Of a DNA stretch of 64,000 bases, positions 1 to 64,000 are shown piece by piece. How positions within the stretch are numbered: position 1 is the stretch's first letter; every line of letters starts with the position of its first letter. Location of the stretch: the NCBI GenBank assembly GCA_036504515.1, contig DASXVA010000007.1, forward strand, positions 100,031 to 164,030. Direction: 5' to 3'. A program made the position numbers and the translations under genes. The notes below the pieces were generated by a model. That model did not search any database, was not told the origin of the DNA, and was given only the letters and a program-made list of their open reading frames with translations. This DNA is from Rhodocyclaceae bacterium. Lineage in GTDB: Bacteria; Pseudomonadota; Gammaproteobacteria; Burkholderiales; Rhodocyclaceae.

Positions 1-2
1 CC

Positions 3-2000
3 AACATCATCAAACTGCCGAACATCAGTGCCTCTGTGGCCCAACTGATCACCTGCGTCAAAGAACTGCAGGCCAAGGGTTATAAGATTCCTGACTATCC
101 TGAAAATCCGACAACTGACGAAGAGAAAGCACTGAAGACCCGCTTTGCCAAGTGTTTGGGTTCAGCTGTTAATCCAGTGTTGCGTGAAGGTAACTCCGAC
201 CGCCGTGCACCGGCTGCCGTCAAGAACTTCGCCAAAAAGCATCCTCACTCCATGGGTGAGTGGAAGCAGTGGTCGCAAACCCACGTTTCCCATATGGAAC
301 ACGGCGACTTCTACCACGGCGAAAAATCACTGACTCTGGACAAAGCACGCGATGTGCGCATGGAGCTGATCGCCAAGGGCGGCAAGACCACCGTGCTCAA
401 GCCCAAGCTTTCCCTGCTTGAAGGCGAAATCATCGACTCCATGTTCATGAGCAAGAAGGCGCTTTGCGATTTTTACGAAGCGCAACTGGAAGATTGCCGC
501 GAGTCCGGCATTCTCTTCTCCTTGCATGTCAAGGCAACGATGATGAAGGTTTCTCACCCCATCGTTTTCGGCCACTGCGTCAAGATCTACTACAAGGAAG
601 CCTTCGAGAAGCACGGCAAGTTGTTCGATGAGCTTGGTATCAATGTCAATAACGGCATGGCTACCCTCTACGAAAAGATCAAGACGCTGCCCGAATCCAA
701 GCGCGACGAAATCATCCGCGACCTGCACGCTTGCCAAGAACATCGCCCCCGTCTGGCCATGGTGGACTCCGCCAAGGGCATCACCAACTTCCATTCACCC
801 AACGACATTATTGTTGACGCCTCAATGCCAGCCATGATGCGCCAGGGTGGCAAGATGTGGGGTGCTGATGGCAAACAGTACGACAGCAAGTGCGTGATGC
901 CGGAATCGACCTTTGCCCGCATCTATCAGGAGATGATCAACTTCTGCAAGTGGCATGGCAACTTCGATCCGAAGACCATGGGTACAGTGCCCAATGTGGG
1001 CCTGATGGCCCAACAGGCCGAAGAATACGGTTCCCACGACAAGACATTCGAAATCGCCGAAGACGGCATTGCCAACATCGTCGATATCAATACCGGTGAA
1101 GTACTGCTGACCCAGAACGTTGAAGCGGGTGACATCTGGCGCGCTTGCCAGGTCAAGGATGCCCCCATCCGCGACTGGGTCAAGCTGGCCGTTACCCGTG
1201 CCCGTAACTCCGGCATGCCGGCTGTTTTCTGGCTGGATCCCTACCGTCCCCACGAAGCCGAGCTGATCAAGAAGGTCGAGAAGTACCTCAAGGACCACGA
1301 CACCAGTGGCTTGGAGATCCATGTCATGTCCCAGGTTCGCGCCATGCGTTTTACGCTGGAACGGGTTATCCGTGGCCTCGACACCATCTCCGTCACCGGC
1401 AACATCCTGCGCGACTACCTGACCGACCTGTTCCCCATTATGGAACTGGGCACTTCGGCCAAGATGCTGTCCATCGTCCCGCTGATGAACGGTGGCGGTA
1501 TGTATGAAACCGGCGCTGGCGGTTCTGCACCTAAGCACGTACAGCAGCTGACCCAGGAAAACCACCTGCGCTGGGATTCGCTCGGCGAGTTCCTGGCTTT
1601 GGCCGTGTCGCTGGAAGAACTGGGCATCAAGGAAAACAACGCCCGGGCCAAGCTGCTCGCCAAGACCCTGGATGCTGCGACCGGCAAGCTGTTGGACAAC
1701 AACAAGTCCCCTTCACCCAAAACTGGTGAATTGGATAACCGCGGTTCACAGTTCTACCTCGCCATGTTCTGGGCCCAGGCCTTGGCGGCACAGACTGAAG
1801 ACAAGGAACTCCAAGCCTACTTCGCGCCTCTGGCCAAGACCTTGACCGAGAGCGAGGCCCAGATCGTGGCCGAGTTCAAGACAGTACAAGGTAAGCCGGT
1901 GGACATTGGTGGCTACTACAAGGCCGATGCCGAGAAGGTCGAAGCGGTAATGCGTCCTAGTGCAACCTTCAATGCAGCGTTGAAGGCTTTGGCAAAGTAA
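3..2000 (+). CDS. icd: Monomeric NADP-dependent isocitrate dehydrogenase, 5' end cut by the window edge
   Basis: The reading frame is open from base 3 ([15 protein letters not shown]...). The translation is collinear over its full length with the ~740 aa monomeric IDH family ([41 protein letters not shown]). Confidence 0.9.
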
Positions 2001-2054
2001 GTCGGAATCCGCCACTGCTGCCTTGAGGGGTAGTGGTGGTTGGCTCTGCCAAGT

Positions 2055-2094
2055 AAAAAAGACAAAGCCCGCCAAATGGCGGGCTTTGTCTTTT
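2055..2094. terminator. Bidirectional rho-independent terminator between convergent icd and cysK
   Basis: Perfect inverted repeat aaaagacaaagcccgcc / ggcgggctttgtctttt around an aaat loop, flanked by an A-run and a T-run. Confidence 0.65.
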
Positions 2095-2115
2095 GGCGGT
2101 TTGAGTGTTCCCGCT

Positions 2116-3051
2116 TTAAACGGCCAGGTGTTCGTAAAGCTTGGTGGAGAGGTAGCGTTCGCCGTAGGAAGGAATAACGACCACGATCAGCTTGCCAGCG
2201 GCTTCGGGGCGCTTGGCGACCTGCAGGGCTGCCCAGATGGCTGCACCGGAGGAAATGCCAACCAGCAGGCCTTCCTGGGTGGCGGCGGAGCGAGCCGTTT
2301 CCAGAGAGTCATCATTGGTGACGCGGACAACCTCGTCGTAGATGCCGGTGTTCAGAATGGCGGGCACAAAGCCGGCACCGATACCTTGAATCAGGTGAGG
2401 GCCTTTGGCGCCGCCGGACAACACAGGGCTGGCATCCGGCTCCACGGCGACAATCTTGACGCCGGGTTTTTTTGCCTTGAGGACTTCACCAACACCGGTA
2501 ATCGTGCCGCCAGTGCCCACGCCGGAAATCACGTAATCCACTTGGCCGTCGGTATCGCGCCAGATTTCTTCTGCGGTCGTTTGGCGGTGGACTTCAGGAT
2601 TGGCGGGATTTTCAAACTGCTGGGGAACGAAGTAGTTGGGGCCGGAGGCGGCGATTTCCTTGGCTTTGGCAATCGCACCGCCCATGCCGTCAGGGCCGGG
2701 GGTGAGCACCAATTCGGCGCCGTAGGCCTTCAACAGCAGGCGGCGTTCCTTGCTCATGCTTTCTGGCATGGTCAGGATCAACTTGTAACCCTTTGCCGCG
2801 GCCACCATGGCCAAGCCGATACCAGTATTGCCGCTGGTGGGTTCCACCAGGGTGGTGGTGGCGGGATTGATCTTTCCGGCTTTTTCGGCGGACTCAATCA
2901 TGGCCGCTGCAATACGATCTTTCACGCTGTGGCCGGGATTGAAGTATTCAAGTTTACAGACCACCTGAGCTTGAAGGCCGGCAGTCAGTCGGTTGAGGCG
3001 AACCAGCGGTGTGTTGCCGATGAGCTCGGTAACGTTATTGGCAATCTTCAT
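2116..3051 (-). CDS. cysK: Cysteine synthase A (O-acetylserine sulfhydrylase)
   Basis: [25 protein letters not shown]-lysine motif [15 protein letters not shown] and [10 protein letters not shown]. Start taken at the internal ATG 3051, which is preceded by GGAGA. Confidence 0.88.
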
Positions 3052-3159
3052 ATAAGTCTCCGAAAAAAGGGGCGGGAATGACCGTGTCAATGTAATGGAG
3101 TTGGGGGCGGTCTCAAAGACAGCTTTTCCATAAGAAGATAACTAAATGTGATTTGCAGA

Positions 3160-4695
3160 TCATGCGGCCTTGCGAGTGAAGTCTTTCAAGCGGAAGCCGA
3201 ACGCCCAGAGGCTGCCCAGATAAGTTGCTCCTCCTCCTGCCACCAGAAGGGAAAGGTGGCCGATGCGGGTCAGACTGTTCCAGTGAAACCAGTCGGCCTC
3301 CTGACCCATTCCCCAACCCAGGAGCAAGCCCATCAGCGCCATGGCGGCCAGCAGTTTGCCGGTAAAGGCTAACCAACCAGGGGCCGGGTGATAAATACCC
3401 CGTTGGCGCAGGCCACGATAGAGCAGGGCGGCATTGATGCAGGAGGCCAAGCCTGTGGAAAGGGCCAGGCCAGCATGATGCAACCAGCCAATGAAGGTCA
3501 AATTCATCAATTGAGTCAGTGTCAGTGTCAGCAGGGCAATCTTGACCGGGGTACGGATGTCCTGTCGGGCGTAGAAGGCGGGAGCCAGTATCTTGACCAG
3601 AATGAGTCCCGACAAACCGACGGTGTAGGCCACCAGTGCTTCCCGGGTGCGCAGTACGTCGGCAACGGTAAAGGCACCGTGCTGGAACAGAGTTGATAGC
3701 AGGGGGACGGCGAGGATGGCCAGGGCCAGGGCTGCGGGCAGGGTTAACAGCAGCGTCAGGCGCAGCCCCCAGTCGAGCAAGGCCGAGAACTCTTCCTTTT
3801 GCCCTGCAGCATGGGTTTTGGACAGGCTGGGCAAAAGAATGGTGCCTAGGGCGGCCCCCAGCAAACCAGCGGGGAATTCCATCAGGCGATCGGCGTAATA
3901 CAGCCAGGAGACGCTGCCGCTCTCCAGGAACGACGCGAAGATCGTATTGATCAGCAAGGAAATCTGGGAAACGGACACGCCGATCACGGCTGGGGCCATT
4001 AGTTTGAGAATACGGCGAACCCCTTCATCCTTCAGGGAAAAACTGAAACGAGGCAGCATGCCGATCTTGGCCAGGGCTGGGATCTGGATGCCTAGTTGTA
4101 GAAGTCCCCCCAGAAATACGGTCCAGGCCAGGGCTAGTACTGGCGGATTGAAGTGATCTGCCAGCAGCCAGGCGCCGCCAATCATGGAGATATTAAGGAG
4201 CACCGGCGTAAAAGCCGGTAGCGCAAAACGGCTCCAGGTATTAAGAATCCCCGCGGCCATGGCCACCATGGACATGCAGAGGATGTAAGGAAAGGTGATT
4301 CGGGTCAGGGTCACCGTTAGGGCAAACTTTTCCGGGTCTCCCGAAAAACCGGGGGCGGAGACATAAATGATCAGGGGCGTGGCAATCATGCCGATCAATG
4401 TGATGATCAGCACGGCCAGAAACAGGGCGGTGGTGACGTGATCGACCAAGCGCTTGGTTTCGGTTTCCCCTTTCCGGTTGCGGTACTCCGCCAGAATGGG
4501 GACAAAGGCTTGGGAGAAGGCCCCCTCGGCAAACATCCGCCGTAGCAGGTTGGGTAGGCGGAAGGCCACAAAGAAGGCATCGGTAGCCATCCCCGCGCCG
4601 AACACCCGGGCAATGATGAAATCCCGGACAAACCCGAGAATGCGGGACAATAGGGTCATACCGCTGACCGTGGCGAGAGCTTTGAGAAGATTCAT
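3160..4695 (-). CDS. murJ: Lipid II flippase MurJ (MviN)
   Basis: [26 protein letters not shown]-terminus. Polytopic membrane protein of about 510 aa, typical of the MurJ/MOP family. Confidence 0.88.
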
Positions 4696-4801
4696 GGGCG
4701 GCAATCTTAGGCTAAGTCACCATGAAACAGGTCTTGCAAAAGCAAAAGAAAGCCCCTATACTCGCGCGCTTTTCCCGACTCCTGTAACACGGACAACAGA
4801 C

Positions 4802-5062
4802 ATGGCCAATACCGCCCAAGCCCGCAAACGTGCCCGTCAGGCCGTTAAACAGCGCGCCCACAATGTGAGCCTCCGCTCCGCCCTGCGCACTGCCATCAAG
4901 AAGGTGCGCAAAGCGATTGACGCTGGTGACAAGACCGCTGCTCAAGCAGTGTTCAAGGATTCCCAGAGCACTATCGACTCTATCGCCGACAAGAAGATCG
5001 CTCACAAGAACACCGTGGCTCGTTACAAGAGCCGCCTGTCCGCCGCCATCAAGGCTCTGTAA
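4802..5062 (+). CDS. rpsT: 30S ribosomal protein S20
   Basis: [21 protein letters not shown]... An 86 aa basic protein, divergent from murJ as in many proteobacteria. Confidence 0.93.
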
Positions 5063-5113
5063 TTCCTTGATTTGACAGCTTGCCTTCCGGCAGGTTGTTG
5101 GCAGTGACATGAT

Positions 5114-5155
5114 AAAAACCCCGCTTTCCTTGGAAAGACGGGGTTTTTGTTTTTC
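5114..5155 (+). terminator. Rho-independent terminator after rpsT
   Basis: aaaaccccg...cggggttttt hairpin followed by a T-rich tract. Confidence 0.6.
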
Positions 5156-5213
5156 CTATCTAGTTTTGCTGAGCGGTTGCAATTCGACGGCTGCTGATGA
5201 CTGATCTGGATTT

Positions 5214-5864
5214 ATGGCCCGCCTTATTCTGCTCAACAAACCTTACGGCGTTCTCACCCAGTTCACGGATGGAGAAGGTCGGCCTACCCTCAAGGATTAC
5301 GTCCCCATTCCGGGGGTTTATCCCTGTGGCCGCCTTGATTCTGATAGCGAGGGCCTCGTCGTGCTCACTGACGACGGTGCCCTGCAAGCTCGCATTGCCG
5401 ATCCTCGTCACAAGCTGGCCAAGGTGTATTGGGCTCAGGTTGAAAAAATTCCTGATGCCGATGCACTACGGCAATTGAGTGGTGGTCTCGACCTGGGAGA
5501 TTTCATTACGCGTCCCTGCCAGACGAAGCTGATGAATGAACCGGAAAATCTTTGGCACCGGGAGCCGCCCATCCGTTATCGCGCCGCCATACCGACTGGC
5601 TGGGTTGAGCTTACGCTTAAGGAAGGCAAGAACCGTCAAGTTCGCCGCATGACGGCAAAGGTTGGTTATCCCACTTTGCGTCTCATTCGCTGGTCCGTGG
5701 GTGACTGGACCTTGGAAGGGTTGCAGCCCGGAGAGTGGCGCGAATTGACGGTGGAAAGTCCTGCGCCGAAAAATACAAAGCCAGCAGGTCAACCTTCTTC
5801 CCGACGTAACGTTAGTGGACATGACACACGGCGAATACGCACCGGTGCCAAATTCAAAACTTGA
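5214..5864 (+). CDS. rluE: RsuA/RluE-family 23S rRNA pseudouridine synthase
   Basis: LILLNKPYGVLTQF, catalytic GRLDSDSEGL motif and KNRQVRRM motif. Confidence 0.75.
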   Translation: MARLILLNKPYGVLTQFTDGEGRPTLKDYVPIPGVYPCGRLDSDSEGLVVLTDDGALQARIADPRHKLAKVYWAQVEKIPDADALRQLSGGLDLGDFITRPCQTKLMNEPENLWHREPPIRYRAAIPTGWVELTLKEGKNRQVRRMTAKVGYPTLRLIRWSVGDWTLEGLQPGEWRELTVESPAPKNTKPAGQPSSRRNVSGHDTRRIRTGAKFKT

Positions 5865-5882
5865 TTTGAAAGGGTTCACGAA

Positions 5883-6095
5883 ATGTCCAAGCTGATGTCT
5901 CTTCTGGTTGCCGGTCTGTTTGCTGCCACTACTGCTATTGCTGCCGATGCTCCCAAGGCTGCCGAAGCTGCTCCTGCTGCTGCTCCCGCCGCTACGGCGC
6001 CCGCTGCTGCTGAAAAGCCAGCCAAGAAGGCTAAGAAAGTAAAGAAGGCCAAGAAGGCTGAAGCCGCTCCTGCTGAAGCTGCCCCCGCCAAGTAA
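5883..6095 (+). CDS. Small secreted Ala/Pro/Lys-rich low-complexity protein
   Basis: Signal peptide MSKLMSLLVAGLFAATTAIAADA followed by a PAAA/KKAKK low-complexity tail. Its own terminator lies downstream. Confidence 0.5.
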   Translation: MSKLMSLLVAGLFAATTAIAADAPKAAEAAPAAAPAATAPAAAEKPAKKAKKVKKAKKAEAAPAEAAPAK

Positions 6096-6116
6096 TCGGG
6101 CGATTCAAGGCAATGC

Positions 6117-6147
6117 AAAGGGCTGGGTAACCAGCCCTTTTTCGTTT
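6117..6147 (+). terminator. Rho-independent terminator
   Basis: aaagggctgg gtaa ccagcccttt hairpin followed by ttcgtttt. Confidence 0.55.
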
Positions 6148-6206
6148 TGGCTGATCCAACCCACCACAAGGGTGGGAAAATGCCCCGTCTTGTTTCGGAG
6201 CTTCCT

Positions 6207-6647
6207 ATGTTTAAAAAGCTGTCGATTGCAGCCATTCTGTCGAGTGCTGCCATCCTGGGCCATGCCCAGTCTTTTCCCCTGATGGAACTCAACCTGGGCA
6301 TCCATCGCATCGAAACTGAAGTCGCCGCCACTCAAGACACCCGCATGCAGGGACTCATGTTCCGGCAGACCATGGCCGACAACCACGGCATGCTCTTTGT
6401 CTTCCCCGATGCCCAGCGTCATTGCATGTGGATGCGCAACACTTTGCTTCCCCTGTCTGTCGCCTTTCTCGACGAAAAAGGGCAGATCATCAATGTGGAA
6501 GACATGCAACCAAAAACAGAAAACAATCATTGCGCAGCCAAGCCCGCTCGTTTCGCTCTTGAAATGAACCTGGGCTGGTTCAAGCGCAAAGGCTTCGGTG
6601 CCGGCGCTCCACTATCCGGCATTGAACGCGCCCCCGCCCCCCAGTAA
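6207..6647 (+). CDS. DUF192 (COG1430) family periplasmic protein
   Basis: Signal peptide MFKKLSIAAILSSAAILGHA, then the DUF192-like core GLMFR...GMLFVFP...MWMRNTLLPLSVAFLD. Confidence 0.72.
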   Translation: MFKKLSIAAILSSAAILGHAQSFPLMELNLGIHRIETEVAATQDTRMQGLMFRQTMADNHGMLFVFPDAQRHCMWMRNTLLPLSVAFLDEKGQIINVEDMQPKTENNHCAAKPARFALEMNLGWFKRKGFGAGAPLSGIERAPAPQ

Positions 6648-6660
6648 GGAACAGAACCCC

Positions 6661-7641
6661 ATGCGTTACATTGATCACGGCACCGGCGGTGAGCCCCAGA
6701 CCATGAAGCTCGCCCAGGGCGATGTGCCCGAGGCCAAGGCAGGTGAAATTCTGATTGAAGTTCATTACGCCGGCATCAACCGCCCCGACGTGATCCAGCG
6801 CCAGGGCAAGTACCCGCCTCCTGTTGGCGCATCTCCCGTCCTCGGTCTTGAAGTGGCTGGCCGTGTAGCTGCTTTGGGTGAAGGCGTCAGCGAATGGCAG
6901 GTGGGCGATCTGGTCACCGCCCTGACACCCGGTGGTGGCTATGCCGAGTACTGCACAGCGCCAGCCAGTAATGCGCTACCCATTCCCGAGGGGCTAACGG
7001 TTGCCGAAGCGGCGGCGCTGCCGGAAAACTGGTTCACTGTCTGGTCCAATTTACGCGATATGTGCCAACTCAAGGCAGGCGAACGTCTGCTGGTGCATGG
7101 CGGCTCCGGCGGCATCGGCCTTGCTGCCATTCAGCTTGGCAAACTCACGGGCTGCGAAGTGTTCACCACCGTCGGCAATGATGAAAAAGCCTCGGCTTGC
7201 CGCGCCATTGGTGCTGACCATGTCATCAACTACAAACTGGCCGACTTCAAGGATGTGGTGCGTAGCCTGACCAAAGATCAGGGCGTGGATGTGGTGCTCG
7301 ACATGGTGGGCGCACCCTATGTGCAGAAGAATCTGAGCGTGCTGCGCAAAGATGGCCGCCTGTCCATCATCGCCTTCCTGGAAGGTAGCAAGGGCGAAGT
7401 CGACTTGATGCCCGTCATGCTCAAGCGCTTGACGGTGACCGGCTCCACCCTCCGTCCCCGCAGCGTTGCCGAGAAAACGTTGATTCGGGATGCCCTGCGC
7501 ACCCATGTCTGGCCAGCCGTGGCTGCGGGCAAGGTCAAGACCCGCATCCATGCGGTTTTCCCCCTGGCCGAAGCGGACAAAGCCCACGAGCTGATGGAGT
7601 CCAGCAAGCACATCGGCAAGATTCTGCTGCAGGTGAAGTAA
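6661..7641 (+). CDS. NAD(P)H:quinone oxidoreductase (zinc-type alcohol dehydrogenase/MDR superfamily)
   Basis: EILIEVHYAGINRPDVIQRQGKYPPP, GERLLVHGGSGGIGLAAIQL Rossmann motif and C-terminal HIGKILL. Confidence 0.85.
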   Translation: MRYIDHGTGGEPQTMKLAQGDVPEAKAGEILIEVHYAGINRPDVIQRQGKYPPPVGASPVLGLEVAGRVAALGEGVSEWQVGDLVTALTPGGGYAEYCTAPASNALPIPEGLTVAEAAALPENWFTVWSNLRDMCQLKAGERLLVHGGSGGIGLAAIQLGKLTGCEVFTTVGNDEKASACRAIGADHVINYKLADFKDVVRSLTKDQGVDVVLDMVGAPYVQKNLSVLRKDGRLSIIAFLEGSKGEVDLMPVMLKRLTVTGSTLRPRSVAEKTLIRDALRTHVWPAVAAGKVKTRIHAVFPLAEADKAHELMESSKHIGKILLQVK

Positions 7642-7655
7642 GCGTCGTCAGTGCC

Positions 7656-8447
7656 TTAGTGACCGAGTACCCACTCGGCTATTTTCACCACCACTTCCTT
7701 TTCCAGCCCGTTGTAACCGTGATGGGCATAGGCCCCGCAGGGGTCGCCCTGACTTTCACCGCCTTGGAACGACAGCAACTGTTTTGGCGTGGCCTGGGTC
7801 AGTCGGTTCATCAATAGGGAAATGCTGCTGAAAGCACAGAGCGAGCAATCATCCTGTTCGTGATGCACAACCAGCACCGGGATGTGAATTTTGCTCAGAG
7901 CCATGGCCGGCACCGGATTGCTTTTTTTCCCGGTCAGCACTGTCGAGGTCAGGACCAGTCCGTCGGGACCGGATGGAGGCGCCAGTTGTAAGGCGCCAAA
8001 GGCCGCCGACTCTGAGCCGCGGCTGGTTCCTATCAGCCAGACCGGAATATTGCTTTGCTGTCGAGCCCAAGCAATGACGGCATGGATGTCTGCTGCATGT
8101 TCCGCTGTTTGCCGAAATATATCGAGAAACGGGGGCTGTTGCCGGTCTGATGGTGCATCCATCACGATCACCTGCAACGCCTGCTCGGCAAACAACTGCC
8201 GGGTACGAACAAGGAAATTTCCTTCGCCCCAGCCAAATTTCCCTTCAGGAGAAATCTGTAGTCCGCCATGGCCGCCGGCAAACAGAATGACCGCTGCCTT
8301 GCTTTGCGGTGGGGAGAGAACAAGTAGCCGCTGGCTCACTCCTGAGCGAGTCGGCAGGTCAACCACCTGTTCGCTTACCTCCGCATGGGCCAGGGGTAAT
8401 ACCGCCAGAAACAGAATTGCTAGCCAGTGTGTTCCAGAGGTTTGCAC
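7656..8447 (-). CDS. Secreted alpha/beta-fold hydrolase
   Basis: Signal peptide ending in LAHA, nucleophile-elbow-like GTSRGS, and a late acidic/His region (VVHHEQDD). Confidence 0.65.
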   Translation of the reverse strand: MQTSGTHWLAILFLAVLPLAHAEVSEQVVDLPTRSGVSQRLLVLSPPQSKAAVILFAGGHGGLQISPEGKFGWGEGNFLVRTRQLFAEQALQVIVMDAPSDRQQPPFLDIFRQTAEHAADIHAVIAWARQQSNIPVWLIGTSRGSESAAFGALQLAPPSGPDGLVLTSTVLTGKKSNPVPAMALSKIHIPVLVVHHEQDDCSLCAFSSISLLMNRLTQATPKQLLSFQGGESQGDPCGAYAHHGYNGLEKEVVVKIAEWVLGH

Positions 8448-8471
8448 TGGCTGTTCTCCGACTGATTTGAT

Positions 8472-9518
8472 TTAACGAGGAATGACGTTGACCAGTTTTC
8501 TGGTGATATCTGCCGCTGAGGCTTCACTGCACCCGCTGACGTTCTGACCCGCCCACAGAGGCGAAAAATCGCCGCTGCTCTGACTTTCGGCCTTGGCTCT
8601 TAGCGGCGCGATTGCTGCTGTCGCCAACGGAAAGGCCGGAGCTGTTGGGCACAGGGGGCCAATCTCTTTCATGATCCGGTTGACGATGCCCCGCGCAGGC
8701 CGGCCCGAAAAAATGTTGGTCAGGGCGGTATGGCCTGCCAGTTCGCTTTTCAGGGCAGCCCGGTGTGCCGCACTGGTACTGGCTTCCGGGCAGAGCAGAT
8801 AGGCCGTTCCCACCTGTACCCCTGCAGCGCCCAAGGCCAGAGCCGCGGCAACACCCTGGGCGTCAGCAATGCCGCCAGCGGCAATCACTGGCACCTTCAC
8901 CGCTTTCACTATCTGGGGCAGCAGGGCAAAGGTACCGACCTGGGTGGTGATGTCTTCCGAGAGAAACATGCCGCGATGACCGCCTGCTTCCAGACCCTGG
9001 GCAATGATGGCATCCACCCCTTGAGCTTCGAGCCAGCGGGCCTCGGCAACGGTAGTGGCTGACGAAATGATCTTTGAGCCCCAGCTGCGCACCCGGGCCA
9101 GCAAATCCGCAGAGGGCAGGCCAAAATGGAAACTGACCACCGGGGGCCGAAAGGCTTCCACCACGTCCGCGATTTCTGCGCTGAAAGGCGCTCGTCCCGG
9201 CCCCTTGGCGATGGCGCTGGAGTCAATGCCGAACTCTTTGTAATAGGGGGACAGGGTATTGATCCAGCCGAGTTCCCGGGCCTCATCCGGTACCGGGGGA
9301 TGGTGGCTGAAGAAATTCACATTGAAGGGGTTGTCTGTTTCGGCCTTGATGGCTGTGAGTTCGGTCCGCAGCGCCTCAAGGCTGAGCATTGCCCCGGGCA
9401 GGGAGCCGAGGCCGCCGGCATTGGAGACGGCGATGGTCAGCGCACTGCCCTGGGAACCGGCCATGGGGGCCTGAATGATAGGGAGCGCAATGCCGAACAA
9501 TTCCTGAATGGTCTTCAT
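8472..9518 (-). CDS. Nitronate monooxygenase family (NMO/2-nitropropane dioxygenase-like) flavin oxidoreductase
   Basis: LPIIQAPMAGSQGSALTIAVSNAGGLGSLPGA and IIAQGLEAGGHRG motifs. Start taken at MKTIQELF. Confidence 0.82.
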   Translation of the reverse strand: MKTIQELFGIALPIIQAPMAGSQGSALTIAVSNAGGLGSLPGAMLSLEALRTELTAIKAETDNPFNVNFFSHHPPVPDEARELGWINTLSPYYKEFGIDSSAIAKGPGRAPFSAEIADVVEAFRPPVVSFHFGLPSADLLARVRSWGSKIISSATTVAEARWLEAQGVDAIIAQGLEAGGHRGMFLSEDITTQVGTFALLPQIVKAVKVPVIAAGGIADAQGVAAALALGAAGVQVGTAYLLCPEASTSAAHRAALKSELAGHTALTNIFSGRPARGIVNRIMKEIGPLCPTAPAFPLATAAIAPLRAKAESQSSGDFSPLWAGQNVSGCSEASAADITRKLVNVIPR

Positions 9519-9603
9519 GGATTTCTCTCTAGGGTTTTGTTTTTCTGGCATGAGAGAGTGCCACAACTTTGCCCTGGCTTGCGAATGGCGGATGGTCTAC
9601 GGC

Positions 9604-10320
9604 TTACAGGCCCAGGGCAGCCATCACCGCAGCAAAATCATCCTCGACGGGCGCTTCGAGGTGCAACACTTCTCCGCTGACCGGGTGCTTGAACTGCATC
9701 TCGACGCAGGCCAGCAGCAAGCGATGGCTGTTGAACAATTGCTGGAACAGGCGATTGTGTTTGCCCTTGCCGTAGGTGGCATCGCCGATGATGGGATGGC
9801 TGATGTGTTTCAGATGGCGACGCAACTGATGGCGACGTCCGGTGACCGGCTCCAGTTCCAGCAAGGCATAGCGGCTGGTGGGGTAGCGGTCCACTTGATG
9901 GTGTAGTTCGGCGATGGATAGCCGGCGATAACGGGTCAGGGCCGGTTGCAGAACTTCAGCGTCGGCACTATTGCCGATGGTGGCTTCGTATTCGTCGCGG
10001 ATCTTTGCCAGGGGATGATTGATCTCACCTTGCTCCGGCGGATGGCCGCGCACGATGGCGAGGTAGCGTTTGCCCACATCCTTGCCCATGAAGGCCTGTC
10101 CAAGCGTGCGGGCAATCTCGGGCTTCAGAGCGAAGACGAGGATGCCCGAAGTGCCCCGGTCCAGGCGATGGATGGGATAGACCCACTGACCAATCTGATC
10201 CCGCAGCAGTTGTACGGCGAAGCGTTCTTCCTGGCGCGCCAGATTGCTGCGATGGACCAGGAGTCCCGGCGGTTTGTGGATGGCGACAATATGCTCATCC
10301 CGGTAGAGGATGGGCAGCAT
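9604..10320 (-). CDS. truC: tRNA pseudouridine synthase C
   Basis: MLPILYRDEHIVAIHKPPGLLVHRS, HRLDRGTSG catalytic motif, about 238 aa. Confidence 0.8.
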   Translation of the reverse strand: MLPILYRDEHIVAIHKPPGLLVHRSNLARQEERFAVQLLRDQIGQWVYPIHRLDRGTSGILVFALKPEIARTLGQAFMGKDVGKRYLAIVRGHPPEQGEINHPLAKIRDEYEATIGNSADAEVLQPALTRYRRLSIAELHHQVDRYPTSRYALLELEPVTGRRHQLRRHLKHISHPIIGDATYGKGKHNRLFQQLFNSHRLLLACVEMQFKHPVSGEVLHLEAPVEDDFAAVMAALGL

Positions 10321-10721
10321 CAGGCCTGGTTTGCGGCGTCGGGAAAGGTGCCCGCAAGGTAGTACCAGCGCCCCTCTTCCTGAACGAAATCGCTCAATTC
10401 ATGCAGCTTGTGGGCGCGGCCATTCAGTTTGTAGCGGGCGACGAATTCCACCTGGGTGGCCGTAGCCTTCTTGATGTCTAAGCCCATCCACTTGGGGGCA
10501 GGGGATTCGTTTAGGTCCAGGTTGGCAGGGCAGGTGCTGGGATGCCAGGTGGCCTTGAGGTAGTCCGTCAATCCAAGCACGTAGGCGCTGTAACGGGATC
10601 GCATCAGGGCTTCAGGTGTTGCGGCCGGTGTGCCGCCATGACAGGGGCCGCAGCACTGGCCGTAGGGTTTGGCGCTGCCGCAGGGGCAGGGCTCTGTGAC
10701 CTTGATGTCGCCAGCCATCAC
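10320..10721 (-). CDS. ychJ: YchJ family protein (UPF0225, SEC-C motif)
   Basis: SEC-C type metal-binding motif CPCGSAKPYGQCCGPCH at the N-terminus, 133 aa. Confidence 0.8.
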   Translation of the reverse strand: MMAGDIKVTEPCPCGSAKPYGQCCGPCHGGTPAATPEALMRSRYSAYVLGLTDYLKATWHPSTCPANLDLNESPAPKWMGLDIKKATATQVEFVARYKLNGRAHKLHELSDFVQEEGRWYYLAGTFPDAANQA

Positions 10722-11758
10722 ACCAGTCCTCGTGCCTTGAGTTCGTCCTTGAGATAGGCGTAATACACCGGGCCCGCCACGACACCTGGCAGACCGAAAG
10801 CGGCTTCCATCACCACCATGGCCAGCAGCAACTCCCAGGCCCGGGCATTGATCTGTCCGCCGACGATGCGCGCATTGAGGAAGTATTCCAGTTTGTGGAT
10901 CAACACCAGATACAGCAGGGAACCGAGGGCCGCTGCCGGTGAGTTGGTCAGGCTGACCACCACGATCACCGTGTTGGAAAGCAGGTTGCCCACCACCGGC
11001 AACAAACCGGCGATAAAGGTGAACAGGATCATGCTGACGGTAAAGGGCAGATGGATGCCCAGCAGCGGCAGCACCACGGCCAGATAAACGGCGGTGAGGG
11101 TTGCGTTCAGGGCGGCGATGCGCACTTGGGCAAAAACGATGCGGCGAAAGGCTTCCGCCAGCCGCAGGGCCCGCTCTTGCAGCGCGTGGGCAAGAGGCTT
11201 CAGGGGGGCGTGGTCAATGGCATCGTGCAGGGCCAGCATGGCGCCGATGATCATGCCGATCAGGCCGTGGGCGGCACCGCGACCGGCCTCTTTGCCCAGA
11301 ACTTGCATTTCGCCCGCGTGGTCCCGCAACCAATGCACTGCGCCGTTGTGGATAGCGTCCGCATCGGCGGGCAACATGGCCGCAATCCATTCCGGCAGGC
11401 TGCTGCGGGTATGGTCGATGATGGTGGCCATCTGCTGGAACATGGCCGGCAGGCTGCCCGCATCGGAACGGAAATAGGCCACCAGGGCAACGGTGACGAG
11501 GCTCACCACGGCAATCACCAGCGTAGCGATGATCACCACCGCCGCCAGCCGCGCCTTGCCGCCGGATAGCCGGCCGGCAATGATGCGCACCAGTTCAAAT
11601 ACAAGCAAACCCGCCATCAAGGCCGGCAGAAGGTGAAGCACCAGCACCAGCAACAACAGGAGAGCAGTAATGATCCAGGCAGCGATTTGATGTTTGGTAA
11701 CAGTCATGGAAACGGTGTGATGCACGCCAAGAATGGCAATGGGGGGATTATGGGCCAA
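10718..11758 (-). CDS. AI-2E family transporter (PerM/YhhT-like permease)
   Basis: Polytopic membrane protein with typical AI-2E length and C-terminal pattern (VVGNLLSNTVIVV, FGLPGVVAGPV). The start is uncertain: TTG at 11758 or ATG at 11707. Confidence 0.78.
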   Translation of the reverse strand: MAHNPPIAILGVHHTVSMTVTKHQIAAWIITALLLLLVLVLHLLPALMAGLLVFELVRIIAGRLSGGKARLAAVVIIATLVIAVVSLVTVALVAYFRSDAGSLPAMFQQMATIIDHTRSSLPEWIAAMLPADADAIHNGAVHWLRDHAGEMQVLGKEAGRGAAHGLIGMIIGAMLALHDAIDHAPLKPLAHALQERALRLAEAFRRIVFAQVRIAALNATLTAVYLAVVLPLLGIHLPFTVSMILFTFIAGLLPVVGNLLSNTVIVVVSLTNSPAAALGSLLYLVLIHKLEYFLNARIVGGQINARAWELLLAMVVMEAAFGLPGVVAGPVYYAYLKDELKARGLV

Positions 11759-11780
11759 AGTGCTAGTTGCTTTGGCCTAG

Positions 11781-12971
11781 ATGGGGACAAGGTTTCTTTA
11801 TGCAATGGCCGCGATGGGGCACACTGATGCCATGAATGCCGCCGCTGACACTAACCAATACACTGTCGAATTCCTTGAAACCGTCACCGCATTGCCGCCG
11901 GTTTTGCGGGTGGTGAACGACCCCTTTCTTGCCCCCGGTTTCCTCGATGCCCTGGAACGCCACGGAGCTGCCGGGCCCGAGATGGCGTGGCTGGCGAAAC
12001 ACCTGTTGCTGCGGGATGTTGACGGCAATGCCCTGGGCTGGATGCCCCTTTACCTGCGCCACCATTCCTTCGGTGACTTTCTGCGGGACTGGTCCTGGCC
12101 CGGTGCCTGGGAACGCATGGGTTTTCCCTACTACCCCAAGCTGGTGACCGGGCTGCCCTACACGCCGGTCACCGGGCCACGGTTTCTGTGCCCAGAGGAA
12201 CTGAAACCCGCGCTGATCCAGGCTGGGTTGCAGGCGGTGCAGACCTTTGGTGCTTCCAGTTGGCATGTGGCCTTCCCGCCAGAAAGCGATATCCCCCTGC
12301 TCGAAGCCGCGGGATTTCTGATCCAGCCCCAGGTGCAGTTCCAGTGGTTCAACCGGGGATATGGTGACTTTGACGATTTCCTTGCCACCTTTGCCGCCGA
12401 CAAGCGACGCAAGGTCAAAGCAGACCGGCGCAAGGCCCGGGAGGCCAGCATTCGCTTGCAACGGCTGGCCGGCAATGCCGTACCGGAAAGCCTGTGGCCC
12501 CGCCTGTACCGACTCTATGCCGACACCTTCCGTCGCTACGGCAACCATCCCGCCATCCCCGCTGCCTGTTTCGCCGAGATGGGACAGGTAATGGGGGAGG
12601 CCATGCAACTCTTCATCGCCTATCGCGACGATGTGGCGGTGGCCGTTGCCATCTGCTTCCGCAGTGCCGACATTCTCTATGGCCGCTATTGGGGCGCCTC
12701 AGAAGACATCCCCGGTTTGCACTTCGAGCTTTGCTACTACCAGGGCATTGAATACTGCATCGAGCAGGGCTTGGCCCGTTTCGAGCCGGGGGCGGGAGGC
12801 GAACACAAAATCGCCCGGGGCTTCGAACCGACCCGGGTAGTTACCGCTCACTGGATTGCCGAAGCAAAAATGCGCGAAGTCGTCGCCCGGCACCTGGCCC
12901 AGATGGATGGTGCGGTGGAGGACTATCGGCAGGAGGCGGCGAGTCACCTGCCGTTTCGCTCTGCCGAGTAG
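11781..12971 (+). CDS. GNAT/FemAB-like N-acetyltransferase (DUF482, COG3146 family)
   Basis: The length and the conserved C-terminal YWG...LHFELCYYQGIEY...FEPGAGGEHKIARGF block are typical of the family. Confidence 0.7.
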   Translation: MGTRFLYAMAAMGHTDAMNAAADTNQYTVEFLETVTALPPVLRVVNDPFLAPGFLDALERHGAAGPEMAWLAKHLLLRDVDGNALGWMPLYLRHHSFGDFLRDWSWPGAWERMGFPYYPKLVTGLPYTPVTGPRFLCPEELKPALIQAGLQAVQTFGASSWHVAFPPESDIPLLEAAGFLIQPQVQFQWFNRGYGDFDDFLATFAADKRRKVKADRRKAREASIRLQRLAGNAVPESLWPRLYRLYADTFRRYGNHPAIPAACFAEMGQVMGEAMQLFIAYRDDVAVAVAICFRSADILYGRYWGASEDIPGLHFELCYYQGIEYCIEQGLARFEPGAGGEHKIARGFEPTRVVTAHWIAEAKMREVVARHLAQMDGAVEDYRQEAASHLPFRSAE

Positions 12972-13026
12972 CGGGGGAGGGGGGGCACAACATGCTCTGG
13001 TAGGCAGAGCATGTTTTATATAAAAC

Positions 13027-14391
13027 CTATCGTAACTGCTTGGCTGGTCGGACAAAGGGGTGTCTGGATCGGATACTGGCAGGGAGTTGAGCGATGGCCT
13101 TTTGTGCTTCTGCCCGACTTTCGTAGTCGCCGTAGATAATTCCGTAGCGCATTCTGCCGCTCAGATCGGAGAGGTATGCCCGTGTTTTTGTCATATCCAG
13201 TCCGGCATCTTTTGCTTCGCGCAAGAACGCTTCGACCTGCTCAGGTTTGCGAGATTCGATTGCGAAAAGTTGAATAAACCAGTGATTCGTTGGTGTCGTT
13301 GCCAGCCATTGTTTCCCTGCGAGCAAAGCACTCTCAACTAATGGGGTTCCACTTGCGGTTGGCTCATGCGGTAACTGTCCCGATGCAACCTGGACTGGTG
13401 GTTGCGCTTCAGGCTGTGTGCTTTCCTGTTGCGGGGGTGTTAAGGACGATGCGAGTGGTGCAGGAGGGGCTTCGTTAGTGGGCTTGACAACGAGATATAT
13501 GCTTGCGGTTAGAAGAAATGCAATGCCCAAAATCCATAGGGGCTGTAACAGCCGGATTGGACGTGACGTTGAGATGATTGCGTCACTGAACTCGCAATCC
13601 TTGATGGCTGTGCGGACGTGTTTAGCAGTGATCTGATGGGTGTTGTCAGAGAAGCAGGCAAGCAGGGTTTTGTCGGCGAGAATATTAATTCGGCGGGTTA
13701 GTCCCAGTGATGCATCGGAAATAAGCCGTGTCGACTGGGGACTGAAAACATTGGGACCTTTGTAGCCGGCTGCACGAAGGCGAAATTCAAGGTATTGAGC
13801 AACGTCATCTCGAACGAGGGGTTCGAGTAGAAAGTTGTGGGTGATTCTTTCCTTGAGTTGCCGCATGTTTGCGCGAGCCAGAATTTCATTGAGTTCCGGT
13901 TGCCCAAAAAGTACTAGTTGGAGAAGTTTGTGTTGATTGGACTCCAGGTTTGACAGCAGCCGGATTTCTTCAAGCGTTTCCGCAGGCATGGCATGGGCTT
14001 CGTCTACTAGGATGACGATACGTTTTCCCTCGGCGTAGAGCTGTATAAGGTGGTCTTGAAGGGCACGAATGACCGAGCTGGAACGCATGCCTTCTGGCAG
14101 CTTTAGATTCAGTTCATCGGCAATGGCATAGAGAATGTCATCTCTGGATAAGCTTGGGTTGGCCAGATAAACAATAGCAACGGTTTTCGGTAACCGTTCC
14201 ATGAGTACCCGACAAAGCATGGTTTTGCCGCTCCCTACTTCGCCACTGATTTTGACGATGCCTTCGTCGTGGGTGATGGCATAAAGCAAGGCATCCAGCG
14301 TTGCCCCCCGGTTTGCCCCGGAAAAGAAAAACTCTGTGTGGGGTGTGATTCGGAACGGGGGCTCGTTTAGTCCGAAATGGGCGAGATACAT
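13027..14391 (-). CDS. ExeA/MshM-like AAA+ ATPase with a transmembrane segment and C-terminal SPOR domain
   Basis: MYLAHFGLNEPPFRITP, Walker A GEVGSGKT, Walker B ILVDEAH, a hydrophobic segment (LWILGIAFLLTASIYLVV), a Pro-rich linker, and a SPOR-like C-terminus (WFIQLFAIES...YGIIYGDYESRAEAQKAI). Confidence 0.78.
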   Translation of the reverse strand: MYLAHFGLNEPPFRITPHTEFFFSGANRGATLDALLYAITHDEGIVKISGEVGSGKTMLCRVLMERLPKTVAIVYLANPSLSRDDILYAIADELNLKLPEGMRSSSVIRALQDHLIQLYAEGKRIVILVDEAHAMPAETLEEIRLLSNLESNQHKLLQLVLFGQPELNEILARANMRQLKERITHNFLLEPLVRDDVAQYLEFRLRAAGYKGPNVFSPQSTRLISDASLGLTRRINILADKTLLACFSDNTHQITAKHVRTAIKDCEFSDAIISTSRPIRLLQPLWILGIAFLLTASIYLVVKPTNEAPPAPLASSLTPPQQESTQPEAQPPVQVASGQLPHEPTASGTPLVESALLAGKQWLATTPTNHWFIQLFAIESRKPEQVEAFLREAKDAGLDMTKTRAYLSDLSGRMRYGIIYGDYESRAEAQKAIAQLPASIRSRHPFVRPAKQLR

Positions 14392-14534
14392 TGTCTGTAT
14401 GGGCAATAGATGAGGATGATCTAGGGATGTACTTGGGTGACTCATGACTTCTTGATCATAACGTAAGGACAGAGGCAGGGGGCACCCCATGTCATCTGTT
14501 AGAATCCGCGACTTTATATGTCTGGAAGCCTCTT

Positions 14535-15347
14535 GTGTCTGCCGAACCCCTTGTTAAGGTAAGCAACCTTAACTTTACTTATGATCGCCGTCCCGTCCTT
14601 ACCGGAATCAATATGGAGATTCACCGGGGTCAGGTTGTCGCCATCATGGGGGCTAGTGGTTGCGGTAAGACTACGACGATGCGATTGATTGGTGGTCAGT
14701 TGAGGCCTACGTCTGGGTCAGTGACGATTGATGGCAAGGTGGTGCACGAACTGGGGGATGATGGCCTGTACGCCCTGCGTCGGCGCATGGGAATGCTTTT
14801 CCAGTTTGGGGCTTTGTTCACAGATATATCGGTTTTCGACAATGTTGCCTTCCAGATGCGAGAACATACGGATTTGCCTGAATCCCTAATTCACGATTTG
14901 GTGTTGATGAAGCTGAATGCCGTGGGTTTGCGTGGGGTGCATCGTTTGATGCCTTCGGAGTTGTCGGGCGGAATGGCGCGGCGGGTTGCTCTGGCCAGAG
15001 CGATAGCCCTTGATCCTCTGCTAATGATGTATGACGAGCCCTTTGCCGGGCTGGATCCGATTTCTCTTTCTGTGGTTGGTCAGTTGATCCGGACCCTGAA
15101 TGATGCTTTGGGCGGTTGTTCAATTGTGGTGACCCACGATGTGCAGGAATCCTTGAAGATCGTTGATTACGTTTATTTTGTTTCCGAGGGAAAAATCGTG
15201 GCAGAAGGAACGCCGGAGGAAATCAAGAAATCTACGACCCCTTATGTGCATCAGTTCGTTTGGGGCGAGGCCGATGGCCCCGTGCCTTTTCATTATCCGG
15301 CGCCCCCTTATGGCGCATCGTTGCTGCAAGAGGTAGCCCGTGCTTGA
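14535..15347 (+). CDS. mlaF: Phospholipid ABC transporter ATP-binding protein MlaF
   Basis: Walker [10 protein letters not shown], signature [14 protein letters not shown], Walker B MMYDEP. First gene of the mla cluster. Confidence 0.9.
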
Positions 15348-16134
15348 GAGTGTAGTTCGCGCCCTGCGTGGCCTTGGCCGTAGCATTACCGACCGTATTT
15401 GGCGTTTGGGCTTTGCCAGTCGCTTTTTTCTGGCTATTTTCCTTCATTCAGGAACAGCCTTTCGCCGCTTTAACCTGACCATTCGGGAGATCTATTTCAG
15501 CGGGGTTCTCTCTCTGATTGTCATCCTTGTTTCTGGTCTTTTTGTCGGTATGGTGTTGGGGTTGCAGGGTTACGACACTTTGCAGCGCTATGGCTCCTCC
15601 GAGGCGGTAGGGATTTTGGTTGCTGTTTCTCTCGTTCGTGAACTTGGGCCCGTGGTGGCTGGCCTTCTCTTCGCCAGTCGTGCTGGATCTGCTATTACGG
15701 CGGAGATTGGCCTGATGAAAGCAACTGAGCAGTTATCGGCCATGGAAATGATGGCGGTAAACCCCATTGCTCGGGTCGTGGCCCCTCGTTTCTGGGCTGG
15801 TGTGATTTCTATGCCCCTTTTGGCTGCACTGTTTTCTGCGCTGGGGGTGTTTGGCGGTTACTTAGTGGCGGTGAAGATGATCGGGGTGGACGAAGGCTCC
15901 TTCTGGTCCCAGATGCAGGCTTCCGTAGATTTTCGCGAAGATATTGTGAATGGCGTCATCAAGAGTTTTGTTTTTGGCATCATCATCAGCTGGATCGCTG
16001 TATTCGAAGGCTATGATGCCGATCCGACTGCGGAAGGTGTATCCGGTGCAACTACCCGCACTGTGGTGACCTCCTCATTGGCCATCTTGGCGGCTGACCT
16101 TATCCTTACTGCAATCATGTTCCGAGGTGTTTAA
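15340..16134 (+). CDS. mlaE: Phospholipid ABC transporter permease MlaE
   Basis: Polytopic permease overlapping the mlaF stop, with the conserved [24 protein letters not shown] block. Confidence 0.9.
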
Positions 16135-16605
16135 ATGAATCGTGCCACGCTCGACCTTTGGGTTGGTATTTTTGTCGCTATCGGCATTGTCGCTTTAGGT
16201 TTCCTTGCCATGAAGGTAGGTAATCTCAGCGGTGCCAGCACTGGTGAAACCTATGTTTTACAAGCTAAGTTTGACAATATCGGTGGCTTGAAGCCCCGCG
16301 GTGCAGTCAAAAGTGCAGGTGTCGTTGTGGGCCGGGTCTCTGAGATCAAATTTGATCCTGAAAATTACGTTGCGCAGGTGACCTTGCAGATTGATACCCG
16401 TTACAAGTTTCCTCGGGATACATTTGCCACGATCAATACCTCTGGCTTGCTGGGCGAGCAATATGTAGGTTTTGAGGTGGGAGGAGATACGGAAATGCTC
16501 AAGTCTGGCGACAGTATCAAGAAGACCCAATCGGCTGTAGTGTTGGAAAAGCTCATCAGCCAGTTCATGTTCAGTAAGGCTTCTGAGCCTTCTGCGGCCA
16601 AGTAA
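16135..16605 (+). CDS. mlaD: MCE-domain periplasmic protein MlaD
   Basis: N-terminal anchor plus MCE domain (GGLKPRGAVKSAGVVVGRV). Confidence 0.88.
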   Translation: MNRATLDLWVGIFVAIGIVALGFLAMKVGNLSGASTGETYVLQAKFDNIGGLKPRGAVKSAGVVVGRVSEIKFDPENYVAQVTLQIDTRYKFPRDTFATINTSGLLGEQYVGFEVGGDTEMLKSGDSIKKTQSAVVLEKLISQFMFSKASEPSAAK

Positions 16606-17361
16606 GTGGCAAAATCCAAGAAATTCAAAAGGGAAGGGGCCGTTGTGAATTCAAATAAGATCAGGCACGTTGTTTTTTCTTCAGTACTGATGGCTAGTAT
16701 TGCTCTGTTGAGCGGCTGCGCTACGTCAGGCAATCCGAAAGATCCGATTGAAGGTTTTAATCGTGCCGTGTTTGCTTTCAACGATGGTCTTGATAGTGCA
16801 ATCGTCAAGCCTGTTGCTCAGGGTTATGACGCAGCCTTGCCTACTCCGGCAAAGGCTGGGGTGTCCAATTTCTTTGGCAACATTCGGGATGTATTCATCG
16901 GTGTAAATAACCTGCTCCAGGGAAAAGTGCCAGACGCAGCTAGTGACTGGGGGCGTGTACTGGTGAATAGCACGGTGGGCGTCTTCGGCCTCATCGACTG
17001 GGCTAGCGACATGGGCTTGGAAAAACATGATGAAGACTTCGGTCAGACCTTTGGTCGTTGGGGCGTAGGTACTGGTGCTTATGTTGTTGTGCCTGTGTAT
17101 GGTCCTCGCAATGTCCGTGATACCGTTGGCCTCGTTGGTGATATCGTTACTGATCCTGTTGCCAAGATGCACAACGTCGCCGCACGCAATACCTTGATCA
17201 TTACCCGCCTGGTAAGTGATCGTGCGGAATTGTTGCCTGCAGACAAAGTGATTGAAGAAGCTGCTCTCGACAAGTATTCCTATATCCGTGATGCCTATCT
17301 GCAACGCCGTCGCAGCTTGGTCTATGACGGTGCTCCTCCCCGCGTCAGCGAAGACGAGTAA
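16606..17361 (+). CDS. mlaA: Outer-membrane lipoprotein MlaA (VacJ)
   Basis: Lipobox LLSGC, then DPIEGFNRAVFAFND and FGQTFGRWGV motifs. The exact start is uncertain. Confidence 0.85.
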   Translation: MAKSKKFKREGAVVNSNKIRHVVFSSVLMASIALLSGCATSGNPKDPIEGFNRAVFAFNDGLDSAIVKPVAQGYDAALPTPAKAGVSNFFGNIRDVFIGVNNLLQGKVPDAASDWGRVLVNSTVGVFGLIDWASDMGLEKHDEDFGQTFGRWGVGTGAYVVVPVYGPRNVRDTVGLVGDIVTDPVAKMHNVAARNTLIITRLVSDRAELLPADKVIEEAALDKYSYIRDAYLQRRRSLVYDGAPPRVSEDE

Positions 17362-17385
17362 TTTTTCTTGACGGAACTTCTTACG

Positions 17386-18009
17386 ATGAAAAAACTGTTT
17401 ATTCTCCTTGCTTGCTTCACTGCGCTGGGTTTCTCCGGGAATGTCCTTGCTGAGGACACACCGGATCAATTGGTGAAAAATGTGTCCAATGAAGTTCTTG
17501 AGATTATTCGCAAGGACAAGGATATCCAGAATGGCAACGCCAAGAAGGCTATGGATCTTGTAGAGGCCAAGGTGCTTCCCCATTTCAACTTTCAACGCAT
17601 GACCGCACAGGCTGTGGGCAAAGACTGGCGCCAAGCCACGCCTGCTCAGCAGAAGGTTTTGTCGGATGAGTTTCGTACCTTGTTGGTTCGGACTTACTCT
17701 AACGCGTTGACCGCATACAAGAATCAAACTATCGACTTTAAACCCCTCAAAATGGCGCCTGCCGATACCGAGGTGACTGTTCGTACTGAGATCAAACAGG
17801 CAGGTGCAAAGCCGATTGGTATCAATTACGAACTTGAAAAGAGTGGCAATGGCTGGAAGGTGTACGACGTCGTGATTGCTGATGTCAGTATGGTTACGAG
17901 CTATCGGGATCAGTTCCGCCAGGAAATTGCCAACAATGGCTTGGATGGATTGGTCAAGTCTCTCCAAGCCAAGAACAAGACCGCTGAAACCTCCGTTGCA
18001 AAAAAATGA
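17386..18009 (+). CDS. mlaC: Periplasmic phospholipid-binding protein MlaC (Ttg2D)
   Basis: Signal peptide MKKLFILLACFTALGFSGNVLA and the Ttg2D/MlaC-like pattern (FNFQRMTAQAVGKDWRQATPAQQ). Confidence 0.85.
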   Translation: MKKLFILLACFTALGFSGNVLAEDTPDQLVKNVSNEVLEIIRKDKDIQNGNAKKAMDLVEAKVLPHFNFQRMTAQAVGKDWRQATPAQQKVLSDEFRTLLVRTYSNALTAYKNQTIDFKPLKMAPADTEVTVRTEIKQAGAKPIGINYELEKSGNGWKVYDVVIADVSMVTSYRDQFRQEIANNGLDGLVKSLQAKNKTAETSVAKK

Positions 18010-18293
18010 TTCGGGAAGACGGTAATCGCATCCTCGTGGAAGGGGCAATGAACCTCTCCACGGCAACTTCTCTGCTTGATCAAGGTAATCAGTTGATTGC
18101 TGGCAGCGGCGCAAACAAGCTTTTTGATTTATCTGCGGTGACCGAAGTGGACTCCTCCGGTTTGGCCGTTGTATTCGGTTGGATGCGAGCAGCTAAAAGC
18201 AGTGCTCAGTCCCTGAAACTTACGAATCCCCCCCAAGGCCTGCTAAGCATGGCTGACGTCTACGGCGTCAGCGACCTGCTGCCACTGGCTTAA
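18006..18293 (+). CDS. mlaB: STAS-domain protein MlaB
   Basis: A 95 aa STAS-like protein (VDSSGLAVVFGWMR) overlapping the mlaC stop. Confidence 0.78.
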   Translation: MIREDGNRILVEGAMNLSTATSLLDQGNQLIAGSGANKLFDLSAVTEVDSSGLAVVFGWMRAAKSSAQSLKLTNPPQGLLSMADVYGVSDLLPLA

Positions 18294-18314
18294 CGCCTGC
18301 TTACTGTCGGCTCC

Positions 18315-19247
18315 ATGATCCCGGCGATTTCAATCCGCCAGGTCACTAAGCGTTATGGTGACCTTGAGGCACTTGCCGGGGTTAGTCTGGACATTGACCA
18401 AGGAGAATTCTTTGGTCTTTTAGGTCCCAATGGCGCAGGCAAAACAACCCTTATTTCCTCCCTTGCTGGCTTAGTGCGGCCAGATAGTGGTGTGCTGGAG
18501 ATCATGGGTTGCAATGTTCAGACAGACTACCGGCAGGCACGGCGTCATCTTGGCGTGGTGCCTCAAGAGCTGGTCTTTGACCCATTCTTCTCTGTCCGTG
18601 AGGTTCTGCGCTTTCAATCCGGCTATTTTGGCATTCGCAGTAACGATGACTGGATTGATGAAATCCTTGCCAATCTGGACCTCACAACAAAGGCTGATGC
18701 AGGTATGCGCTCCCTTTCTGGAGGGATGAAGCGTCGGGTACTTGTGGCCCAAGCCCTGGTTCACCGTCCGCCGGTGATTGTGCTTGATGAACCGACTGCT
18801 GGTGTGGATGTTGAACTCAGGCAGACCCTTTGGCGATTCATCCAGCGCCTTAATGAGGAAGGGCACACCATTGTTCTGACCACGCATTATCTTGAAGAGG
18901 CAGAGGCGCTGTGTGGGCGTATTGCGATGTTGAAGGCTGGAAAGGTCTTGGCATTGGACAGCACGGCTAATTTGCTGAATCGTTTTTCATCCCACGCACT
19001 ACTGGTACGTTTGGGGACAGAAAGCGTTTTGCCTAAAGATGTGGCTGCAATTGCAAAGGGCAGCGGAGAATGGTGGAGTATCCCGTTCGTTCACCCCATG
19101 GAAATTGAAGCCTTATTGGCTCAATTGAGGCAGGCCGGTTGCGTCATCAAAGATATGACCATCAAGCAAACGGATCTGGAAGATGTGTTTGTTCGCCTGA
19201 TGCATGAAGAGCGGTCGCTGGATGTTGCAACAGAGGTAAGTCAGTGA
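18315..19247 (+). CDS. ABC-2 type exporter ATP-binding protein (YadG-like)
   Basis: Walker A GPNGAGKTT, signature LSGGMKRR, Walker B IVLDEPTAG. Confidence 0.85.
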   Translation: MIPAISIRQVTKRYGDLEALAGVSLDIDQGEFFGLLGPNGAGKTTLISSLAGLVRPDSGVLEIMGCNVQTDYRQARRHLGVVPQELVFDPFFSVREVLRFQSGYFGIRSNDDWIDEILANLDLTTKADAGMRSLSGGMKRRVLVAQALVHRPPVIVLDEPTAGVDVELRQTLWRFIQRLNEEGHTIVLTTHYLEEAEALCGRIAMLKAGKVLALDSTANLLNRFSSHALLVRLGTESVLPKDVAAIAKGSGEWWSIPFVHPMEIEALLAQLRQAGCVIKDMTIKQTDLEDVFVRLMHEERSLDVATEVSQ

Positions 19248-19999
19248 TCAGTTTTTTGACCCTGCTGCGGAAAGAAGTCCTGCGATTCTGGAAGGTTGGT
19301 TTTCAGACTGTTGCAGCACCGGTGCTAACGGCAATGTTGTACTTGCTGATTTTTTCCCATGTACTGGAAGATCATGTAAGGGTGTACGACACTTTGCCGT
19401 ATGCGGCCTTTCTTGTGCCCGGGCTGGTCATGATGTCAGTGTTGCAGAACGCTTTTGCTAACTCGTCTTCATCGCTGATTCAGGCAAAAGTAATGGGTAG
19501 CATCGTTTTCATCCTCCTTCCCCCCATTTCGCCGTTCTCCCTATTCAGCGCGTATGTACTTTCCTCCGTAATTCGAGGTTTCGCTGTAGGGCTCGGTGTT
19601 CTGGTCGTCACCATGTTCTTTGCCCCACTGACTTTTGCCGGCCCGGGCTGGATATTGATATTTATACTGCTCGGGGGCGGTTTAATGGGGGCTTTGGGTA
19701 TATTGGCTGGGCTTTGGGCGGACAAGTTTGATCAATTGGCCGCTTTTCAGAACTTCATCATCATGCCGCTCACCTTTCTTTCCGGCGTGTTCTATTCGAT
19801 TCACTCTTTGCCAAGTTTTTGGCAAGAGGTCTCCCATTACAATCCTATCTTTTACATGATCGACGGTTTCCGCTATGGTTTCTTCGGAGTGTCCGATGCT
19901 TCCCCTTGGCAGAGCTTGGCGGTCGTTTCCTTCTGTTTTATTTTTGTCGCTGCTTTTGCTCTGATTTTGCTGAAGCGCGGCTATAAATTGCGGGCCTGA
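19244..19999 (+). CDS. ABC-2 type exporter permease (YadH-like)
   Basis: Six-TM permease overlapping the upstream ATPase stop, with the C-terminal NPIFYMIDGFRYG motif. Confidence 0.85.
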   Translation: MISFLTLLRKEVLRFWKVGFQTVAAPVLTAMLYLLIFSHVLEDHVRVYDTLPYAAFLVPGLVMMSVLQNAFANSSSSLIQAKVMGSIVFILLPPISPFSLFSAYVLSSVIRGFAVGLGVLVVTMFFAPLTFAGPGWILIFILLGGGLMGALGILAGLWADKFDQLAAFQNFIIMPLTFLSGVFYSIHSLPSFWQEVSHYNPIFYMIDGFRYGFFGVSDASPWQSLAVVSFCFIFVAAFALILLKRGYKLRA

Positions 20000-20025
20000 G
20001 TTCAGGCACTGAAAGAGAATTTCCC

Positions 20026-21514
<1,489 letters not shown>

Positions 21515-21563
21515 AACGCCTCAGCTAGAATTACAACCTTTCATTGAACGAACGGAGTCCCCT

Positions 21564-22205
21564 GTGGACGGCATTACCATTGCGCTCTCCAAGGGCCGAA
21601 TCTTTGAAGAAACCTTGCCACTGTTGGCTGCAGCTGGGATTGTGCCCAGCGAGAACCCGGAGACTTCTCGGAAGTTGATCATTGGAACCAATCGCCCCGA
21701 TGTTCGGGTTGTGATTGTCCGTGCGTCTGATGTGCCGACCTATGTGCAGTATGGGGCTGCTGACTTGGGTATCGCTGGCAAGGACGTGTTGATTGAGCAT
21801 GGCGGAGGAGGGCTCTATCAGCCATTGGATCTGAATATTGCAAAGTGTCGCATGTGTGTGGCTGCCCCCGTAGGGTTTGACTACGCGGCGGCAATTCGTC
21901 CTGGTGCACGGTTGCGTATCGCTACCAAATACATCAGTACCGCTAAAGAGCACTTTGCTGCCAAAGGCGTTCACGTGGACTTGATCAAGCTCTACGGTTC
22001 AATGGAATTGGCTCCCTTGGCCGGGCTCTCTGAGGTCATTGTTGACTTAGTGTCCAGTGGTGCAACTCTCAAGGCAAATCAACTCGTCGAAGTGGAGGAA
22101 ATCATGGATATCTCTTCCCGCCTTGTCGTTAGCCAGGCAGCGCTTAAGGTTAAGCACGATCTGCTGCAGCCTGTGATTGAGGCCTTTGCCGGAGCCATTA
22201 AATGA
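21564..22205 (+). CDS. hisG: ATP phosphoribosyltransferase, short form
   Basis: [31 protein letters not shown] and [12 protein letters not shown] motifs, 213 aa. GTG start. Confidence 0.9.
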
Positions 22206-23509
22206 GTGTGCCTCTGTTTATTCGTCGAATGAGTACTCGGGATCCTGAGTTTCTTTCTGCGTTGGATCAGTTGCTTGCTTTTGACGACAGTACGGACGAG
22301 GCGATTGAAAAGTCGGTCGCTGACATTATTCGCAACGTACGTCGTTTGGGAGATGTTGCTGTACTCGATTACACCCGTCGGTTCGATAATCGAGATGTGG
22401 CTTCCATGATTGCTCTTGAGCTGCCGAAGGACGAACTTGCCGCGGCATTTTTCAGCTTGCCAGAGGCCCAACGGCAAGCATTGCAAACAGCTGCCGAACG
22501 AGTGCGCAGTTACCACGAGCGTCAAAAGGCTGAGTCCTGGGAATACACGGAGGCAGATGGAACCCGCTTGGGTCAGAAAATCACTCCCCTGGATCGCGTC
22601 GGTTTATACGTGCCCGGAGGTAAGGCTTCATATCCATCCTCGGTGCTGATGAATGCACTACCTGCCAAAGTGGCAGGGGTGGGTGAGCTCATTATGGTGA
22701 CGCCGACACCGCGAGGTGAAAAGAACGCACTAGTTCTTGCTGCTGCCCATCTTGCTGGTGTTGATAGAGTATTCACGATTGGCGGAGCACAAGCTGTTGC
22801 TGCCCTTGCTTATGGCACACAAACTATTCCGCAAGTGGACAAGATTGTTGGGCCAGGGAATGCCTACGTAGCTAGTGCAAAGCGCAGGGTATTTGGTGTT
22901 GTTGGTATTGATATGGTGGCCGGCCCTTCTGAAGTACTGATCATTGCCGATGGCAGTACCAATCCTGACTGGATTGCCATGGACCTATTTGCCCAAGCTG
23001 AGCATGACGAGTTGGCTCAGTCAATCATGTTGTGTCCAGATGCCGGCTACATTGAGCAAGTGATAGCCCGCATTGAAAGGCTGTTACCAACTATGCCACG
23101 CAAGGAAACCATTGCCGCCTCGCTTTCTGGACGTGGAGCTTTGATTCACGTCAGCGACTTGGATGAAGCCTGTGCTGTAGCCAACCGAATTGCACCTGAA
23201 CATTTAGAGTTGTCCGTTGAAAACGCAGAGTCCTTGGTGGATAAGGTTCGCCATGCAGGAGCTATTTTTATCGGTCCCTATGCATCGGAGTCGCTGGGTG
23301 ATTATTGTGCAGGGCCTAATCATGTTTTACCAACATCCCGCAGCGCACGGTTCTCGAGCCCCTTGGGCGTCTACGACTTCCAAAAGCGATCTAGTCTGAT
23401 TGATGTTTCTGCTACAGGTGCCCAATCGCTGGGGACTACCGCATCAACTTTGGCTCATGGGGAGGGGCTGACGGCACATGCAAGAGCCGCCGAACTGCGC
23501 ATGGAGTAG
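22202..23509 (+). CDS. hisD: Histidinol dehydrogenase
   Basis: Overlaps the hisG stop. [19 protein letters not shown] and [19 protein letters not shown] motifs. Confidence 0.93.
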
Positions 23510-23555
23510 TTGGATATTTTCACTCTGTTGAATATTAGATTTTTTGCTTTACATC

Positions 23556-23584
23556 TTGGAATTGGAACAATAAGCCGCTATAAT
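23556..23584 (+). promoter_or_regulatory. Candidate sigma70 promoter for tRNA-Phe
   Basis: TTGGAA (23556-23561), a 17 bp spacer, then TATAAT (23579-23584). The -10 ends 13 nt upstream of the mature tRNA 5' end. Confidence 0.5.
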
Positions 23585-23597
23585 CATTCCCTCTTTT

Positions 23598-23673
23598 GGC
23601 TTGGTAGCTCAGTTGGTAGAGCAGCGGATTGAAAATCCGCGTGTCGGTGGTTCGATTCCGCCCCAAGCCACCA
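23598..23673 (+). tRNA. tRNA-Phe (anticodon GAA), CCA encoded
   Basis: Cloverleaf folded by hand: acceptor GGCTTGG/CCAAGCC, D arm GCTC/GAGC, anticodon arm GCGGA-TTGAAAA-TCCGC, T arm GGTGG-TTCGATT-CCGCC, then A-CCA. Confidence 0.95.
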
Positions 23674-23720
23674 AATAAATACCATTTAGAATCAATAAGT
23701 TCTCAAATGGGTGGGTGGCG

Positions 23721-23746
23721 AAGGGCTTCTGAGGGAGCCCTTTTTC
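23721..23746 (+). terminator. Rho-independent terminator downstream of tRNA-Phe
   Basis: AAGGGCT / AGCCCTT 7 bp stem, 8 nt loop, followed by TTTT. Confidence 0.55.
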
Positions 23747-23954
23747 GTTGGTGTTCTGACGATTTTCTGGCAATTAAGCTGGGAAACCGTTGCGCTACGG
23801 TGCGTTCGACTGCGCATGACTGCGGTTTTCAGAAAAATTTTTCTGATTTTCCGTTGCTGAAGCTATACGTAACTCCACGTTAGAGGGGTTGCTGTTGTGC
23901 TGCGCTATCCCTTTCTCGTCGACATCAGAACAAAGCCACTGGTCATAAAGGTCA

Positions 23955-25163
23955 ATGGAGGCGACCATGGCCAATAAGCCCTATCAGGAAGGGGCGGTCT
24001 GGTCGTTCCGTCTGCGCATCAAAGACCAGTCAATCTATCGCACCGGCTTCGTATCTGCGGATGAGGCGCGCCGTGAAGTTGAACGCTTACGCCAGAAAAT
24101 CCTTGAAGCCGGCAAGCCTAAGCATGCAGGTCCTTGGCGGACGACGCTTGCGCAGGCAATGCAACAGTATGCCCTTGAGCGCTTACCCAGTTTGAAGGGC
24201 GCACGCCAGGAGGCAAATCGCATCAACTGTTACCTGCGCGCCGCCAACCTCGACATCATCAAGATTGCGAAGCCGTTGTCAGAAGCTGCTGTCGTCCCAG
24301 GAATTTACTGGGACGTGAGCCTGGCACCAGGGAAGCAACCACGCAAAATCCCCAACGGTCTCCATGCTCACCGCCGTCGCCAGGAGGACGGCTCCATCGA
24401 AACGCAGCGACTGATCCGCCATTTGGCTAAAACCCCAATGGCCCAGATCATGACTTACCAGGCGCAAGACCTGGTGGACGTCATGCTGCGGGAGGGCTAC
24501 GAGCCGGCGACGATAACTCTGGAGCGAGCGCTACTGCGTCAGATGTTTAACTACGCCCGTAAGACTTGACACTGGGTAGAGCCAGCGCGTAATCCGGCCA
24601 CGCAACTCAAGATGACCACTGTCGACAATGCGAGGGACCGCGTGTTGACGAACAAGGAATGGAGGATGATCAGCAGCGCCATCGAGAAGTCGCTCAATCC
24701 ATACGCAGCGCCGGCAATCGCACTACTGTTGGAAATGGCTATGCGGGTTTCTGAGCCATTGCTGAATGCGGCATGGGCAAATGTCGATTGGAATCGATGC
24801 CTGCTGAGGTTACTTGATGCGAAGGAGGGAGCACGTGACGTCCCGCTCAATCCGGCGGCAATGACCATATTGGCAACACTCAATTTATTGCGTGCGGAAG
24901 GCGATCCGGATCCTCGCATTCTCCCAATCAGCTACGAAGCGTTGAGGGCGGTGTGGAACCGCGTACGCGTAGCTGTCGGTATCGAGGATATTCGCATTCA
25001 CGATCTAGGACACACGGCAGCGACGCGCTTCACGCTTGAGCTCAACGGTAACCTGCCGGTCACTAAAAGTGATCGCCGGACACAAAGTGTATTCTCAGCT
25101 TAGTCGGTTATCAACGTCAAGCCCGAGGATGTGTCGCGCCTGCTTCCATGGTCAGCCCGCTGA
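23955..25163 (+). pseudogene. Tyrosine recombinase (phage/ICE-type integrase), inactivated
   Basis: ORFs 23955-24569 and 24612-25103 share one frame and are split by a single TGA at 24567-24569. Box II reads HDLGHT instead of HDLRHT. The C-terminal integrase-like peptide SLKVIAGHKVYSQLSR is readable only in a shifted frame (about 25060-25107). The original frame resumes with VINVKPEDVSRLL up to the TGA at 25161-25163. Confidence 0.8.
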
Positions 25164-25284
25164 CAGAAGATGACGTACCGCCGGTCTGTATTTGACGCGC
25201 GCAACACTCGTGCCGCCGTCGATGGTGAGACCGACCTGCCCTAAAATGTCGTACCTCTGCGCAGATCAAAGGAGGTAGCCAGCG

Positions 25285-25530
25285 CCGGATGAGAATCTGG
25301 TTAGCGAAGAGGGCGAGGATATTCCGGATCCACCTCGTCAACCAGTCTCCCGCTCCGGCGATGTCTGGCAGCTGGGTCCGCACCGCCCGATCTGTGGTGA
25401 CGAGTGCGACCAGAATGCCATTGCCAGCTTGATGGGGGGGGGCGAGCAGGCCAGCCTGTGCTTCACCTCGTCCCCAAAGGAAATCAGCGCGACCACACCT
25501 CCGGTGGCATTGCCGATTGGGATGGCCTGA
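25285..25530 (+). pseudogene. Fragment of a ParB-N/DNA methyltransferase-type gene (N-terminal part of the methylase domain only)
   Basis: The frame reads PDENLVSEEGEDIPDPPRQPVSRSGDVWQLGPHRPICGDECDQNAIASLMGGGEQASLCFTSSPK. It resembles the GD.W.LG.HRL.CGD...DL.FTDPPY entry of N6/N4 methylases but has a degenerate FTSSPK and no remaining domain. It contains a G9 run at 25434-25442. Confidence 0.5.
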
Positions 25531-26198
25531 TCCACCGCGACAATGATCGTGGGGTCAGCAAGGAACGTCTGTCCAGGGCCTTTGGCGTGAACCTGAGCTC
25601 CATCAACCGGCGCATCAACCTGCTGGAAGGCATTTGCCCGGACGCCATTGCTAGACTGCAGGACAAGCAGTCCCCCCTCCCGGATGTCACTCGGGTGTTG
25701 CGCAACATGAAAGCCGCCCGGCAGGTGAAAGTAGTCGAATTGATGATTGCCAGCAACACCATCACTGTGGCCCATACCGATGCCTTACTGAAAGCCACCA
25801 CACCGGAACAGCGAACCGACTTCAAACCTATCGAACGCGACCGGCAACTGGCGCCGATCGAGCAGATGGTCAAACTGGAAAAGGAAATGAGCCAGGTCCA
25901 GCCCCAGTACAAGGACGCTGAAGAGCACTACGGCTCTGATTTACTGAACTTGGTGGTCGCCAAGGGTTACTTGACAAAGCAGCTCGGCAACGATGCCGTC
26001 AAAAGCTACATCACCCGGCACGAACCCGAAATCCTCGAGCATTTCGAATTGGTGGTGAACGTCGTCAGCATGGAGGAGGCTGTGCTGCAGCAACTGGAAG
26101 CCGACGGCGACGACCAACCCACCTCGGAGATCACCCACCCCGATTCCACAATTGACAATGAAACCGCAGCACCAGGAGACAACGCCGCCACCGAATAG
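25531..26198 (+). pseudogene. ParB/RepB-family (PF07506-like) protein lacking the N-terminal ParB nuclease-like domain
   Basis: RGVSKERLSRAFGVNLSSINRRINLLEGICPDAIARLQDKQ...RNMKAARQVKVVELMIASN matches the HTH and C-terminal parts of the family. Family-like sequence begins only about 25530, abutting the methylase fragment. Confidence 0.55.
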
Positions 26199-26231
26199 AA
26201 AGCCTAAACCAAGTGAGCGATGGAAATGTCA

Positions 26232-26261
26232 TTGCCGCGCCGCAATACCGAGGGGTAAAAT
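26232..26261 (+). promoter_or_regulatory. Candidate promoter of the rfaH-like gene
   Basis: TTGCCG, an 18 bp spacer, then TAAAAT. A strong AGGAGG Shine-Dalgarno lies 6 nt before the ATG at 26288. Confidence 0.3.
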
Positions 26262-26287
26262 GCTAAAGATAACATTAGGAGGTAGCG

Positions 26288-26785
26288 ATGCACTGGTATC
26301 TCGTTCATACCAAGCCCAGGCAGGAAAAGTGCACCCTCGACAACCTTGATCGGCAGGGTTATCAGTGCTACCTGCCGACGATCCCCTCCGAAAAGCTCCG
26401 CCAAGGACTGCTAACCGTTGCGGATGAGCCGCTGTTTCCACGTTACTTGTTCATCCGCCTGGGGCGGGGCGACTCAGCCAAGAGCTGGGCGCCGATCCGC
26501 TCGACCAAGGGAGTCAGCCGTCCGGTCAGCTTTGGGGTCGAACCCGCGCGGGTCGATGATGCTCTGATCGAACTGTTGCGAACACAAGAGGCATCGGTAC
26601 AGATCGAACCGGAGCGACTGTTCAAGACTGGGGAGCGTGTGCGAATGACCGAAGCACCGTTTGCTGGCTTCGAAGGCATCTACCAAATGGGCGATGGCGA
26701 GCGTCGGGTCATGGTGCTGATCGAGATTCTGAGCAAGCCTGTTGCGGTGCGCGTGGCACCGGCCAGTTTGCGCAAGGCAAGTTGA
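26288..26785 (+). CDS. rfaH: RfaH-type NusG paralog (operon-specific transcription antiterminator)
   Basis: A 165 aa protein collinear with E. coli RfaH: HWYLVHTKPRQE, EPLFPRYLFI, TKGVS..V.FG, and the KOW region GERVRMTEAPFAGFEGIY. Confidence 0.88.
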   Translation: MHWYLVHTKPRQEKCTLDNLDRQGYQCYLPTIPSEKLRQGLLTVADEPLFPRYLFIRLGRGDSAKSWAPIRSTKGVSRPVSFGVEPARVDDALIELLRTQEASVQIEPERLFKTGERVRMTEAPFAGFEGIYQMGDGERRVMVLIEILSKPVAVRVAPASLRKAS

Positions 26786-26957
26786 GACGCCTACTCTGGT
26801 TATTTCCTGCTTGGCAAAAAACCTTTCTCAAAGTCATGACGGTGTGGGACAATCGTGTTCATCCGTCGAACTTTGGGCAGTTTCTTTTGCTGCACTTTAT
26901 TGCTCCGGACCCCTTGCTAGAACCGGCTGACCGCGCTTGCTGATCGTGAAACAGCAT

Positions 26958-26969
26958 GGCGGTAGCTTG
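26958..26969 (+). promoter_or_regulatory. ops (operon polarity suppressor)/JUMPStart-like element
   Basis: GGCGGTAGCTTG on the sense strand of the downstream operon. The canonical ops is GGCGGTAGnnTG. It lies 173 bp after the rfaH stop and about 430 bp before the first glycan gene. Confidence 0.7.
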
Positions 26970-27156
26970 CCTAGATTGCTTTGAGTCTCGTATCCCCACT
27001 ACAGAAATTGGCTGGTTTCCAGGAGGAAATCCAGTTCGAAGTCCTGCGGTGTATGCATCAGCGGCCCAGTCAGTCAGCGTACTTTGACAATGGAATTGGG
27101 TGTCGATCTGGGCAGCATCAACTTCTGTCTCCAAGCCTTGGCGGAAAAGGCTACAG

Positions 27157-27389
27157 GAACCCCCTAGCAGCGACAAACTCATTGTAGCCGTGGATTCGCG
27201 CCACTTCCCGTCCATCTGGGTTGAGCCCTGCTGGGCGACTCATCCAAGGCCAGGGGCAAGTTGGGCTGGACGCCAAAGACCACCTTCGACGAACTCGTTG
27301 CCGAAATGGTGCGAGAAGACCTCAAATCCGCCGAGCGTGATGAGCTTATCAAGCTGAACGGCTACAAGGCAATGAATTACCATGAATAG
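27157..27389 (+). pseudogene. gmd: 3' remnant of GDP-mannose 4,6-dehydratase (gmd), frameshifted
   Basis: The frame ending at TAG 27387-27389 reads LGDSSKARGKLGWTPKTTFDELVAEMVREDLKSAERDELIKLNGYKAMNYHE, a typical Gmd C-terminus. The preceding IVAVDSRHF-PS-VE segment is in another frame. No N-terminal part of the gene is present. Confidence 0.75.
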
Positions 27390-27398
27390 AGATTCAGC

Positions 27399-28196
27399 GT
27401 GATGCGTTTGTTTTTTGATGAGCGATTCATCCAGGGTTTTAACCCTGCGACCCGATCCGTGCCTCTTTTGTATTTTTTGTATCTATCTGCAGTACCTTTA
27501 GCCAAGGTATTGATTGTTTGCCGGATAAAACCGAATTCAATCACTACACTGTCTAATTTGACTGCCATAGCGGGGCTAGTCTTTTTGGTTCTGGGGTCTT
27601 CAGCGTGGCTTTTCCCGATGATGTGGATGTTGGCTTTGTTTCTAGATATAGCGGATGGAATTGTTGCCCGAGTAACTGGTCAAGCGTCCGCTCAAGGCAG
27701 TTTTTATGACCATATGTCAGATCAGGTCAAGGTCATTGCCCTCTTCCTTTGTGTGGCACTGCGCTATGACGAGCATGCGGTTTGGATAGTTGCGTTTGCC
27801 GCAAACGGGCTATTCATGTTTTATGGTGTGGTAAATCAGTTCTACTATGCCCGCACGCTCTTGCTTAGTAGGGCTGCCCCTGCGGCTGTTCAGCAATCGG
27901 TGGGGAGTCGGCAGGCCAGTGAAATTTCAAACCAAACAACTGAACGTGGCTTAATCAAGTCTTTTTTTGACAGACATCCATTTGCCAAGAAGTGCGTGCT
28001 TGGAGTCTATGCCAGCCTGTTTGTGATGTATGGAAATTGTATGATTTTGTTGCTGCCAGTCAGCATAGGTTGGGAGTGGGCTATGGCTAGCATGTTACTG
28101 TTTGGCTTGGTGACCTTTCGTTCACTCGTTGAGGTCGTGCGAAATACGATTAAGGTCAACAAGCAGATTGCCCAAGCCAAGATTTCATGGAGATGA
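27399..28196 (+). CDS. CDP-alcohol phosphatidyltransferase family membrane protein
   Basis: Complete family signature D(x2)DG(x2)AR(x8)G(x3)D(x3)D in LDIADGIVARVTGQASAQGSFYDHMSD. Multi-TM protein with visibly lower GC than the downstream genes. Confidence 0.8.
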   Translation: MMRLFFDERFIQGFNPATRSVPLLYFLYLSAVPLAKVLIVCRIKPNSITTLSNLTAIAGLVFLVLGSSAWLFPMMWMLALFLDIADGIVARVTGQASAQGSFYDHMSDQVKVIALFLCVALRYDEHAVWIVAFAANGLFMFYGVVNQFYYARTLLLSRAAPAAVQQSVGSRQASEISNQTTERGLIKSFFDRHPFAKKCVLGVYASLFVMYGNCMILLLPVSIGWEWAMASMLLFGLVTFRSLVEVVRNTIKVNKQIAQAKISWR

Positions 28197-30595
28197 GTGG
28201 CATGGAATCTACCAGTGGATTTTCGTTTGGAACTAAAGCGGCGACCCTTGGCGCGCTTAAAGGGATGCTTAAGCAATCACTAATATGTGATTGCTGTGTA
28301 TTTACGGTGAAAGAGTGGGGAGAGAATAAGCAGGACGTGCTTTCGCGAGTGCGAGCCCAGTTTTCCCCTAACGCGGTGATCGTCCGAAGCAGCGCACTGA
28401 ACGAGGACGATGATGCTTGCACGATGGCTGGCGCCTACCTATCGGTGAAGGATGTTGCCACTGATGACCTGAAGTCTTTAGGCGACGCGATTGAGCAAGT
28501 CATCGCCTCATATGGCGATGGAGCGGGTGATCACGAATGGCATGAGATTCTGGTCCAGCCGATGATCAGTAATGTGTCTATGAGTGGGGTTGTGTTCAGC
28601 CACGACCTTGCGAGCGGGGCGCCTTATTACGTGATCAACTATGACGATGTGTCGGGAAAAACCGATACCGTCACCTCCGGTTCCACAGATACCAGTCGAA
28701 CTCTGCTCGTGCATCGGGCACACGCGGGTCGCATACAGTCGCCGCGTTTTCGCGCCCTATTGAAAAGCGTGCAAGAGATAGAACAGATCGTGAATTCACC
28801 CGGGGTAGACCTTGAGTTCGCGGTGACGAATGCCGGCGAGATATACATATTCCAGGTGCGTCGACTGTCGCTGAGGCAGAACTGGAACCGGGACATTTCC
28901 TACAACATCGATGCGGCGTTGGGATCCATCCAGCGCTTCCTGCAGCAGGAGTTTCGACCCAAGAACGGAGTTTTTGGAGAAAACACAATCTATGGCGAGA
29001 TGCCGGACTGGAACCCGGCGGAAATGATAGGGACAGTTCCGCGCCCGCTGGCGCGCTCGTTGTACCAGAACCTGATTACGGATTCGGTCTGGGCGGAAGC
29101 ACGGGCGGAGATGGGGTATCGAGATTTGTCGGGCCGACCGCTGATGGTTGGGCTGTGCGGGCGGGTTTTCATCGACGTTCGAGAGAGTCTGAACTCGTTC
29201 CTGCCGGCCGACCTGCCTGCGCCTATTGGTGAGAAACTCGCAAATGCTTGGCTGGATCGGCTGCGATCACACCCGGAGCTTCACGACAAAGTGGAATTCG
29301 AGGTCATGGTCACCGCGTTCAGCTTAGACTTTGAGCAACGGCTGGACCTGTCGACGCATGGGTTGGATGCTGCTGAGCGTGCTTGTTTCCGGGACGCCGT
29401 ACGGCGGCTTACCGTGAGCGTGATCACCGGCAAGTCTGGCGACCATGCTCTGCAGCAGCAACGACTGCAGGAACTGGAGCGTCGGCGGAAGGCGTTGCTG
29501 CAGGCGCAGCCAGGAGCGGACCTGTTGATGCAAGTCAATCTGCTGCTCCGCGACTGCCGGGCGCTGGGTACATTGCCATTCGCTATCTTGGCCAGGCATG
29601 GCTTCATCGCGGAAATCATGCTGCGATCTCTCGTGCGTACCGGCGTGCTAGACGAGGAGCGGGCAAGAGCCTTTCGTGCTTCCGTGCCTACGGTACTGAC
29701 GGAATTTCTGCATGCGATCCAGGCCAGCAGCCGGGGCGAGCGCGAGCGGGCCGAATTCATGGCCAAGTATGGCCACCTGCGTCCTGGCACCTACGACATT
29801 CTGGCCAACCGCTATGACCAGCATGGGCAACTGCTGCAAGACGCAGGATGCGATACCAGCGCTGGCCATACCGATGCTTTTGGATTTGAACTGACCACGG
29901 CTGAAGATCGGGCGCTGGCTGATGCGCTCACCAAGGCTGGGCTAGCCTTCGACAACCAGACCCTGCTGGGATTCATGCGCAGGGCGATCGCGGGACGCGA
30001 GCAAGCCAAGCTGATCTTCACGCGCAACGTTAGCGCCGCGCTGGAACTGATCGCGCAATGGGGGGGGCACAACGGGCTGAGTCGCGACGAGTTGTCGTTC
30101 CTAAGTGTCGACCAAATCCTTGACGCTCTGTCTAACGCGCACCGCCTGCCGGATGAGGATCGCCTGCGCGAGATTGCAAAGTCCGCTCGGGCCGACTATG
30201 AAATCAGCCAAGCCATTCGGCTGCCCTACCTGATCAGCTCCGAAGCAGATGTATTTGTTATCCCGTTGCTTAAGAGTCGGGCCAATTTCGTCACCGCCAA
30301 GCGCATCCAGGCGCAGCTGCAATACGTCTCCGACCACGCAGTGCAGGCGTCGCGCTCTGCGCGCAAGGTTGTCCTGATAGAGCGTGCGGATCCTGGCTAC
30401 GACTGGATATTCCTGTCGCCGATCGCGGGGCTGGTGACGAAATACGGGGGCGCGAATTCGCATATGGCGATTCGTTGCGCGGAGCTGAACATACCCGCGG
30501 CGATTGGCTGCGGTGAACAGATGTTCGAGCAATTGCGGCGCTCCAGCGCCGTTCTGCTGGACTGCGCGGCAGCCGTGCTGGTTCCTGTCCGGTGA
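28187..30595 (+). CDS. PEP-utilizing/PPDK-type kinase (ATP-grasp N domain plus C-terminal phosphohistidine swivel domain), Cj1418 L-glutamine kinase-like
   Basis: PPDK_N-like N-terminus FGTKAATLGALKGML and C-terminal mobile His motif GGANSHMAIRCAELNIPAAIGCG. No PEP/pyruvate TIM-barrel domain. 802 aa. Confidence 0.75.
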   Translation: MEMSGMESTSGFSFGTKAATLGALKGMLKQSLICDCCVFTVKEWGENKQDVLSRVRAQFSPNAVIVRSSALNEDDDACTMAGAYLSVKDVATDDLKSLGDAIEQVIASYGDGAGDHEWHEILVQPMISNVSMSGVVFSHDLASGAPYYVINYDDVSGKTDTVTSGSTDTSRTLLVHRAHAGRIQSPRFRALLKSVQEIEQIVNSPGVDLEFAVTNAGEIYIFQVRRLSLRQNWNRDISYNIDAALGSIQRFLQQEFRPKNGVFGENTIYGEMPDWNPAEMIGTVPRPLARSLYQNLITDSVWAEARAEMGYRDLSGRPLMVGLCGRVFIDVRESLNSFLPADLPAPIGEKLANAWLDRLRSHPELHDKVEFEVMVTAFSLDFEQRLDLSTHGLDAAERACFRDAVRRLTVSVITGKSGDHALQQQRLQELERRRKALLQAQPGADLLMQVNLLLRDCRALGTLPFAILARHGFIAEIMLRSLVRTGVLDEERARAFRASVPTVLTEFLHAIQASSRGERERAEFMAKYGHLRPGTYDILANRYDQHGQLLQDAGCDTSAGHTDAFGFELTTAEDRALADALTKAGLAFDNQTLLGFMRRAIAGREQAKLIFTRNVSAALELIAQWGGHNGLSRDELSFLSVDQILDALSNAHRLPDEDRLREIAKSARADYEISQAIRLPYLISSEADVFVIPLLKSRANFVTAKRIQAQLQYVSDHAVQASRSARKVVLIERADPGYDWIFLSPIAGLVTKYGGANSHMAIRCAELNIPAAIGCGEQMFEQLRRSSAVLLDCAAAVLVPVR

Positions 30596-30604
30596 ATAAT
30601 TGAC

Positions 30605-31120
30605 ATGGTTATTTGGATAATTGGTCTCTCTGGGGCTGGCAAGTCGACACTTGCGAAGGAGGTGGTGGAGCGTGTGCGCGCCATGGGCCGGCCAGTGGTA
30701 CTGCTCGATGGTGATGCGGTCCGAGAAATGTTTGATAACGACCTTGGACATTCCATGGACGACCGGCGCACGAATGCGCAGCGAATTTGCCAATTGAGCA
30801 AGTTCATCGAGGCACAGGGCATTGCAGTGGTTTGCGCAATACTGTCTATTTTTCCCGAAAGCCGGGCATGGAACCGCGAGCACCTGTCGCGTTATTTCGA
30901 AGTCTTCATCGACACTCCGGTCGAACATCTGGTGCATCGTGATTCCAAGGACCTGTACTCTCGCTATCAGCGTGGTGAAATCCATGGCGTAGCCGGCATG
31001 GACCTGCCATTCCCACCGCCAGACCAAGCTGACATGGTCATTCACAACACCGGCAGCCGTGACGAACTGCTGGCCCATGCTCAGGCACTAGCGGCGCTAG
31101 CGGCTGGCGACGTGGGGTGA
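30605..31120 (+). CDS. APS-kinase-fold kinase (CysC-like), Cj1415 cytidine diphosphoramidate kinase-like
   Basis: P-loop GLSGAGKST, LDGD.VR, DR..N..R and RD.K.LY...RGEI.G..G.D.P...P, 171 aa. It is not next to any sulfate-activation gene. Confidence 0.78.
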   Translation: MVIWIIGLSGAGKSTLAKEVVERVRAMGRPVVLLDGDAVREMFDNDLGHSMDDRRTNAQRICQLSKFIEAQGIAVVCAILSIFPESRAWNREHLSRYFEVFIDTPVEHLVHRDSKDLYSRYQRGEIHGVAGMDLPFPPPDQADMVIHNTGSRDELLAHAQALAALAAGDVG

Positions 31121-31797
31121 CTTCCCGCATGAATTATTCCTATACTTACGACAATCAACTCGAGCGGCCGTGCAGCTACATGTATTCTGTATTCGGGGGG
31201 GCAGCGTTTCTGGCTGCGTACCGGCAGTCTCGGTTGGCCATGATTGCCGCCTTGCCGTCTGTGCAAGCACAGGATGAAAGTGCGCAGGACCAGCAATTGC
31301 TTGCGCGGTGGCGCGGGCAATTGGAGCGGTTGGCCGTCGGCGCTCCGGTGGCGGATCTGCCGCAGGCAAGGGGTGGCGATCTGGCACGTTTTGACCTGAC
31401 GCAAACGGTAAGCACAGAGGAACTGCTTGATGCCATGCTGGAATGCCTGCCGGGCCAAGAGCGATGGTCGTTCTGGCTGGCGCGTCTGGTGCAACGCTTC
31501 GAGGTGACGAAAAAGTTGTACCAACTCTACCCACCGGGTTTCCGCAAAGGCGAGGGGGGGTACGAGAATCTGGCCCATTACCGCAAGCTGGCCCTGCTGC
31601 TTACCCATGGCTTTGCAGAGTCCGGCAGCCTGGTGTACCTGAATGCTTTGCTGAAGGTGAACGATCTGATGTTCTCTGCGCTGGAACCAATGCGCTGGTC
31701 TCGGTCAGCGATGGAATTGCTGGCCCTATTGGCGAATGCAGAACTGCGATTTGTCGCGCGGCTGGGTACTGAGCGGGGAGTTTCAAGTGCTGGATGA
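31117..31797 (+). CDS. Hypothetical protein (no recognisable family)
   Basis: A 226 aa ORF overlapping both neighbours (ATGA-type coupling upstream, 11 nt overlap downstream). Codon usage is consistent with its neighbours. Confidence 0.55.
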   Translation: MTSRMNYSYTYDNQLERPCSYMYSVFGGAAFLAAYRQSRLAMIAALPSVQAQDESAQDQQLLARWRGQLERLAVGAPVADLPQARGGDLARFDLTQTVSTEELLDAMLECLPGQERWSFWLARLVQRFEVTKKLYQLYPPGFRKGEGGYENLAHYRKLALLLTHGFAESGSLVYLNALLKVNDLMFSALEPMRWSRSAMELLALLANAELRFVARLGTERGVSSAG

Positions 31798-32512
31798 CGT
31801 CCTTCTGTTGGCGGCGGATACGTCACGCTCACGGGTCTATGCGCAGGCGCTGCGACAGGCCGGTCTGCTGCCCCGGTACGCCCTGTTGGTGCCAAACCGA
31901 ACCGGCACGAGCCTGCCGGGTCAGTCAGCTGCGGCGGAGGAACTCCAGCACCCACGGCTGGAGTGGATGCGCCACGGGTATGATCTGTCGGTGCCGCTGC
32001 ACGCTACCTTGGCAGATGGCGGGGTCGACGTGGCCGCGCTGACAACGCACGACATTAACAGCACGCAGGCGGCCGCGGAGATTGGGGCGCGGCCGCAGTC
32101 CGTCGTCATCTACTCGGGCTATGGCGGTGTTCTGGTCGGTGCCGGGCTGCTTGGCCTTGGCAAGAGTTTCCTACACGTGCACGGTGGTTACCTGCCGGAT
32201 TACAAAGGCAGCACTACGAATTACTACAGCCTACTGGCCGAGGGCACCATGGGGGCTTCGGCGATTTTTCTGACGACCGAAATCGACTGCGGTCCGGTGC
32301 TCTTGCGGAGGAAGTTCTCCGCCCCCATAGAGCGCACCGGCATAGACCACCTGTACGATTCGGCTGCTCGGGCGGAAGTGCTGGTGCAGACCCTGGCAGC
32401 GTATGCCAGAGATGGGGAGTGGCCGTCGGCCCTACCCGAGAACGCCGGCGGCAAGACGTACTATGTCATCCATCCGGTGCTCAAGCATCTGGCCATACTC
32501 GCAGGAAAGTAA
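31787..32512 (+). CDS. Formyltransferase N-domain-like protein (catalytic-domain fold only)
   Basis: VVIYSGYGGVLVGAGLL...FLHVHGGYLPDYKGSTTNYYSLL...GASAIFLTTEIDCGPVL resembles the Fmt/PurN-type core (H.S.LP..RG). GTG start at 31787 assumed. Confidence 0.6.
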   Translation: MLDDVLLLAADTSRSRVYAQALRQAGLLPRYALLVPNRTGTSLPGQSAAAEELQHPRLEWMRHGYDLSVPLHATLADGGVDVAALTTHDINSTQAAAEIGARPQSVVIYSGYGGVLVGAGLLGLGKSFLHVHGGYLPDYKGSTTNYYSLLAEGTMGASAIFLTTEIDCGPVLLRRKFSAPIERTGIDHLYDSAARAEVLVQTLAAYARDGEWPSALPENAGGKTYYVIHPVLKHLAILAGK

Positions 32513-32521
32513 GCGCTTAAC

Positions 32522-33313
32522 ATGAGAATAACCTATCGGAGTTCGGGCGTGCGCGAGTACTGGGCCAAGCGCTGGGCCAGCATCCCGGCAGATGAGCCGA
32601 TGGAAAACCTAGCAGTGTATCCGCTGAAGTACGCTGAACTGACCATTTCGGACCAAGCTGGCACCATTCTCGAAGCTGGCTGCGGTGCAGGCCGCGTCCT
32701 GCGATACTATAAAGATAGAGGTTATTCCATCATAGGGATGGACTATATCGAAGCCGCCGTTGAGAAGTTAAGGGCGACGGACCCGGAGTTGCAGGTGGAG
32801 GTTGGCGACATCACCAGACTGTCCTATGGTGATGCAAGTTTCCGCACCGTGTTGGCGTTCGGCCTCTACCACAACCTGCAGGGAGAGTCGCTTGACCGGG
32901 CGATGGCCGAGACCTTTCGTGTGATGGAATCGGGTGGGCGCGTCTGCGCGTCCTTCCGTGCTGACAACTTGCAAACCCGGCTCACGGACTGGCTGGCGGA
33001 TTACCGAGCCGGCAAGGCGGCGCGCAACGGCGTGCGCGAATTCCACAAACTGAACCTGACGCGAGGTGAATACGAAGACTTGTTCCGACGTGCCGGATTC
33101 ATTGTGGAGCAAACCTTTCCTGTAGAAAACATGCCCATTCTCTACAAGTTTGCCGTGTTCCGCAGCCGGCAGCACAAGACCTTCGACGAAAACCTGGCGC
33201 GCAAGGAAGGCTACCGGCTTTCTCCACTGGGAAACGTAATCCAGCGCTTCCTGATGCGCCGGTTCCCGTACCAGTTCTGTAACATTCTTGTCGTGATTGC
33301 CCGTAAACCGTGA
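32522..33313 (+). CDS. Class I SAM-dependent methyltransferase (Cj1419/Cj1420-like)
   Basis: Motif I ILEAGCGAGRVL, acidic post-I GMDYI, 263 aa. Confidence 0.8.
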   Translation: MRITYRSSGVREYWAKRWASIPADEPMENLAVYPLKYAELTISDQAGTILEAGCGAGRVLRYYKDRGYSIIGMDYIEAAVEKLRATDPELQVEVGDITRLSYGDASFRTVLAFGLYHNLQGESLDRAMAETFRVMESGGRVCASFRADNLQTRLTDWLADYRAGKAARNGVREFHKLNLTRGEYEDLFRRAGFIVEQTFPVENMPILYKFAVFRSRQHKTFDENLARKEGYRLSPLGNVIQRFLMRRFPYQFCNILVVIARKP

Positions 33314-33996
33314 AACAGCAGCCTTTGATTGCTATCACCATGCGGGCCGACCCGGTGGCCGGGCGCAACGAAGTACGTGATGCACTCGACCAGGCGTGGC
33401 TGCGGTTTTTCAGCGTGGCCGGCGTCCGGCCGCTACTGGTACCCAACGGACTGGGCGACCCGGTGGAGTACCTGCATGCAATGGGTGCTTCGGGGCTGGT
33501 GATCTCCGGTGGTAATGACATGTCAAGCAGTTTCCCAACCTGCTCCGGCGCGAGCGCCTTGGTGCGCGAAGGCCAGTTCCTGGACGTGCAACCGCTGCGC
33601 GACCAGCTCGAATCGCATCTGCTCGGCGCCAGCGCGACCGAAGGGTGGCCTGTACTTGGCGTTTGCCGGGGCATGCAGGCGATCAACCTATTTCATGGTG
33701 GGCGCCTGGAGCCCGTTTCCGGCCACGTTCGCACCCGGCACCGGCTGGTGCGGCTCGCTCCGACAGGCGAGTTCGAATTCGACGCGGAAGTGAACTCTTT
33801 CCATAACTACGGCGTCCCGCTGGATGGGCTTGGTTCAGGCTTTGTCGCATTAGCAACCGCTGGGGAAAGCGTAGAGGCGATCTGGAACGAAGACCTCCGC
33901 CAGCTCGGCGTGATGTGGCATCCGGAACGCAATGAGCCTTTCAGCAAGAATGATCTGGACTTGTTTCGTCAGCTTTTTGGGATATCCAGCGAATGA
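33310..33996 (+). CDS. Class I glutamine amidotransferase/peptidase C26 family hydrolase (Cj1417 gamma-glutamyl-CDP-amidate hydrolase-like)
   Basis: Nucleophile elbow LGVCRGMQAIN and C-terminal GVMWHPER (His/Glu of the triad). Overlaps the upstream stop. Confidence 0.8.
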   Translation: MKQQPLIAITMRADPVAGRNEVRDALDQAWLRFFSVAGVRPLLVPNGLGDPVEYLHAMGASGLVISGGNDMSSSFPTCSGASALVREGQFLDVQPLRDQLESHLLGASATEGWPVLGVCRGMQAINLFHGGRLEPVSGHVRTRHRLVRLAPTGEFEFDAEVNSFHNYGVPLDGLGSGFVALATAGESVEAIWNEDLRQLGVMWHPERNEPFSKNDLDLFRQLFGISSE

Positions 33997-34769
33997 ACAT
34001 GAAAACCGCACCTCAGGTCATCATCCTGGCCGCCGGCGAAGGCAGTCGACTGCGGCCGTACACCAATGATCGACCAAAATGCCTGGTCGAGGTGGCTGGC
34101 TCCAGCTTGCTCGACCGCCAATTGAAGGTGCTGCGCTCGCAAGGCCTGGAGGACATCGGCGTCATAGCCGGGTACCGTGGCGAGCAACTGAAGGGGCGTG
34201 GTCTGCGCGTCTACAATAACCCACACTACGCCCAGACCAACATGGTTTGGACCCTATTCTGCGCTGAGCAGTCGCTGGATCGGGAAACCATCATCGCCTA
34301 CGGCGATATCGTATATTCGTCGCACAACCTCCGGGCCCTGCTGAACAGCAAGGCCGACATTGCGGTGGTGATAGACAGGCAGTGGGAGTCCTACTGGCGG
34401 GCACGCTTTGGAAACCCACTGGATGACGCCGAAACCCTCAAACTCGACGGAAATGGCTGTATTACCGAGATTGGACAAAAGCCGACTTCGCTGTACGACA
34501 TTCAAGGGCAGTACATCGGGTTGATGAAGTTTTCCGCTCATGGTGTTGAACAGTTGCGTCAGCGCTTTCATGCAGCCCGCCAATCCGGCGAAATTCGCGG
34601 CAAGACGCTCGAGAAAGCCTACATGACGGACATGCTGCAGTTGCTGATCGACACGGGGTGTCGGGTGGAGGCCGTTCCGGTCGATGGCGAGTGGGTGGAG
34701 GTGGACAACGCAACCGATCTTGCGCTGACGGTTACCCGCGAGCGGTTGGAAACTATCGCTGCCGAATGA
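33993..34769 (+). CDS. Sugar/phospho-substrate nucleotidyltransferase (Cj1416 CTP:phosphoglutamine cytidylyltransferase-like)
   Basis: N-terminal ILAAGEGSRLRPYTNDRPKCL NTP-binding loop, 258 aa. Overlaps the upstream stop. Confidence 0.8.
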   Translation: MNMKTAPQVIILAAGEGSRLRPYTNDRPKCLVEVAGSSLLDRQLKVLRSQGLEDIGVIAGYRGEQLKGRGLRVYNNPHYAQTNMVWTLFCAEQSLDRETIIAYGDIVYSSHNLRALLNSKADIAVVIDRQWESYWRARFGNPLDDAETLKLDGNGCITEIGQKPTSLYDIQGQYIGLMKFSAHGVEQLRQRFHAARQSGEIRGKTLEKAYMTDMLQLLIDTGCRVEAVPVDGEWVEVDNATDLALTVTRERLETIAAE

Positions 34770-36571
34770 AATCTCAATTCCTCGTCTCGGCATGCCGGGA
34801 GGCATTGCCCGCAGGGGTGAAAAACATCTATGTGGCTGATCCGTTCATCTACCATGTTCTGAGCCGCGAAGGCCGGCTTTCGGAATTTTCCTCGGTAGAA
34901 GTCGGGCCGGTATATGACCCCTCGAGGGATAATTTACAGAGTGACCACGACGATGTGGACGGGCGCCATACCCGTTACCTCGCCCTTCTGATACCCCGGA
35001 TCAACCAGGTGCTGGGGTGTCAGCATGGCGAGCTGTTTTGGAAGCAGTTGCTGTCCGTTCCCCTGGTGAAGCATATTGGCATGTGCTACGCGATGTTCTG
35101 GCAGTGCGAGCGGCAGTTCGACGCGCGCCGTCACAGCGTGTTGGCGATGCGCCAAGATGCGTTCAGGGTCCCGCTGACATTCGACGAGCACCGGCATTAC
35201 CTGCAGCATACCGAGATGGGCCAGGAACAGTTGTTCGCCGTCTATTGCGAATTGTTTTTGGACGGGCCGGTGGAACGCTTTGGGACCTGTGCCCCAGCTC
35301 CCGCAGATGGCGCGACTGCGACATCCGATGGGACGGGTACCCCTCGGCGCAGCCTGGGCGAGCGCCTGCATCCGAAGCGGTTGCTGCGCAAACTGCTGCG
35401 GCAACGCCATCCACGGCTTGGCGTGCTGAATTCTTATTTTTCCGCCGCCTACATGGACCATCTGCTATGGCGGAGTCTGGGGCGTATCCAGCCGCTGAGT
35501 CTGCCTGCGTTGTCGTCCGACCGCCCTGCGCCGGATCTGAAGGCGCGGGCGTACCTAACCGAATGGGAAGACGATTTCGACCGGTTTGACCAGTTCTGCA
35601 TGCGCTGCCTTTACCACCTGTGGCCTGTGTCTATGCTGGAGGGCTTCGGGCCGCGCCTGATGACGATGCAACAATTTTTCCAGAAACAGCAGGGCTTGCG
35701 TTGGGTGGTCAGCGAAGCCTGGCCGGCTGATGACGCCACCAGCTTGGCACTGGCGGTGCTGCGCGAGTCTGGTGTGCGGCAGATGTATAACGAGCACAAT
35801 TATCTTGCCGTGCCATTTGTTGGCAACCACCTGAAGTACATCGCCGCGATCACGGATGAGTTTTTGACGCTGGGTTGGAATGACAGCGATCTTCCGAACC
35901 TAGTCCCTGCTGCGTCACTGTTTCCCTGGTATAGCCAGGAAGCCCGCCCGGTACCCGACATCAACTTGTTGCTGGTGGGCGGCTTACCACAGGCGCGCTG
36001 TCCCGAGATAGGGTCATCATGGGGGGACGCTGGTGCTCGGGGCGCGCGGCAATACCTAAATGCCACTAAAGGCCTGTTGGAAGCCTTAGGAGCAGATCTG
36101 CGGGCGAAAACGTATTTCCGCGCTTATCCGCGCTATGCCTCGCGCAACTGGGCGGTCTGGGATCAGCGCTACGAGTTTGGTGACGTGCTGCAATCGTTGG
36201 CGCAATACGACGATGACAGCGTGGTCAGCGCTTCCCAGTTGATGCGTCGAGCCCGGCTAGTCATCGTCAACTATCTCAGCACGGCGCATCTTGAGTCGCT
36301 GTTGGCGAATATTCCAACGGTGCTGCTATGGAACGCGTCGACGAACTGTTTCAGCCGGAAATATGAAGATATCTTCGACGGGCTCAGGGACGCTGGTATC
36401 TGCCATACCGATCCGGCTGCCGCCGGCGCGTTCATCCGCAGTATCGCCGAAGACCCGGAGGCTTGGTGGGGGAGCGCAAATACCCAGGCAGCCAAGACAG
36501 ACTTCCTGCAGCGCTTCTTTGGCCATCAGTCCACAATGTTGGCGCATCTGATTACACGAGCGAAACAATGA
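34766..36571 (+). CDS. Large soluble protein of unknown family, candidate phosphoramidate/phospho-group transferase
   Basis: The ATG at 34766 overlaps the upstream TGA (ATGA). 601 aa with no TM segments or classic GT motifs seen by eye. Size and position are comparable to Cj1421/Cj1422. Confidence 0.6.
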   Translation: MKSQFLVSACREALPAGVKNIYVADPFIYHVLSREGRLSEFSSVEVGPVYDPSRDNLQSDHDDVDGRHTRYLALLIPRINQVLGCQHGELFWKQLLSVPLVKHIGMCYAMFWQCERQFDARRHSVLAMRQDAFRVPLTFDEHRHYLQHTEMGQEQLFAVYCELFLDGPVERFGTCAPAPADGATATSDGTGTPRRSLGERLHPKRLLRKLLRQRHPRLGVLNSYFSAAYMDHLLWRSLGRIQPLSLPALSSDRPAPDLKARAYLTEWEDDFDRFDQFCMRCLYHLWPVSMLEGFGPRLMTMQQFFQKQQGLRWVVSEAWPADDATSLALAVLRESGVRQMYNEHNYLAVPFVGNHLKYIAAITDEFLTLGWNDSDLPNLVPAASLFPWYSQEARPVPDINLLLVGGLPQARCPEIGSSWGDAGARGARQYLNATKGLLEALGADLRAKTYFRAYPRYASRNWAVWDQRYEFGDVLQSLAQYDDDSVVSASQLMRRARLVIVNYLSTAHLESLLANIPTVLLWNASTNCFSRKYEDIFDGLRDAGICHTDPAAAGAFIRSIAEDPEAWWGSANTQAAKTDFLQRFFGHQSTMLAHLITRAKQ

Positions 36572-36669
36572 CGAAGACACTGGCAAACAGTGCTCAATAG
36601 CGTTGGCAACTATCTGGCTAGCGCCAGCAGCCGGCCTTTGCAACAACAAAATTTACCAATGTAAGGCAT

Positions 36670-37665
36670 ATGACAGTACTAATTACCGGGGCAGACGGAT
36701 TCATTGGCTCCCATCTGGTCGAGCACATGTTACGTCGTGGCCAGCGTGTCCGAGCCTTCGTTCTATACAACTCATTCAACTCCTGGGGTTGGTTGGATGA
36801 CTGTCCGACCGAATACCGCAAGAACTTGGAAATTTTCAGCGGTGACATCCGTGACCCGTACGGCGTCAAGGAATCGATGAAGGGCTGCGACGCGGTTCTC
36901 CATCTAGCGTCGCTGATTGCTATTCCGTATTCATATCATTCGCCGGACACCTACGTCGATACCAACGTCAAGGGGACCCTGAACGTCCTCCAGGCGGCGC
37001 GAGAGCTTGGCCTGGCGCGGGTGATCCATACCTCGACCAGCGAGGTGTACGGAACCGCCCGGTTCGTGCCAATAACCGAAGAGCATCCACTGCTTGGCCA
37101 GTCGCCGTATTCGGCGACTAAGATCGCGGCTGACCAACTGGCATATTCGTTCTATGCCTCATTCAACCTGCCGGTGATGATCGTACGCCCGTTCAATACC
37201 TACGGGCCCCGCCAGTCGGCGCGTGCGGTGATTCCCACCATCATCAGCCAGATTGCCAGCGGCAAGCGCGAGATTTATCTCGGCGCGGTGTCGCCGACGC
37301 GCGACTTTAACTTCGTCTCCGATACCGTCGCCGGATTCGCCGCGGCGCTGGATGCGCCGCAGGTCGTCGGCGAAGTTGTCAACGTGGGGAGCAATTTCGA
37401 GATCTCGATCGCTGACACGGTACGCATGATCGCGGATATCATGAATGCGGATATCACTATCGTCACCGACGAGCAGCGCCTGCGCCCAGGGAAGAGCGAG
37501 GTCGAGAGGCTGTGGGCGGACAACCGCAAGGCGCGCGAACTGCTCCGTTGGCAGCCTGAACATGGAGGGCTCGATGGCCTGCGCCGCGGCCTCGAGAAAA
37601 CCGTGGCCTGGTTCCTCGATCCGACCAACCTGGCGCGCTACAAGTCCGACATATACAACATCTGA
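36670..37665 (+). CDS. NAD-dependent NDP-sugar 4,6-dehydratase (LegB-like)
   Basis: [14 protein letters not shown] Rossmann motif, [11 protein letters not shown], catalytic YSATK, 331 aa. Confidence 0.82.
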
Positions 37666-38759
37666 TGGCCGCGTCATGGTACGCAATGGCCGCATCGATT
37701 ACGTCGAGCATGGAAACAATGATGCCTGGATTTGAACTCGGGGGCCGCCTGATCGGCCCCGACCATCCGCCGCTGGTTATTGCTGAAATGGGGATCAACC
37801 ACGAGGGCAGCCTCGAGACCGCGTTCGCCATGGTCGATGCGGCGGCCAATGCCGGCGTCGAGGTGCTCAAGCACCAGACGCACGTCGTCGAGGATGAGAT
37901 GAGCGGCGCTGCCAAGCGGGTCATCCCGGGCAATGCCAGCGATTCGATATATGACATCATGGCCCGCTGCGCTCTATCTGAAGAAGACGAGCGCGTCCTC
38001 AAGGCCTACGTCGAAGCGAAGGGGATGATCTTCCTTAGTACGCCATTCTCGCGCGCGGCGGCTGACCGTCTCGAACGGATGGGAGTGGCTGGCTACAAGA
38101 TCGGTTCAGGCGAGTGCAACAATTACCCGCTGCTCAAGCATGTCGCGGGCTTCGGCAAGCCAATTATCCTGAGCACCGGGATGAATACTCTGGAGAGTGT
38201 CGGCAAGGCCGTCGAGATATTCAAAAATCATCGAGTGCCATATGCCCTGCTGCATACAACGAACCTGTACCCGACTCCGCCGCATCTGGTCCGTCTCGGC
38301 GCGATGGTCCAGTTGGCGCGGACCTTCCCCGACGCTGTGATCGGCCTCTCCGATCACACCATCAACAATATCGCCTGCCTGGGCGCGGTTGCCCTCGGGG
38401 CCAGCATCCTTGAGCGCCACTTCACCGACAGCATGGATCGCGCAGGACCAGACATCGTCTGTTCGATGGATCCCGTGGCTTGCCGCGAGCTGATCGAGGG
38501 TAGCCGCATCCTGCACAGCGAACTCGGCGGGGAAAAGGGCCCGACGAAGGAAGAGCAGGTGACCATGGACTTTGCCTTCGCAACCGTGGTGACAATCGCG
38601 CCAATCCGGGCCGGCGAGATATTCACGATGCAGAACCTCTGGGTCAAGCGGCCGGGTACCGGGTCGATCCCCGCCGAACAGTTCGAGGCCTTACTCGGCA
38701 AGTCTGCTTCACGGGATCTCGCGCCGGATACCCATCTCGACATGGACGACATCGCTTGA
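37665..38759 (+). CDS. neuB: NeuB-family nonulosonic acid synthase (legionaminic acid synthase LegI-like)
   Basis: [29 protein letters not shown], and a C-terminal SAF/antifreeze-like domain ([10 protein letters not shown]). TGATG overlap with the upstream gene. The true start may be 37710-37722. Confidence 0.85.
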
Positions 38760-38770
38760 CTCGAACCTCC

Positions 38771-39610
38771 ATGCCCACCATCGTTATTACAGGAGCATCG
38801 GGATTCGTTGGCCGCCAGCTGCATGCGCACCTGGTCGCAATGGGCGCTCATGTCATCGCGGTCTCCCGGCAGCCTCGCACGGGTATGGTGCAAGTCGACG
38901 ACTATGGCCGCAGCCCGGATGGCGATGTGCTGATACACTTGGGCGAGGAATCCGACCGGGCGGTGGTCAACCGCGCCGGCGAAGCTTACCTAGATGTGTC
39001 CACGCGTGTTGTCGGTGCCCTTGCCGCGCGCGGCTACCGCAGGCTCGTGTACATCTCTTCGGGAACAGTGTATGGCGACGCCAGCCCGGAGCCGAACGAG
39101 CCCGGCAACGCCGTCATCGCCAATGACATTTATAACCGTGCTAAGCTCGCCAACGAAGACATCGTCCTCGCCGCCGGCGGAGGCGTAGCGCGGCTCAGCA
39201 ACCTTTATGGCGAAGGTATGGCGGTGAGCAACGTGCTGTCCGACATCATCGCCCAGGTGCCGGGACCTGGGCCTCTCGTCGTACGTGACGTCACTCCAGT
39301 GCGCGATTACCTGCATGTCAGCGACGCAGCAGAGGCGCTGGCGCGGTTTGCCGAGAGTAATTACATGGGCATTATTAACGTCGCCACCGGTCGCGGGACA
39401 TCTGTGCATCGCCTTGCCGAGATCGCCTTAGCCGCAGCAGGTCAGGCCGGACGTGAGGTGATGTCGACAAACTCGATGACGCGCTCCTCGATCAACGTCC
39501 TCGACATCAAGCTGACTAGCGTAATCCTTGATTGGTGGCCGCGGATGGACTTGGCCGAACGACTGACTGAACTTGTACACAGCAAAATGGGGTCGAATTA
39601 TGGGCGGTAA
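38771..39610 (+). CDS. SDR-family NAD-dependent epimerase/reductase
   Basis: ITGASGFVGRQL Rossmann motif and YNRAK catalytic pair. Alternative TTG start at 38756. Confidence 0.72.
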   Translation: MPTIVITGASGFVGRQLHAHLVAMGAHVIAVSRQPRTGMVQVDDYGRSPDGDVLIHLGEESDRAVVNRAGEAYLDVSTRVVGALAARGYRRLVYISSGTVYGDASPEPNEPGNAVIANDIYNRAKLANEDIVLAAGGGVARLSNLYGEGMAVSNVLSDIIAQVPGPGPLVVRDVTPVRDYLHVSDAAEALARFAESNYMGIINVATGRGTSVHRLAEIALAAAGQAGREVMSTNSMTRSSINVLDIKLTSVILDWWPRMDLAERLTELVHSKMGSNYGR

Positions 39611-40823
39611 ACGCAGAATCGCGATCTTCACCGGTAATCGTGCCGAATACGGCTTGCAATATCCAATCCTCAAGGCGGTAGATGAGCATCCCGCGCTCGA
39701 TTACCTCCTGCTCGTCTCTGGCGCCCACCTCGACAACAACTTCGGACGCACGCTCGAGGAGATCCGCAACGACGGCTTTCGCATCGAGGCCGAGGTCAAG
39801 ATCGAGATGAATGCCGATTCGCGCATCGCCACCGCGAAAGCTATCGGCGAGGGAGTGCTGTCGATTAGCCGGGTACTCGAGCAGACGCAGCCGGATATAT
39901 TCGTCGTCTATGCTGATCGTTTCGAGGGTTTCGCCGCAGTGATCGCTGCCAGCCAGATGAATATCCCGACTGCGCATATCGAGGGAGGGGACCTGACTGA
40001 GGGGGGTGCGCTTGATGACTCGGTCAGGCACGCGATGACCAAATTGTCGCACCTGCACTTCACCACCAACCAGCAAGCGACCAACCGCTTGCTGGCGATG
40101 GGTGAGGAATCCTGGCGCGTGCACACCGTAGGCTTCCCGGCTATCGACCTGATCTCCGCTGGGATGTACGCCAAGCCGGCAGAAGTCGTCGCTCGTCTCG
40201 GCCTCGACCTGGCGCGGCCGATAGTGCTATTCACCCAACATTCGGTGACCACTGAATTCCAGTGGGCTGCCGAACAGGTCCGCCCATCGTTGGAGGCGAT
40301 GGAGGAACTGGCACGAAACGGCGTACAGGTCATCCTGACCTACCCGAATAACGATGCCGGTGGGCGGGCGATCATTGCCGAGCTGAATGCCATTGGCCAG
40401 AGTGGCATCGGGGGGATTCAGGTGCATCGCTCCCTTGGACGCCATCTCTACCATGGAGTCCTTGCCTTGGCGAAGGACTCCGCTATCCGTATTGCATGTA
40501 TGGGGAATTCATCGTCGGGCATAAAGGAAACGCCGGCGTTCGGTTGCCCGACGGTGAATATCGGCTCACGTCAAGAGGGCCGCATGCGCGGCGACAACGT
40601 GATAGATGTCGGATACGATAAGGCCAGCATACTGAAGGCTGCGTTGCGCTGTCTCAATGACGACGAATTCCGCGCTCTCTGCCGCAATGCGGAGAATCCA
40701 TATTACCTTGGCGATGCGGGTGAGAAGATTGCGGCAGTTCTCGCCGAGGTTCCGCTCGACCAGAAGCTGATTCGCAAAGCGATGACGCTGCAAGGCAAGG
40801 CCAAGGATGGATGGTATTGTTGA
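39600..40823 (+). CDS. neuC: Hydrolysing NDP-N-acetylhexosamine 2-epimerase (NeuC/LegG-like)
   Basis: RRIAIFTGNRAEYGLQYPIL, HIEGGDLTEGGALDDSVRHAMTKLSHLHF and GNSSSGIKETP motifs. Confidence 0.85.
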   Translation: MGGKRRIAIFTGNRAEYGLQYPILKAVDEHPALDYLLLVSGAHLDNNFGRTLEEIRNDGFRIEAEVKIEMNADSRIATAKAIGEGVLSISRVLEQTQPDIFVVYADRFEGFAAVIAASQMNIPTAHIEGGDLTEGGALDDSVRHAMTKLSHLHFTTNQQATNRLLAMGEESWRVHTVGFPAIDLISAGMYAKPAEVVARLGLDLARPIVLFTQHSVTTEFQWAAEQVRPSLEAMEELARNGVQVILTYPNNDAGGRAIIAELNAIGQSGIGGIQVHRSLGRHLYHGVLALAKDSAIRIACMGNSSSGIKETPAFGCPTVNIGSRQEGRMRGDNVIDVGYDKASILKAALRCLNDDEFRALCRNAENPYYLGDAGEKIAAVLAEVPLDQKLIRKAMTLQGKAKDGWYC

Positions 40824-40848
40824 ACCGGCTTGGTTCAGGCGAGGATCT

Positions 40849-41925
40849 ATGACCGACGCAAGAGATACCCCGGCAGACTTGTGGAAAGCCACCTTACTGG
40901 CGGATACTGCCACCGTCGGCGAGGCCATACGAAATCTCGAGGATTCGCAGCAACAGATTGTGCTCGTGCTCGCGACTGATGGGTCGCTCGCAGGGACGAT
41001 CACAGATGGCGACATTCGCAGGGGCCTGCTGCGTGGGTTTGATCTAAGCAGCTCGATAGGCGGTCTGATACATCGCAATCCGCTCGTCGTGCCACCGGAT
41101 CTCGACCTCGAATTCGCCATTCGCATCATGCAGGCAAACGATATTCGCCAGATTCCCGTGGTCAATGACCAACGAATGGTCGTCGGCCTGCACACGATGA
41201 AGATGAAACACGCGCCTGCCCTGAAGCCCAACGTCATGGTGATCATGGCTGGTGGGCAGGGCAAGCGCCTGCGCCCGTACACGGAGAATTGCCCCAAACC
41301 GATGCTGCTGGTGGCCGGCAAGCCCATGCTTGAGCACATCATCGAGAGGGCGATCAGCGAGAATTTCCGTCGCTTCATCATCTCAACCCATTACCTCGGT
41401 CATATGATCGAAGAATATTTCGGCGACGGATCGCGCTTTGACGTGGATATTTGCTACCTCCGTGAAGAGGCCCCACTGGGGACTGCTGGCGCCCTCGGAT
41501 TGATGGACCCGCGCCCAGAATTACCAATTCTAGTGACAAACGGCGATGTGCTTTGCGACATATCTTATGGCGATTTACTCGATTTCCATAATCGTCACAA
41601 GGCGATGGCAACCATGGCGGTGCGTATCCATGAATGGCAACATCCCTTTGGCGTAGTCAACATCGACGGGGTGGATATAGTCGGTTTCGAGGAAAAGCCG
41701 ATCTCGCGTAGCCACATCAATGCCGGCGTGTACGTTCTGATGCCCGAGGCGCTTGATGAAATGGTCGCCGGGGATTACTGTGACATGCCCACGTTGTTCG
41801 CATTATTACAGGACAAAGGGGCGCGTACCATCGCTTATCCAATGCATGAGCCTTGGTTGGACGTCGGGCGTGCTGACGACCTCGTCCATGCACGAGCAAA
41901 CCTCGAGGCGGCTAAGAGCCAATGA
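40849..41925 (+). CDS. CBS-pair plus nucleotidyltransferase fusion (PtmE/LgaF-like sugar-1-phosphate nucleotidyltransferase)
   Basis: N-terminal tandem CBS region (GTITDGDIRRGLL, IRQIPVVND), then MAGGQGKRLRPYTENCPKPML NTP-transferase loop. Confidence 0.8.
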   Translation: MTDARDTPADLWKATLLADTATVGEAIRNLEDSQQQIVLVLATDGSLAGTITDGDIRRGLLRGFDLSSSIGGLIHRNPLVVPPDLDLEFAIRIMQANDIRQIPVVNDQRMVVGLHTMKMKHAPALKPNVMVIMAGGQGKRLRPYTENCPKPMLLVAGKPMLEHIIERAISENFRRFIISTHYLGHMIEEYFGDGSRFDVDICYLREEAPLGTAGALGLMDPRPELPILVTNGDVLCDISYGDLLDFHNRHKAMATMAVRIHEWQHPFGVVNIDGVDIVGFEEKPISRSHINAGVYVLMPEALDEMVAGDYCDMPTLFALLQDKGARTIAYPMHEPWLDVGRADDLVHARANLEAAKSQ

Positions 41926-42686
41926 GCGTTAGCAGTCGGCCTGCCGAGTCACACAATGGTAAGATAACGAGTTCAGCATTGATCCTGACGAGCAACGCGC
42001 CGCGTCATGTCTATTTCGCTAATCGACTGGCTGGCCAATTCGACGTCAAAGGCATTATTTCGGAACCGAAGTTCGACTATTTCGCTAAGCAACGCGAGGA
42101 AAGCGAACTAGTCAGGCAGCATTTCGATCGCCTCACCCGCTACGAGAAGCAGTATCTCGGCGAGTTCGCCACTTTCCCCGACTGCCCGATTCTACGCATC
42201 GATAAGCAACGGATCAACGAAGCCGAAACTCTGGAATGGGCGCTCGACAAGCAGGTCGACGTCGTGCTCCTGTTCGGCACCGGGATCCTCGGCGAGGGCT
42301 GGCTGTCGGCGTTCGAGGAGCGAATCGTGAACCTGCATCTGGGCTATTCGCCGAGGTATCGCGGTGCGGCGACGCTGTTCTGGCCCTTCGTCCATAACGA
42401 AATCAAGTTCGTCGGTGCCACCATCCATCTGGCCGAGGCTAGTGTTGATGGCGGGGCAATATTGAAAATAGTTACGCCGGACGTCGGACCGGGTGACAAC
42501 TACTACGATATTAACTACAAGACGATCAAGAAAGCGGCGGATGAGATGAGCAGCATCGTGAATGGCTACCTTAATGGCAGCCTGCGCGCCGAGAAGCAGG
42601 ACAAAGGGGAGCAGAAATACCTTTATCGCAAGGCCGATTTCAACGCGGAGGTCCTCGCCAAGGTACTGGATCGCTATGGTTACTGA
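41922..42686 (+). CDS. Formyltransferase-fold protein (N-domain only)
   Basis: VDVVLLFGTGILGEGWL...IVNLHLGYSPRYRGAATLFW...GATIHLAEASVDGGAIL resembles the HxSLLPxxRG / D-containing formyl_trans_N core. Confidence 0.65.
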   Translation: MSVSSRPAESHNGKITSSALILTSNAPRHVYFANRLAGQFDVKGIISEPKFDYFAKQREESELVRQHFDRLTRYEKQYLGEFATFPDCPILRIDKQRINEAETLEWALDKQVDVVLLFGTGILGEGWLSAFEERIVNLHLGYSPRYRGAATLFWPFVHNEIKFVGATIHLAEASVDGGAILKIVTPDVGPGDNYYDINYKTIKKAADEMSSIVNGYLNGSLRAEKQDKGEQKYLYRKADFNAEVLAKVLDRYGY

Positions 42687-43635
42687 ACTGCTGATCGTCA
42701 ATTACCACTATATTCGCGAGCAGGCGCCGGTGCGTGGCATCTATAACGTCACCCCCGAGTTTTTTGCCGGCCAGCTCGACGCCATCCATGGCAATGGCTT
42801 CAACTTCATCGCCCTTGAGGATATCCATCGCGCGATGCGCACCCGTTCGCTGGTGGGCTTGCCGTCCAAAGCATGCCTGGTAACCTTCGATGACGGGTTA
42901 CGCGAATCCTATGAGCTGGGTCTCTCGATCATGGATCGCATGGGCATACCTGGCGCGTTTTACCTGTCCAGCCTGACCCTCGACCGGCAGGTTGTCCTCG
43001 ACGTGCACAAGTTCCACCACGTCCAAGCTTTCCTCAGCAATGACGACATACTCGGGCTGATCCCGCAGTCGATACGGCAACGACTCGATGCGGTGGACCG
43101 CGAAGTCATCGCTGCTCAGTACACCTGGGATGACTACGAGACCGGGCGGCTCAAGTACCTGTTTAATTTTCTCCTTGGTGCAGCTGAGAAGGATGAACTG
43201 ATCAGCCAGCTCTTCGCCCTGTGCGTCGATGTCGAGGCCGATTTTGCCGCTGACCTGTACATGACAGAGAAACAGGTTGACGAGTTGTCCCGGCGCGGCT
43301 ACCTCGGCTCGCATGGTCGCATGCACCTGCCGCTCGCCACGCTGCCCAGGGCCCAGATCGCAGACGAGGTCGCCGGATCGAAGAACGCCATCACGGCGTT
43401 TTGCGGGCGTACGGTGGACGCCATCTCGTACCCATATGGCGGCGAGACTGCGATCAGTAATGACGTCATCTGCGAGGCGGCGCGCAACGGCTTCGTCTCA
43501 GGCGTGACCATGATTCGAGGCATGAATGCCGGTTCGGAAATCATCGATAACCCGCTGCGCCTGCGTCGGTTTGATACCAATGACGTATTTGGCGGTAAAA
43601 GTGAGCATATGTACAAGAGGTATTTCCATGAGTGA
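42676..43635 (+). CDS. Polysaccharide deacetylase (NodB homology/CE4 family)
   Basis: The ATG at 42676 overlaps the upstream stop. LVTFDDGLRESYE (motif 1 with DD), HGRMH, and YPYGG late motif. Confidence 0.78.
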   Translation: MVTELLIVNYHYIREQAPVRGIYNVTPEFFAGQLDAIHGNGFNFIALEDIHRAMRTRSLVGLPSKACLVTFDDGLRESYELGLSIMDRMGIPGAFYLSSLTLDRQVVLDVHKFHHVQAFLSNDDILGLIPQSIRQRLDAVDREVIAAQYTWDDYETGRLKYLFNFLLGAAEKDELISQLFALCVDVEADFAADLYMTEKQVDELSRRGYLGSHGRMHLPLATLPRAQIADEVAGSKNAITAFCGRTVDAISYPYGGETAISNDVICEAARNGFVSGVTMIRGMNAGSEIIDNPLRLRRFDTNDVFGGKSEHMYKRYFHE

Positions 43636-44851
43636 CATTCACGAGACGTATTACGGCCTACCGCGCGAAGTCAAGTTCTGCAAGAAATGTGTGATCTCGA
43701 ACCAGCGCCCGAGCTCGACGGTCGAGTTCAAGAACACCAACCTGAAGAAGGAAACCATCGCCTTTGACGAAGAGGGTGTCTGCGACGCCTGTCGTTACAA
43801 CGAGATCAAGGATCAAACCGACTGGAAGGGGCGCGAGGAGATGTTGTTCCAGTTTCTCGAGAAGTACCGCAGCAAGGATGGTTCTTATGACTGCATTGTG
43901 CCGAGCAGCGGCGGCAAGGACAGCTCCTTCACCGCCCACAAGCTGAAGTACAAGTACGGCATGAACCCGCTGACCGTTACCTGGGCGCCGAACATGTTCA
44001 CCGAGGTGGGCTGGAACAATGTCCAGGGTCTGATCAATGTCGGCGGCATCGACAACATGCTCTATTCGCCGAACGGCCAGCTCCATCGCTTGCTGACTAG
44101 GCTGGCGTTCCTGAACCTCGGCCATCCCTTCCAGCCGTTTATCCATGGCCAGAAAATCATCGGCCCGAAGCTCGCTCACCACTTCAAGATTCCCCTGATC
44201 ATCTACGGCGAGAATCAGGCCGAGTATGGCAACAAGATCAGCGACAACAGCAAGATCACGATGGACCACGACTTCTTCACCACCGATGATCCGCAGTCCA
44301 TGCTGATGGGTGGCGTCGCTGTGCGGGATATCGTCAAACGCTTTGACATAGATTTCAAGAATTTCAATGCTTACGTGCCGCTCACCAGGAAACAGGTCCA
44401 GGAGAGCAACATCACCAAGATCTATCTGGGATATTTCGAGCGCTGGGACCCGCAGGAGTGCTACTACTACGCGATCGAGAACACTGGGTTCCGTGCTGCG
44501 AACGAGCGTTCCGACGGCACGTATTCGAAATACACCGAGATTGACGACCGAATTGTCCCCTTTCACTTCTATACCACGCTGATCAAGTTTGGCATCGGTC
44601 GCGCTACCTATGACGCAGCCCAGGAGATCCGCAACAACAAGATCACGCGCGAGGAAGGTGTGGCCCTGGTTAACCGCTACGACACAGAATTTCCGGCCAC
44701 CTATTTCAAGGATTTCATTGAATACATTGGGATCTCGGAAGACGAGTTTTACTCTGCCATTGACGGCTTCCGTTCTCCCCACTTGTGGAAGCGCATCGGG
44801 GCAGAATGGAAGCTGCGCCACAACGTCGCACGGAATGGCTGCGATGACTAA
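43628..44851 (+). CDS. N-acetyl sugar amidotransferase (WbuX/WbpG/PseA family)
   Basis: CKKCVISNQRPSS...GVCDACRY zinc-ribbon-like N-terminus and PP-loop SSGGKDS. It is followed by HisF/HisH paralogs, as in known acetamidino loci. Confidence 0.85.
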   Translation: MSDIHETYYGLPREVKFCKKCVISNQRPSSTVEFKNTNLKKETIAFDEEGVCDACRYNEIKDQTDWKGREEMLFQFLEKYRSKDGSYDCIVPSSGGKDSSFTAHKLKYKYGMNPLTVTWAPNMFTEVGWNNVQGLINVGGIDNMLYSPNGQLHRLLTRLAFLNLGHPFQPFIHGQKIIGPKLAHHFKIPLIIYGENQAEYGNKISDNSKITMDHDFFTTDDPQSMLMGGVAVRDIVKRFDIDFKNFNAYVPLTRKQVQESNITKIYLGYFERWDPQECYYYAIENTGFRAANERSDGTYSKYTEIDDRIVPFHFYTTLIKFGIGRATYDAAQEIRNNKITREEGVALVNRYDTEFPATYFKDFIEYIGISEDEFYSAIDGFRSPHLWKRIGAEWKLRHNVARNGCDD

Positions 44852-44872
44852 AGTAACGTTCACTACGGGAGC

Positions 44873-45646
44873 TTGCTGATGTCGCGCACCCGTCTGATCT
44901 CCCGCATGGACATCAAGGGGGCGAACCTCATCAAGGGAGTTCATCTCGAAGGGCTACGCGTAATCGGCAGCCCCGGCGAGCATGCGCTGCGCTACTACCA
45001 GCAGGGCGTGGACGAGATTGTCTACATGGATTGTGTGGCCAGCCTCTACGGGCGTAACAGTCTCAGCAACATCGTCGAGATGGCTGTGCGTGACGTATTC
45101 ATTCCGATTACGGTGGGCGGCGGCATTCGCTCGGTGGATGATGCGCGCCATATCTTGCGCTCGGGTGCGGACAAGGTCGCGGTGAATACCGCGGCGGTGG
45201 CCAATCCGCAACTAATCAGCGAAATCGCCCGCCGTTTCGGCAGCCAGTGCATGGTGTTGTCGATCGAGGCCAAGCGCGCGGGTGAGGGCTGGCAAGTTTA
45301 TACCGATAACGGGCGCGAGAAGACCGGCCTTGATGTCGTGGAGTGGGCGCGCAAGGGCGTTGAACTTGGCGCCGGGGAAATCCTGCTGACATCGGTAGAC
45401 CAGGAAGGAACGCGCAAGGGTTTTGACATCAAACTCGTTCGCGCAGTGGCCGAAGCGGTATCCGTTCCTGTGATCGCGAGCGGTGGGATGGGCAAGGCCG
45501 ATGATGCTGTTGCAGTGGTCACAGAGGGGGGCGCCGATGCAGTGGCGATAGCGGACCTACTGCACTACAAGCGCTCTACGGTCGGCGATGTCCGTCATGC
45601 CCTGATGCAGGCGGGATTGGGAGTACGTAACTTTGAAACCAGCTAA
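44873..45646 (+). CDS. Imidazole glycerol phosphate synthase cyclase-subunit paralog (HisF2/WbuZ-like)
   Basis: [20 protein letters not shown] and SGGMG motifs. It sits in the glycan locus next to the amidotransferase, not in the his operon. Confidence 0.85.
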
Positions 45647-46280
45647 GGTTGTCGTCGTCGACTACGGTATGGGCAACCTGCTCAGCGTGCGGCGCGCACT
45701 CGAGCATGTTGGCGCCGAGGTCGAGCAGTGCGCGGATCCCGATGCGTTGGGCTTGGCGCCGAAGATCATTCTGCCTGGCGTGGGCGCTTTTGCTGATGGC
45801 ATGGCGGAACTTCGTCGCCTAGGCCTCGATGTGGCCCTGCGTGAGGCCGCACAAAGGCGCACGCCGATCATGGGGATTTGCCTCGGTATGCAAATGTTAT
45901 TCGACAGCAGCGAGGAGTTCGGCCATTCGGCCGGCCTCGGCCTGATTCCCGGGCGTGTCGTCGGCATCCCGCGTGTCGGCGAGAACGGTGTTCCGCGCAA
46001 GATCCCGCATATCGGCTGGAATGACCTCGTCCTTGCCGGCGGACGCCAGAGCTGGTGCGGCAGCCTGCTCGAAGCGGTAGCGGAGGGCAGCAGTGTGTAT
46101 TTCGTCCACTCATTTATGGCTGTGCCTAACGATCCGGCCGACTGCCTGGCCAACTGCCTGTATGAAGGACAGGCGGTGACCGCGGCGGTCGCGCATGAAA
46201 ATGTTTCGGGATGCCAATTTCATCCCGAGAAGAGCGGTCAGGTCGGCTTGTCGGTGATGCGTCAGTTCCTCGCCATATGA
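45633..46280 (+). CDS. Glutamine amidotransferase subunit paralog (HisH2/WbuY-like)
   Basis: VDYGMGNLLSV, GICLGMQML nucleophile and FHPEKS triad end. Overlaps the upstream gene. Confidence 0.85.
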   Translation: MKPAKVVVVDYGMGNLLSVRRALEHVGAEVEQCADPDALGLAPKIILPGVGAFADGMAELRRLGLDVALREAAQRRTPIMGICLGMQMLFDSSEEFGHSAGLGLIPGRVVGIPRVGENGVPRKIPHIGWNDLVLAGGRQSWCGSLLEAVAEGSSVYFVHSFMAVPNDPADCLANCLYEGQAVTAAVAHENVSGCQFHPEKSGQVGLSVMRQFLAI

Positions 46281-46981
46281 GAATCCTCGCCGTCATTACC
46301 GCTCGCGGCGGTTCGAAGCGCCTGCCGGGGAAGAATATCCGGCCGCTCAGCGGGCGGCCGCTGATTGCCTGGTCCATCGATGCCGCACGGGGCCTGCCGG
46401 ATATTTGCGACATCCTGGTGAGCACCGATGATGCGAAAATTGCGCAGGAAGCCCGCACGGTAGGGGCCAGCGTGCCGTGGCTGCGGCCGGCGGAGTTGTC
46501 CGGCGACACCGCCAGTTCGGTAGATGTCTGCCTCCATGCCCTCGACTGGTATGAGCGCGAACATGGCGCGGTGGATGGCCTTCTGCTGCTTCAGCCGACT
46601 TCGCCGTTTCGCCGTAAGGCGACCATTGCCCGCGGTCTTGCCATATTCGCGCCGCTGCCACATCGGCCGGTCGTGTCAGTTTCGCCTGCCGCTTCGCATC
46701 CCCTGTGGTGCTATCACGTCGCGGACGATGTGATGACTCCGTACATCGCCAGGGCGGGCGAAGCGATCCGCTCGCAGGATCTGCCGCCGGCGCATGTGCT
46801 GAATGGTGCGCTGTACTTGATCCGGCCAGATCAGTTGCGCATGACCCGTACATTCTGCCCGCCGGACGTTCAGCCCCTTGTCATGGAAACACCTTGGGAG
46901 GGGCTCGACATCGACACACCGTGGGACTGGTTCGTGGCAAAACGAATCGCCGAAAATATGAGCGAGGTAATTGATTTGTGA
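46277..46981 (+). CDS. neuA: CMP-nonulosonic acid synthetase (NeuA/LegF-like acylneuraminate cytidylyltransferase)
   Basis: MRILAVITARGGSKRLPGKNIRPL N-terminus. ATGA overlap with the upstream stop. Confidence 0.85.
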   Translation: MRILAVITARGGSKRLPGKNIRPLSGRPLIAWSIDAARGLPDICDILVSTDDAKIAQEARTVGASVPWLRPAELSGDTASSVDVCLHALDWYEREHGAVDGLLLLQPTSPFRRKATIARGLAIFAPLPHRPVVSVSPAASHPLWCYHVADDVMTPYIARAGEAIRSQDLPPAHVLNGALYLIRPDQLRMTRTFCPPDVQPLVMETPWEGLDIDTPWDWFVAKRIAENMSEVIDL

Positions 46982-47066
46982 CGAAGGAGCGCTTTACAAC
47001 CCTTCACGCTAGCGTTTGGGAACGATTGTCAGGGATGTCCGTGCTCCAGCTCCAGGCGAATTCAAA

Positions 47067-48872
47067 ATGATGCTTTTGCGCAAACTTGGATTTGTCGTTG
47101 GCCGTAAACACCGGTCGGCCTATCTGAGGCTGCTGCTGCTGTTGCTGGCTGGCGCCCTGTTCGAGGCCTTGGGTGTGGGTGGAGTGCTACCCTTCTTGGC
47201 TGCGCTTTCCGATGCCGAAAAAATCCTGGCGAACCCGCACGTTGTGCGCTTGCTGGACTTGCTCGAGCTGTCGCGCACCACGGACGTCCTGGTGCAGTTG
47301 ACTGGCCTTGCAATGGTCGGCCTGATGGTCATGAAGGGGCTGGTTGCATTCTGGGCGAGCCGCAGCCAGGTTGCGCTCTTGTTCAAAGAACGCGCCCGGA
47401 TCACGCAGCAGCTGTTCGGCCACTACATGCTCATTCCTTATTCGCAGCACTTGAACAAGAACATGGCTGAAGTGATCCACTTGGCCACGGGCGTCTCGAC
47501 AACCTTTACCACGGTATACATGGCCGCGCTGCTGACAATCGTTACCGAAACAATGGTCAGTCTGGCGCTACTTGCCATGCTCATGCTGATCAATGCCTGG
47601 GCGGTATTCGTAGTCGGCGTGCTTACGGTGCTGGTGGGATGGACCTACATGGCGCTGACCAGGGCCCGTTCGCGTCGGCTGGGGGAGCAGCAGCACCGGG
47701 TCGTGATCGCGACCAACAAGTGCCTGATCGAGGGATTGAGCGCCCTCAAGGAAGTACGTGTCTACGGTGCCGCGTCGCATTTCCTGTCCAGGCTTGAAAA
47801 ACTGAACCACGCCTACACTGCGGTAAGCACGAGCACCACGATCTTTAACCAGATGCCCAGACTGATAACTGAAACCGCATTTATGGTGGCAGTGATCGGC
47901 TCGGTGATGTACCTCAGCTACGTTGGGTTCGACCTGAAGCAGGTGATCCCACTGTTGGTAGTGTTTGGCATGGCGTTCATGCGCATAATGCCATCGTTCA
48001 ATCGGATACTGACTGCGTTCACAGTTATGCGTCTCAACGAGTCAGCACTGGACATGCTTTACAGGGAGTTGACCGAAACCGATTACGACACGTCTCCGGA
48101 CGCGCTGATTGCTCGACCGGAGAGGGCAGCATCGTTTGATCGGGCTATTGAACTCAATGACCTGAACTACACCTATCCTGGTGCCCCCGCGCCATCCCTT
48201 GCCGGCATCACTTTGTCTATACGCAAGGGGCAGACGATCGCCCTAGTCGGGAAATCAGGCTCGGGAAAGACCACGCTAATCGACATCCTGTTGGGCCTAC
48301 TGAGGCCGAGTTGCGGCGAGTTGACTATCGATGGGCATGAGGTGATGGATTTGTCCGGGTTGCAAGGTGTAGTCGGCTATATCCCGCAAAGCATCTACCT
48401 GACGGATGACACGCTGCGGCGCAACGTGGCATTTGGTGTGGATGACGACGCTATCGACGAGGAGGCCATCCGTCGTGCCGTTCATGCGGCCCAACTGGAT
48501 GCGTATGTCGATACGTTGCCGGAGGGTCTGGACTCGACAGTCGGTGATCGAGGAGTGAGATTGTCGGGTGGGCAGCGGCAGCGTGTTGGGATCGCCAGGG
48601 CGCTATATCGAGATCCAGCGATCTTGGTGCTGGACGAGGCGACCAGTGCGCTGGATGTGGAAACTGAGGTCGCTGTGACCGATGCAATCCGCGAACTGGG
48701 CAAGCACAAGACCTTGATTGTGGTCGCGCATCGGCTTTCGACTGTGCGGGACTGCGAAGTGTTGTACTTGCTTGAAGAGGGGAAGATCGTGGCCCAAGGC
48801 AGTTATGACGAGCTTGTTCGTCAGAATAAATGGTTTAGCAAAATCTCTGAACTTAATTCCGCCTCTCATTGA
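47067..48872 (+). CDS. Fused TMD-NBD ABC exporter (MsbA-like half transporter)
   Basis: Six-TM N-terminal half, Walker A GKSGSGKTT, signature LSGGQRQR, Walker B LVLDEATSALD. Confidence 0.85.
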   Translation: MMLLRKLGFVVGRKHRSAYLRLLLLLLAGALFEALGVGGVLPFLAALSDAEKILANPHVVRLLDLLELSRTTDVLVQLTGLAMVGLMVMKGLVAFWASRSQVALLFKERARITQQLFGHYMLIPYSQHLNKNMAEVIHLATGVSTTFTTVYMAALLTIVTETMVSLALLAMLMLINAWAVFVVGVLTVLVGWTYMALTRARSRRLGEQQHRVVIATNKCLIEGLSALKEVRVYGAASHFLSRLEKLNHAYTAVSTSTTIFNQMPRLITETAFMVAVIGSVMYLSYVGFDLKQVIPLLVVFGMAFMRIMPSFNRILTAFTVMRLNESALDMLYRELTETDYDTSPDALIARPERAASFDRAIELNDLNYTYPGAPAPSLAGITLSIRKGQTIALVGKSGSGKTTLIDILLGLLRPSCGELTIDGHEVMDLSGLQGVVGYIPQSIYLTDDTLRRNVAFGVDDDAIDEEAIRRAVHAAQLDAYVDTLPEGLDSTVGDRGVRLSGGQRQRVGIARALYRDPAILVLDEATSALDVETEVAVTDAIRELGKHKTLIVVAHRLSTVRDCEVLYLLEEGKIVAQGSYDELVRQNKWFSKISELNSASH

Positions 48873-48892
48873 GACAGCACTTTTTATCTACC

Positions 48893-49897
48893 ATGACAGT
48901 TCTGATTTCGATTTGCATACCAACATATAACGGCGAGAAGGTATTGCCTGAGACGTTGGACAGTATCTTGGGGCAGATTCTGGACGGGATGGAAGTGATC
49001 CTATGCGATGATGGTTCATCCGACAGAACCCTGGAGATTGCGCAGCGCTATGAGGCAAGCCATCACCAAGTAAAAGTATTTCAGAACCCTTGCAACCTAG
49101 GTATGGACCGGAATTTTGCTCAGTCTGTACAGCACAGCACTGGTAAGTATGTCTGGTTCTCAGGGCAAGATGATATCTTCGAACCCGGTGCGGTTGCCAA
49201 GGTATTCCAGGTACTGAATCAGCGTCCGGATTTGGGAATGATCTATCTGAATTACCGGTTCTTGAGTGGGGATTTGTCACGTACCGTGGCTCCGCCGCTA
49301 CTCGATATGTCTGCCGACCAAGTATTCCACGGCGCAGCTGAGTATTTCAAAGCCATCGACCATGCGCCCAGTTTCCTACCTGCTACCGTCATGCGTAGGA
49401 ATTTCTGGGATAAAGTGCCGATCGATCAGTTCTTCGGAACGCACTATGTGCAAGTCGCGGTCTGGCTGTATAACGCTCGCGATTCTGAAATCTATGTGAT
49501 CGCAAGTCCAGACTTCATTTCCTGCAGAATGCCGGAAGAGTCCTGGAAATTCACTGGTGGGAAGATGTTGTTCGAAATCTTCACCGGGAAATTTTTTGTC
49601 TATAAAACAATACACTTACTCGGCGACGACTATGTTCCGGCACGAATTTCTAACTGGTTTGAAAATGACTATTTCCATCGATATTTTAGGAAGTTGGTAG
49701 TACTCAAGTCCATGGGGCTGGAGGTTACGTCCGAACATCGGCGTCGGGTACGTGCAGTTGCGCATGGTCCGTTCCATTTCTACTGTTGCTTGTTGCCGGC
49801 GCTGCTAGTGCCAAACTGGCTCGCGAGTGCGATCATGCGTGTGCATTCATGGATTCGGCGCCGTGACCCTGGTGCAACTCAACCTTTAGTGTATTAA
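48893..49897 (+). CDS. Family 2 glycosyltransferase
   Basis: ISICIPTYNGEKVLPETLDSILGQ and CDDGSSD (DxD-type) motifs. Confidence 0.82.
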   Translation: MTVLISICIPTYNGEKVLPETLDSILGQILDGMEVILCDDGSSDRTLEIAQRYEASHHQVKVFQNPCNLGMDRNFAQSVQHSTGKYVWFSGQDDIFEPGAVAKVFQVLNQRPDLGMIYLNYRFLSGDLSRTVAPPLLDMSADQVFHGAAEYFKAIDHAPSFLPATVMRRNFWDKVPIDQFFGTHYVQVAVWLYNARDSEIYVIASPDFISCRMPEESWKFTGGKMLFEIFTGKFFVYKTIHLLGDDYVPARISNWFENDYFHRYFRKLVVLKSMGLEVTSEHRRRVRAVAHGPFHFYCCLLPALLVPNWLASAIMRVHSWIRRRDPGATQPLVY

Positions 49898-49909
49898 ACC
49901 GTTTTATTC

Positions 49910-50689
49910 ATGAGACTAAAAGACATTGCTCGTACGGTAACGCCGCCGCTTATATGGAACGGACTGCGCCGCTTTCGGCAGCGCGATAGAGGATGGTTTG
50001 GCGATTATCCGGATTGGGCGCATGCGCTTGAGCACGAAGAGGGTTACGCGACCGACGAGATTCTTGAGCGCATGAAAGATGTGCATCTTAGGTTGCAATC
50101 TGGTGAACTGTCGGAAAAACCGGACCCCAACCTACTCGGCTATCTCCTGTTGGCCACAACAATTCTGAAACCGATGCGGGTGATGGATTTCGGTGGCAGT
50201 CTAGGGCGGCAGTATTTCAGAGTGCGAAATCTGCTGGACCTCGGCTGCCACTACACATGGGGCATCGTTGAGCAGGATAACTTTGTGCAGTATGGTAATC
50301 AGTTTTTCGCCAATGAACAGTTGCGGTTTTACGGGGATGCAGCCACTTGCATGGCAGCCGAGTTGCCGAACGTCCTGCTGGCATCAAACGCTCTGCAGTA
50401 CTTCAGCGATCCGTATGCCCAGCTTGATATCCTTTTGGGAGGGGGCATCGACTACGTGATCGTACATGACCTGCCGGTGAGCCTGACAGGGAAAGAGCGC
50501 ATCACTATTCAAAGGGTGGACCCAAATATCTACAAGGCAACATTGGCGTGCCGACTGTTTTCTGAGGCCAACTTACTTACGTACTTTACCGAACGTGGCT
50601 TTCGTCTGTTGCATTCCTACCGGACTGCAATGCATGACGTATGCGATTTTCGCGGCTATGTATTCAAACGTCGGTGCGATGCGGTCTAG
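49910..50689 (+). CDS. Putative methyltransferase (LIC12133/TIGR04325-like)
   Basis: WFGDYPDWAHALEHEEGYATDEILERM N-terminus, VMDFGGSLG SAM-binding-like motif and SNALQY. The family call is from memory of the pattern only. Confidence 0.6.
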   Translation: MRLKDIARTVTPPLIWNGLRRFRQRDRGWFGDYPDWAHALEHEEGYATDEILERMKDVHLRLQSGELSEKPDPNLLGYLLLATTILKPMRVMDFGGSLGRQYFRVRNLLDLGCHYTWGIVEQDNFVQYGNQFFANEQLRFYGDAATCMAAELPNVLLASNALQYFSDPYAQLDILLGGGIDYVIVHDLPVSLTGKERITIQRVDPNIYKATLACRLFSEANLLTYFTERGFRLLHSYRTAMHDVCDFRGYVFKRRCDAV

Positions 50690-50690
50690 T

Positions 50691-51710
50691 ATGGATCTGC
50701 GGCCATCGGCCCATTGGCTCGGAGGAATCAAGAATTGCTGCAGACGGTATGCCTTCGTGCGTCTAGGGTGGGAGGTCATTCGGGTTCCGTATCGCATCGT
50801 AGCCTTGCATCTTCATTTGGCTCGGGCGGTGGCTTCTGGGTCAGTCAAGGCAGCCACAGGTAAGGTCGAAATTTGCAGAGACCAAGCACTGGCAAGCGAT
50901 GTAGGGGGCGATGCGCATCCCATGCGTTTTCCGCTGTTTACCTTGGCCAGAACACCTGATCAAAGAAAGCAGGTCTTTCGCGCGACATATCGCGGTTCAG
51001 AGGCCTGTTATTCCGTGAATTTTATACGCCACGCCACCAACATTACCTTTGTAAATAGTTATGCGGAAATCCCTTCACCTGTGTTTCTTTGTATTGTGCA
51101 GGCAGTCTTGCGACGATTAATCTGGACCTCATCAATTCGGTCTCAGAGAAACATCACAAGTTATGCTTCATTCATGCGTACTGATGCCATGGATGAGTAT
51201 GTCGCGGAACTGACCTGCGGTGCGGAAGCCTACCGCGCCAGCCTAGGGAAGAAAACACGCTTCAACACTAGGTATTATTGGGACCGGCTGCAGGCGGACT
51301 TTCCCGGTATCACAGCGTTACCTTTTGACAGGGGGGAGTTGGCACATGGTGACTTTGCTCACTTCGTGTCCCTGGTGGAAAAGCGGTATCCCGGTGGATA
51401 CTGGAGCGGATTCCTACCGGAACCGGTCTTCACTCTATTTCGGGAGAATGTGGTCGGGCTGATTGTGAGAAACCAGGGGAAGCCGATCGCATTTAACATC
51501 TTCTATCGTCATGCGGATGATCTTATATTCACCGGCAATGTTTTTGATGACAGCTATGACAAGTACAGTCTGGGGTTTGTCACTACGTACATGTCGATTA
51601 TCCAGGCCGCTAAACAAGGAATTGCCAAAGTTATTCTTGGGGGGGGGGATTTTGGTTACAAATCAAGACTCTCAACTGCCAGTCGGCCGGTTAGCGAGTC
51701 CTTCATGTAG
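50691..51710 (+). CDS. GNAT/FemAB-like acyltransferase (Acetyltransf_6/CelD-like)
   Basis: The C-terminal half resembles CelD/BioF2-like GNATs (GKPIAFNIFYRH...YDKYSLGFV). Start chosen just after the upstream stop. It contains a G10 tract at 51639-51648. Confidence 0.55.
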   Translation: MDLRPSAHWLGGIKNCCRRYAFVRLGWEVIRVPYRIVALHLHLARAVASGSVKAATGKVEICRDQALASDVGGDAHPMRFPLFTLARTPDQRKQVFRATYRGSEACYSVNFIRHATNITFVNSYAEIPSPVFLCIVQAVLRRLIWTSSIRSQRNITSYASFMRTDAMDEYVAELTCGAEAYRASLGKKTRFNTRYYWDRLQADFPGITALPFDRGELAHGDFAHFVSLVEKRYPGGYWSGFLPEPVFTLFRENVVGLIVRNQGKPIAFNIFYRHADDLIFTGNVFDDSYDKYSLGFVTTYMSIIQAAKQGIAKVILGGGDFGYKSRLSTASRPVSESFM

Positions 51711-51744
51711 TCGCGGATCGCTGAAGCTGGAACAGTTGAAGTAA

Positions 51745-53103
51745 ATGACGATTGTTGTACAGATCCCTGGCGGTGGGTGGCAGGCAGAAAAACGCTATGT
51801 CGCGGAATGCGTGTTGCGGAATTTTCTAGGCATTAAGGACTTTAGCCTGTGCGTGGGTGAGCCCGACGAATGGGTGCTGTTTGATAGTTCTATTGGTGAT
51901 ACAGCGCTTCGCCTTCGCCTGCCAAATTTATTCTTCCCTGAGGAGAAGCCGGCGATATATCTGACACAGTTGCACTTAGACGCATGGGGTGTGAGGAGCC
52001 AAACGTTGCCGGCGGTCATGATCGGCATCCAAGGATACCCGGCCGATGATATTCCATTGGTCTTTGTTAGGCAGGAATGCCGCAATGTTTCAGACATTGA
52101 TCTATTCGGCACAATATTTTTTTATCTAACTCGCTACGAGGAATACGTATTAGGTTCCGGTGATGAATTAGACCGCTTCGTGTCCCACCAGTCGGTTGTG
52201 AGAGCATTCCATGCTCGACCGGTCGCAGATGAGTATGTCTGGCTGATCCGATATCTGTTAGAGCGGAAATTGCCGGGGATACTGCTGGCACAACCAGAAT
52301 ACTCTCTAGAAGTGAGCCATGATGTCGATATTCCACATTCCTGGGTAGGAGCTAATGCTGGAACTTTGGTTCGCACGGTAGCCCGCCGGCTGCTAAAGGA
52401 GGCTTCGCTGCGCGGAGCAGTGCGATCGCTCCGGTCATATTGGAATACCAGTCATGATCCGGCATACTGTTTTGACTGGATGATGGATAAAACCGAGGCT
52501 CTAGGACTGCAGGCGACTTATTACTTCTTGGTCGGTGGGACGCATCCCCTTGACGTCAACTATGAAATTTCGGCAAAGCCGATCGCGACTTTGCTGGATT
52601 CCGTGGCAACCCGTGGGCATGCGATAGGGCTACATGGCAGCATAGAAAGTGCCTATGACGAGTCTTTAATGCGAACAGAAGTGCAAGCGTTGGAGGCAGC
52701 GACTGGATATTTGGTGCATAAAGTGCGGCAACACTACCTGCGGTTTTCCGTACCTACCACATGGCGCATCATTGAGGCTGCTGGATTGACCGATGATGCC
52801 ACCTTAGGATTTGCGGACCGAGCGGGATTCCGGTGCGGTTCAGCACGGCGCTTCCCGGTGTTCGACGTTTGCACAGCAGCATCAATTCCTGTTTTCGAGA
52901 CCCCGTTGATCTGTATGGAGCACTCGCTTCTTGACCCTGCTTACCAGGGCCTCGCACCTGACCAAGCCTATGAGTACTCAACGCGACTGGTGGATCAGGT
53001 CAAGGCCTACGGCGGGAATTTTTCACTGCTCTGGCACAACCACAACTTGGTGACAGAGGTGCAACGGGATCTATTCCAGCAGATACTTAAATATGCGTCT
53101 TAA
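51745..53103 (+). CDS. Two-domain protein with C-terminal polysaccharide deacetylase-like (CE4) fold
   Basis: 452 aa. SHDVDIPH and HGS... segments are consistent with a NodB-like metal site. The N-terminal domain is of unknown function. Confidence 0.55.
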   Translation: MTIVVQIPGGGWQAEKRYVAECVLRNFLGIKDFSLCVGEPDEWVLFDSSIGDTALRLRLPNLFFPEEKPAIYLTQLHLDAWGVRSQTLPAVMIGIQGYPADDIPLVFVRQECRNVSDIDLFGTIFFYLTRYEEYVLGSGDELDRFVSHQSVVRAFHARPVADEYVWLIRYLLERKLPGILLAQPEYSLEVSHDVDIPHSWVGANAGTLVRTVARRLLKEASLRGAVRSLRSYWNTSHDPAYCFDWMMDKTEALGLQATYYFLVGGTHPLDVNYEISAKPIATLLDSVATRGHAIGLHGSIESAYDESLMRTEVQALEAATGYLVHKVRQHYLRFSVPTTWRIIEAAGLTDDATLGFADRAGFRCGSARRFPVFDVCTAASIPVFETPLICMEHSLLDPAYQGLAPDQAYEYSTRLVDQVKAYGGNFSLLWHNHNLVTEVQRDLFQQILKYAS

Positions 53104-53114
53104 AGGAACTAACT

Positions 53115-54197
53115 ATGAGTGAGGCCCTAGGTTTTGCATTGGTCGGGTGTGGGCGGATCGCAAAAAAACATGCAGATATTCTGGCCGAAGGCTTGGTTAA
53201 TTGCGCCAGGCTTGCCGCGGTCTGCGATTGCAGGGAAGATCGAGCCAAGAGCTTTGGGGAGAAATACGGGGTGCCGTGGTTCCTCGATATGCATGAAATG
53301 ATGAAATCACTGCAAGTCCAAATTGATGTAGTGAGCATTCTTACCGAAAGCGGCAACCATGCGAAGCACACGATTGCTCTAGCACCTTACGGGAAGCATT
53401 TAGTGGTCGAGAAGCCGATGGCTCTGACTTTGGATGATGCAGATTCAATGATTAAAGCCTGCGACGATTCAGGGGTAAAACTCTTTGTCGTAAAGCAAAA
53501 CCGTTACAACCTGCCTATACAAAAGGTGCGGGAAGCGGTAGAGGCTGAGCGTTTCGGTAAGATGGTCATGGGTACAGTGCGGGTGCGTTGGTGCAGACCT
53601 CAAGAATACTATGACCAAGACGCCTGGCGCGGTACCTGGGCCATGGATGGCGGTGTTTTCACAAACCAAGCGAGCCATCATGTAGATATGTTGGAATGGA
53701 TGCTAGGTGATCCGGTATCGGTGTTTGCCAAATCAACCACTGCCCTTGTCGACATTGAAGCCGAGGACACAGGGGTTGCGGTGATCACTTTCCGTAATGG
53801 CGCATTGGGAATTGTTGAGGCCACTACAGCCGTCCGACCAAAGGATCTGGAGGGCTCACTTTCTCTTATAGGCGAAAAAGGAACAATCGAGGTAGGAGGT
53901 TTTGCGTTAAATCAGATGAAGACATGGAACTTCGTCGATGCGGCGGAGGGCGATGGCGAAGTGCTGGAAAAATATCGTCAGAATCCGCCCAATGTCTACG
54001 GGTTCGGCCATGTGGCCTATTTGGCCCATGTGGTGGACGTTATCTGCAACGGTAAGCGCTGCCTGATTGACGGCTTGGAGGGACGCAAATCACTGGAATT
54101 GATCTCCGCTATATACGAGTCGATTGAGACTGGACAGGAGGTATTTCTCCGCTTCAAGTCCAAGAAATCGCGCCTAGGCAAGAAAGCTGTGCAGTGA
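53115..54197 (+). CDS. Gfo/Idh/MocA-family NDP-sugar oxidoreductase (WbpB-like 3-dehydrogenase)
   Basis: [13 protein letters not shown] Rossmann N-terminus and VEKPMAL motif, 360 aa. Followed by an acetyltransferase and an aminotransferase. Confidence 0.78.
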
Positions 54198-54832
54198 AGA
54201 GCGTTCAGATCGCTTCCACGTCAGTTGTGCGGGATGGGGTGCGCTTCAAAGGCAATGCTTTGGTTGAGGATTTCTGCATCATCGGCGCCCCATCTGCAAA
54301 TGCTGGTGCAAATTTCTCCGAGACAATAATCGGCGACGATGTAGTCATTCGATCGCACGTGGTGATCTACGCAGGTAATCATATTGGAAACCAGGTCCAT
54401 ATCGGCAACAAAGCCAATATTCGGGAATCGAATCAAATCGGTGATCGCGTCAGCATTGGTACTCTGAGTGTGGTGGAACACCATGTGGTCATCGAGGATG
54501 ACGTGCGTATCCATAGTCAGGTTTTCGTGCCGGAATACTCAGTACTAAAAAATGGAGCATGGTTGGGGCCCAATGTAGTCCTGACCAATGCAAAATACCC
54601 TAAGTCACCCGGTACCAAAGCCGGCCTTCGCGGTGTGGTGATTGAGGAAGGTGCAAAGATCGGCGCTAATGCCACAATCTTGCCGGGGGTGGTGATCGGC
54701 CGCAACGCTCTGGTCGGGGCCGGCGCGGTGGTTACCCAAAATGTGCCTCCGAATGCCGTGGTAGCTGGCAATCCGGCCCGCGTCATCAACCAAATCGAAA
54801 ATCTCCCCTATCCCGCGGATAACCAAACATGA
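54194..54832 (+). CDS. Left-handed beta-helix (hexapeptide) N-acetyltransferase (WbpD-like)
   Basis: Repeated [LIV]-G-x4 hexapeptides ([31 protein letters not shown]...). Confidence 0.8.
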
Positions 54833-55938
54833 CACCAAACACTATTCCGCTCGTGAATCTGAAAGCTCAGCATCGCAAACTCAGATCACGCCTGCTCTCG
54901 ACGATTGAGGATGTCATAGACAGCAGCGACTTTATCCAGGGGCGATACGCAGAAATGTTCGAGCGCAGTTTCGCGAGCTTGCTGGGTACCCCTCATGTTG
55001 TTGGATGCAGTAGCGGAACATCAGCTCTTTCTTTGGCACTGGAATGTTCCGGTGTTGGTGAGGGTGCTGAAGTTATTACGGTAAGCAATACCTTCTTTGC
55101 CACTGCTGAAGCGATCTGCAACGTTGGTGCTACCCCGGTCTTTGTTGATGTCCACCCGGGCACCTACACCATGGATCTGGACGCGATGGAAGCCGCAATC
55201 ACTCAGCGAACGCGAGCAATTATCCCGGTGCACCTGTTTGGCGTTCCCTGCGACATGCCGGCCATTATGGAAATCGCAGTCCGTCATGGACTGATAGTAA
55301 TCGAAGATTGCGCCCAGGCACACCTTGCCTCTTATAAGGGAAAGTGTGTCGGTACCTTCGGTAATTTCGGGGGGTTTAGTTTCTTCCCGGGCAAAAACCT
55401 TGGTGCGCTTGGAGATGCCGGCTGCATCACGGTGCAGCGCGATGAAGATGATCTTGTGCTACGCAAACTGCGCAACCATGGCCGCATTGGAAAATACGAA
55501 CATGATATGGTGGCCTACAACCACCGCATCGACGGACTACAGGCGGCGGTGCTGTCGGTCAAGCTCGAGTTTTTGGAGGAGTGGACTGCACGTCGTATTG
55601 CTAACTCGGGGTTGTACGACCGAGCACTGGATTGCCTCGGGGTCAAGCGCATCCAGCCACCATCCGCGGGCCGCACTGTTTACCATCTGTATGTCATCGA
55701 AGTGGACGACCGTGACCGTCTACTACAGGCATTCCAGGGGCAGAACATACAGGTTGGCGTTCATTACCCACTGCCTTTGCACTTGCAACCAGCTCTTAAG
55801 TCATTCGGGAAGGGCGCTGGTAGTCTACCGGTGACCGAGCGGGCAGCGCAACGGATGGTTAGCCTGCCCATGTGCCCGGAGTTGACTCAAGAGGAAATTG
55901 AGCGGGTGGTAGACGTGGTTCGGCAGTTTGTTTCCTGA
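54829..55938 (+). CDS. DegT/DnrJ/EryC1/StrS-family PLP aminotransferase (WbpE-like)
   Basis: ATGA overlap with the upstream gene. [23 protein letters not shown] and [10 protein letters not shown] (PLP lysine) motifs. Confidence 0.85.
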
Positions 55939-55944
55939 AAATCG

Positions 55945-57165
55945 ATGGGATACCGTTTCGTCAAGATTTCGAGCTATTACGATGCATTCCTGGCGCAGTA
56001 TTACACACGCCATCCAGCATCGGGAGCCCTGCCTTATGACGATCAGCATCACCATCTGATGGCACAAGGGTTCGCTTGGGCAGATCATATGGCACGTGCG
56101 CTCCAGCCTTTGGGCGTCGAGGCCTGCGAGATTGTGGAGAATGCACTACCGTTGCAGCAGACTTGGGCGAGAGAGCACGGGTTGCAAGATCTTTCGCCGC
56201 TCGACCTTCTCGTTGCGCAGGTCCGACACATGGGCGCCGAAGTTGTTTTTGTCCAAGACCCCCTGCGTTTCCCGCGGGGCTGGTTGCGGCACCTTCGATC
56301 CGAGGTGGCGAGCCTGCGATTAGTAGTCGGTTGGCTATGTGCGCCCTATGACGATCAGGCACTGGATATCCTGCGTGAACTGGACTTCGTCATGACATGC
56401 ACCCCCGGCTTCTTGGAGCAGTTCCGAAGTCAAGGCCTGCGCACTTTTCATGCCTACCACGCCTTTGCACCGCGCATGCTGGAACAGATGGACGACCAGC
56501 CGCCCTCGCTTGAGTGCGAACTGGTGTTTGTCGGTTCGTTGTTCGCCGGGCAAGCGTTCCATGATGACCGGGCTATGATACTCAGCCACCTCCTCGCACG
56601 CGACGTTAATGTGCAGATTTATGGCCAGATCTCAGAACCATCGTTCCTGAAAAATGCATTCAAGGCAGGCATGCTGGCAATGACGGAAGCTGTGCCGGGG
56701 CTGGATCGACTACAGATAACCAGCGCTTTAGCCACCAGGATCCTTCGCTGGCGTGATTCGGTTAGTACGGTGCGATTCCCCAGGGCTCTCAAGAAAAGGA
56801 TCCACCCGCCCGTGTTCGGCCGTGAAATGCTGCGCGTGCTGCAAGATGCGAATCTAGCCTTTAACAGCCATATCGGCGTGGCTGGGCAATATGCCGGCAA
56901 TGTCCGGCTGTTTGAGGCTACCGGTGTGGGCACCTGCCTGCTCACTGACTGGAAGGAAAATTTAGGTGACCTTTTCTCAGAGGACTGTGAGGTTGTGACG
57001 TATCGGTCGGCTCAGGAATGTGTGGAGAAGGCCCGATGGCTGGTCGACAATCCAGAGCAGGCAAGGCAGATTGCAGCGGCCGGCCAAGCACGCACCCTGC
57101 GTGACCATACTTTTGAACGACTGGCGGGGCAGATCGACGCCCATGTCCGAGCTTGCATGCCATGA
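55945..57165 (+). CDS. CgeB/DUF3880-like glycosyltransferase
   Basis: A 406 aa soluble protein. The C-terminal part resembles a GT1-type fold (FEATGVGTCLLTD...). Weak call from pattern memory. Confidence 0.5.
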   Translation: MGYRFVKISSYYDAFLAQYYTRHPASGALPYDDQHHHLMAQGFAWADHMARALQPLGVEACEIVENALPLQQTWAREHGLQDLSPLDLLVAQVRHMGAEVVFVQDPLRFPRGWLRHLRSEVASLRLVVGWLCAPYDDQALDILRELDFVMTCTPGFLEQFRSQGLRTFHAYHAFAPRMLEQMDDQPPSLECELVFVGSLFAGQAFHDDRAMILSHLLARDVNVQIYGQISEPSFLKNAFKAGMLAMTEAVPGLDRLQITSALATRILRWRDSVSTVRFPRALKKRIHPPVFGREMLRVLQDANLAFNSHIGVAGQYAGNVRLFEATGVGTCLLTDWKENLGDLFSEDCEVVTYRSAQECVEKARWLVDNPEQARQIAAAGQARTLRDHTFERLAGQIDAHVRACMP

Positions 57166-57178
57166 CTGAAACTCAACT

Positions 57179-57976
57179 ATGAGCCAAAGCTCTACACAAT
57201 GTTCGTGCCGTGCTTGTGGTGAGGCTGCCCGCTATCTATTTAATGGTCGATTGCTAGGCCAGCTGGATGTGAGATATTTTGAATGTACGGCCTGTGCCTA
57301 TGTCCAGACTGAAGAGCCGTACTGGCTTGATAAAGCGTATTCCCGTGCCATTACGACTAGCGATACAGGGATCATGGTGCGCAATCAATATAACGCTCGT
57401 CTGGTGCTGGCGACGTTGCATTTGCTGGGGGGGCTAAACGGCACGGTCGTGGATTATGCTGGCGGCTATGGCATCTTAGTGCGTATGCTGCGCGACCTAG
57501 GAGTCAACGCGCTGTGGGCAGACAGGTATTCGGAAAACCTACTCGCTTCTGGCTTCGAGTACCAGGGTGACACAGCGCAGTTGGTAACTGCCTTCGAGGC
57601 CTTTGAACATTTTGTCCAGCCCAGGGAAGAACTGACTGCTTTGCTATCTGTTGCACCGAATGTGCTCATTTCCACCGAGATCGCACCAAGTCCCACCCCA
57701 TTGCAAAAGGACTGGTGGTATTACGGACCAGAGCATGGACAGCACATCGGGTTCTTCCGCGTAGAAACGCTCCATCAACTGGCGAGGTTGCATGGGAAAC
57801 GGCTGGTGACGGATGGGCGGTTCTACCATCTATTCACCGACCAGCCGCTGAGACTCTGGAAATGGCGCTTGACGCGCAAGATCATATCTAAACTGCCAAG
57901 TCTGCTGGCGTGCCGCCTTAAATCCAAAGTCTGGTCCGATCACCAACATATTATCGATAGATCGACCACTGCATAA
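57179..57976 (+). CDS. Class I SAM-dependent methyltransferase with N-terminal Cys4 zinc ribbon
   Basis: CSCRACG...CTACAY zinc-ribbon pattern, then VVDYAGGYGILV motif I. Confidence 0.7.
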   Translation: MSQSSTQCSCRACGEAARYLFNGRLLGQLDVRYFECTACAYVQTEEPYWLDKAYSRAITTSDTGIMVRNQYNARLVLATLHLLGGLNGTVVDYAGGYGILVRMLRDLGVNALWADRYSENLLASGFEYQGDTAQLVTAFEAFEHFVQPREELTALLSVAPNVLISTEIAPSPTPLQKDWWYYGPEHGQHIGFFRVETLHQLARLHGKRLVTDGRFYHLFTDQPLRLWKWRLTRKIISKLPSLLACRLKSKVWSDHQHIIDRSTTA

Positions 57977-57988
57977 CTGAAAGCTACC

Positions 57989-59080
57989 ATGATCCCAGTT
58001 TCAACCCCCTCTATCTCTCAATCTGAGTTGGATTACGTCAGTGATGCAGTTAGGTCAGGTTGGGTGTCCTCCCTGGGGACATACATCGATGCATTTGAGA
58101 GCCGCTTTGCGGCATATTGCGGGACGAAATATGCGCTTACTGTATCGAACGGAACAGTTGGCCTACACCTAGTGCTGGTGGCTTATGGAGTCGGAAGCGG
58201 CGACGAGGTCATCGTGCCGGACCTGACCTTTGTAGCTACCGCGAATTCTGTCCGCATGGCGCAGGCTATACCCGTGATGGTGGATGTCTGCAGGGATACC
58301 TACTGCATTGATCCGGAGCAAGTTCTGCGTGCCATCACACCGCGTACCAAAGCCATCATGCCAGTGCATCTGTATGGCCACCCAGCCAATATGGCTGCGC
58401 TGCGTGAAATTGCCAGAGAGCATCGACTTCATCTGATAGAGGACTCGGCAGAGGCGCATGGTGCTTCCATTGATGGAATCCGTGCCGGAGCCTTGGGCGA
58501 CTGCGGGGTGTTCAGCTTTTATGGCAACAAGATTATCACGTCTGGTGAGGGCGGGATGATCACCACCGATGACGAATCACTGTACCAACGTCTCAAGTAT
58601 CTACGCGACCATGCTATGTCAAAGGAGGTTCGCTACTGGCATACGGAGGTTGGCTACAACTACCGTATGACCAATATGCAGGCTGCGCTTGGATTGTCGC
58701 AGCTTGAGCAGATTGACCATTTCATTGCACGACGGGCCGAACTGCTGTTGCAATACCGGAGCCTGCTCGAGCCGTATGGTATCGAATGCAACCCGGCTGT
58801 GTGTGCGAAACCAGTGAACTGGATGACCTGTGCGGTCGTCGAGGATCTGGGGCGTGAGCGGCGAGACAAGGTCATCTCGCTTATGCGTGTAGACGGGGTA
58901 GATGCTCGCCCGTTCTTCTTTCCTGTGTCCCGTCTGCCCATGTATGGGGGCAGGATTAATCCAGTGTCCCGGGTGCTGTCCGAGAACGGGCTCAACCTGC
59001 CGACGTATGTCGATCTGACCACCGAGCAGGTCAGCGAAGTATGCACTACGTTTCTGAAAGCACTTGATGGCGTCAGATAA
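57989..59080 (+). CDS. DegT/DnrJ/EryC1/StrS-family PLP aminotransferase (LegC/PglE-like)
   Basis: TVSNGTVGLHL, IMPVHLYG, EDSAEAHG and FSFYGNKIITSGEGG (PLP lysine) motifs. Confidence 0.85.
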   Translation: MIPVSTPSISQSELDYVSDAVRSGWVSSLGTYIDAFESRFAAYCGTKYALTVSNGTVGLHLVLVAYGVGSGDEVIVPDLTFVATANSVRMAQAIPVMVDVCRDTYCIDPEQVLRAITPRTKAIMPVHLYGHPANMAALREIAREHRLHLIEDSAEAHGASIDGIRAGALGDCGVFSFYGNKIITSGEGGMITTDDESLYQRLKYLRDHAMSKEVRYWHTEVGYNYRMTNMQAALGLSQLEQIDHFIARRAELLLQYRSLLEPYGIECNPAVCAKPVNWMTCAVVEDLGRERRDKVISLMRVDGVDARPFFFPVSRLPMYGGRINPVSRVLSENGLNLPTYVDLTTEQVSEVCTTFLKALDGVR

Positions 59081-59084
59081 CGGC

Positions 59085-60302
59085 ATGCGTGTCGGCATTG
59101 ATCTATATGCCTTTAACCCAGCGAGTTCCGATGGCGTAAGTACCTTCGCCCTTGGTCTGGTGGGGGGCTTGCTGGCCAATACATTGCCCAGCAAGCAGCT
59201 AGTTCTGCTGGTCTCGCAGGCCAATGAGCTTTTTTTTAAGAAGCTTTTTGTAGGGCGTAATGTCAAGATATTCAGGGTACCGGTACCTCGTTTCGCACGA
59301 TACCTAAACCGTATCATTTGGATACTGTCTTGGCTGGTACGGGAATACCGGCTTCGGTATTGGTATGAACAGTGGTTTCGCCGAGGCCTGACCCGGCGAA
59401 TCGAAGCGGAGGTTGACGCACTAATTGTGCCGACCACCGTGTTCAATTTCTTTGCCCTGCGGGTATCCACCATTCTATGTATCCACGACATCCAGCATGA
59501 ATACCATCCTGAGAATTTCACGCTGCACCAGCGCATGCTGCGATGGGCTTCCTACCGGTTGTCATGTTCACGGGCGACCGCGATCCAAGTCAGCAGCCTT
59601 TACATTCAAGACTGCCTACTCGAAAAGTTCATGTTCCTGGCGCAGCACCGGTTCCTGGTAGCACCGGAAGGGGTGGACACCAATCGATTCTCGGAAGAGG
59701 CCGAAGATCAGATCCCGCAAGAACTGCCCGCTGTGGCGCGACAAGGCTTTGTCTTTTATCCGGCCCAGATATGGAAGCACAAGAATCATGCGCTGCTGAT
59801 GCATGCGCTGGCGGAATTCCGTGCACGGATGGGGTTTGAAATTCCCTGCGTGTTGACCGGGCACGATTACGGTTACTGGCCTGAGTTGGAGAATATTCGC
59901 AGAACACTGGGATTGCGTTCGGTGTTCTATCTGGGGCGTGTTGAATTCGCTGAACTGCTCTGGCTGTACAAAAATTGCTCTGCCGTGCTGGCTCTGGGGC
60001 TGCATGAGTCCAGTTCTCTACCCGTCCGCGAGGGTGCAGCCTTCGGCAAGCCGTTGCTCTGCACAGACATTCTCCCGAATGTCGAGTCTGCAGAATACCT
60101 GCACCTTCATCTATTCCGGCAAGACAGCGCCGAAGCCCTGGCGGATCTTTTGGTCACGGTGCATGAAGGCACAGACAATATCCGTGAATGGTCGGCTCAG
60201 AATAAGACTGCCATCGCAGCGTTGCGCTGGCATGTGATCGCGAGGAAGTACGTAGATCGGCTGGCTGAAAACTTTCATGGTTGTGGCACGTCGGCAACGT
60301 GA
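59085..60302 (+). CDS. GT-B fold glycosyltransferase (GT4/group 1-like)
   Basis: MRVGIDLYAF N-terminus. The C-terminal E(x7)E-like region is LHESSSLPVREGAAFGKPLLCTD. Confidence 0.75.
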   Translation: MRVGIDLYAFNPASSDGVSTFALGLVGGLLANTLPSKQLVLLVSQANELFFKKLFVGRNVKIFRVPVPRFARYLNRIIWILSWLVREYRLRYWYEQWFRRGLTRRIEAEVDALIVPTTVFNFFALRVSTILCIHDIQHEYHPENFTLHQRMLRWASYRLSCSRATAIQVSSLYIQDCLLEKFMFLAQHRFLVAPEGVDTNRFSEEAEDQIPQELPAVARQGFVFYPAQIWKHKNHALLMHALAEFRARMGFEIPCVLTGHDYGYWPELENIRRTLGLRSVFYLGRVEFAELLWLYKNCSAVLALGLHESSSLPVREGAAFGKPLLCTDILPNVESAEYLHLHLFRQDSAEALADLLVTVHEGTDNIREWSAQNKTAIAALRWHVIARKYVDRLAENFHGCGTSAT

Positions 60303-60324
60303 AGTTGAGGCAGGGGCAACAACT

Positions 60325-61359
60325 ATGACTGAGATGGCGTCTACAGCGGATCGTGCCCGCAATGCCGACTATGACAAACTCCGTGCCATTGGCATTGTGT
60401 TGGTGGTTTTAGGCCATACGCTGGGTATTTCGCGGGGAGCAGAGCTTTACATCTACTCATTCCACATGCCTCTGTTTTTCTTCATTTCCGGCTTGGTGCT
60501 CACACCGACTCGGTTGTCGCAAACCTCGCCCGATGCGGTTTGGCACTATGGACGCCGGCTACTGCTGCCTTACCTTTTGTTCAGCATGCTGACCTATTTA
60601 CCCTGGGTGCTAGTGACCCGAAATCATGGTGCCGATGCGGCACTGGGGGTGGAGGCTTGGCGTCCTTTGATCGGGACCTTGTACGGGATCGGGGTTGATG
60701 GCTGGCTTCAGCACAACGCCATGCTCTGGTTTTTTCCCTGTCTGTTCGTGGCACATCTGGTGTTTCGGGTGGTTCATGAGTTGGTGAAAGGCTGGACGCA
60801 GTATGTGATGATTGCGGTCTTGGCCGGAATTGGCTACTTGTTGTCATTAGTCTTGACCGCGCGTTTGCCGTGGGGCGTCGAAATTGCCCTGATTGCCCTG
60901 CCTTTCTATGCACTGGGGCAGGTCTTTGCCTCGCATAACGCTTGGCTTCCTCGCGCAGGTCTGAGTACGGCACTGCTGTTACTGCTCTTTGCTGCGCTGC
61001 AGTTCGCCTGTATTGCGCTCAACGGGCGCGTGGACATGAACTTTATTTCCTTGGGGAACCCTGTGCTCTTCTACCTCGGGGCCGTTTCCGGGATTGGTGC
61101 GCTGGGCTGTCTGGTCGCTTTCCTACCGCCGCTCAGTCTATTTGCGCGCTTGGCCGATGCGGCTGTGCTTGCTTTTCCGTTGCATCGCACCTTGTTTTCC
61201 GTGTTTTCGGCCTTTGGTTTATGGCTGGTGCATGATCTGCAAGCTTTTAAGCTGAGCGTGTGGGGCTCAGTCAGCTATACCGTGGGGGCTTTGCTGTTGT
61301 CCGTACTCTTGCTGCCTTGGATTCGTCGCTGGTGTCCGATACTGATCGGTGGCCGTTGA
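60325..61359 (+). CDS. Acyltransferase family 3 membrane O-acyltransferase
   Basis: DKLRAIGIVLVVLGHT N-terminal signature (conserved His) and about 10 TM segments. Confidence 0.8.
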   Translation: MTEMASTADRARNADYDKLRAIGIVLVVLGHTLGISRGAELYIYSFHMPLFFFISGLVLTPTRLSQTSPDAVWHYGRRLLLPYLLFSMLTYLPWVLVTRNHGADAALGVEAWRPLIGTLYGIGVDGWLQHNAMLWFFPCLFVAHLVFRVVHELVKGWTQYVMIAVLAGIGYLLSLVLTARLPWGVEIALIALPFYALGQVFASHNAWLPRAGLSTALLLLLFAALQFACIALNGRVDMNFISLGNPVLFYLGAVSGIGALGCLVAFLPPLSLFARLADAAVLAFPLHRTLFSVFSAFGLWLVHDLQAFKLSVWGSVSYTVGALLLSVLLLPWIRRWCPILIGGR

Positions 61360-62549
61360 TGTGCCAAGCGCAAGTTGTGGTCTATCTATGCAACGCGGTC
61401 GACGAGTCGATCAGAGCGGAGCGCGACATCACAACCGATAGCCCGGCTGCCACCAACAAGGTGCTCGCCCTGGCGGGGGCAATGCGTGGAGTCGGTATGC
61501 GTTGCACAGTGCTCTCCTTGGGACGGGGCCGCCAGAACGGCAGTTGCATCCAGCATGCAGCGGCGGCGCGGCGACTGGAGCATGGAGCCATTCTTTATGC
61601 TGCTTTCTGGCACTCGCCCTGGCTGACGCATCTGGTGAGCTTCGCCAGCCCGGCTTGGCTTCTCGCCAAATTGATCCGGCGTCATCCTGCCTTGTGCGTG
61701 CTGGTCTATAACCGTGCCTATCACTATCTGCCGGCACTGTTGTTGGCCCGCCTGTTGGGGGTACGGGTCTATCTGGATCTGGAGGATGGCTATATCGTCG
61801 AAGGACGCGGCGGAATCAGGCACCTCAAAAATAGATTAACGCGCAGACTTTTTAGCTGGCTTTGCCCGGACGGTAGCATGGTTGCCAATAGCAGGCTGGT
61901 TATGCAACTGAATCAGCCATCGGCGATGGTCTGTCATGGCGTAGCTTCTGCCACCCAGGCGCCATGCCAGGATTGGAATTCTGGACGGTTGCAGGTGCTG
62001 TTCAGTGGTACCCTGTTGGAGGAAGTAGGGTGCAAACTATTACTGGCTGCCCTAGAAATAATGCGTCTGCAGAATCCTGACGTGGTGCACAAAATACATT
62101 TTGTGGTGACTGGCAAGGGGCCATTTGCCGAAGCATTCCGCAATTTGGCGGAGCAAGCACCAGAATGGTTAAGCTTTGGCGAGTCACTCGGGCGCACGGC
62201 TTATCTGGATGTGTTGAACAGTAGCCACGTTGGACTGTCACTACGCTTGGCCGACTATGAAATGGGGGCGACGACCTTCCCGTCCAAGGTGGTGGAATAT
62301 GCCCAGCATGGCCTGCTGGTATTGACTACCCGCGCAAGCGATGTACCTACTCTGTTTGGTGAAACGGCACTCTACCTGGACAAGGAAACGCCTGAGGACC
62401 TTGCTTTGTTACTGTCCAGTCTTCCTGAACGAAAAACTAAATTGCAGGCTATGGCGATTGCCGGACGGGCGCGGACAATTAGCACTTGTAGCCCCGCAAT
62501 CGTGGGGGAAGCGCTCAAGCGTTTGCTGGTCAGCGGAAAGTCGTCGTGA
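61359..62549 (+). CDS. Group 1 (GT-B) glycosyltransferase
   Basis: TGATG overlap with the upstream gene. The C-terminal half shows TFPSKVVEYAQHGLLVLTT (EX7E-like). Confidence 0.7.
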   Translation: MCQAQVVVYLCNAVDESIRAERDITTDSPAATNKVLALAGAMRGVGMRCTVLSLGRGRQNGSCIQHAAAARRLEHGAILYAAFWHSPWLTHLVSFASPAWLLAKLIRRHPALCVLVYNRAYHYLPALLLARLLGVRVYLDLEDGYIVEGRGGIRHLKNRLTRRLFSWLCPDGSMVANSRLVMQLNQPSAMVCHGVASATQAPCQDWNSGRLQVLFSGTLLEEVGCKLLLAALEIMRLQNPDVVHKIHFVVTGKGPFAEAFRNLAEQAPEWLSFGESLGRTAYLDVLNSSHVGLSLRLADYEMGATTFPSKVVEYAQHGLLVLTTRASDVPTLFGETALYLDKETPEDLALLLSSLPERKTKLQAMAIAGRARTISTCSPAIVGEALKRLLVSGKSS

Positions 62550-63811
62550 CGCGTAGTGGAGCGGTGGCTGCTGCTTGGGCGGGCGCAGAGTACCTGGCCT
62601 ATCCGTCCTTGATGATTCTTGCCACGCCATTCCTGATTCGCCATTTGGGTGCAGGGTCTTTCGGCTTATGGATGTTGGTAGCGAGTGTGGTCGGAAGTTG
62701 GGGCCTGGTAAATTTGGGCAGTTCGCCTATGATCACCCGTTACGTCGCCATGTACCGGGATGGAACCGGGCTTGAACATGCAAAGCAGATCGTGCGAGTT
62801 GGCTTGGGTTGGGCTCTGATCGGCGGTGGATTAGCCGGCGGGAGCCTAATAGTTTCAGCATCATGGCTCGCAATGGGCTGGTTTCATGGCATGGGCGACC
62901 ACAAGCCGGTGACCTATTCACTCATGCTGGCTGGAGGGCTGTTGTTGCTGGCTCAGGTAGAATTTACCTACAAGGCGGCACTGAAGGGCTTTGAGTTGTT
63001 TGGTTTGGCTGCTCGCTTGGAACTCGCGTGCAAATCAGCGTTTGTGTTGGTCTTGTTGTTATTGGCAAATATGGGGCAGGGCCTGCTTGGGGTTTTGGGT
63101 GCCATGCTGGGATTTGCATTTATCAATTGCCTGATATTTGGCTTGGCGCTGTCCAAAGTAATGGGACGGGCAATCTGGGTCCCTCAGTTCTCCGTGCCTA
63201 TCTCGGGAATGCCAGCTTTTGCCGGTTGGAACTGGCTGCAGATTCTTGCAAGCGTAATGTTTCATCAGTTTGATCGATTCTTGATCGGTGCAGTATTGGG
63301 AGCAGTTCCCCTTGCAGCCTATACAGTTTGCCTTCAGGTCGCACAACAAATACATGCATTGCCTGCAGCCCTGTTTTCTTTTCTGCTGCCGCGGGCGAGT
63401 CGAAGAGACGTTGTTTCTCGCCAAACGCGGGAGATGACTTTGGTGGGCCTTCTGGTCTCACTTTTAATAGGATTGCCGGTGGTTTTACTAGCACCAAGGA
63501 TTCTGGAATGGTGGATGGGGGCCCCCTTTGCTACAGAGTATGGAACGTTGTTGATGACGCTAGCAGGTGGTTATCTCCTGTTGTCTATCAATGTCGTGCC
63601 ACATTACCTCAACCTGGCCGCGGGAAATGCACGGTTCATCTCGATGCTGAACCTGATAGCTGGCTTTGCAACGCTTATCTTGTGCGTGTGGCTTATCAAT
63701 GATTCAGGGCTTTGGGGAGTTGCGGAAAGTAAGTTTGCATATGGCCTTGTACTAATGGTGGCTTACATGCATCTGCGAAAAGGGCAAAAGTTTGAGTTGG
63801 CAAAAGATTAG
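62546..63811 (+). CDS. wzx: Wzx-type polysaccharide flippase (MOP/PST family)
   Basis: A 421 aa protein with about 12 TM segments, overlapping the upstream stop. The N-terminal AEYLAYPSLMILATPFLIRHLG pattern is typical of PST flippases. Confidence 0.75.
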   Translation: MTRSGAVAAAWAGAEYLAYPSLMILATPFLIRHLGAGSFGLWMLVASVVGSWGLVNLGSSPMITRYVAMYRDGTGLEHAKQIVRVGLGWALIGGGLAGGSLIVSASWLAMGWFHGMGDHKPVTYSLMLAGGLLLLAQVEFTYKAALKGFELFGLAARLELACKSAFVLVLLLLANMGQGLLGVLGAMLGFAFINCLIFGLALSKVMGRAIWVPQFSVPISGMPAFAGWNWLQILASVMFHQFDRFLIGAVLGAVPLAAYTVCLQVAQQIHALPAALFSFLLPRASRRDVVSRQTREMTLVGLLVSLLIGLPVVLLAPRILEWWMGAPFATEYGTLLMTLAGGYLLLSINVVPHYLNLAAGNARFISMLNLIAGFATLILCVWLINDSGLWGVAESKFAYGLVLMVAYMHLRKGQKFELAKD

Positions 63812-64000
63812 ACAGGCTGTAGCGCTGATCCGGATTGCCTCAAGTCGTTACTGGCTGCCTAAAAATCGTTCCCGATTTGCCCAAACGACAGTCAATGGAG
63901 TGCAATTGCTTGTGCTGGCCAACGAGGATGTGGGGCGTGAATTGGTTTATGGCAGAGCCTATGAGCCCCGCGAGACAGCAGCCCTTCGACGCCTGTTAAA
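63792..64000 (+). CDS. FkbM-family methyltransferase-like ORF, 3' end beyond the window
   Basis: The open frame from about TTG 63792 to the window end reads ...VNGVQLLVLANEDVGRELVYGRAYEPRETAALRRLL. This resembles FkbM N-termini (YE.ET..L...L). The start codon is not established. Confidence 0.4.
   Translation, partial: MSWQKIRQAVALIRIASSRYWLPKNRSRFAQTTVNGVQLLVLANEDVGRELVYGRAYEPRETAALRRLL

Follow-up and report, generated by a model that had tools for sequence, protein, structure and literature searches.

Does a gene for an RfaH-like factor that stands, together with an ops-like element, in front of a long co-directional run of glycan genes form a functional unit with them, and do the regulator and the glycan genes travel as one? 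Both questions are raised by a stretch of 64,000 nucleotides from a Rhodocyclaceae bacterium (hereafter the window, whose positions are given as plain numbers; C1, C7 and C9 denote contigs, C7 being the one on which the window lies), for which an original prediction was followed up computationally. It is probable, at roughly 80% in our estimate, that a cis-linked RfaH/ops anti-termination module heads a horizontally acquired surface-glycan locus. The module as such is real, well preserved and a familiar kind of control device.

An island with its own RfaH

The left part of the locus comprises four features:

23598-23673, + strand: tRNA-Phe (GAA), left island border, located with ARAGORN
23955-25103, + strand: decayed integrase and mobile-element remnants with a partial Phage_integrase match
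25404-26198, + strand: truncated ParB/RepB-like gene, the conserved partner upstream of rfaH (PF07506 RepB, E 5.8e-23)
26288-26785, + strand: rfaH, island copy, intact and full length (165 aa, ATG start with AGGAGG before it)

Because tRNA-Phe is followed directly and contiguously by hemA-prfA-prmC in a genome of the same genus (G036), whereas hemA lies about 60 kb beyond tRNA-Phe here (at C7:183.9 kb), the island, which is absent from this congener, is estimated to occupy roughly C7:123.7-183.9 kb. A tRNA site, absence from a close relative and integrase remnants, the marks of a tRNA-linked island, were all found, and the assumption that the locus is island-borne was thereby upheld. The integrase remnants are poor, with only a partial Phage_integrase match in ORF 24612-25103 (E 2.4e-9) and no significant family match for ORF 23955-24569. 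A search downstream for a flanking direct repeat of the attR type, copying the 3' end of tRNA-Phe, was negative, so that the island is old or rearranged. The ParB-like ORF retains residues 147-376 of an intact 376-aa homologue, which also possesses a ParB N-terminal domain, in L016, a Burkholderiaceae chromosome that served as the intact reference; a gene 67-89% identical to it occupies the same position in 15 of 80 related loci.

The ORF at 26288-26785 had been predicted to be RfaH-like and to group with RfaH-type paralogs, not with general NusG, and curated models agree on both points: it exceeds the cut-offs of the RfaH equivalog model TIGR01955 (158.3-158.9 bits, cut-off 144.5) and of the RfaH model NF006534 (127.2 bits, cut-off 124), and falls below those for NusG (53.9 vs 135.7 bits), UpxY (72.7 vs 100) and LoaP (33 vs 125). 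Among solved (PDB) structures the top match is E. coli RfaH (E 2e-24, compared with 2e-10 for NusG), in an alignment spanning residues 2-164, and the NGN domain (PF02357) was recognized on residues 1-97. As judged from these comparisons, the protein is a member of the RfaH family, not a general NusG.

An AlphaFold2 (AF2) model (pLDDT 85) consists of the NGN domain and a C-terminal KOW beta-barrel of four to five strands; only this state was predicted, and the autoinhibited alpha-hairpin form of the C-terminal domain was absent from the model. Since AF2 gives the barrel and not the hairpin, fold switching of the island protein is neither supported nor excluded by the model. Wang et al. 2020 (mBio, PMC7593976) tie E48, I93 and F130 to the autoinhibitory alpha-helical C-terminal domain that refolds; equivalents of E48 and I93 are retained here, as is that of Q24, and F130 is replaced by Tyr. 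Of the four side chains by which E. coli RfaH contacts ops (K10, H20, R23 and R73; PMC5995543), the first and third have their equivalents as Lys and Arg, while H20 is replaced by Asn and R73 by Lys. Asn at the H20 position is shared by 76 of 79 clade members, and Lys or Arg stands at the R73 position in 66 of 79.

The ops DNA element is unchanged although two of the four E. coli contact side chains differ in the island protein, and this combination, altered contact residues with the same DNA signal, together with one ops site for two RfaH paralogs in the genome, makes the locus a clean and testable non-enterobacterial RfaH/ops case.

Leader, hairpin and ops element

Between rfaH and the genes behind it the following elements were delimited:

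26825-26853, + strand: predicted glycan-operon promoter (-35 TTCTCA at 26825-26830, 17-nt spacer, extended -10 TG-n-GACAAT with TG at 26845-26846 and GACAAT at 26848-26853)
26877-26893, + strand: small leader hairpin (GCAG...CTGC) from a terminator-like scan, with a hairpin at the same place in relatives
26930-26957, + strand: JUMPstart-like block ACCGCGCTTGCTGATCGTGAAACAGCAT, after ops the most conserved non-coding block
26958-26969, + strand: ops element GGCGGTAGCTTG, matching the consensus GGCGGTAGnnTG, on the same strand as rfaH

The predicted ops match downstream of rfaH was recovered on the same strand, with 172 nt between the rfaH stop codon and the first ops base. The 12-mer alone is not significant, because 0.10 exact consensus matches are expected by chance per window and the genome as a whole contains six as against 13 for a reversed control pattern. 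Taken by themselves these figures would allow the element to be a chance match without a role. However, among 78 related loci, 40 to 54 keep its position, its strand and a flanking block of 30 nt, and a profile of hairpin plus ops recovers the window site with E 1.3e-15, so that a chance match is effectively refuted already and can be set aside as next to impossible. The significance of the element, as far as alignments tell, rests on its conserved position in related loci. These loci number 80, almost all labelled Betaproteobacteria, with RfaH proteins 58-93% identical to the window protein, and 78 of them had enough sequence downstream of rfaH to be assessed. Of the 78, 40 contain the exact consensus GGCGGTAGnnTG, in the same orientation as rfaH and between 73 and 333 nt (median 169) 3' of its stop, 31 of these 40 having the exact E. 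coli ops sequence GGCGGTAGCGTG; another 14 loci contain a variant with a GCGGTAG core. Elsewhere in the same loci, 1.54 Mb of sequence contain five consensus matches, a background of 0.0015 per 450 nt. Within ops, GCGGTAGC is invariant across 52 aligned relatives.

A search for other ops copies, suggested as a check, returned the six exact matches in the genome, of which the five outside this locus all lie within ORFs, and the profile identified the window site as the single hairpin/ops site of the 98%-complete genome. Two intergenic candidates with one mismatch (C9:56700 and C1:555592) were rejected, as they are without the upstream block and the profile search gave no second site.

Alignments show that nearly all relatives with ops have, in the interval from rfaH to ops, a promoter block with the consensus TCAAAGTCATGnnGnTGTGGCAnAAT, and the final T of its -10 element is invariant. 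Transcription is predicted to start at about 26860, and because this conserved promoter lies approximately 100 nt upstream, ops is most likely part of the transcribed leader, about 100 nt into the transcript, as had been assumed. The small hairpin at 26877-26893 has a poor and unconserved T-tract.

Directly 5' of ops, the 28-nt block has the consensus ACCGCGCTTGCYGATCGTGAAACGGCAY in relatives and contains a stem of 5 bp (26938-26942 with 26952-26956) that closes a loop of 9 nt and is separated from ops by the single nucleotide T26957. In 52 sequences 92% of the cells of this hairpin are paired, compared with 29-66% when the partner strand is slid, and pair 28-41 of the alignment occurs as UG in 26, as CG in 14 and as UA in 10 sequences. 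These pairs amount to modest covariation, since there is little variation in most of the element. Folding of the whole leader was no better than that of shuffled sequence (z = -0.11); within the leader, comparative support is limited to the short hairpin before ops.

In its architecture the hairpin resembles the E. coli JUMPstart element, which Rfam draws as a 5-bp stem, one unpaired base and the 12-nt ops (13 unpaired positions, GGGCGGUAGCGUG), and both have a loop of roughly 9 nt. The upstream half of the window element differs in sequence, and it fails the JUMPstart family RF01707, for which membership requires 35 bits or more: a scan of positions 26000-27600 at E<=1 found no match to RF01707 or to any other Rfam family, and RF01707 was likewise without a match in the relatives L016 and L037. 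This negative result is real, because the E. coli galF-rfbB element reached 60 bits on RF01707 in the same run. An Rfam library lacking JUMPstart had been suspected as the cause, an explanation that was discarded on account of the same control. By these comparisons the betaproteobacterial element is JUMPstart-like in architecture and outside RF01707.

One further gene of the family lies beyond the window:

C7:187200-187697, - strand: second rfaH, between prmC and grxD, 66% identical to the island copy

The original view of the island gene as a paralog, and the search for a second rfaH that went with it, thus found a concrete counterpart. A designation of this second copy as the housekeeping one was dropped because the congener is without it. 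RfaH is patchy in the host family, with a match in 11 of 81 genomes and none in the one genome of the same genus. Housekeeping nusG was not found in the assembly; the absence is an assembly gap, for contig C1 terminates at tuf, and the assembly lacks rplK as well.

It might be argued that ops is served in trans by the second copy, as in E. coli, and that the island copy is redundant or competes with it at a single ops. On the RfaH model the second copy outscores the island one (171.4 bits); it has no ops of its own nearby, shares the contact residues of the island copy except for Gln at position 23, and would have one hairpin/ops site in the whole genome to act upon, no further ops targets for it having been found genome-wide among exact, one-mismatch intergenic and profile matches. 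However, it is the cis-linked copy that has stayed beside ops in dozens of genomes, while the second is missing from the congener and is without a close relative in a comparable context, no prmC/grxD-linked orthologue occurring among the 80 related loci. Neither copy shows any sign of being inactive, and either may act at ops; that the second is the working factor in trans is in our view quite unlikely.

Probable deletion scar, glycan genes and head cassette

Behind ops follow two gene remnants and the glycan genes:

26981-27152, + strand: pseudogene of a small winged-helix (MarR-like) regulator, detected by tblastn with the 120-aa L016 protein
27189-27389, + strand: 3' stub of gmd (GDP-mannose 4,6-dehydratase), corresponding to residues 344-399 of L016 Gmd at 49% identity, stop TAG at 27387-27389
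27399-64000, + strand: co-directional glycan cluster with 35 ORFs in the window (27399 to 63811; Pfam), extending to C7:176892

In L016 the order is serine recombinase, two ParB/RepB-like genes, rfaH, ops, the 120-aa winged-helix gene, manC, an fcl-like gene, gmd and an ABC transporter, and this likely represents the ancestral gene order. The intact L016 regulator has HTH_24/MarR domains; in the window a first reading frame matches its residues 1-44 and a second one its residues 31-58, and the remainder is gone, cut after about codon 58. From this comparison we infer that about 3.4 kb was deleted, which would have joined the leader to what is now the first gene, at 27399. Despite the neighbouring scar, rfaH, promoter, hairpin and ops are intact.

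The genes broken here are the two that come after ops in relatives, and the ParB-like and integrase neighbours have decayed too.

Because the genes behind ops are broken and those in front of rfaH have decayed, the module could also be decaying. The head would then be a relic that once drove the deleted GDP-mannose/fucose-type operon (winged-helix gene, manC, fcl and gmd), the present cluster would use other promoters, and the island rfaH would be in the course of being lost. A frameshifted and truncated regulator and a 56-codon gmd stub directly 3' of ops, the truncated ParB-like gene, the decayed integrase, the missing attR repeat and the mosaic composition of the glycan cluster would all fit such a course. 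However, the island rfaH is full length, is preceded by a strong Shine-Dalgarno sequence and shares 93% identity with its counterparts in relatives (L009 and L010), and all conserved positions of the -10 element, hairpin and ops are intact. Moreover, there is no terminator from ops to 27399, the deletion joined the leader to the next + strand genes and added no barrier, and the crossing of 430 nt of poorly translated RNA is a job suited to an RfaH-modified polymerase. We consider a relic unlikely.

The run of genes from 27399 was foreseen as all + strand with about 36 genes, mostly overlapping or closely spaced, and without obvious internal terminators, and it proved much as expected: 35 ORFs were counted in the window, no gap between ORFs exceeds 98 nt, many ORFs overlap, and terminator-like hairpins are no commoner than in shuffled sequence and absent from every intergenic gap. 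The + strand glycan genes continue past the window to C7:176892, giving about 49.5 kb in total with a single gap of 1.1 kb. Pfam matches in the window include a CDP-alcohol transferase, a PEP-utilising enzyme, APS kinase and methyltransferases; NeuB, 2-epimerase, CBS-nucleotidyltransferase, HisF/HisH-like proteins and a cytidylyltransferase, which correspond to a NeuB-type nonulosonic-acid route; and an ABC transporter, glycosyltransferases, aminotransferases and an acyltransferase. Beyond the window there are FkbM methyltransferases and a carbamoyltransferase, and at the end of the cluster stand a Bac_transf initiating transferase and a Polysacc_synt_2 dehydratase. The whole would presumably form a single, RfaH-dependent operon; internal promoters are allowed for because of composition steps at about 48 kb in the cluster and the 1.1-kb gap beyond the window. 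For this genome the significance is mainly one of annotation, in that the cluster obtains a predicted promoter, a leader and a regulator, and the deletion scar dates the replacement of a cassette.

The suggestion that the regulator and the glycan operon travel together as one mobile unit was borne out for the regulator head, which moves between lineages, and not for the glycan genes behind it, whose content changes between loci. A tree of RfaH proteins places the window protein in a well-supported clade of 11 members with short branches, labelled Azonexaceae, Burkholderiaceae, Oxalobacteraceae and Hydrogenophilaceae, and because it clusters at 88-93% identity with copies carrying the labels of several families, the head moves horizontally. 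Since the ParB-like gene travels with rfaH while the genes after ops vary by locus among relatives, the head cassette is the conserved part and the glycan genes the variable part. By this comparison, the lineage-crossing unit consists of the ParB-like gene, rfaH, the promoter, the hairpin/ops element and often a small winged-helix regulator.

The layout of rfaH followed by ops also occurs in six of ten RfaH loci of the host family (a separate sample), among them three whose RfaH is only 40-48% identical to the window protein. Cultured relatives that have this head are Nitrosomonas europaea ATCC 25978 (L037), Azonexus sp. IMCC34839 (L027) and Propionivibrio dicarboxylicus DSM 5885 (L040). As gauged from the loci compared, a cis arrangement of rfaH and ops is the common state of RfaH in Betaproteobacteria and nothing unusual; factor and loading site are normally inherited together there and head variable surface-glycan loci. 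This joint inheritance matters for understanding how horizontally transferred glycan loci come to be expressed, and for the sequence of events in the evolution of RfaH that is discussed in PMC7593976.

A more far-reaching interpretation, which we hold only tentatively, is that the unit of rfaH, promoter and hairpin/ops is a portable expression head that moves between betaproteobacterial families and forms the 5' border of unrelated glycan loci, serving both as an anti-silencing driver and as a recombination anchor for swaps, in which case the deletion scar would be the footprint of one such swap. If so, ops recognition may have arisen in a cis-acting RfaH and the enterobacterial arrangement in trans would be derived, because the homologues of 40-48% identity keep ops in cis although H20 and R73 are replaced. 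Locally notable are the two paralogs for one ops site, the deletion scar after ops and the mobile head cassette.

Proposed mechanism and known systems

The analysis established the protein family, the conservation and uniqueness of promoter, hairpin and ops, the gene order, the island status and the horizontal spread of the cassette; from these, and on the model of E. coli RfaH (PMC5995543, PMC7593976), we infer pausing at ops, loading of RfaH, dependence of the distal genes on RfaH and a single transcript. The rfaH gene (26288-26785) would be expressed as a unit of its own, and the extended -10 promoter (26825-26853), about 40 nt past the rfaH stop, would start the glycan transcript. Approximately 100 nt into the leader, the polymerase would transcribe the 5-bp hairpin and then ops (26958-26969). 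The hairpin ends 12 nt before the presumed pause position U11 and probably helps pausing at ops, 12 nt being the usual distance from hairpin to pause for a pause-stabilising hairpin. The paused complex would expose the non-template strand of ops as a hairpin, to which RfaH would bind, displacing NusG and remaining on the polymerase. By excluding NusG and Rho, RfaH would render the modified polymerase resistant to Rho-dependent polarity over the 430 nt of debris, and transcription could continue through the densely arranged + strand genes that follow, over 36 to 50 kb.

Among known systems, the RfaH-ops pairs of E. coli and other enterobacteria (rfb, waa, kps, hly, tra) have a protein of the same curated family and the same 12-nt ops consensus, and the target is in both cases a long, horizontally acquired surface-polysaccharide operon. 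Differences lie in the replacement of H20 by Asn and R73 by Lys and in the presence of two rfaH genes in the genome at hand. Outside the enterobacteria, the sections of the survey by Wang et al. 2020 (PMC7593976) devoted to clusters CL2-CL8 describe RfaH-like genes that commonly adjoin envelope or polysaccharide genes, and report extensive duplication and horizontal transfer of rfaH. An HTH regulator is associated with cluster CL4 in the same sections (PMC7593976), in keeping with the winged-helix gene that relatives have behind ops. Unlike the present locus, those clusters are not reported in these sections to have ops sites (PMC7593976), and the mode of recruitment is described there as understood for E. 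coli RfaH only.

A search of the literature returned no description of a betaproteobacterial layout of rfaH, promoter and hairpin/ops, which is not proof of absence. A regulator encoded in or beside its target operon, as here, is also known from UpxY (Bacteroides), TaA (Myxococcus) and LoaP (Bacillus), NusG paralogs each of which activates a polysaccharide or polyketide operon that contains or adjoins its gene; they differ in belonging to other subfamilies, and their recruitment signals are, according to the relevant part of the survey, not ops or unknown (PMC7593976). A mobile setting is shared by PrfaH of IncX plasmids (PMC11880322) and ActX/TraB on R6K and F (PMC6391919), likewise RfaH paralogs beside the long operon that they activate. 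For IncX PrfaH, recruitment at an ops-like site in the same leader was shown experimentally (PMC11880322). There, however, the ops-like site lies upstream of prfaH, which is co-transcribed with virB, whereas in the present locus rfaH comes first, then a separate predicted promoter and then ops, and the target is a conjugation system there and a glycan cluster here.

Second rfaH and the nusG region

Besides the copy of rfaH carried by the island (window 26288-26785), the genome was found to possess another one outside the window, which is 66% identical to the island copy and is flanked by prmC and grxD about 3.3 kb past the right border of the island.

Contig C7, 187200-187697 (locus L001, 1489-1983), minus strand: second rfaH, matching the RfaH model TIGR01955 with 171.4 bits

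No ops was detected near this gene, and the gene is missing in the same-genus genome G036. Neither the housekeeping nusG nor rplK (L11 motif) was found in the assembly of the window's own genome; tuf is situated at the extreme end of contig C1 (about 958247), and the tuf-secE-nusG-rplK region probably falls into an assembly gap.

Cassettes in relatives

In the intact Burkholderiaceae relative (locus L016), the genes in front of the cassette (L016, 2249-5905) encode a large serine recombinase and, in tandem, two ParB/RepB-like proteins; the ParB/RepB-like pair may be part of the mobile element carrying the rfaH head. Two cassettes of a ParB-like gene and rfaH, about 138 kb apart, are present on a single contig of a metagenome-assembled genome (MAG), JAIXUS010000045.1. 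Their RfaH proteins are 93% (L009) and 90% (L015) identical to that of the window; L009 displays an exact ops and L015 only a degenerate GCGGTAG core at a different position. Contigs titled Bacteroidetes, Nitrospira, Bifidobacterium and Geobacter (L009/L015, L019/L032, L048, L083) encode RfaH proteins 59-93% identical to the betaproteobacterial protein of the window, and these titles probably reflect errors in MAG binning or labelling and not a transfer of rfaH across phyla.

Leader and structure of the glycan cluster

The leader preceding ops contains a small structural element, which recurs at the matching position in relatives.

Window 26877-26893, just 3' of the predicted transcription start: small leader hairpin (GCAG...CTGC)

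A weak T-rich run 3' of the hairpin is not conserved. The hairpin itself could act as a 5' stabiliser or as a weak attenuator.

Along the plus-strand glycan cluster the only large gap, of 1.1 kb, lies past the window end (C7, 168730-169835) and encloses a small minus-strand ORF; it is likely an operon boundary or an internal promoter region. Past roughly 48 kb the G+C content is about 0.52, against about 0.59 before that point (window 47000-64000), and the cluster accordingly appears to be a mosaic of modules differing in origin.

Borders of the island

On the left, the his operon is split (window 22202-23673; locus L102 in G036; contig C11, 85.7-92.6 kb, in the window's own genome). In the window hisD is followed by tRNA-Phe, whereas in G036 it is followed by genes which in the window's own genome are found on C11 (hisC/hisB/hisH region); murA-hisG-hisD has been joined to tRNA-Phe by a rearrangement. 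On the right, an AddAB-like pair is present.

C7, 177411-183796 (locus L106, 211-6596), minus strand: UvrD-type helicase (1168 aa) and PD-(D/E)XK nuclease (960 aa)

This pair is placed past the end of the glycan cluster and ahead of hemA, and therefore belongs to the stretch missing from the congener at that site.

Follow-up and report, generated by a model that had tools for sequence, protein, structure and literature searches.

A gene block of the probable Campylobacter O-methyl phosphoramidate type in a glycan island of a Rhodocyclaceae bacterium

The stretch of Rhodocyclaceae DNA analysed here (the window, 64 kb in full) contains a block of nine open reading frames at 27399–36571, all on the forward strand (Table 1). 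All nine lie where an earlier note on this DNA had placed them, and the motifs and domain architectures that it quoted were recovered in full by an ORF check, Pfam and a motif search. The successive intergenic gaps of −10, +9, −4, −62, +9, −4, −4 and −4 nt point to tight or translational coupling within the block. The earlier description of a tightly coupled block holds for most of the genes; the three extra genes described as interleaved are in fact two within the block, unk226 and the formyltransferase-fold gene, and one immediately upstream, encoding the CDP-alcohol phosphotransferase-family protein. The ops consensus GGCGGTAGNNTG has a single match in the 64-kb window, against a chance expectation of 0.10 matches, and this ops element lies upstream of the block. 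Downstream lie genes for LegB, a NeuB-like protein, an SDR, NeuC, a CBS-nucleotidyltransferase, a formyltransferase, WbuX/WbuZ/HisH and a CMP-NulO synthetase-like protein, which on their family models probably provide the glycan context of the block. The block would be one co-transcribed unit in a glycan island that was gained by horizontal transfer and is under the control of RfaH and ops.

Table 1. Features of the block and its surroundings (positions in the window)
Feature	Position	Strand	Evidence or remark
rfaH, operon-specific transcription antiterminator, heading the glycan island	26288..26785	+	TIGR01955 RfaH, 158.9 bits (cut-off 144.5)
ops element GGCGGTAGCTTG, recruiting RfaH, ahead of the block	26958..26969	+	pattern match
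CDP-alcohol phosphotransferase-family membrane protein, candidate user of a CDP-activated donor	27399..28196	+	PF01066, 48 bits
Glutamine-kinase-family enzyme, 802 aa	28187..30595	+	PPDK_N and PEP-utilizers (Pfam); NF004508
APS-kinase-fold kinase, 171 aa, candidate cytidine diphosphoramidate 3'-kinase	30605..31120	+	PF01583, 134 bits
unk226, orphan all-helical protein	31117..31797	+	conserved partner of the kinase and the formyltransferase-like protein
Formyltransferase-fold protein, HxH...D in place of NxH...D, start codon uncertain	31736..32512	+	PF00551, 26.7 bits
Class I SAM-dependent methyltransferase, 263 aa, candidate for phosphoramidate O-methylation	32522..33313	+	Methyltransf_11/25, 58 bits
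Class I amidotransferase-fold hydrolase, 228 aa, candidate gamma-glutamyl-CDP-amidate hydrolase	33310..33996	+	Peptidase_C26/GATase, 71 bits
LicC-like nucleotidyltransferase, 258 aa, candidate CTP:phosphoglutamine cytidylyltransferase	33993..34769	+	NTP_transf_3, 53 bits
LIC12162-family GT-B-fold transferase, 601 aa	34766..36571	+	TIGR04331, 294 bits (cut-off 225); PF27859 (public database)
Legionaminic-acid-type nonulosonic acid genes, adjacent	36670..46981	+	TIGR04180 LegB, 523 bits; TIGR03569, TIGR03568, TIGR03573, TIGR03572, TIGR01855, TIGR03584

The 802-aa protein combines an ATP-grasp domain with a phosphohistidine swivel domain (PF01326 at residues 59–152 and PF00391 at residues 727–794, with no other Pfam domain), the C-terminal PEP-binding barrel being absent. 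FGTKAATLG (residue 14) and GGANSHMAIRCAELNIPAAIGCG (residue 754) are both found, and the catalytic histidine of the swivel domain is kept as His759 in GGANSHMAIRC, where it is invariant in an alignment of 24 family sequences. The protein scores 884 bits with NF004508 (cut-off 501), compared with 36 for PpsA, 15 for rifamycin phosphotransferase and no more than 38 for any PpsA, PPDK or Rph model, and its PDB match, PpsA (2ols, E = 9e-6), covers the mobile domain only. Relatives with 60–66% identity carry the IMG label 'glutamine kinase', and the 80 best genome loci include none from Campylobacter. As judged by these models, the 802-aa protein appears to fall in a single distinct family, separate from PpsA, PPDK and Rph.

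The 171-aa kinase, with the motifs GLSGAGKST and LDGD, retains the P-loop, the DGD motif and the Arg and Asn residues that bind the phospho-group (Arg40, Arg54 and Asn57). Its best PDB matches are true APS kinases (7yq0, E = 4e-26); it passes the cut-off of PRK05541 (167 bits, cut-off 127) and misses that of TIGR00455 apsK (129 bits, cut-off 138.7). In place of the two adenine-stacking Phe residues, the enzyme and its linked homologs have His/Tyr and Val; across these homologs the LGFS, GFTG and SP[YH] of APS kinases become LG[HY][ST], [NG]V[VA]G and S[LI]F, respectively. Model scores and alignment thus place the enzyme in a non-CysC subfamily of APS kinases with changed base-stacking residues. 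A true CysC was rejected because of the score below the apsK cut-off, the altered base-binding residues and the lack of CysD and CysN, homologs of which were not found by homology search in the whole 64-kb window, in agreement with the earlier remark that no sulfate-activation genes lie nearby.

The 258-aa nucleotidyltransferase carries LAAGEGSRLRPY and, with the motif LAAGEGSRLRP, is of the small GxG[ST]R nucleotidyltransferase type. Its best PDB matches are 1jyk, a CTP:phosphocholine cytidylyltransferase, and 6pd1, a phosphonate cytidylyltransferase, and are only suggestive of specificity for CTP and phosphoglutamine; the enzyme is generic, and its substrate is therefore not readable from the sequence. 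The 228-aa hydrolase, which contains LGVCRGMQ and WHPER, has as its best NCBIfam model the Cj1417 equivalog NF045546, matched over its full length with 82.3 bits (next, guaA_Nterm with 31 bits). As the equivalog cut-off of 250 bits is missed, the hydrolase is a relative and not a curated equivalog. NF045546 is likewise matched by all 67 of the hydrolase homologs linked to a glutamine kinase (best E-value 4e-38), among which the Cys-His-Glu triad, Cys119, His204 and Glu206, is invariant. The 263-aa methyltransferase contains the motif EAGCGAGR.

Gene neighborhoods were counted around the glutamine-kinase homolog in 49 well-flanked related genome loci from unrelated phyla. The hydrolase and the nucleotidyltransferase each accompany it in 47 of the 49 and the kinase in 42, and a combination that recurs in 47 loci from unrelated phyla is more than chance. 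Many members of the family, ∼1000 aa long, carry a nucleotidyltransferase domain at the N terminus of the glutamine kinase, and the two are also fused in L044 and on a Vibrio plasmid. The methyltransferase is present in 14–19 of the 49 loci and, with 50–66% identity across phyla, is the best-conserved accessory gene.

Two further genes of the block form a conserved pair, tied to the kinase by gene fusions. unk226 has no match in Pfam, NCBIfam or the PDB sequences, its AF2 model (pLDDT 90.7) has no significant fold match in the PDB, and its 281 homologs are all labelled 'hypothetical'. The formyltransferase-like family profile matches Fmt (4iqf, 4e-11), sugar N-formyltransferases, ArnA and PurN, and residues H147, H149 and D184 are invariant in the family. 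unk226 occurs in 26 of the 49 loci, always with the formyltransferase-like gene, which is itself present in 28; it is fused to the kinase in two loci (L007 and L047) and to the formyltransferase-like protein in two others (L068 and L071).

The module is carried by at least 592 species-representative genomes of bacteria and archaea, and it is also found in 2181 clusters at 50% identity. A MeOPN-like (O-methyl phosphoramidate) cluster of four genes had, moreover, been predicted from structure and sequence in the Borg elements of Methanoperedens (bioRxiv 10.1101/2024.11.05.622173). Both findings overturn the rarity implied by the earlier note, to whose knowledge this chemistry had been characterised in Campylobacter alone. 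Since the module occurs across hundreds of species of bacteria and archaea, the Rhodocyclaceae copy is one example and not a rarity; the module would represent an under-appreciated widespread pathway, of which this island is an instance. Chemical evidence for a P-N group in the Rhodocyclaceae host or in any carrier other than Campylobacter was not found in the literature searched.

The pathway chemistry has been established for Cj1415–Cj1418 (PMC11800397; PMC6429109). On architecture and family models, the proposal that the four core genes of the block belong together in function, as a module like that for MeOPN in Campylobacter, appears largely right: the linkage of the four architectures is borne out by models, synteny and fusions, and the hydrolase lies under the equivalog cut-off (82 versus 250 bits). 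The block is likely to follow the C. jejuni route to a nucleotide-activated donor of phosphoramidate for delivery to a glycan, and we infer the following steps. The 802-aa enzyme would convert L-Gln and ATP to N-phospho-L-glutamine, from which the LicC-like nucleotidyltransferase would form CDP-L-glutamine with CTP. The Cys-His-Glu hydrolase would then split off glutamate to leave cytidine diphosphoramidate, the APS-kinase-fold enzyme would phosphorylate its 3'-OH to give a PAPS-like donor, and the SAM methyltransferase would provide the O-methyl group. unk226 and the formyltransferase-like protein may act together with the kinase and probably modify the donor, so that the group finally transferred could be something other than plain MeOPN; the earlier suggestion of a variant phosphoramidate as product agrees with these conserved accessory genes. 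The phosphoramidate would be passed to the glycan by the PF01066 protein, by the LIC12162-family GT-B protein or by both, and the acceptor probably contains a legionaminic-acid-type sugar.

The PF01066 protein, polytopic by eye from its hydrophobic sequence, has the complete signature D-x2-DG-x2-AR-x8-G-x3-D-x3-D at residues 82–109, in LDIADGIVARVTGQASAQGSFYDHMSDQ. Its gene runs 10 nt into the glutamine-kinase gene; the closest relative (L114/L115) likewise has it directly ahead of the kinase gene, and it adjoins the module in L014, L017, L041, L047, L095 and L104; in Vibrio alfacsensis pVa1, a TagF-type CDP-X phosphotransferase lies beside the module. The 601-aa protein, previously called unassignable, has no match in the local Pfam copy and is assigned by TIGR04331, above its cut-off, and by the PF27859 record (Table 1). 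Its AF2 model (pLDDT 87) has distant GT-B matches with E-values of 5e-7 and weaker. Judged by family and neighborhood, it may transfer either the phosphoramidate or a nonulosonic acid.

The second of these functions underlies the strongest alternative, to which we give somewhat less than an even chance, namely that the 601-aa protein is the legionaminic-acid glycosyltransferase of the downstream Leg genes with no counterpart in Cj1421/1422, the phosphoramidate being transferred by the PF01066 protein or by the unk226/formyltransferase-like pair. The modelled GT-B fold resembles those of nucleotide-sugar transferases, and of 80 glutamine-kinase loci only 3 have an LIC12162-family gene, each time with NeuB/NeuC. 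NeuB/NeuC are also present in 8 of the ∼17 LIC-family metagenome loci of at least 10 kb, and the family is associated with nonulosonic-acid genes no less often than with the module. In Herbaspirillum, an LIC12162-family gene lies beside neuABC, MeOPN-like genes going unmentioned in the passage that describes it. However, 5 of the same ∼17 loci contain the glutamine-kinase module, three of them (L095, L104 and L109) with no NeuB/NeuC in view, which in our judgement looks frequent for a module of a small minority of genomes. In the block itself the 601-aa gene overlaps the last gene of the module by 4 nt and is separated from legB by 98 nt. Cj1421/1422 were themselves originally annotated as glycosyltransferases (PMC9561416).

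An alternative that concerns the donor itself is that the module stops or branches at another CDP-activated compound, so that the transferred group is not a phosphoramidate. By analogy with the CDP-N-methylthreonine of C. difficile, the PF01066 enzyme might attach phosphoglutamine directly from CDP-L-glutamine; in a second version, the kinase would phosphorylate a different amide. Sequence does not reveal substrate specificity, a PF01066 enzyme (in the window) or a TagF-type enzyme (on the Vibrio plasmid) adjoins the module, and C. difficile uses CDP-amino-acid donors directly (bioRxiv 10.64898/2026.02.12.704994). This alternative is nevertheless unlikely: the Cys-His-Glu hydrolase is kept in 47 of the 49 loci and its linked homologs always match the Cj1417 model, which argues for hydrolysis of CDP-glutamine, and a kinase of the 171-aa type is kept in 42. 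That the genes are unrelated neighbors, with PAPS made for glycan sulfation, a PpsA/PPDK-like or antibiotic-type phosphotransferase and a phospho-alcohol (phosphocholine or phosphoglycerol) added by the nucleotidyltransferase and the PF01066 protein, would accord with the top PDB matches (true APS kinases and LicC) and the public labels 'PEP-utilizing enzyme' and 'adenylyl-sulfate kinase' but is very improbable given a window without CysD/CysN, a kinase under the apsK cut-off with changed base-binding residues, an 802-aa protein with 884 bits in its own family versus at most 38 for PpsA, PPDK and Rph, and a near-invariable synteny with fusions in several lineages across phyla.

The probable phosphoramidate block of this Rhodocyclaceae island would be a variant of a known pathway. 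As in C. jejuni cj1415–cj1418, the same four enzyme architectures are found in one operon with a SAM methyltransferase, in a surface-glycan locus, and the best curated model of the hydrolase is that of Cj1417. The hydrolase, however, lies far under the equivalog cut-off (82 versus 250 bits), the gene order is not that of cj1415–cj1422, and one methyltransferase is present where C. jejuni has two. The block also has the unk226/formyltransferase-like pair, fusion-tied to the kinase, which to our knowledge the Campylobacter cj1415–cj1422 cluster lacks, and a PF01066 gene coupled upstream. The candidate transferase is a GT-B protein of the LIC12162 family, set beside Cj1421/1422 in the earlier note by length alone, and the host is a Rhodocyclaceae MAG with a legionaminic-acid-type glycan context in place of a Kps capsule.

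The Borg cluster is likewise predicted to have homologs of the glutamine kinase, the CDP-glutamine hydrolase and the phosphoglutamine cytidylyltransferase outside Campylobacter in a surface-glycan region, one of its cytidylyltransferases being fused to PEP mutase. It was described without the trio of kinase, unk226 and formyltransferase-like protein found here, and the Rhodocyclaceae version is, in contrast, bacterial, chromosomal and apparently RfaH-controlled. Compared with CysC of the PAPS pathway, the 171-aa protein shares the fold, P-loop and DGD motif, but its adenine-stacking Phe residues and SP[YH] are replaced and sulfate adenylyltransferase genes are absent from the window. Like PpsA, the 802-aa protein has a swivel phosphohistidine domain; unlike PpsA, PPDK and rifampicin phosphotransferase, it has no PEP/pyruvate-binding barrel, and its scores with their models are marginal. 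The Type A flagellar glycan of C. difficile (FtaC/FtaD) resembles the block in three respects: the donor derives from an amino acid and is activated by CDP, a SAM methyltransferase works at the stage of the nucleotide, and the glycan is decorated by a CDP-X phosphotransferase (bioRxiv 10.64898/2026.02.12.704994). By analogy, this system may be a useful model for how the Rhodocyclaceae methyltransferase and PF01066 protein could work. The C. difficile flagellar-glycan phosphotransferase is reportedly TagF-like and not of the PF01066 family. The donor there is CDP-threonine, with a P-O bond, and the system has neither a glutamine kinase nor a hydrolase nor a 3'-kinase.

The nine forward-strand genes of the block are joined by junctions of -10, +9, -4, -62, +9, -4, -4 and -4 nt from 27399 to 36571, and on this spacing the block reads as one operon. 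[quoted passage not shown] Its ORF positions agree exactly with those in the window, each motif it quoted was found in the block proteins, and Pfam bore out its domain architectures for the 802-, 171-, 228- and 263-aa proteins and the 258-aa nucleotidyltransferase. The 226-aa protein (unk226) and the 601-aa protein gave no Pfam match. A Rhodocyclaceae MAG encodes proteins that match both the 802-aa and the 601-aa protein at 100% identity.

Features of the window and of related loci (L numbers), with the number of loci carrying each gene among 49 that extend at least 6 kb either side of a glutamine-kinase homolog
Feature	Position	Strand	Family or other observation	Loci (of 49)
Phage-integrase fragment (163 aa), RepB-like partition protein, 204-aa ORF without known family	23955-26198		Directly past hisD	
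rfaH, then ops element	26288-26969		ops element 173 nt on	
ops element	26958-26969		GGCGGTAGCTTG; perfect, sole match in window; 0.10 matches expected by chance; ~430 nt upstream of block	
gmd C-terminal remnant (GDP-mannose 4,6-dehydratase-like)	27222-27392		In-frame stop precedes; ends GKLGWTPKTTFDELVAEMVREDLKSAERDELIKLNGYKAMNYHE, then stop	
CDP-alcohol phosphotransferase	27399-28196	+	NCBIfam; directly upstream of block core	
Glutamine-kinase-family enzyme, 802 aa	28187-30595	+	Pfam PPDK_N and PEP-utilizers mobile domain; without PEP-binding barrel	
APS-kinase-fold kinase, 171 aa	30605-31120	+	Pfam APS_kinase	42
unk226, 226 aa	31117-31797	+	FT-like present every time	26
FT-like, 258 aa	31736-32512	+	Pfam Formyl_trans_N, weak match	28
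Methyltransferase, 263 aa	32522-33313	+	Pfam Methyltransf_11/25	14-19
Hydrolase, 228 aa	33310-33996	+	Pfam Peptidase_C26/GATase	47
Nucleotidyltransferase, 258 aa	33993-34769	+	Pfam NTP_transf_3	47
LIC12162-family protein, 601 aa	34766-36571	+		3
LegB			NCBIfam; directly downstream of 601-aa gene	
Second, canonical formyltransferase and WbuX/WbuZ/HisH amidotransferase trio	41922-46280		Among nonulosonic-acid genes	
Kinase-unk226 fusion	L007 6702-7784			
Kinase-unk226 fusion	L047 15199-16299	-		
unk226-FT-like fusion	L068 8634-9983			
unk226-FT-like fusion	L071 6550-7887			
N-terminal nucleotidyltransferase domain fused to glutamine kinase	L044 9272-12412			
N-terminal nucleotidyltransferase domain fused to glutamine kinase	L113 8368-11376		1002 aa; Vibrio alfacsensis plasmid pVa1	
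Module in pVa1	L113 8368-14049		Within XrtA/PEP-CTERM exopolysaccharide locus	
Six-gene cassette	L024 8120-13763		Pseudomonas sp. KNUC1026; kinase, unk226, FT-like, glutamine kinase, hydrolase, nucleotidyltransferase	
SGNH/GDSL-like protein, 410 aa	L114 7456-8688		Fills slot after kinase	

The 802-aa protein scored 884 bits against NF004508 (cut-off 501) and at most 38 bits against the NCBIfam models for PpsA, PPDK and rifamycin phosphotransferase; on these scores, assignment to those three enzymes was rejected. For the hydrolase, the best curated family is NF045546, the NCBI equivalog model for the gamma-glutamyl-CDP-amidate hydrolase Cj1417; the match is full-length, at 82 bits under the cut-off of 250, and the same model was matched by 67/67 hydrolases adjoining glutamine-kinase homologs (best E-value 4e-38). 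A PDB search placed the nucleotidyltransferase nearest to CTP:phosphocholine and phosphonate cytidylyltransferases. The catalytic residues that the earlier note had marked for checking are in place: the swivel-domain His of the glutamine kinase, invariant in the family alignment; the hydrolase triad Cys119, His204 and Glu206, invariant across the 67 linked homologs; and the P-loop of the APS-kinase-fold kinase. PDB sequence searches with the block proteins returned no Campylobacter MeOPN enzymes among their matches.

The kinase scored above the PRK05541 subfamily cut-off and below that of the true apsK equivalog in NCBIfam. An alignment that included E. coli CysC and two APS kinases of known crystal structure showed that the linked kinases retain, with the P-loop, the DGD motif and the Arg/Arg/Asn residues, which we take, after PAPSS1 and the P. 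chrysogenum APS kinase, to bind the phosphosulfate. Where APS kinases have two Phe residues that stack on adenine, the linked kinases have His/Tyr and Val, and S[LI]F stands in place of SP[YH]. This residue pattern fits an isosteric phosphoramidate carried on a different base. A role in sulfation was rejected on the score below the apsK cut-off and on the lack of CysD and CysN: the E. coli proteins used as queries found no match in the 64-kb window, in line with the earlier statement that sulfate-activation genes are missing nearby.

The earlier presumption that the pathway is rare does not hold. When one genome for each GTDB species was scanned, at least 600 pattern matches came up, 592 of 600 being confirmed as relatives, and at least 592 species-representative genomes carry the core module (glutamine kinase, hydrolase, nucleotidyltransferase and kinase). 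Among 1.84 billion representative proteins searched with a HMMER profile, 2181 clusters formed at 50% identity reached an E-value of 1e-30 or better. The best 80 of the at least 592 loci come from Desulfovibrio, Planctomycetota, Omnitrophota, Cohnella, Bacteroidota and CPR phyla, from Pseudomonas, Alteromonas, Aeromonas, Methyloversatilis, Denitromonas, Propionivibrio and Magnetospirillum, and from the archaeal Woesearchaeota, Altiarchaeales, Methanosarcinales and Micrarchaeia; Campylobacter is absent from these 80. Ten AT-rich representatives of the glutamine-kinase family were metagenomic or marine (Tara) sequences, none from Campylobacter. Cultured carriers include Pseudomonas, Methyloversatilis, Denitromonas, Dechloromonas, Azospirillum and Vibrio. 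Among the strains, Methyloversatilis universalis EHg5 (L017) has every gene of the set, with LIC12162 and the CDP-alcohol phosphotransferase; others are Denitromonas ohlonensis SFB-1 (L041), Dechloromonas denitrificans, Azospirillum lipoferum 4B and Vibrio alfacsensis. Further plasmid-borne copies were seen in Azospirillum, Cupriavidus, Agrobacterium, Allorhizobium, Microvirga, Roseovarius and Pseudohalocynthiibacter. In Pseudomonas sp. KNUC1026 the cassette adjoins rpsA and aroA, presumably where Pseudomonas usually has its O-antigen locus, and three proteins upstream of it (373-522 aa) had no family match.

Two same-strand sub-modules recur across these neighbourhoods, one of glutamine kinase, hydrolase and nucleotidyltransferase and the other of kinase, unk226 and FT-like, sometimes with the methyltransferase. 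Kinase-cytidylyltransferase fusions of ~1000-1050 aa account for about one-third of the best 150 of the 2181 glutamine-kinase-family representatives, and the kinase-unk226 and unk226-FT-like fusions, found in two lineages each, indicate a functional link among those three proteins. Taken together, neighbourhood conservation and gene fusion are strong evidence that the module genes form one pathway, and show that two of the genes earlier regarded as interleaved, unk226 and FT-like, are part of it.

All 281 homologs of unk226 are annotated as hypothetical and lack a Pfam domain. Searches with unk226 gave no match in Pfam or NCBIfam and no E-value better than 0.29 in a PDB profile search; its AF2 model (pLDDT 90.7) is predicted to be all-helical, and Foldseek found no significant neighbour in the PDB (no E-value better than 0.18). 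The profile built from the FT-like family matches Fmt, sugar N-formyltransferases, ArnA and PurN, and FT-like is assigned by sequence as a true formyltransferase-fold protein; throughout its family a His invariantly replaces the catalytic Asn, with the catalytic His and Asp retained. That the pair represents one split gene in the window is ruled out, as most loci have them as distinct neighbouring ORFs and true fusions occur in only two. In the closest relative, L114 (kinase 75% identical), their slot is taken by the SGNH/GDSL-like protein, whose N-terminus is hydrophobic as judged by eye. Such a protein occurs in nine further genome loci (L003, L006, L012, L014, L020, L034, L066, L076 and L079) and metagenome locus L095, and it and the unk226/FT-like pair appear to be mutually exclusive alternatives.

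The methyltransferase is the best-conserved accessory gene, with 50-66% identity across phyla; it is 57-66% identical to homologs from Polynucleobacter, Omnitrophota, Peregrinibacteria and Nomurabacteria, clearly above any neighbouring module gene. Such conservation suggests that it acts on a conserved small molecule, probably the nucleotide-linked donor, rather than on the variable glycan.

Two block proteins may act in transfer. The CDP-alcohol phosphotransferase has a complete catalytic signature, its gene overlaps that of the glutamine kinase, and it keeps the same position in the closest relative and adjoins the module in six other loci (L014, L017, L041, L047, L095 and L104). As CDP-glutamine and CDP-amidate would be the sole CDP-activated metabolites that the operon can make, this enzyme is a logical candidate transferase. 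In pVa1 the corresponding place is taken by a TagF-type CDP-X phosphotransferase; there the module adjoins this CDP-glycerol glycerophosphotransferase-family gene, and cysD/cysN lie nearby. The 601-aa protein, earlier called unassignable, belongs to the LIC12162-family transferases (TIGR04331; 294 bits, NCBIfam cut-off 225). A public protein database assigns it to Pfam PF27859, and the Pfam-A copy searched gave no match, which explains its former status. Its AF2 model (pLDDT 87) is predicted to be distantly GT-B-like, and fold searches gave generic distant GT-B matches only (TM 0.3-0.5), from which the donor type cannot be inferred. About 17 metagenome loci with a LIC-family gene extend to 10 kb or more; the glutamine-kinase module was found in five of them and NeuB/NeuC in eight. 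In a Herbaspirillum LPS cluster, a LIC12162-family gene is reported to lie beside neuABC. The protein may serve in phosphoramidate transfer or in nonulosonic-acid transfer. No paper in the searchable literature links the LIC12162 family, MeOPN transferases and phosphoramide in LPS.

The block lies in a glycan island that starts past hisG and hisD, and the integrase fragment and RepB-like gene suggest that the whole island was gained horizontally. The gmd-like remnant is probably a recombination scar bordering the inserted module. From rfaH and the single ops element upstream, the long glycan operon appears to be under RfaH control. On the 3' side of the block is a legionaminic-acid-type nonulosonic acid set (LegB, NeuB-like, NeuC, CBS-nucleotidyltransferase, canonical formyltransferase, WbuX/WbuZ/HisH and a CMP-NulO synthetase-like gene), and the last part of the island holds a PglK/MsbA-like ABC exporter, glycosyltransferases, DegT aminotransferases and a Wzx-like protein. 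The second formyltransferase and the amidotransferase trio suggest that the legionaminic-acid-type sugar carries N-formyl and/or acetamidino groups.

In the pathway we propose, the amide nitrogen of glutamine would be phosphorylated, phosphoglutamine and CTP would give CDP-glutamine, and this would be hydrolysed to CDP-amidate and then 3'-phosphorylated. These four steps are predicted by homology to the characterised Campylobacter enzymes (PMC11800397; PMC6429109). Gene context suggests that the donor would then be O-methylated, possibly altered further by unk226 and FT-like, and the group moved onto the glycan.

In the searchable literature this chemistry has been characterised only in Campylobacter: MeOPN was shown in several Campylobacter species (PMC3907429), and a 2022 review called the kinase "C. 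jejuni-specific" (PMC9561416). A 2024 preprint predicted a MeOPN-like cluster in Borgs (bioRxiv 10.1101/2024.11.05.622173). The glutamine-kinase family is already labelled in IMG, homologs 60-66% identical to the 802-aa protein being named "glutamine kinase"; public genome annotation otherwise offers only "PEP-utilizing enzyme", "adenylyl-sulfate kinase" and "gamma-glutamyl-GABA hydrolase family". The preprint, the IMG label and these generic names mark the window as belonging to a large family that has been poorly recognised. The window is a well-preserved example with all the parts of the common non-Campylobacter accessory set, not a unique one. P-N bonded glycan decorations have been viewed as a Campylobacter peculiarity. 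The spread of the module raises the questions of whether phosphoramidate-type decorations are common among environmental surface glycans, by what route the group is transferred, and what the conserved accessory proteins do.

The trio of kinase, unk226 and FT-like is present in over half of the loci examined, the window among them, and the cj1415-cj1422 cluster presumably lacks unk226, FT-like and the other parts in which the window differs. A joint reading, which we offer tentatively and consider rather unlikely as a whole, is that the trio turns cytidine diphosphoramidate into a chemically new donor, such as an N-formylated or other N-acylated phosphoramidate, that CDP-alcohol-type phosphotransferases place on nonulosonic-acid-containing glycans as a P-N group undescribed in nature, and that the MeOPN pathway is a trimmed offshoot of a far larger, essentially unstudied family of phosphoramidate pathways in bacteria, CPR and archaea.
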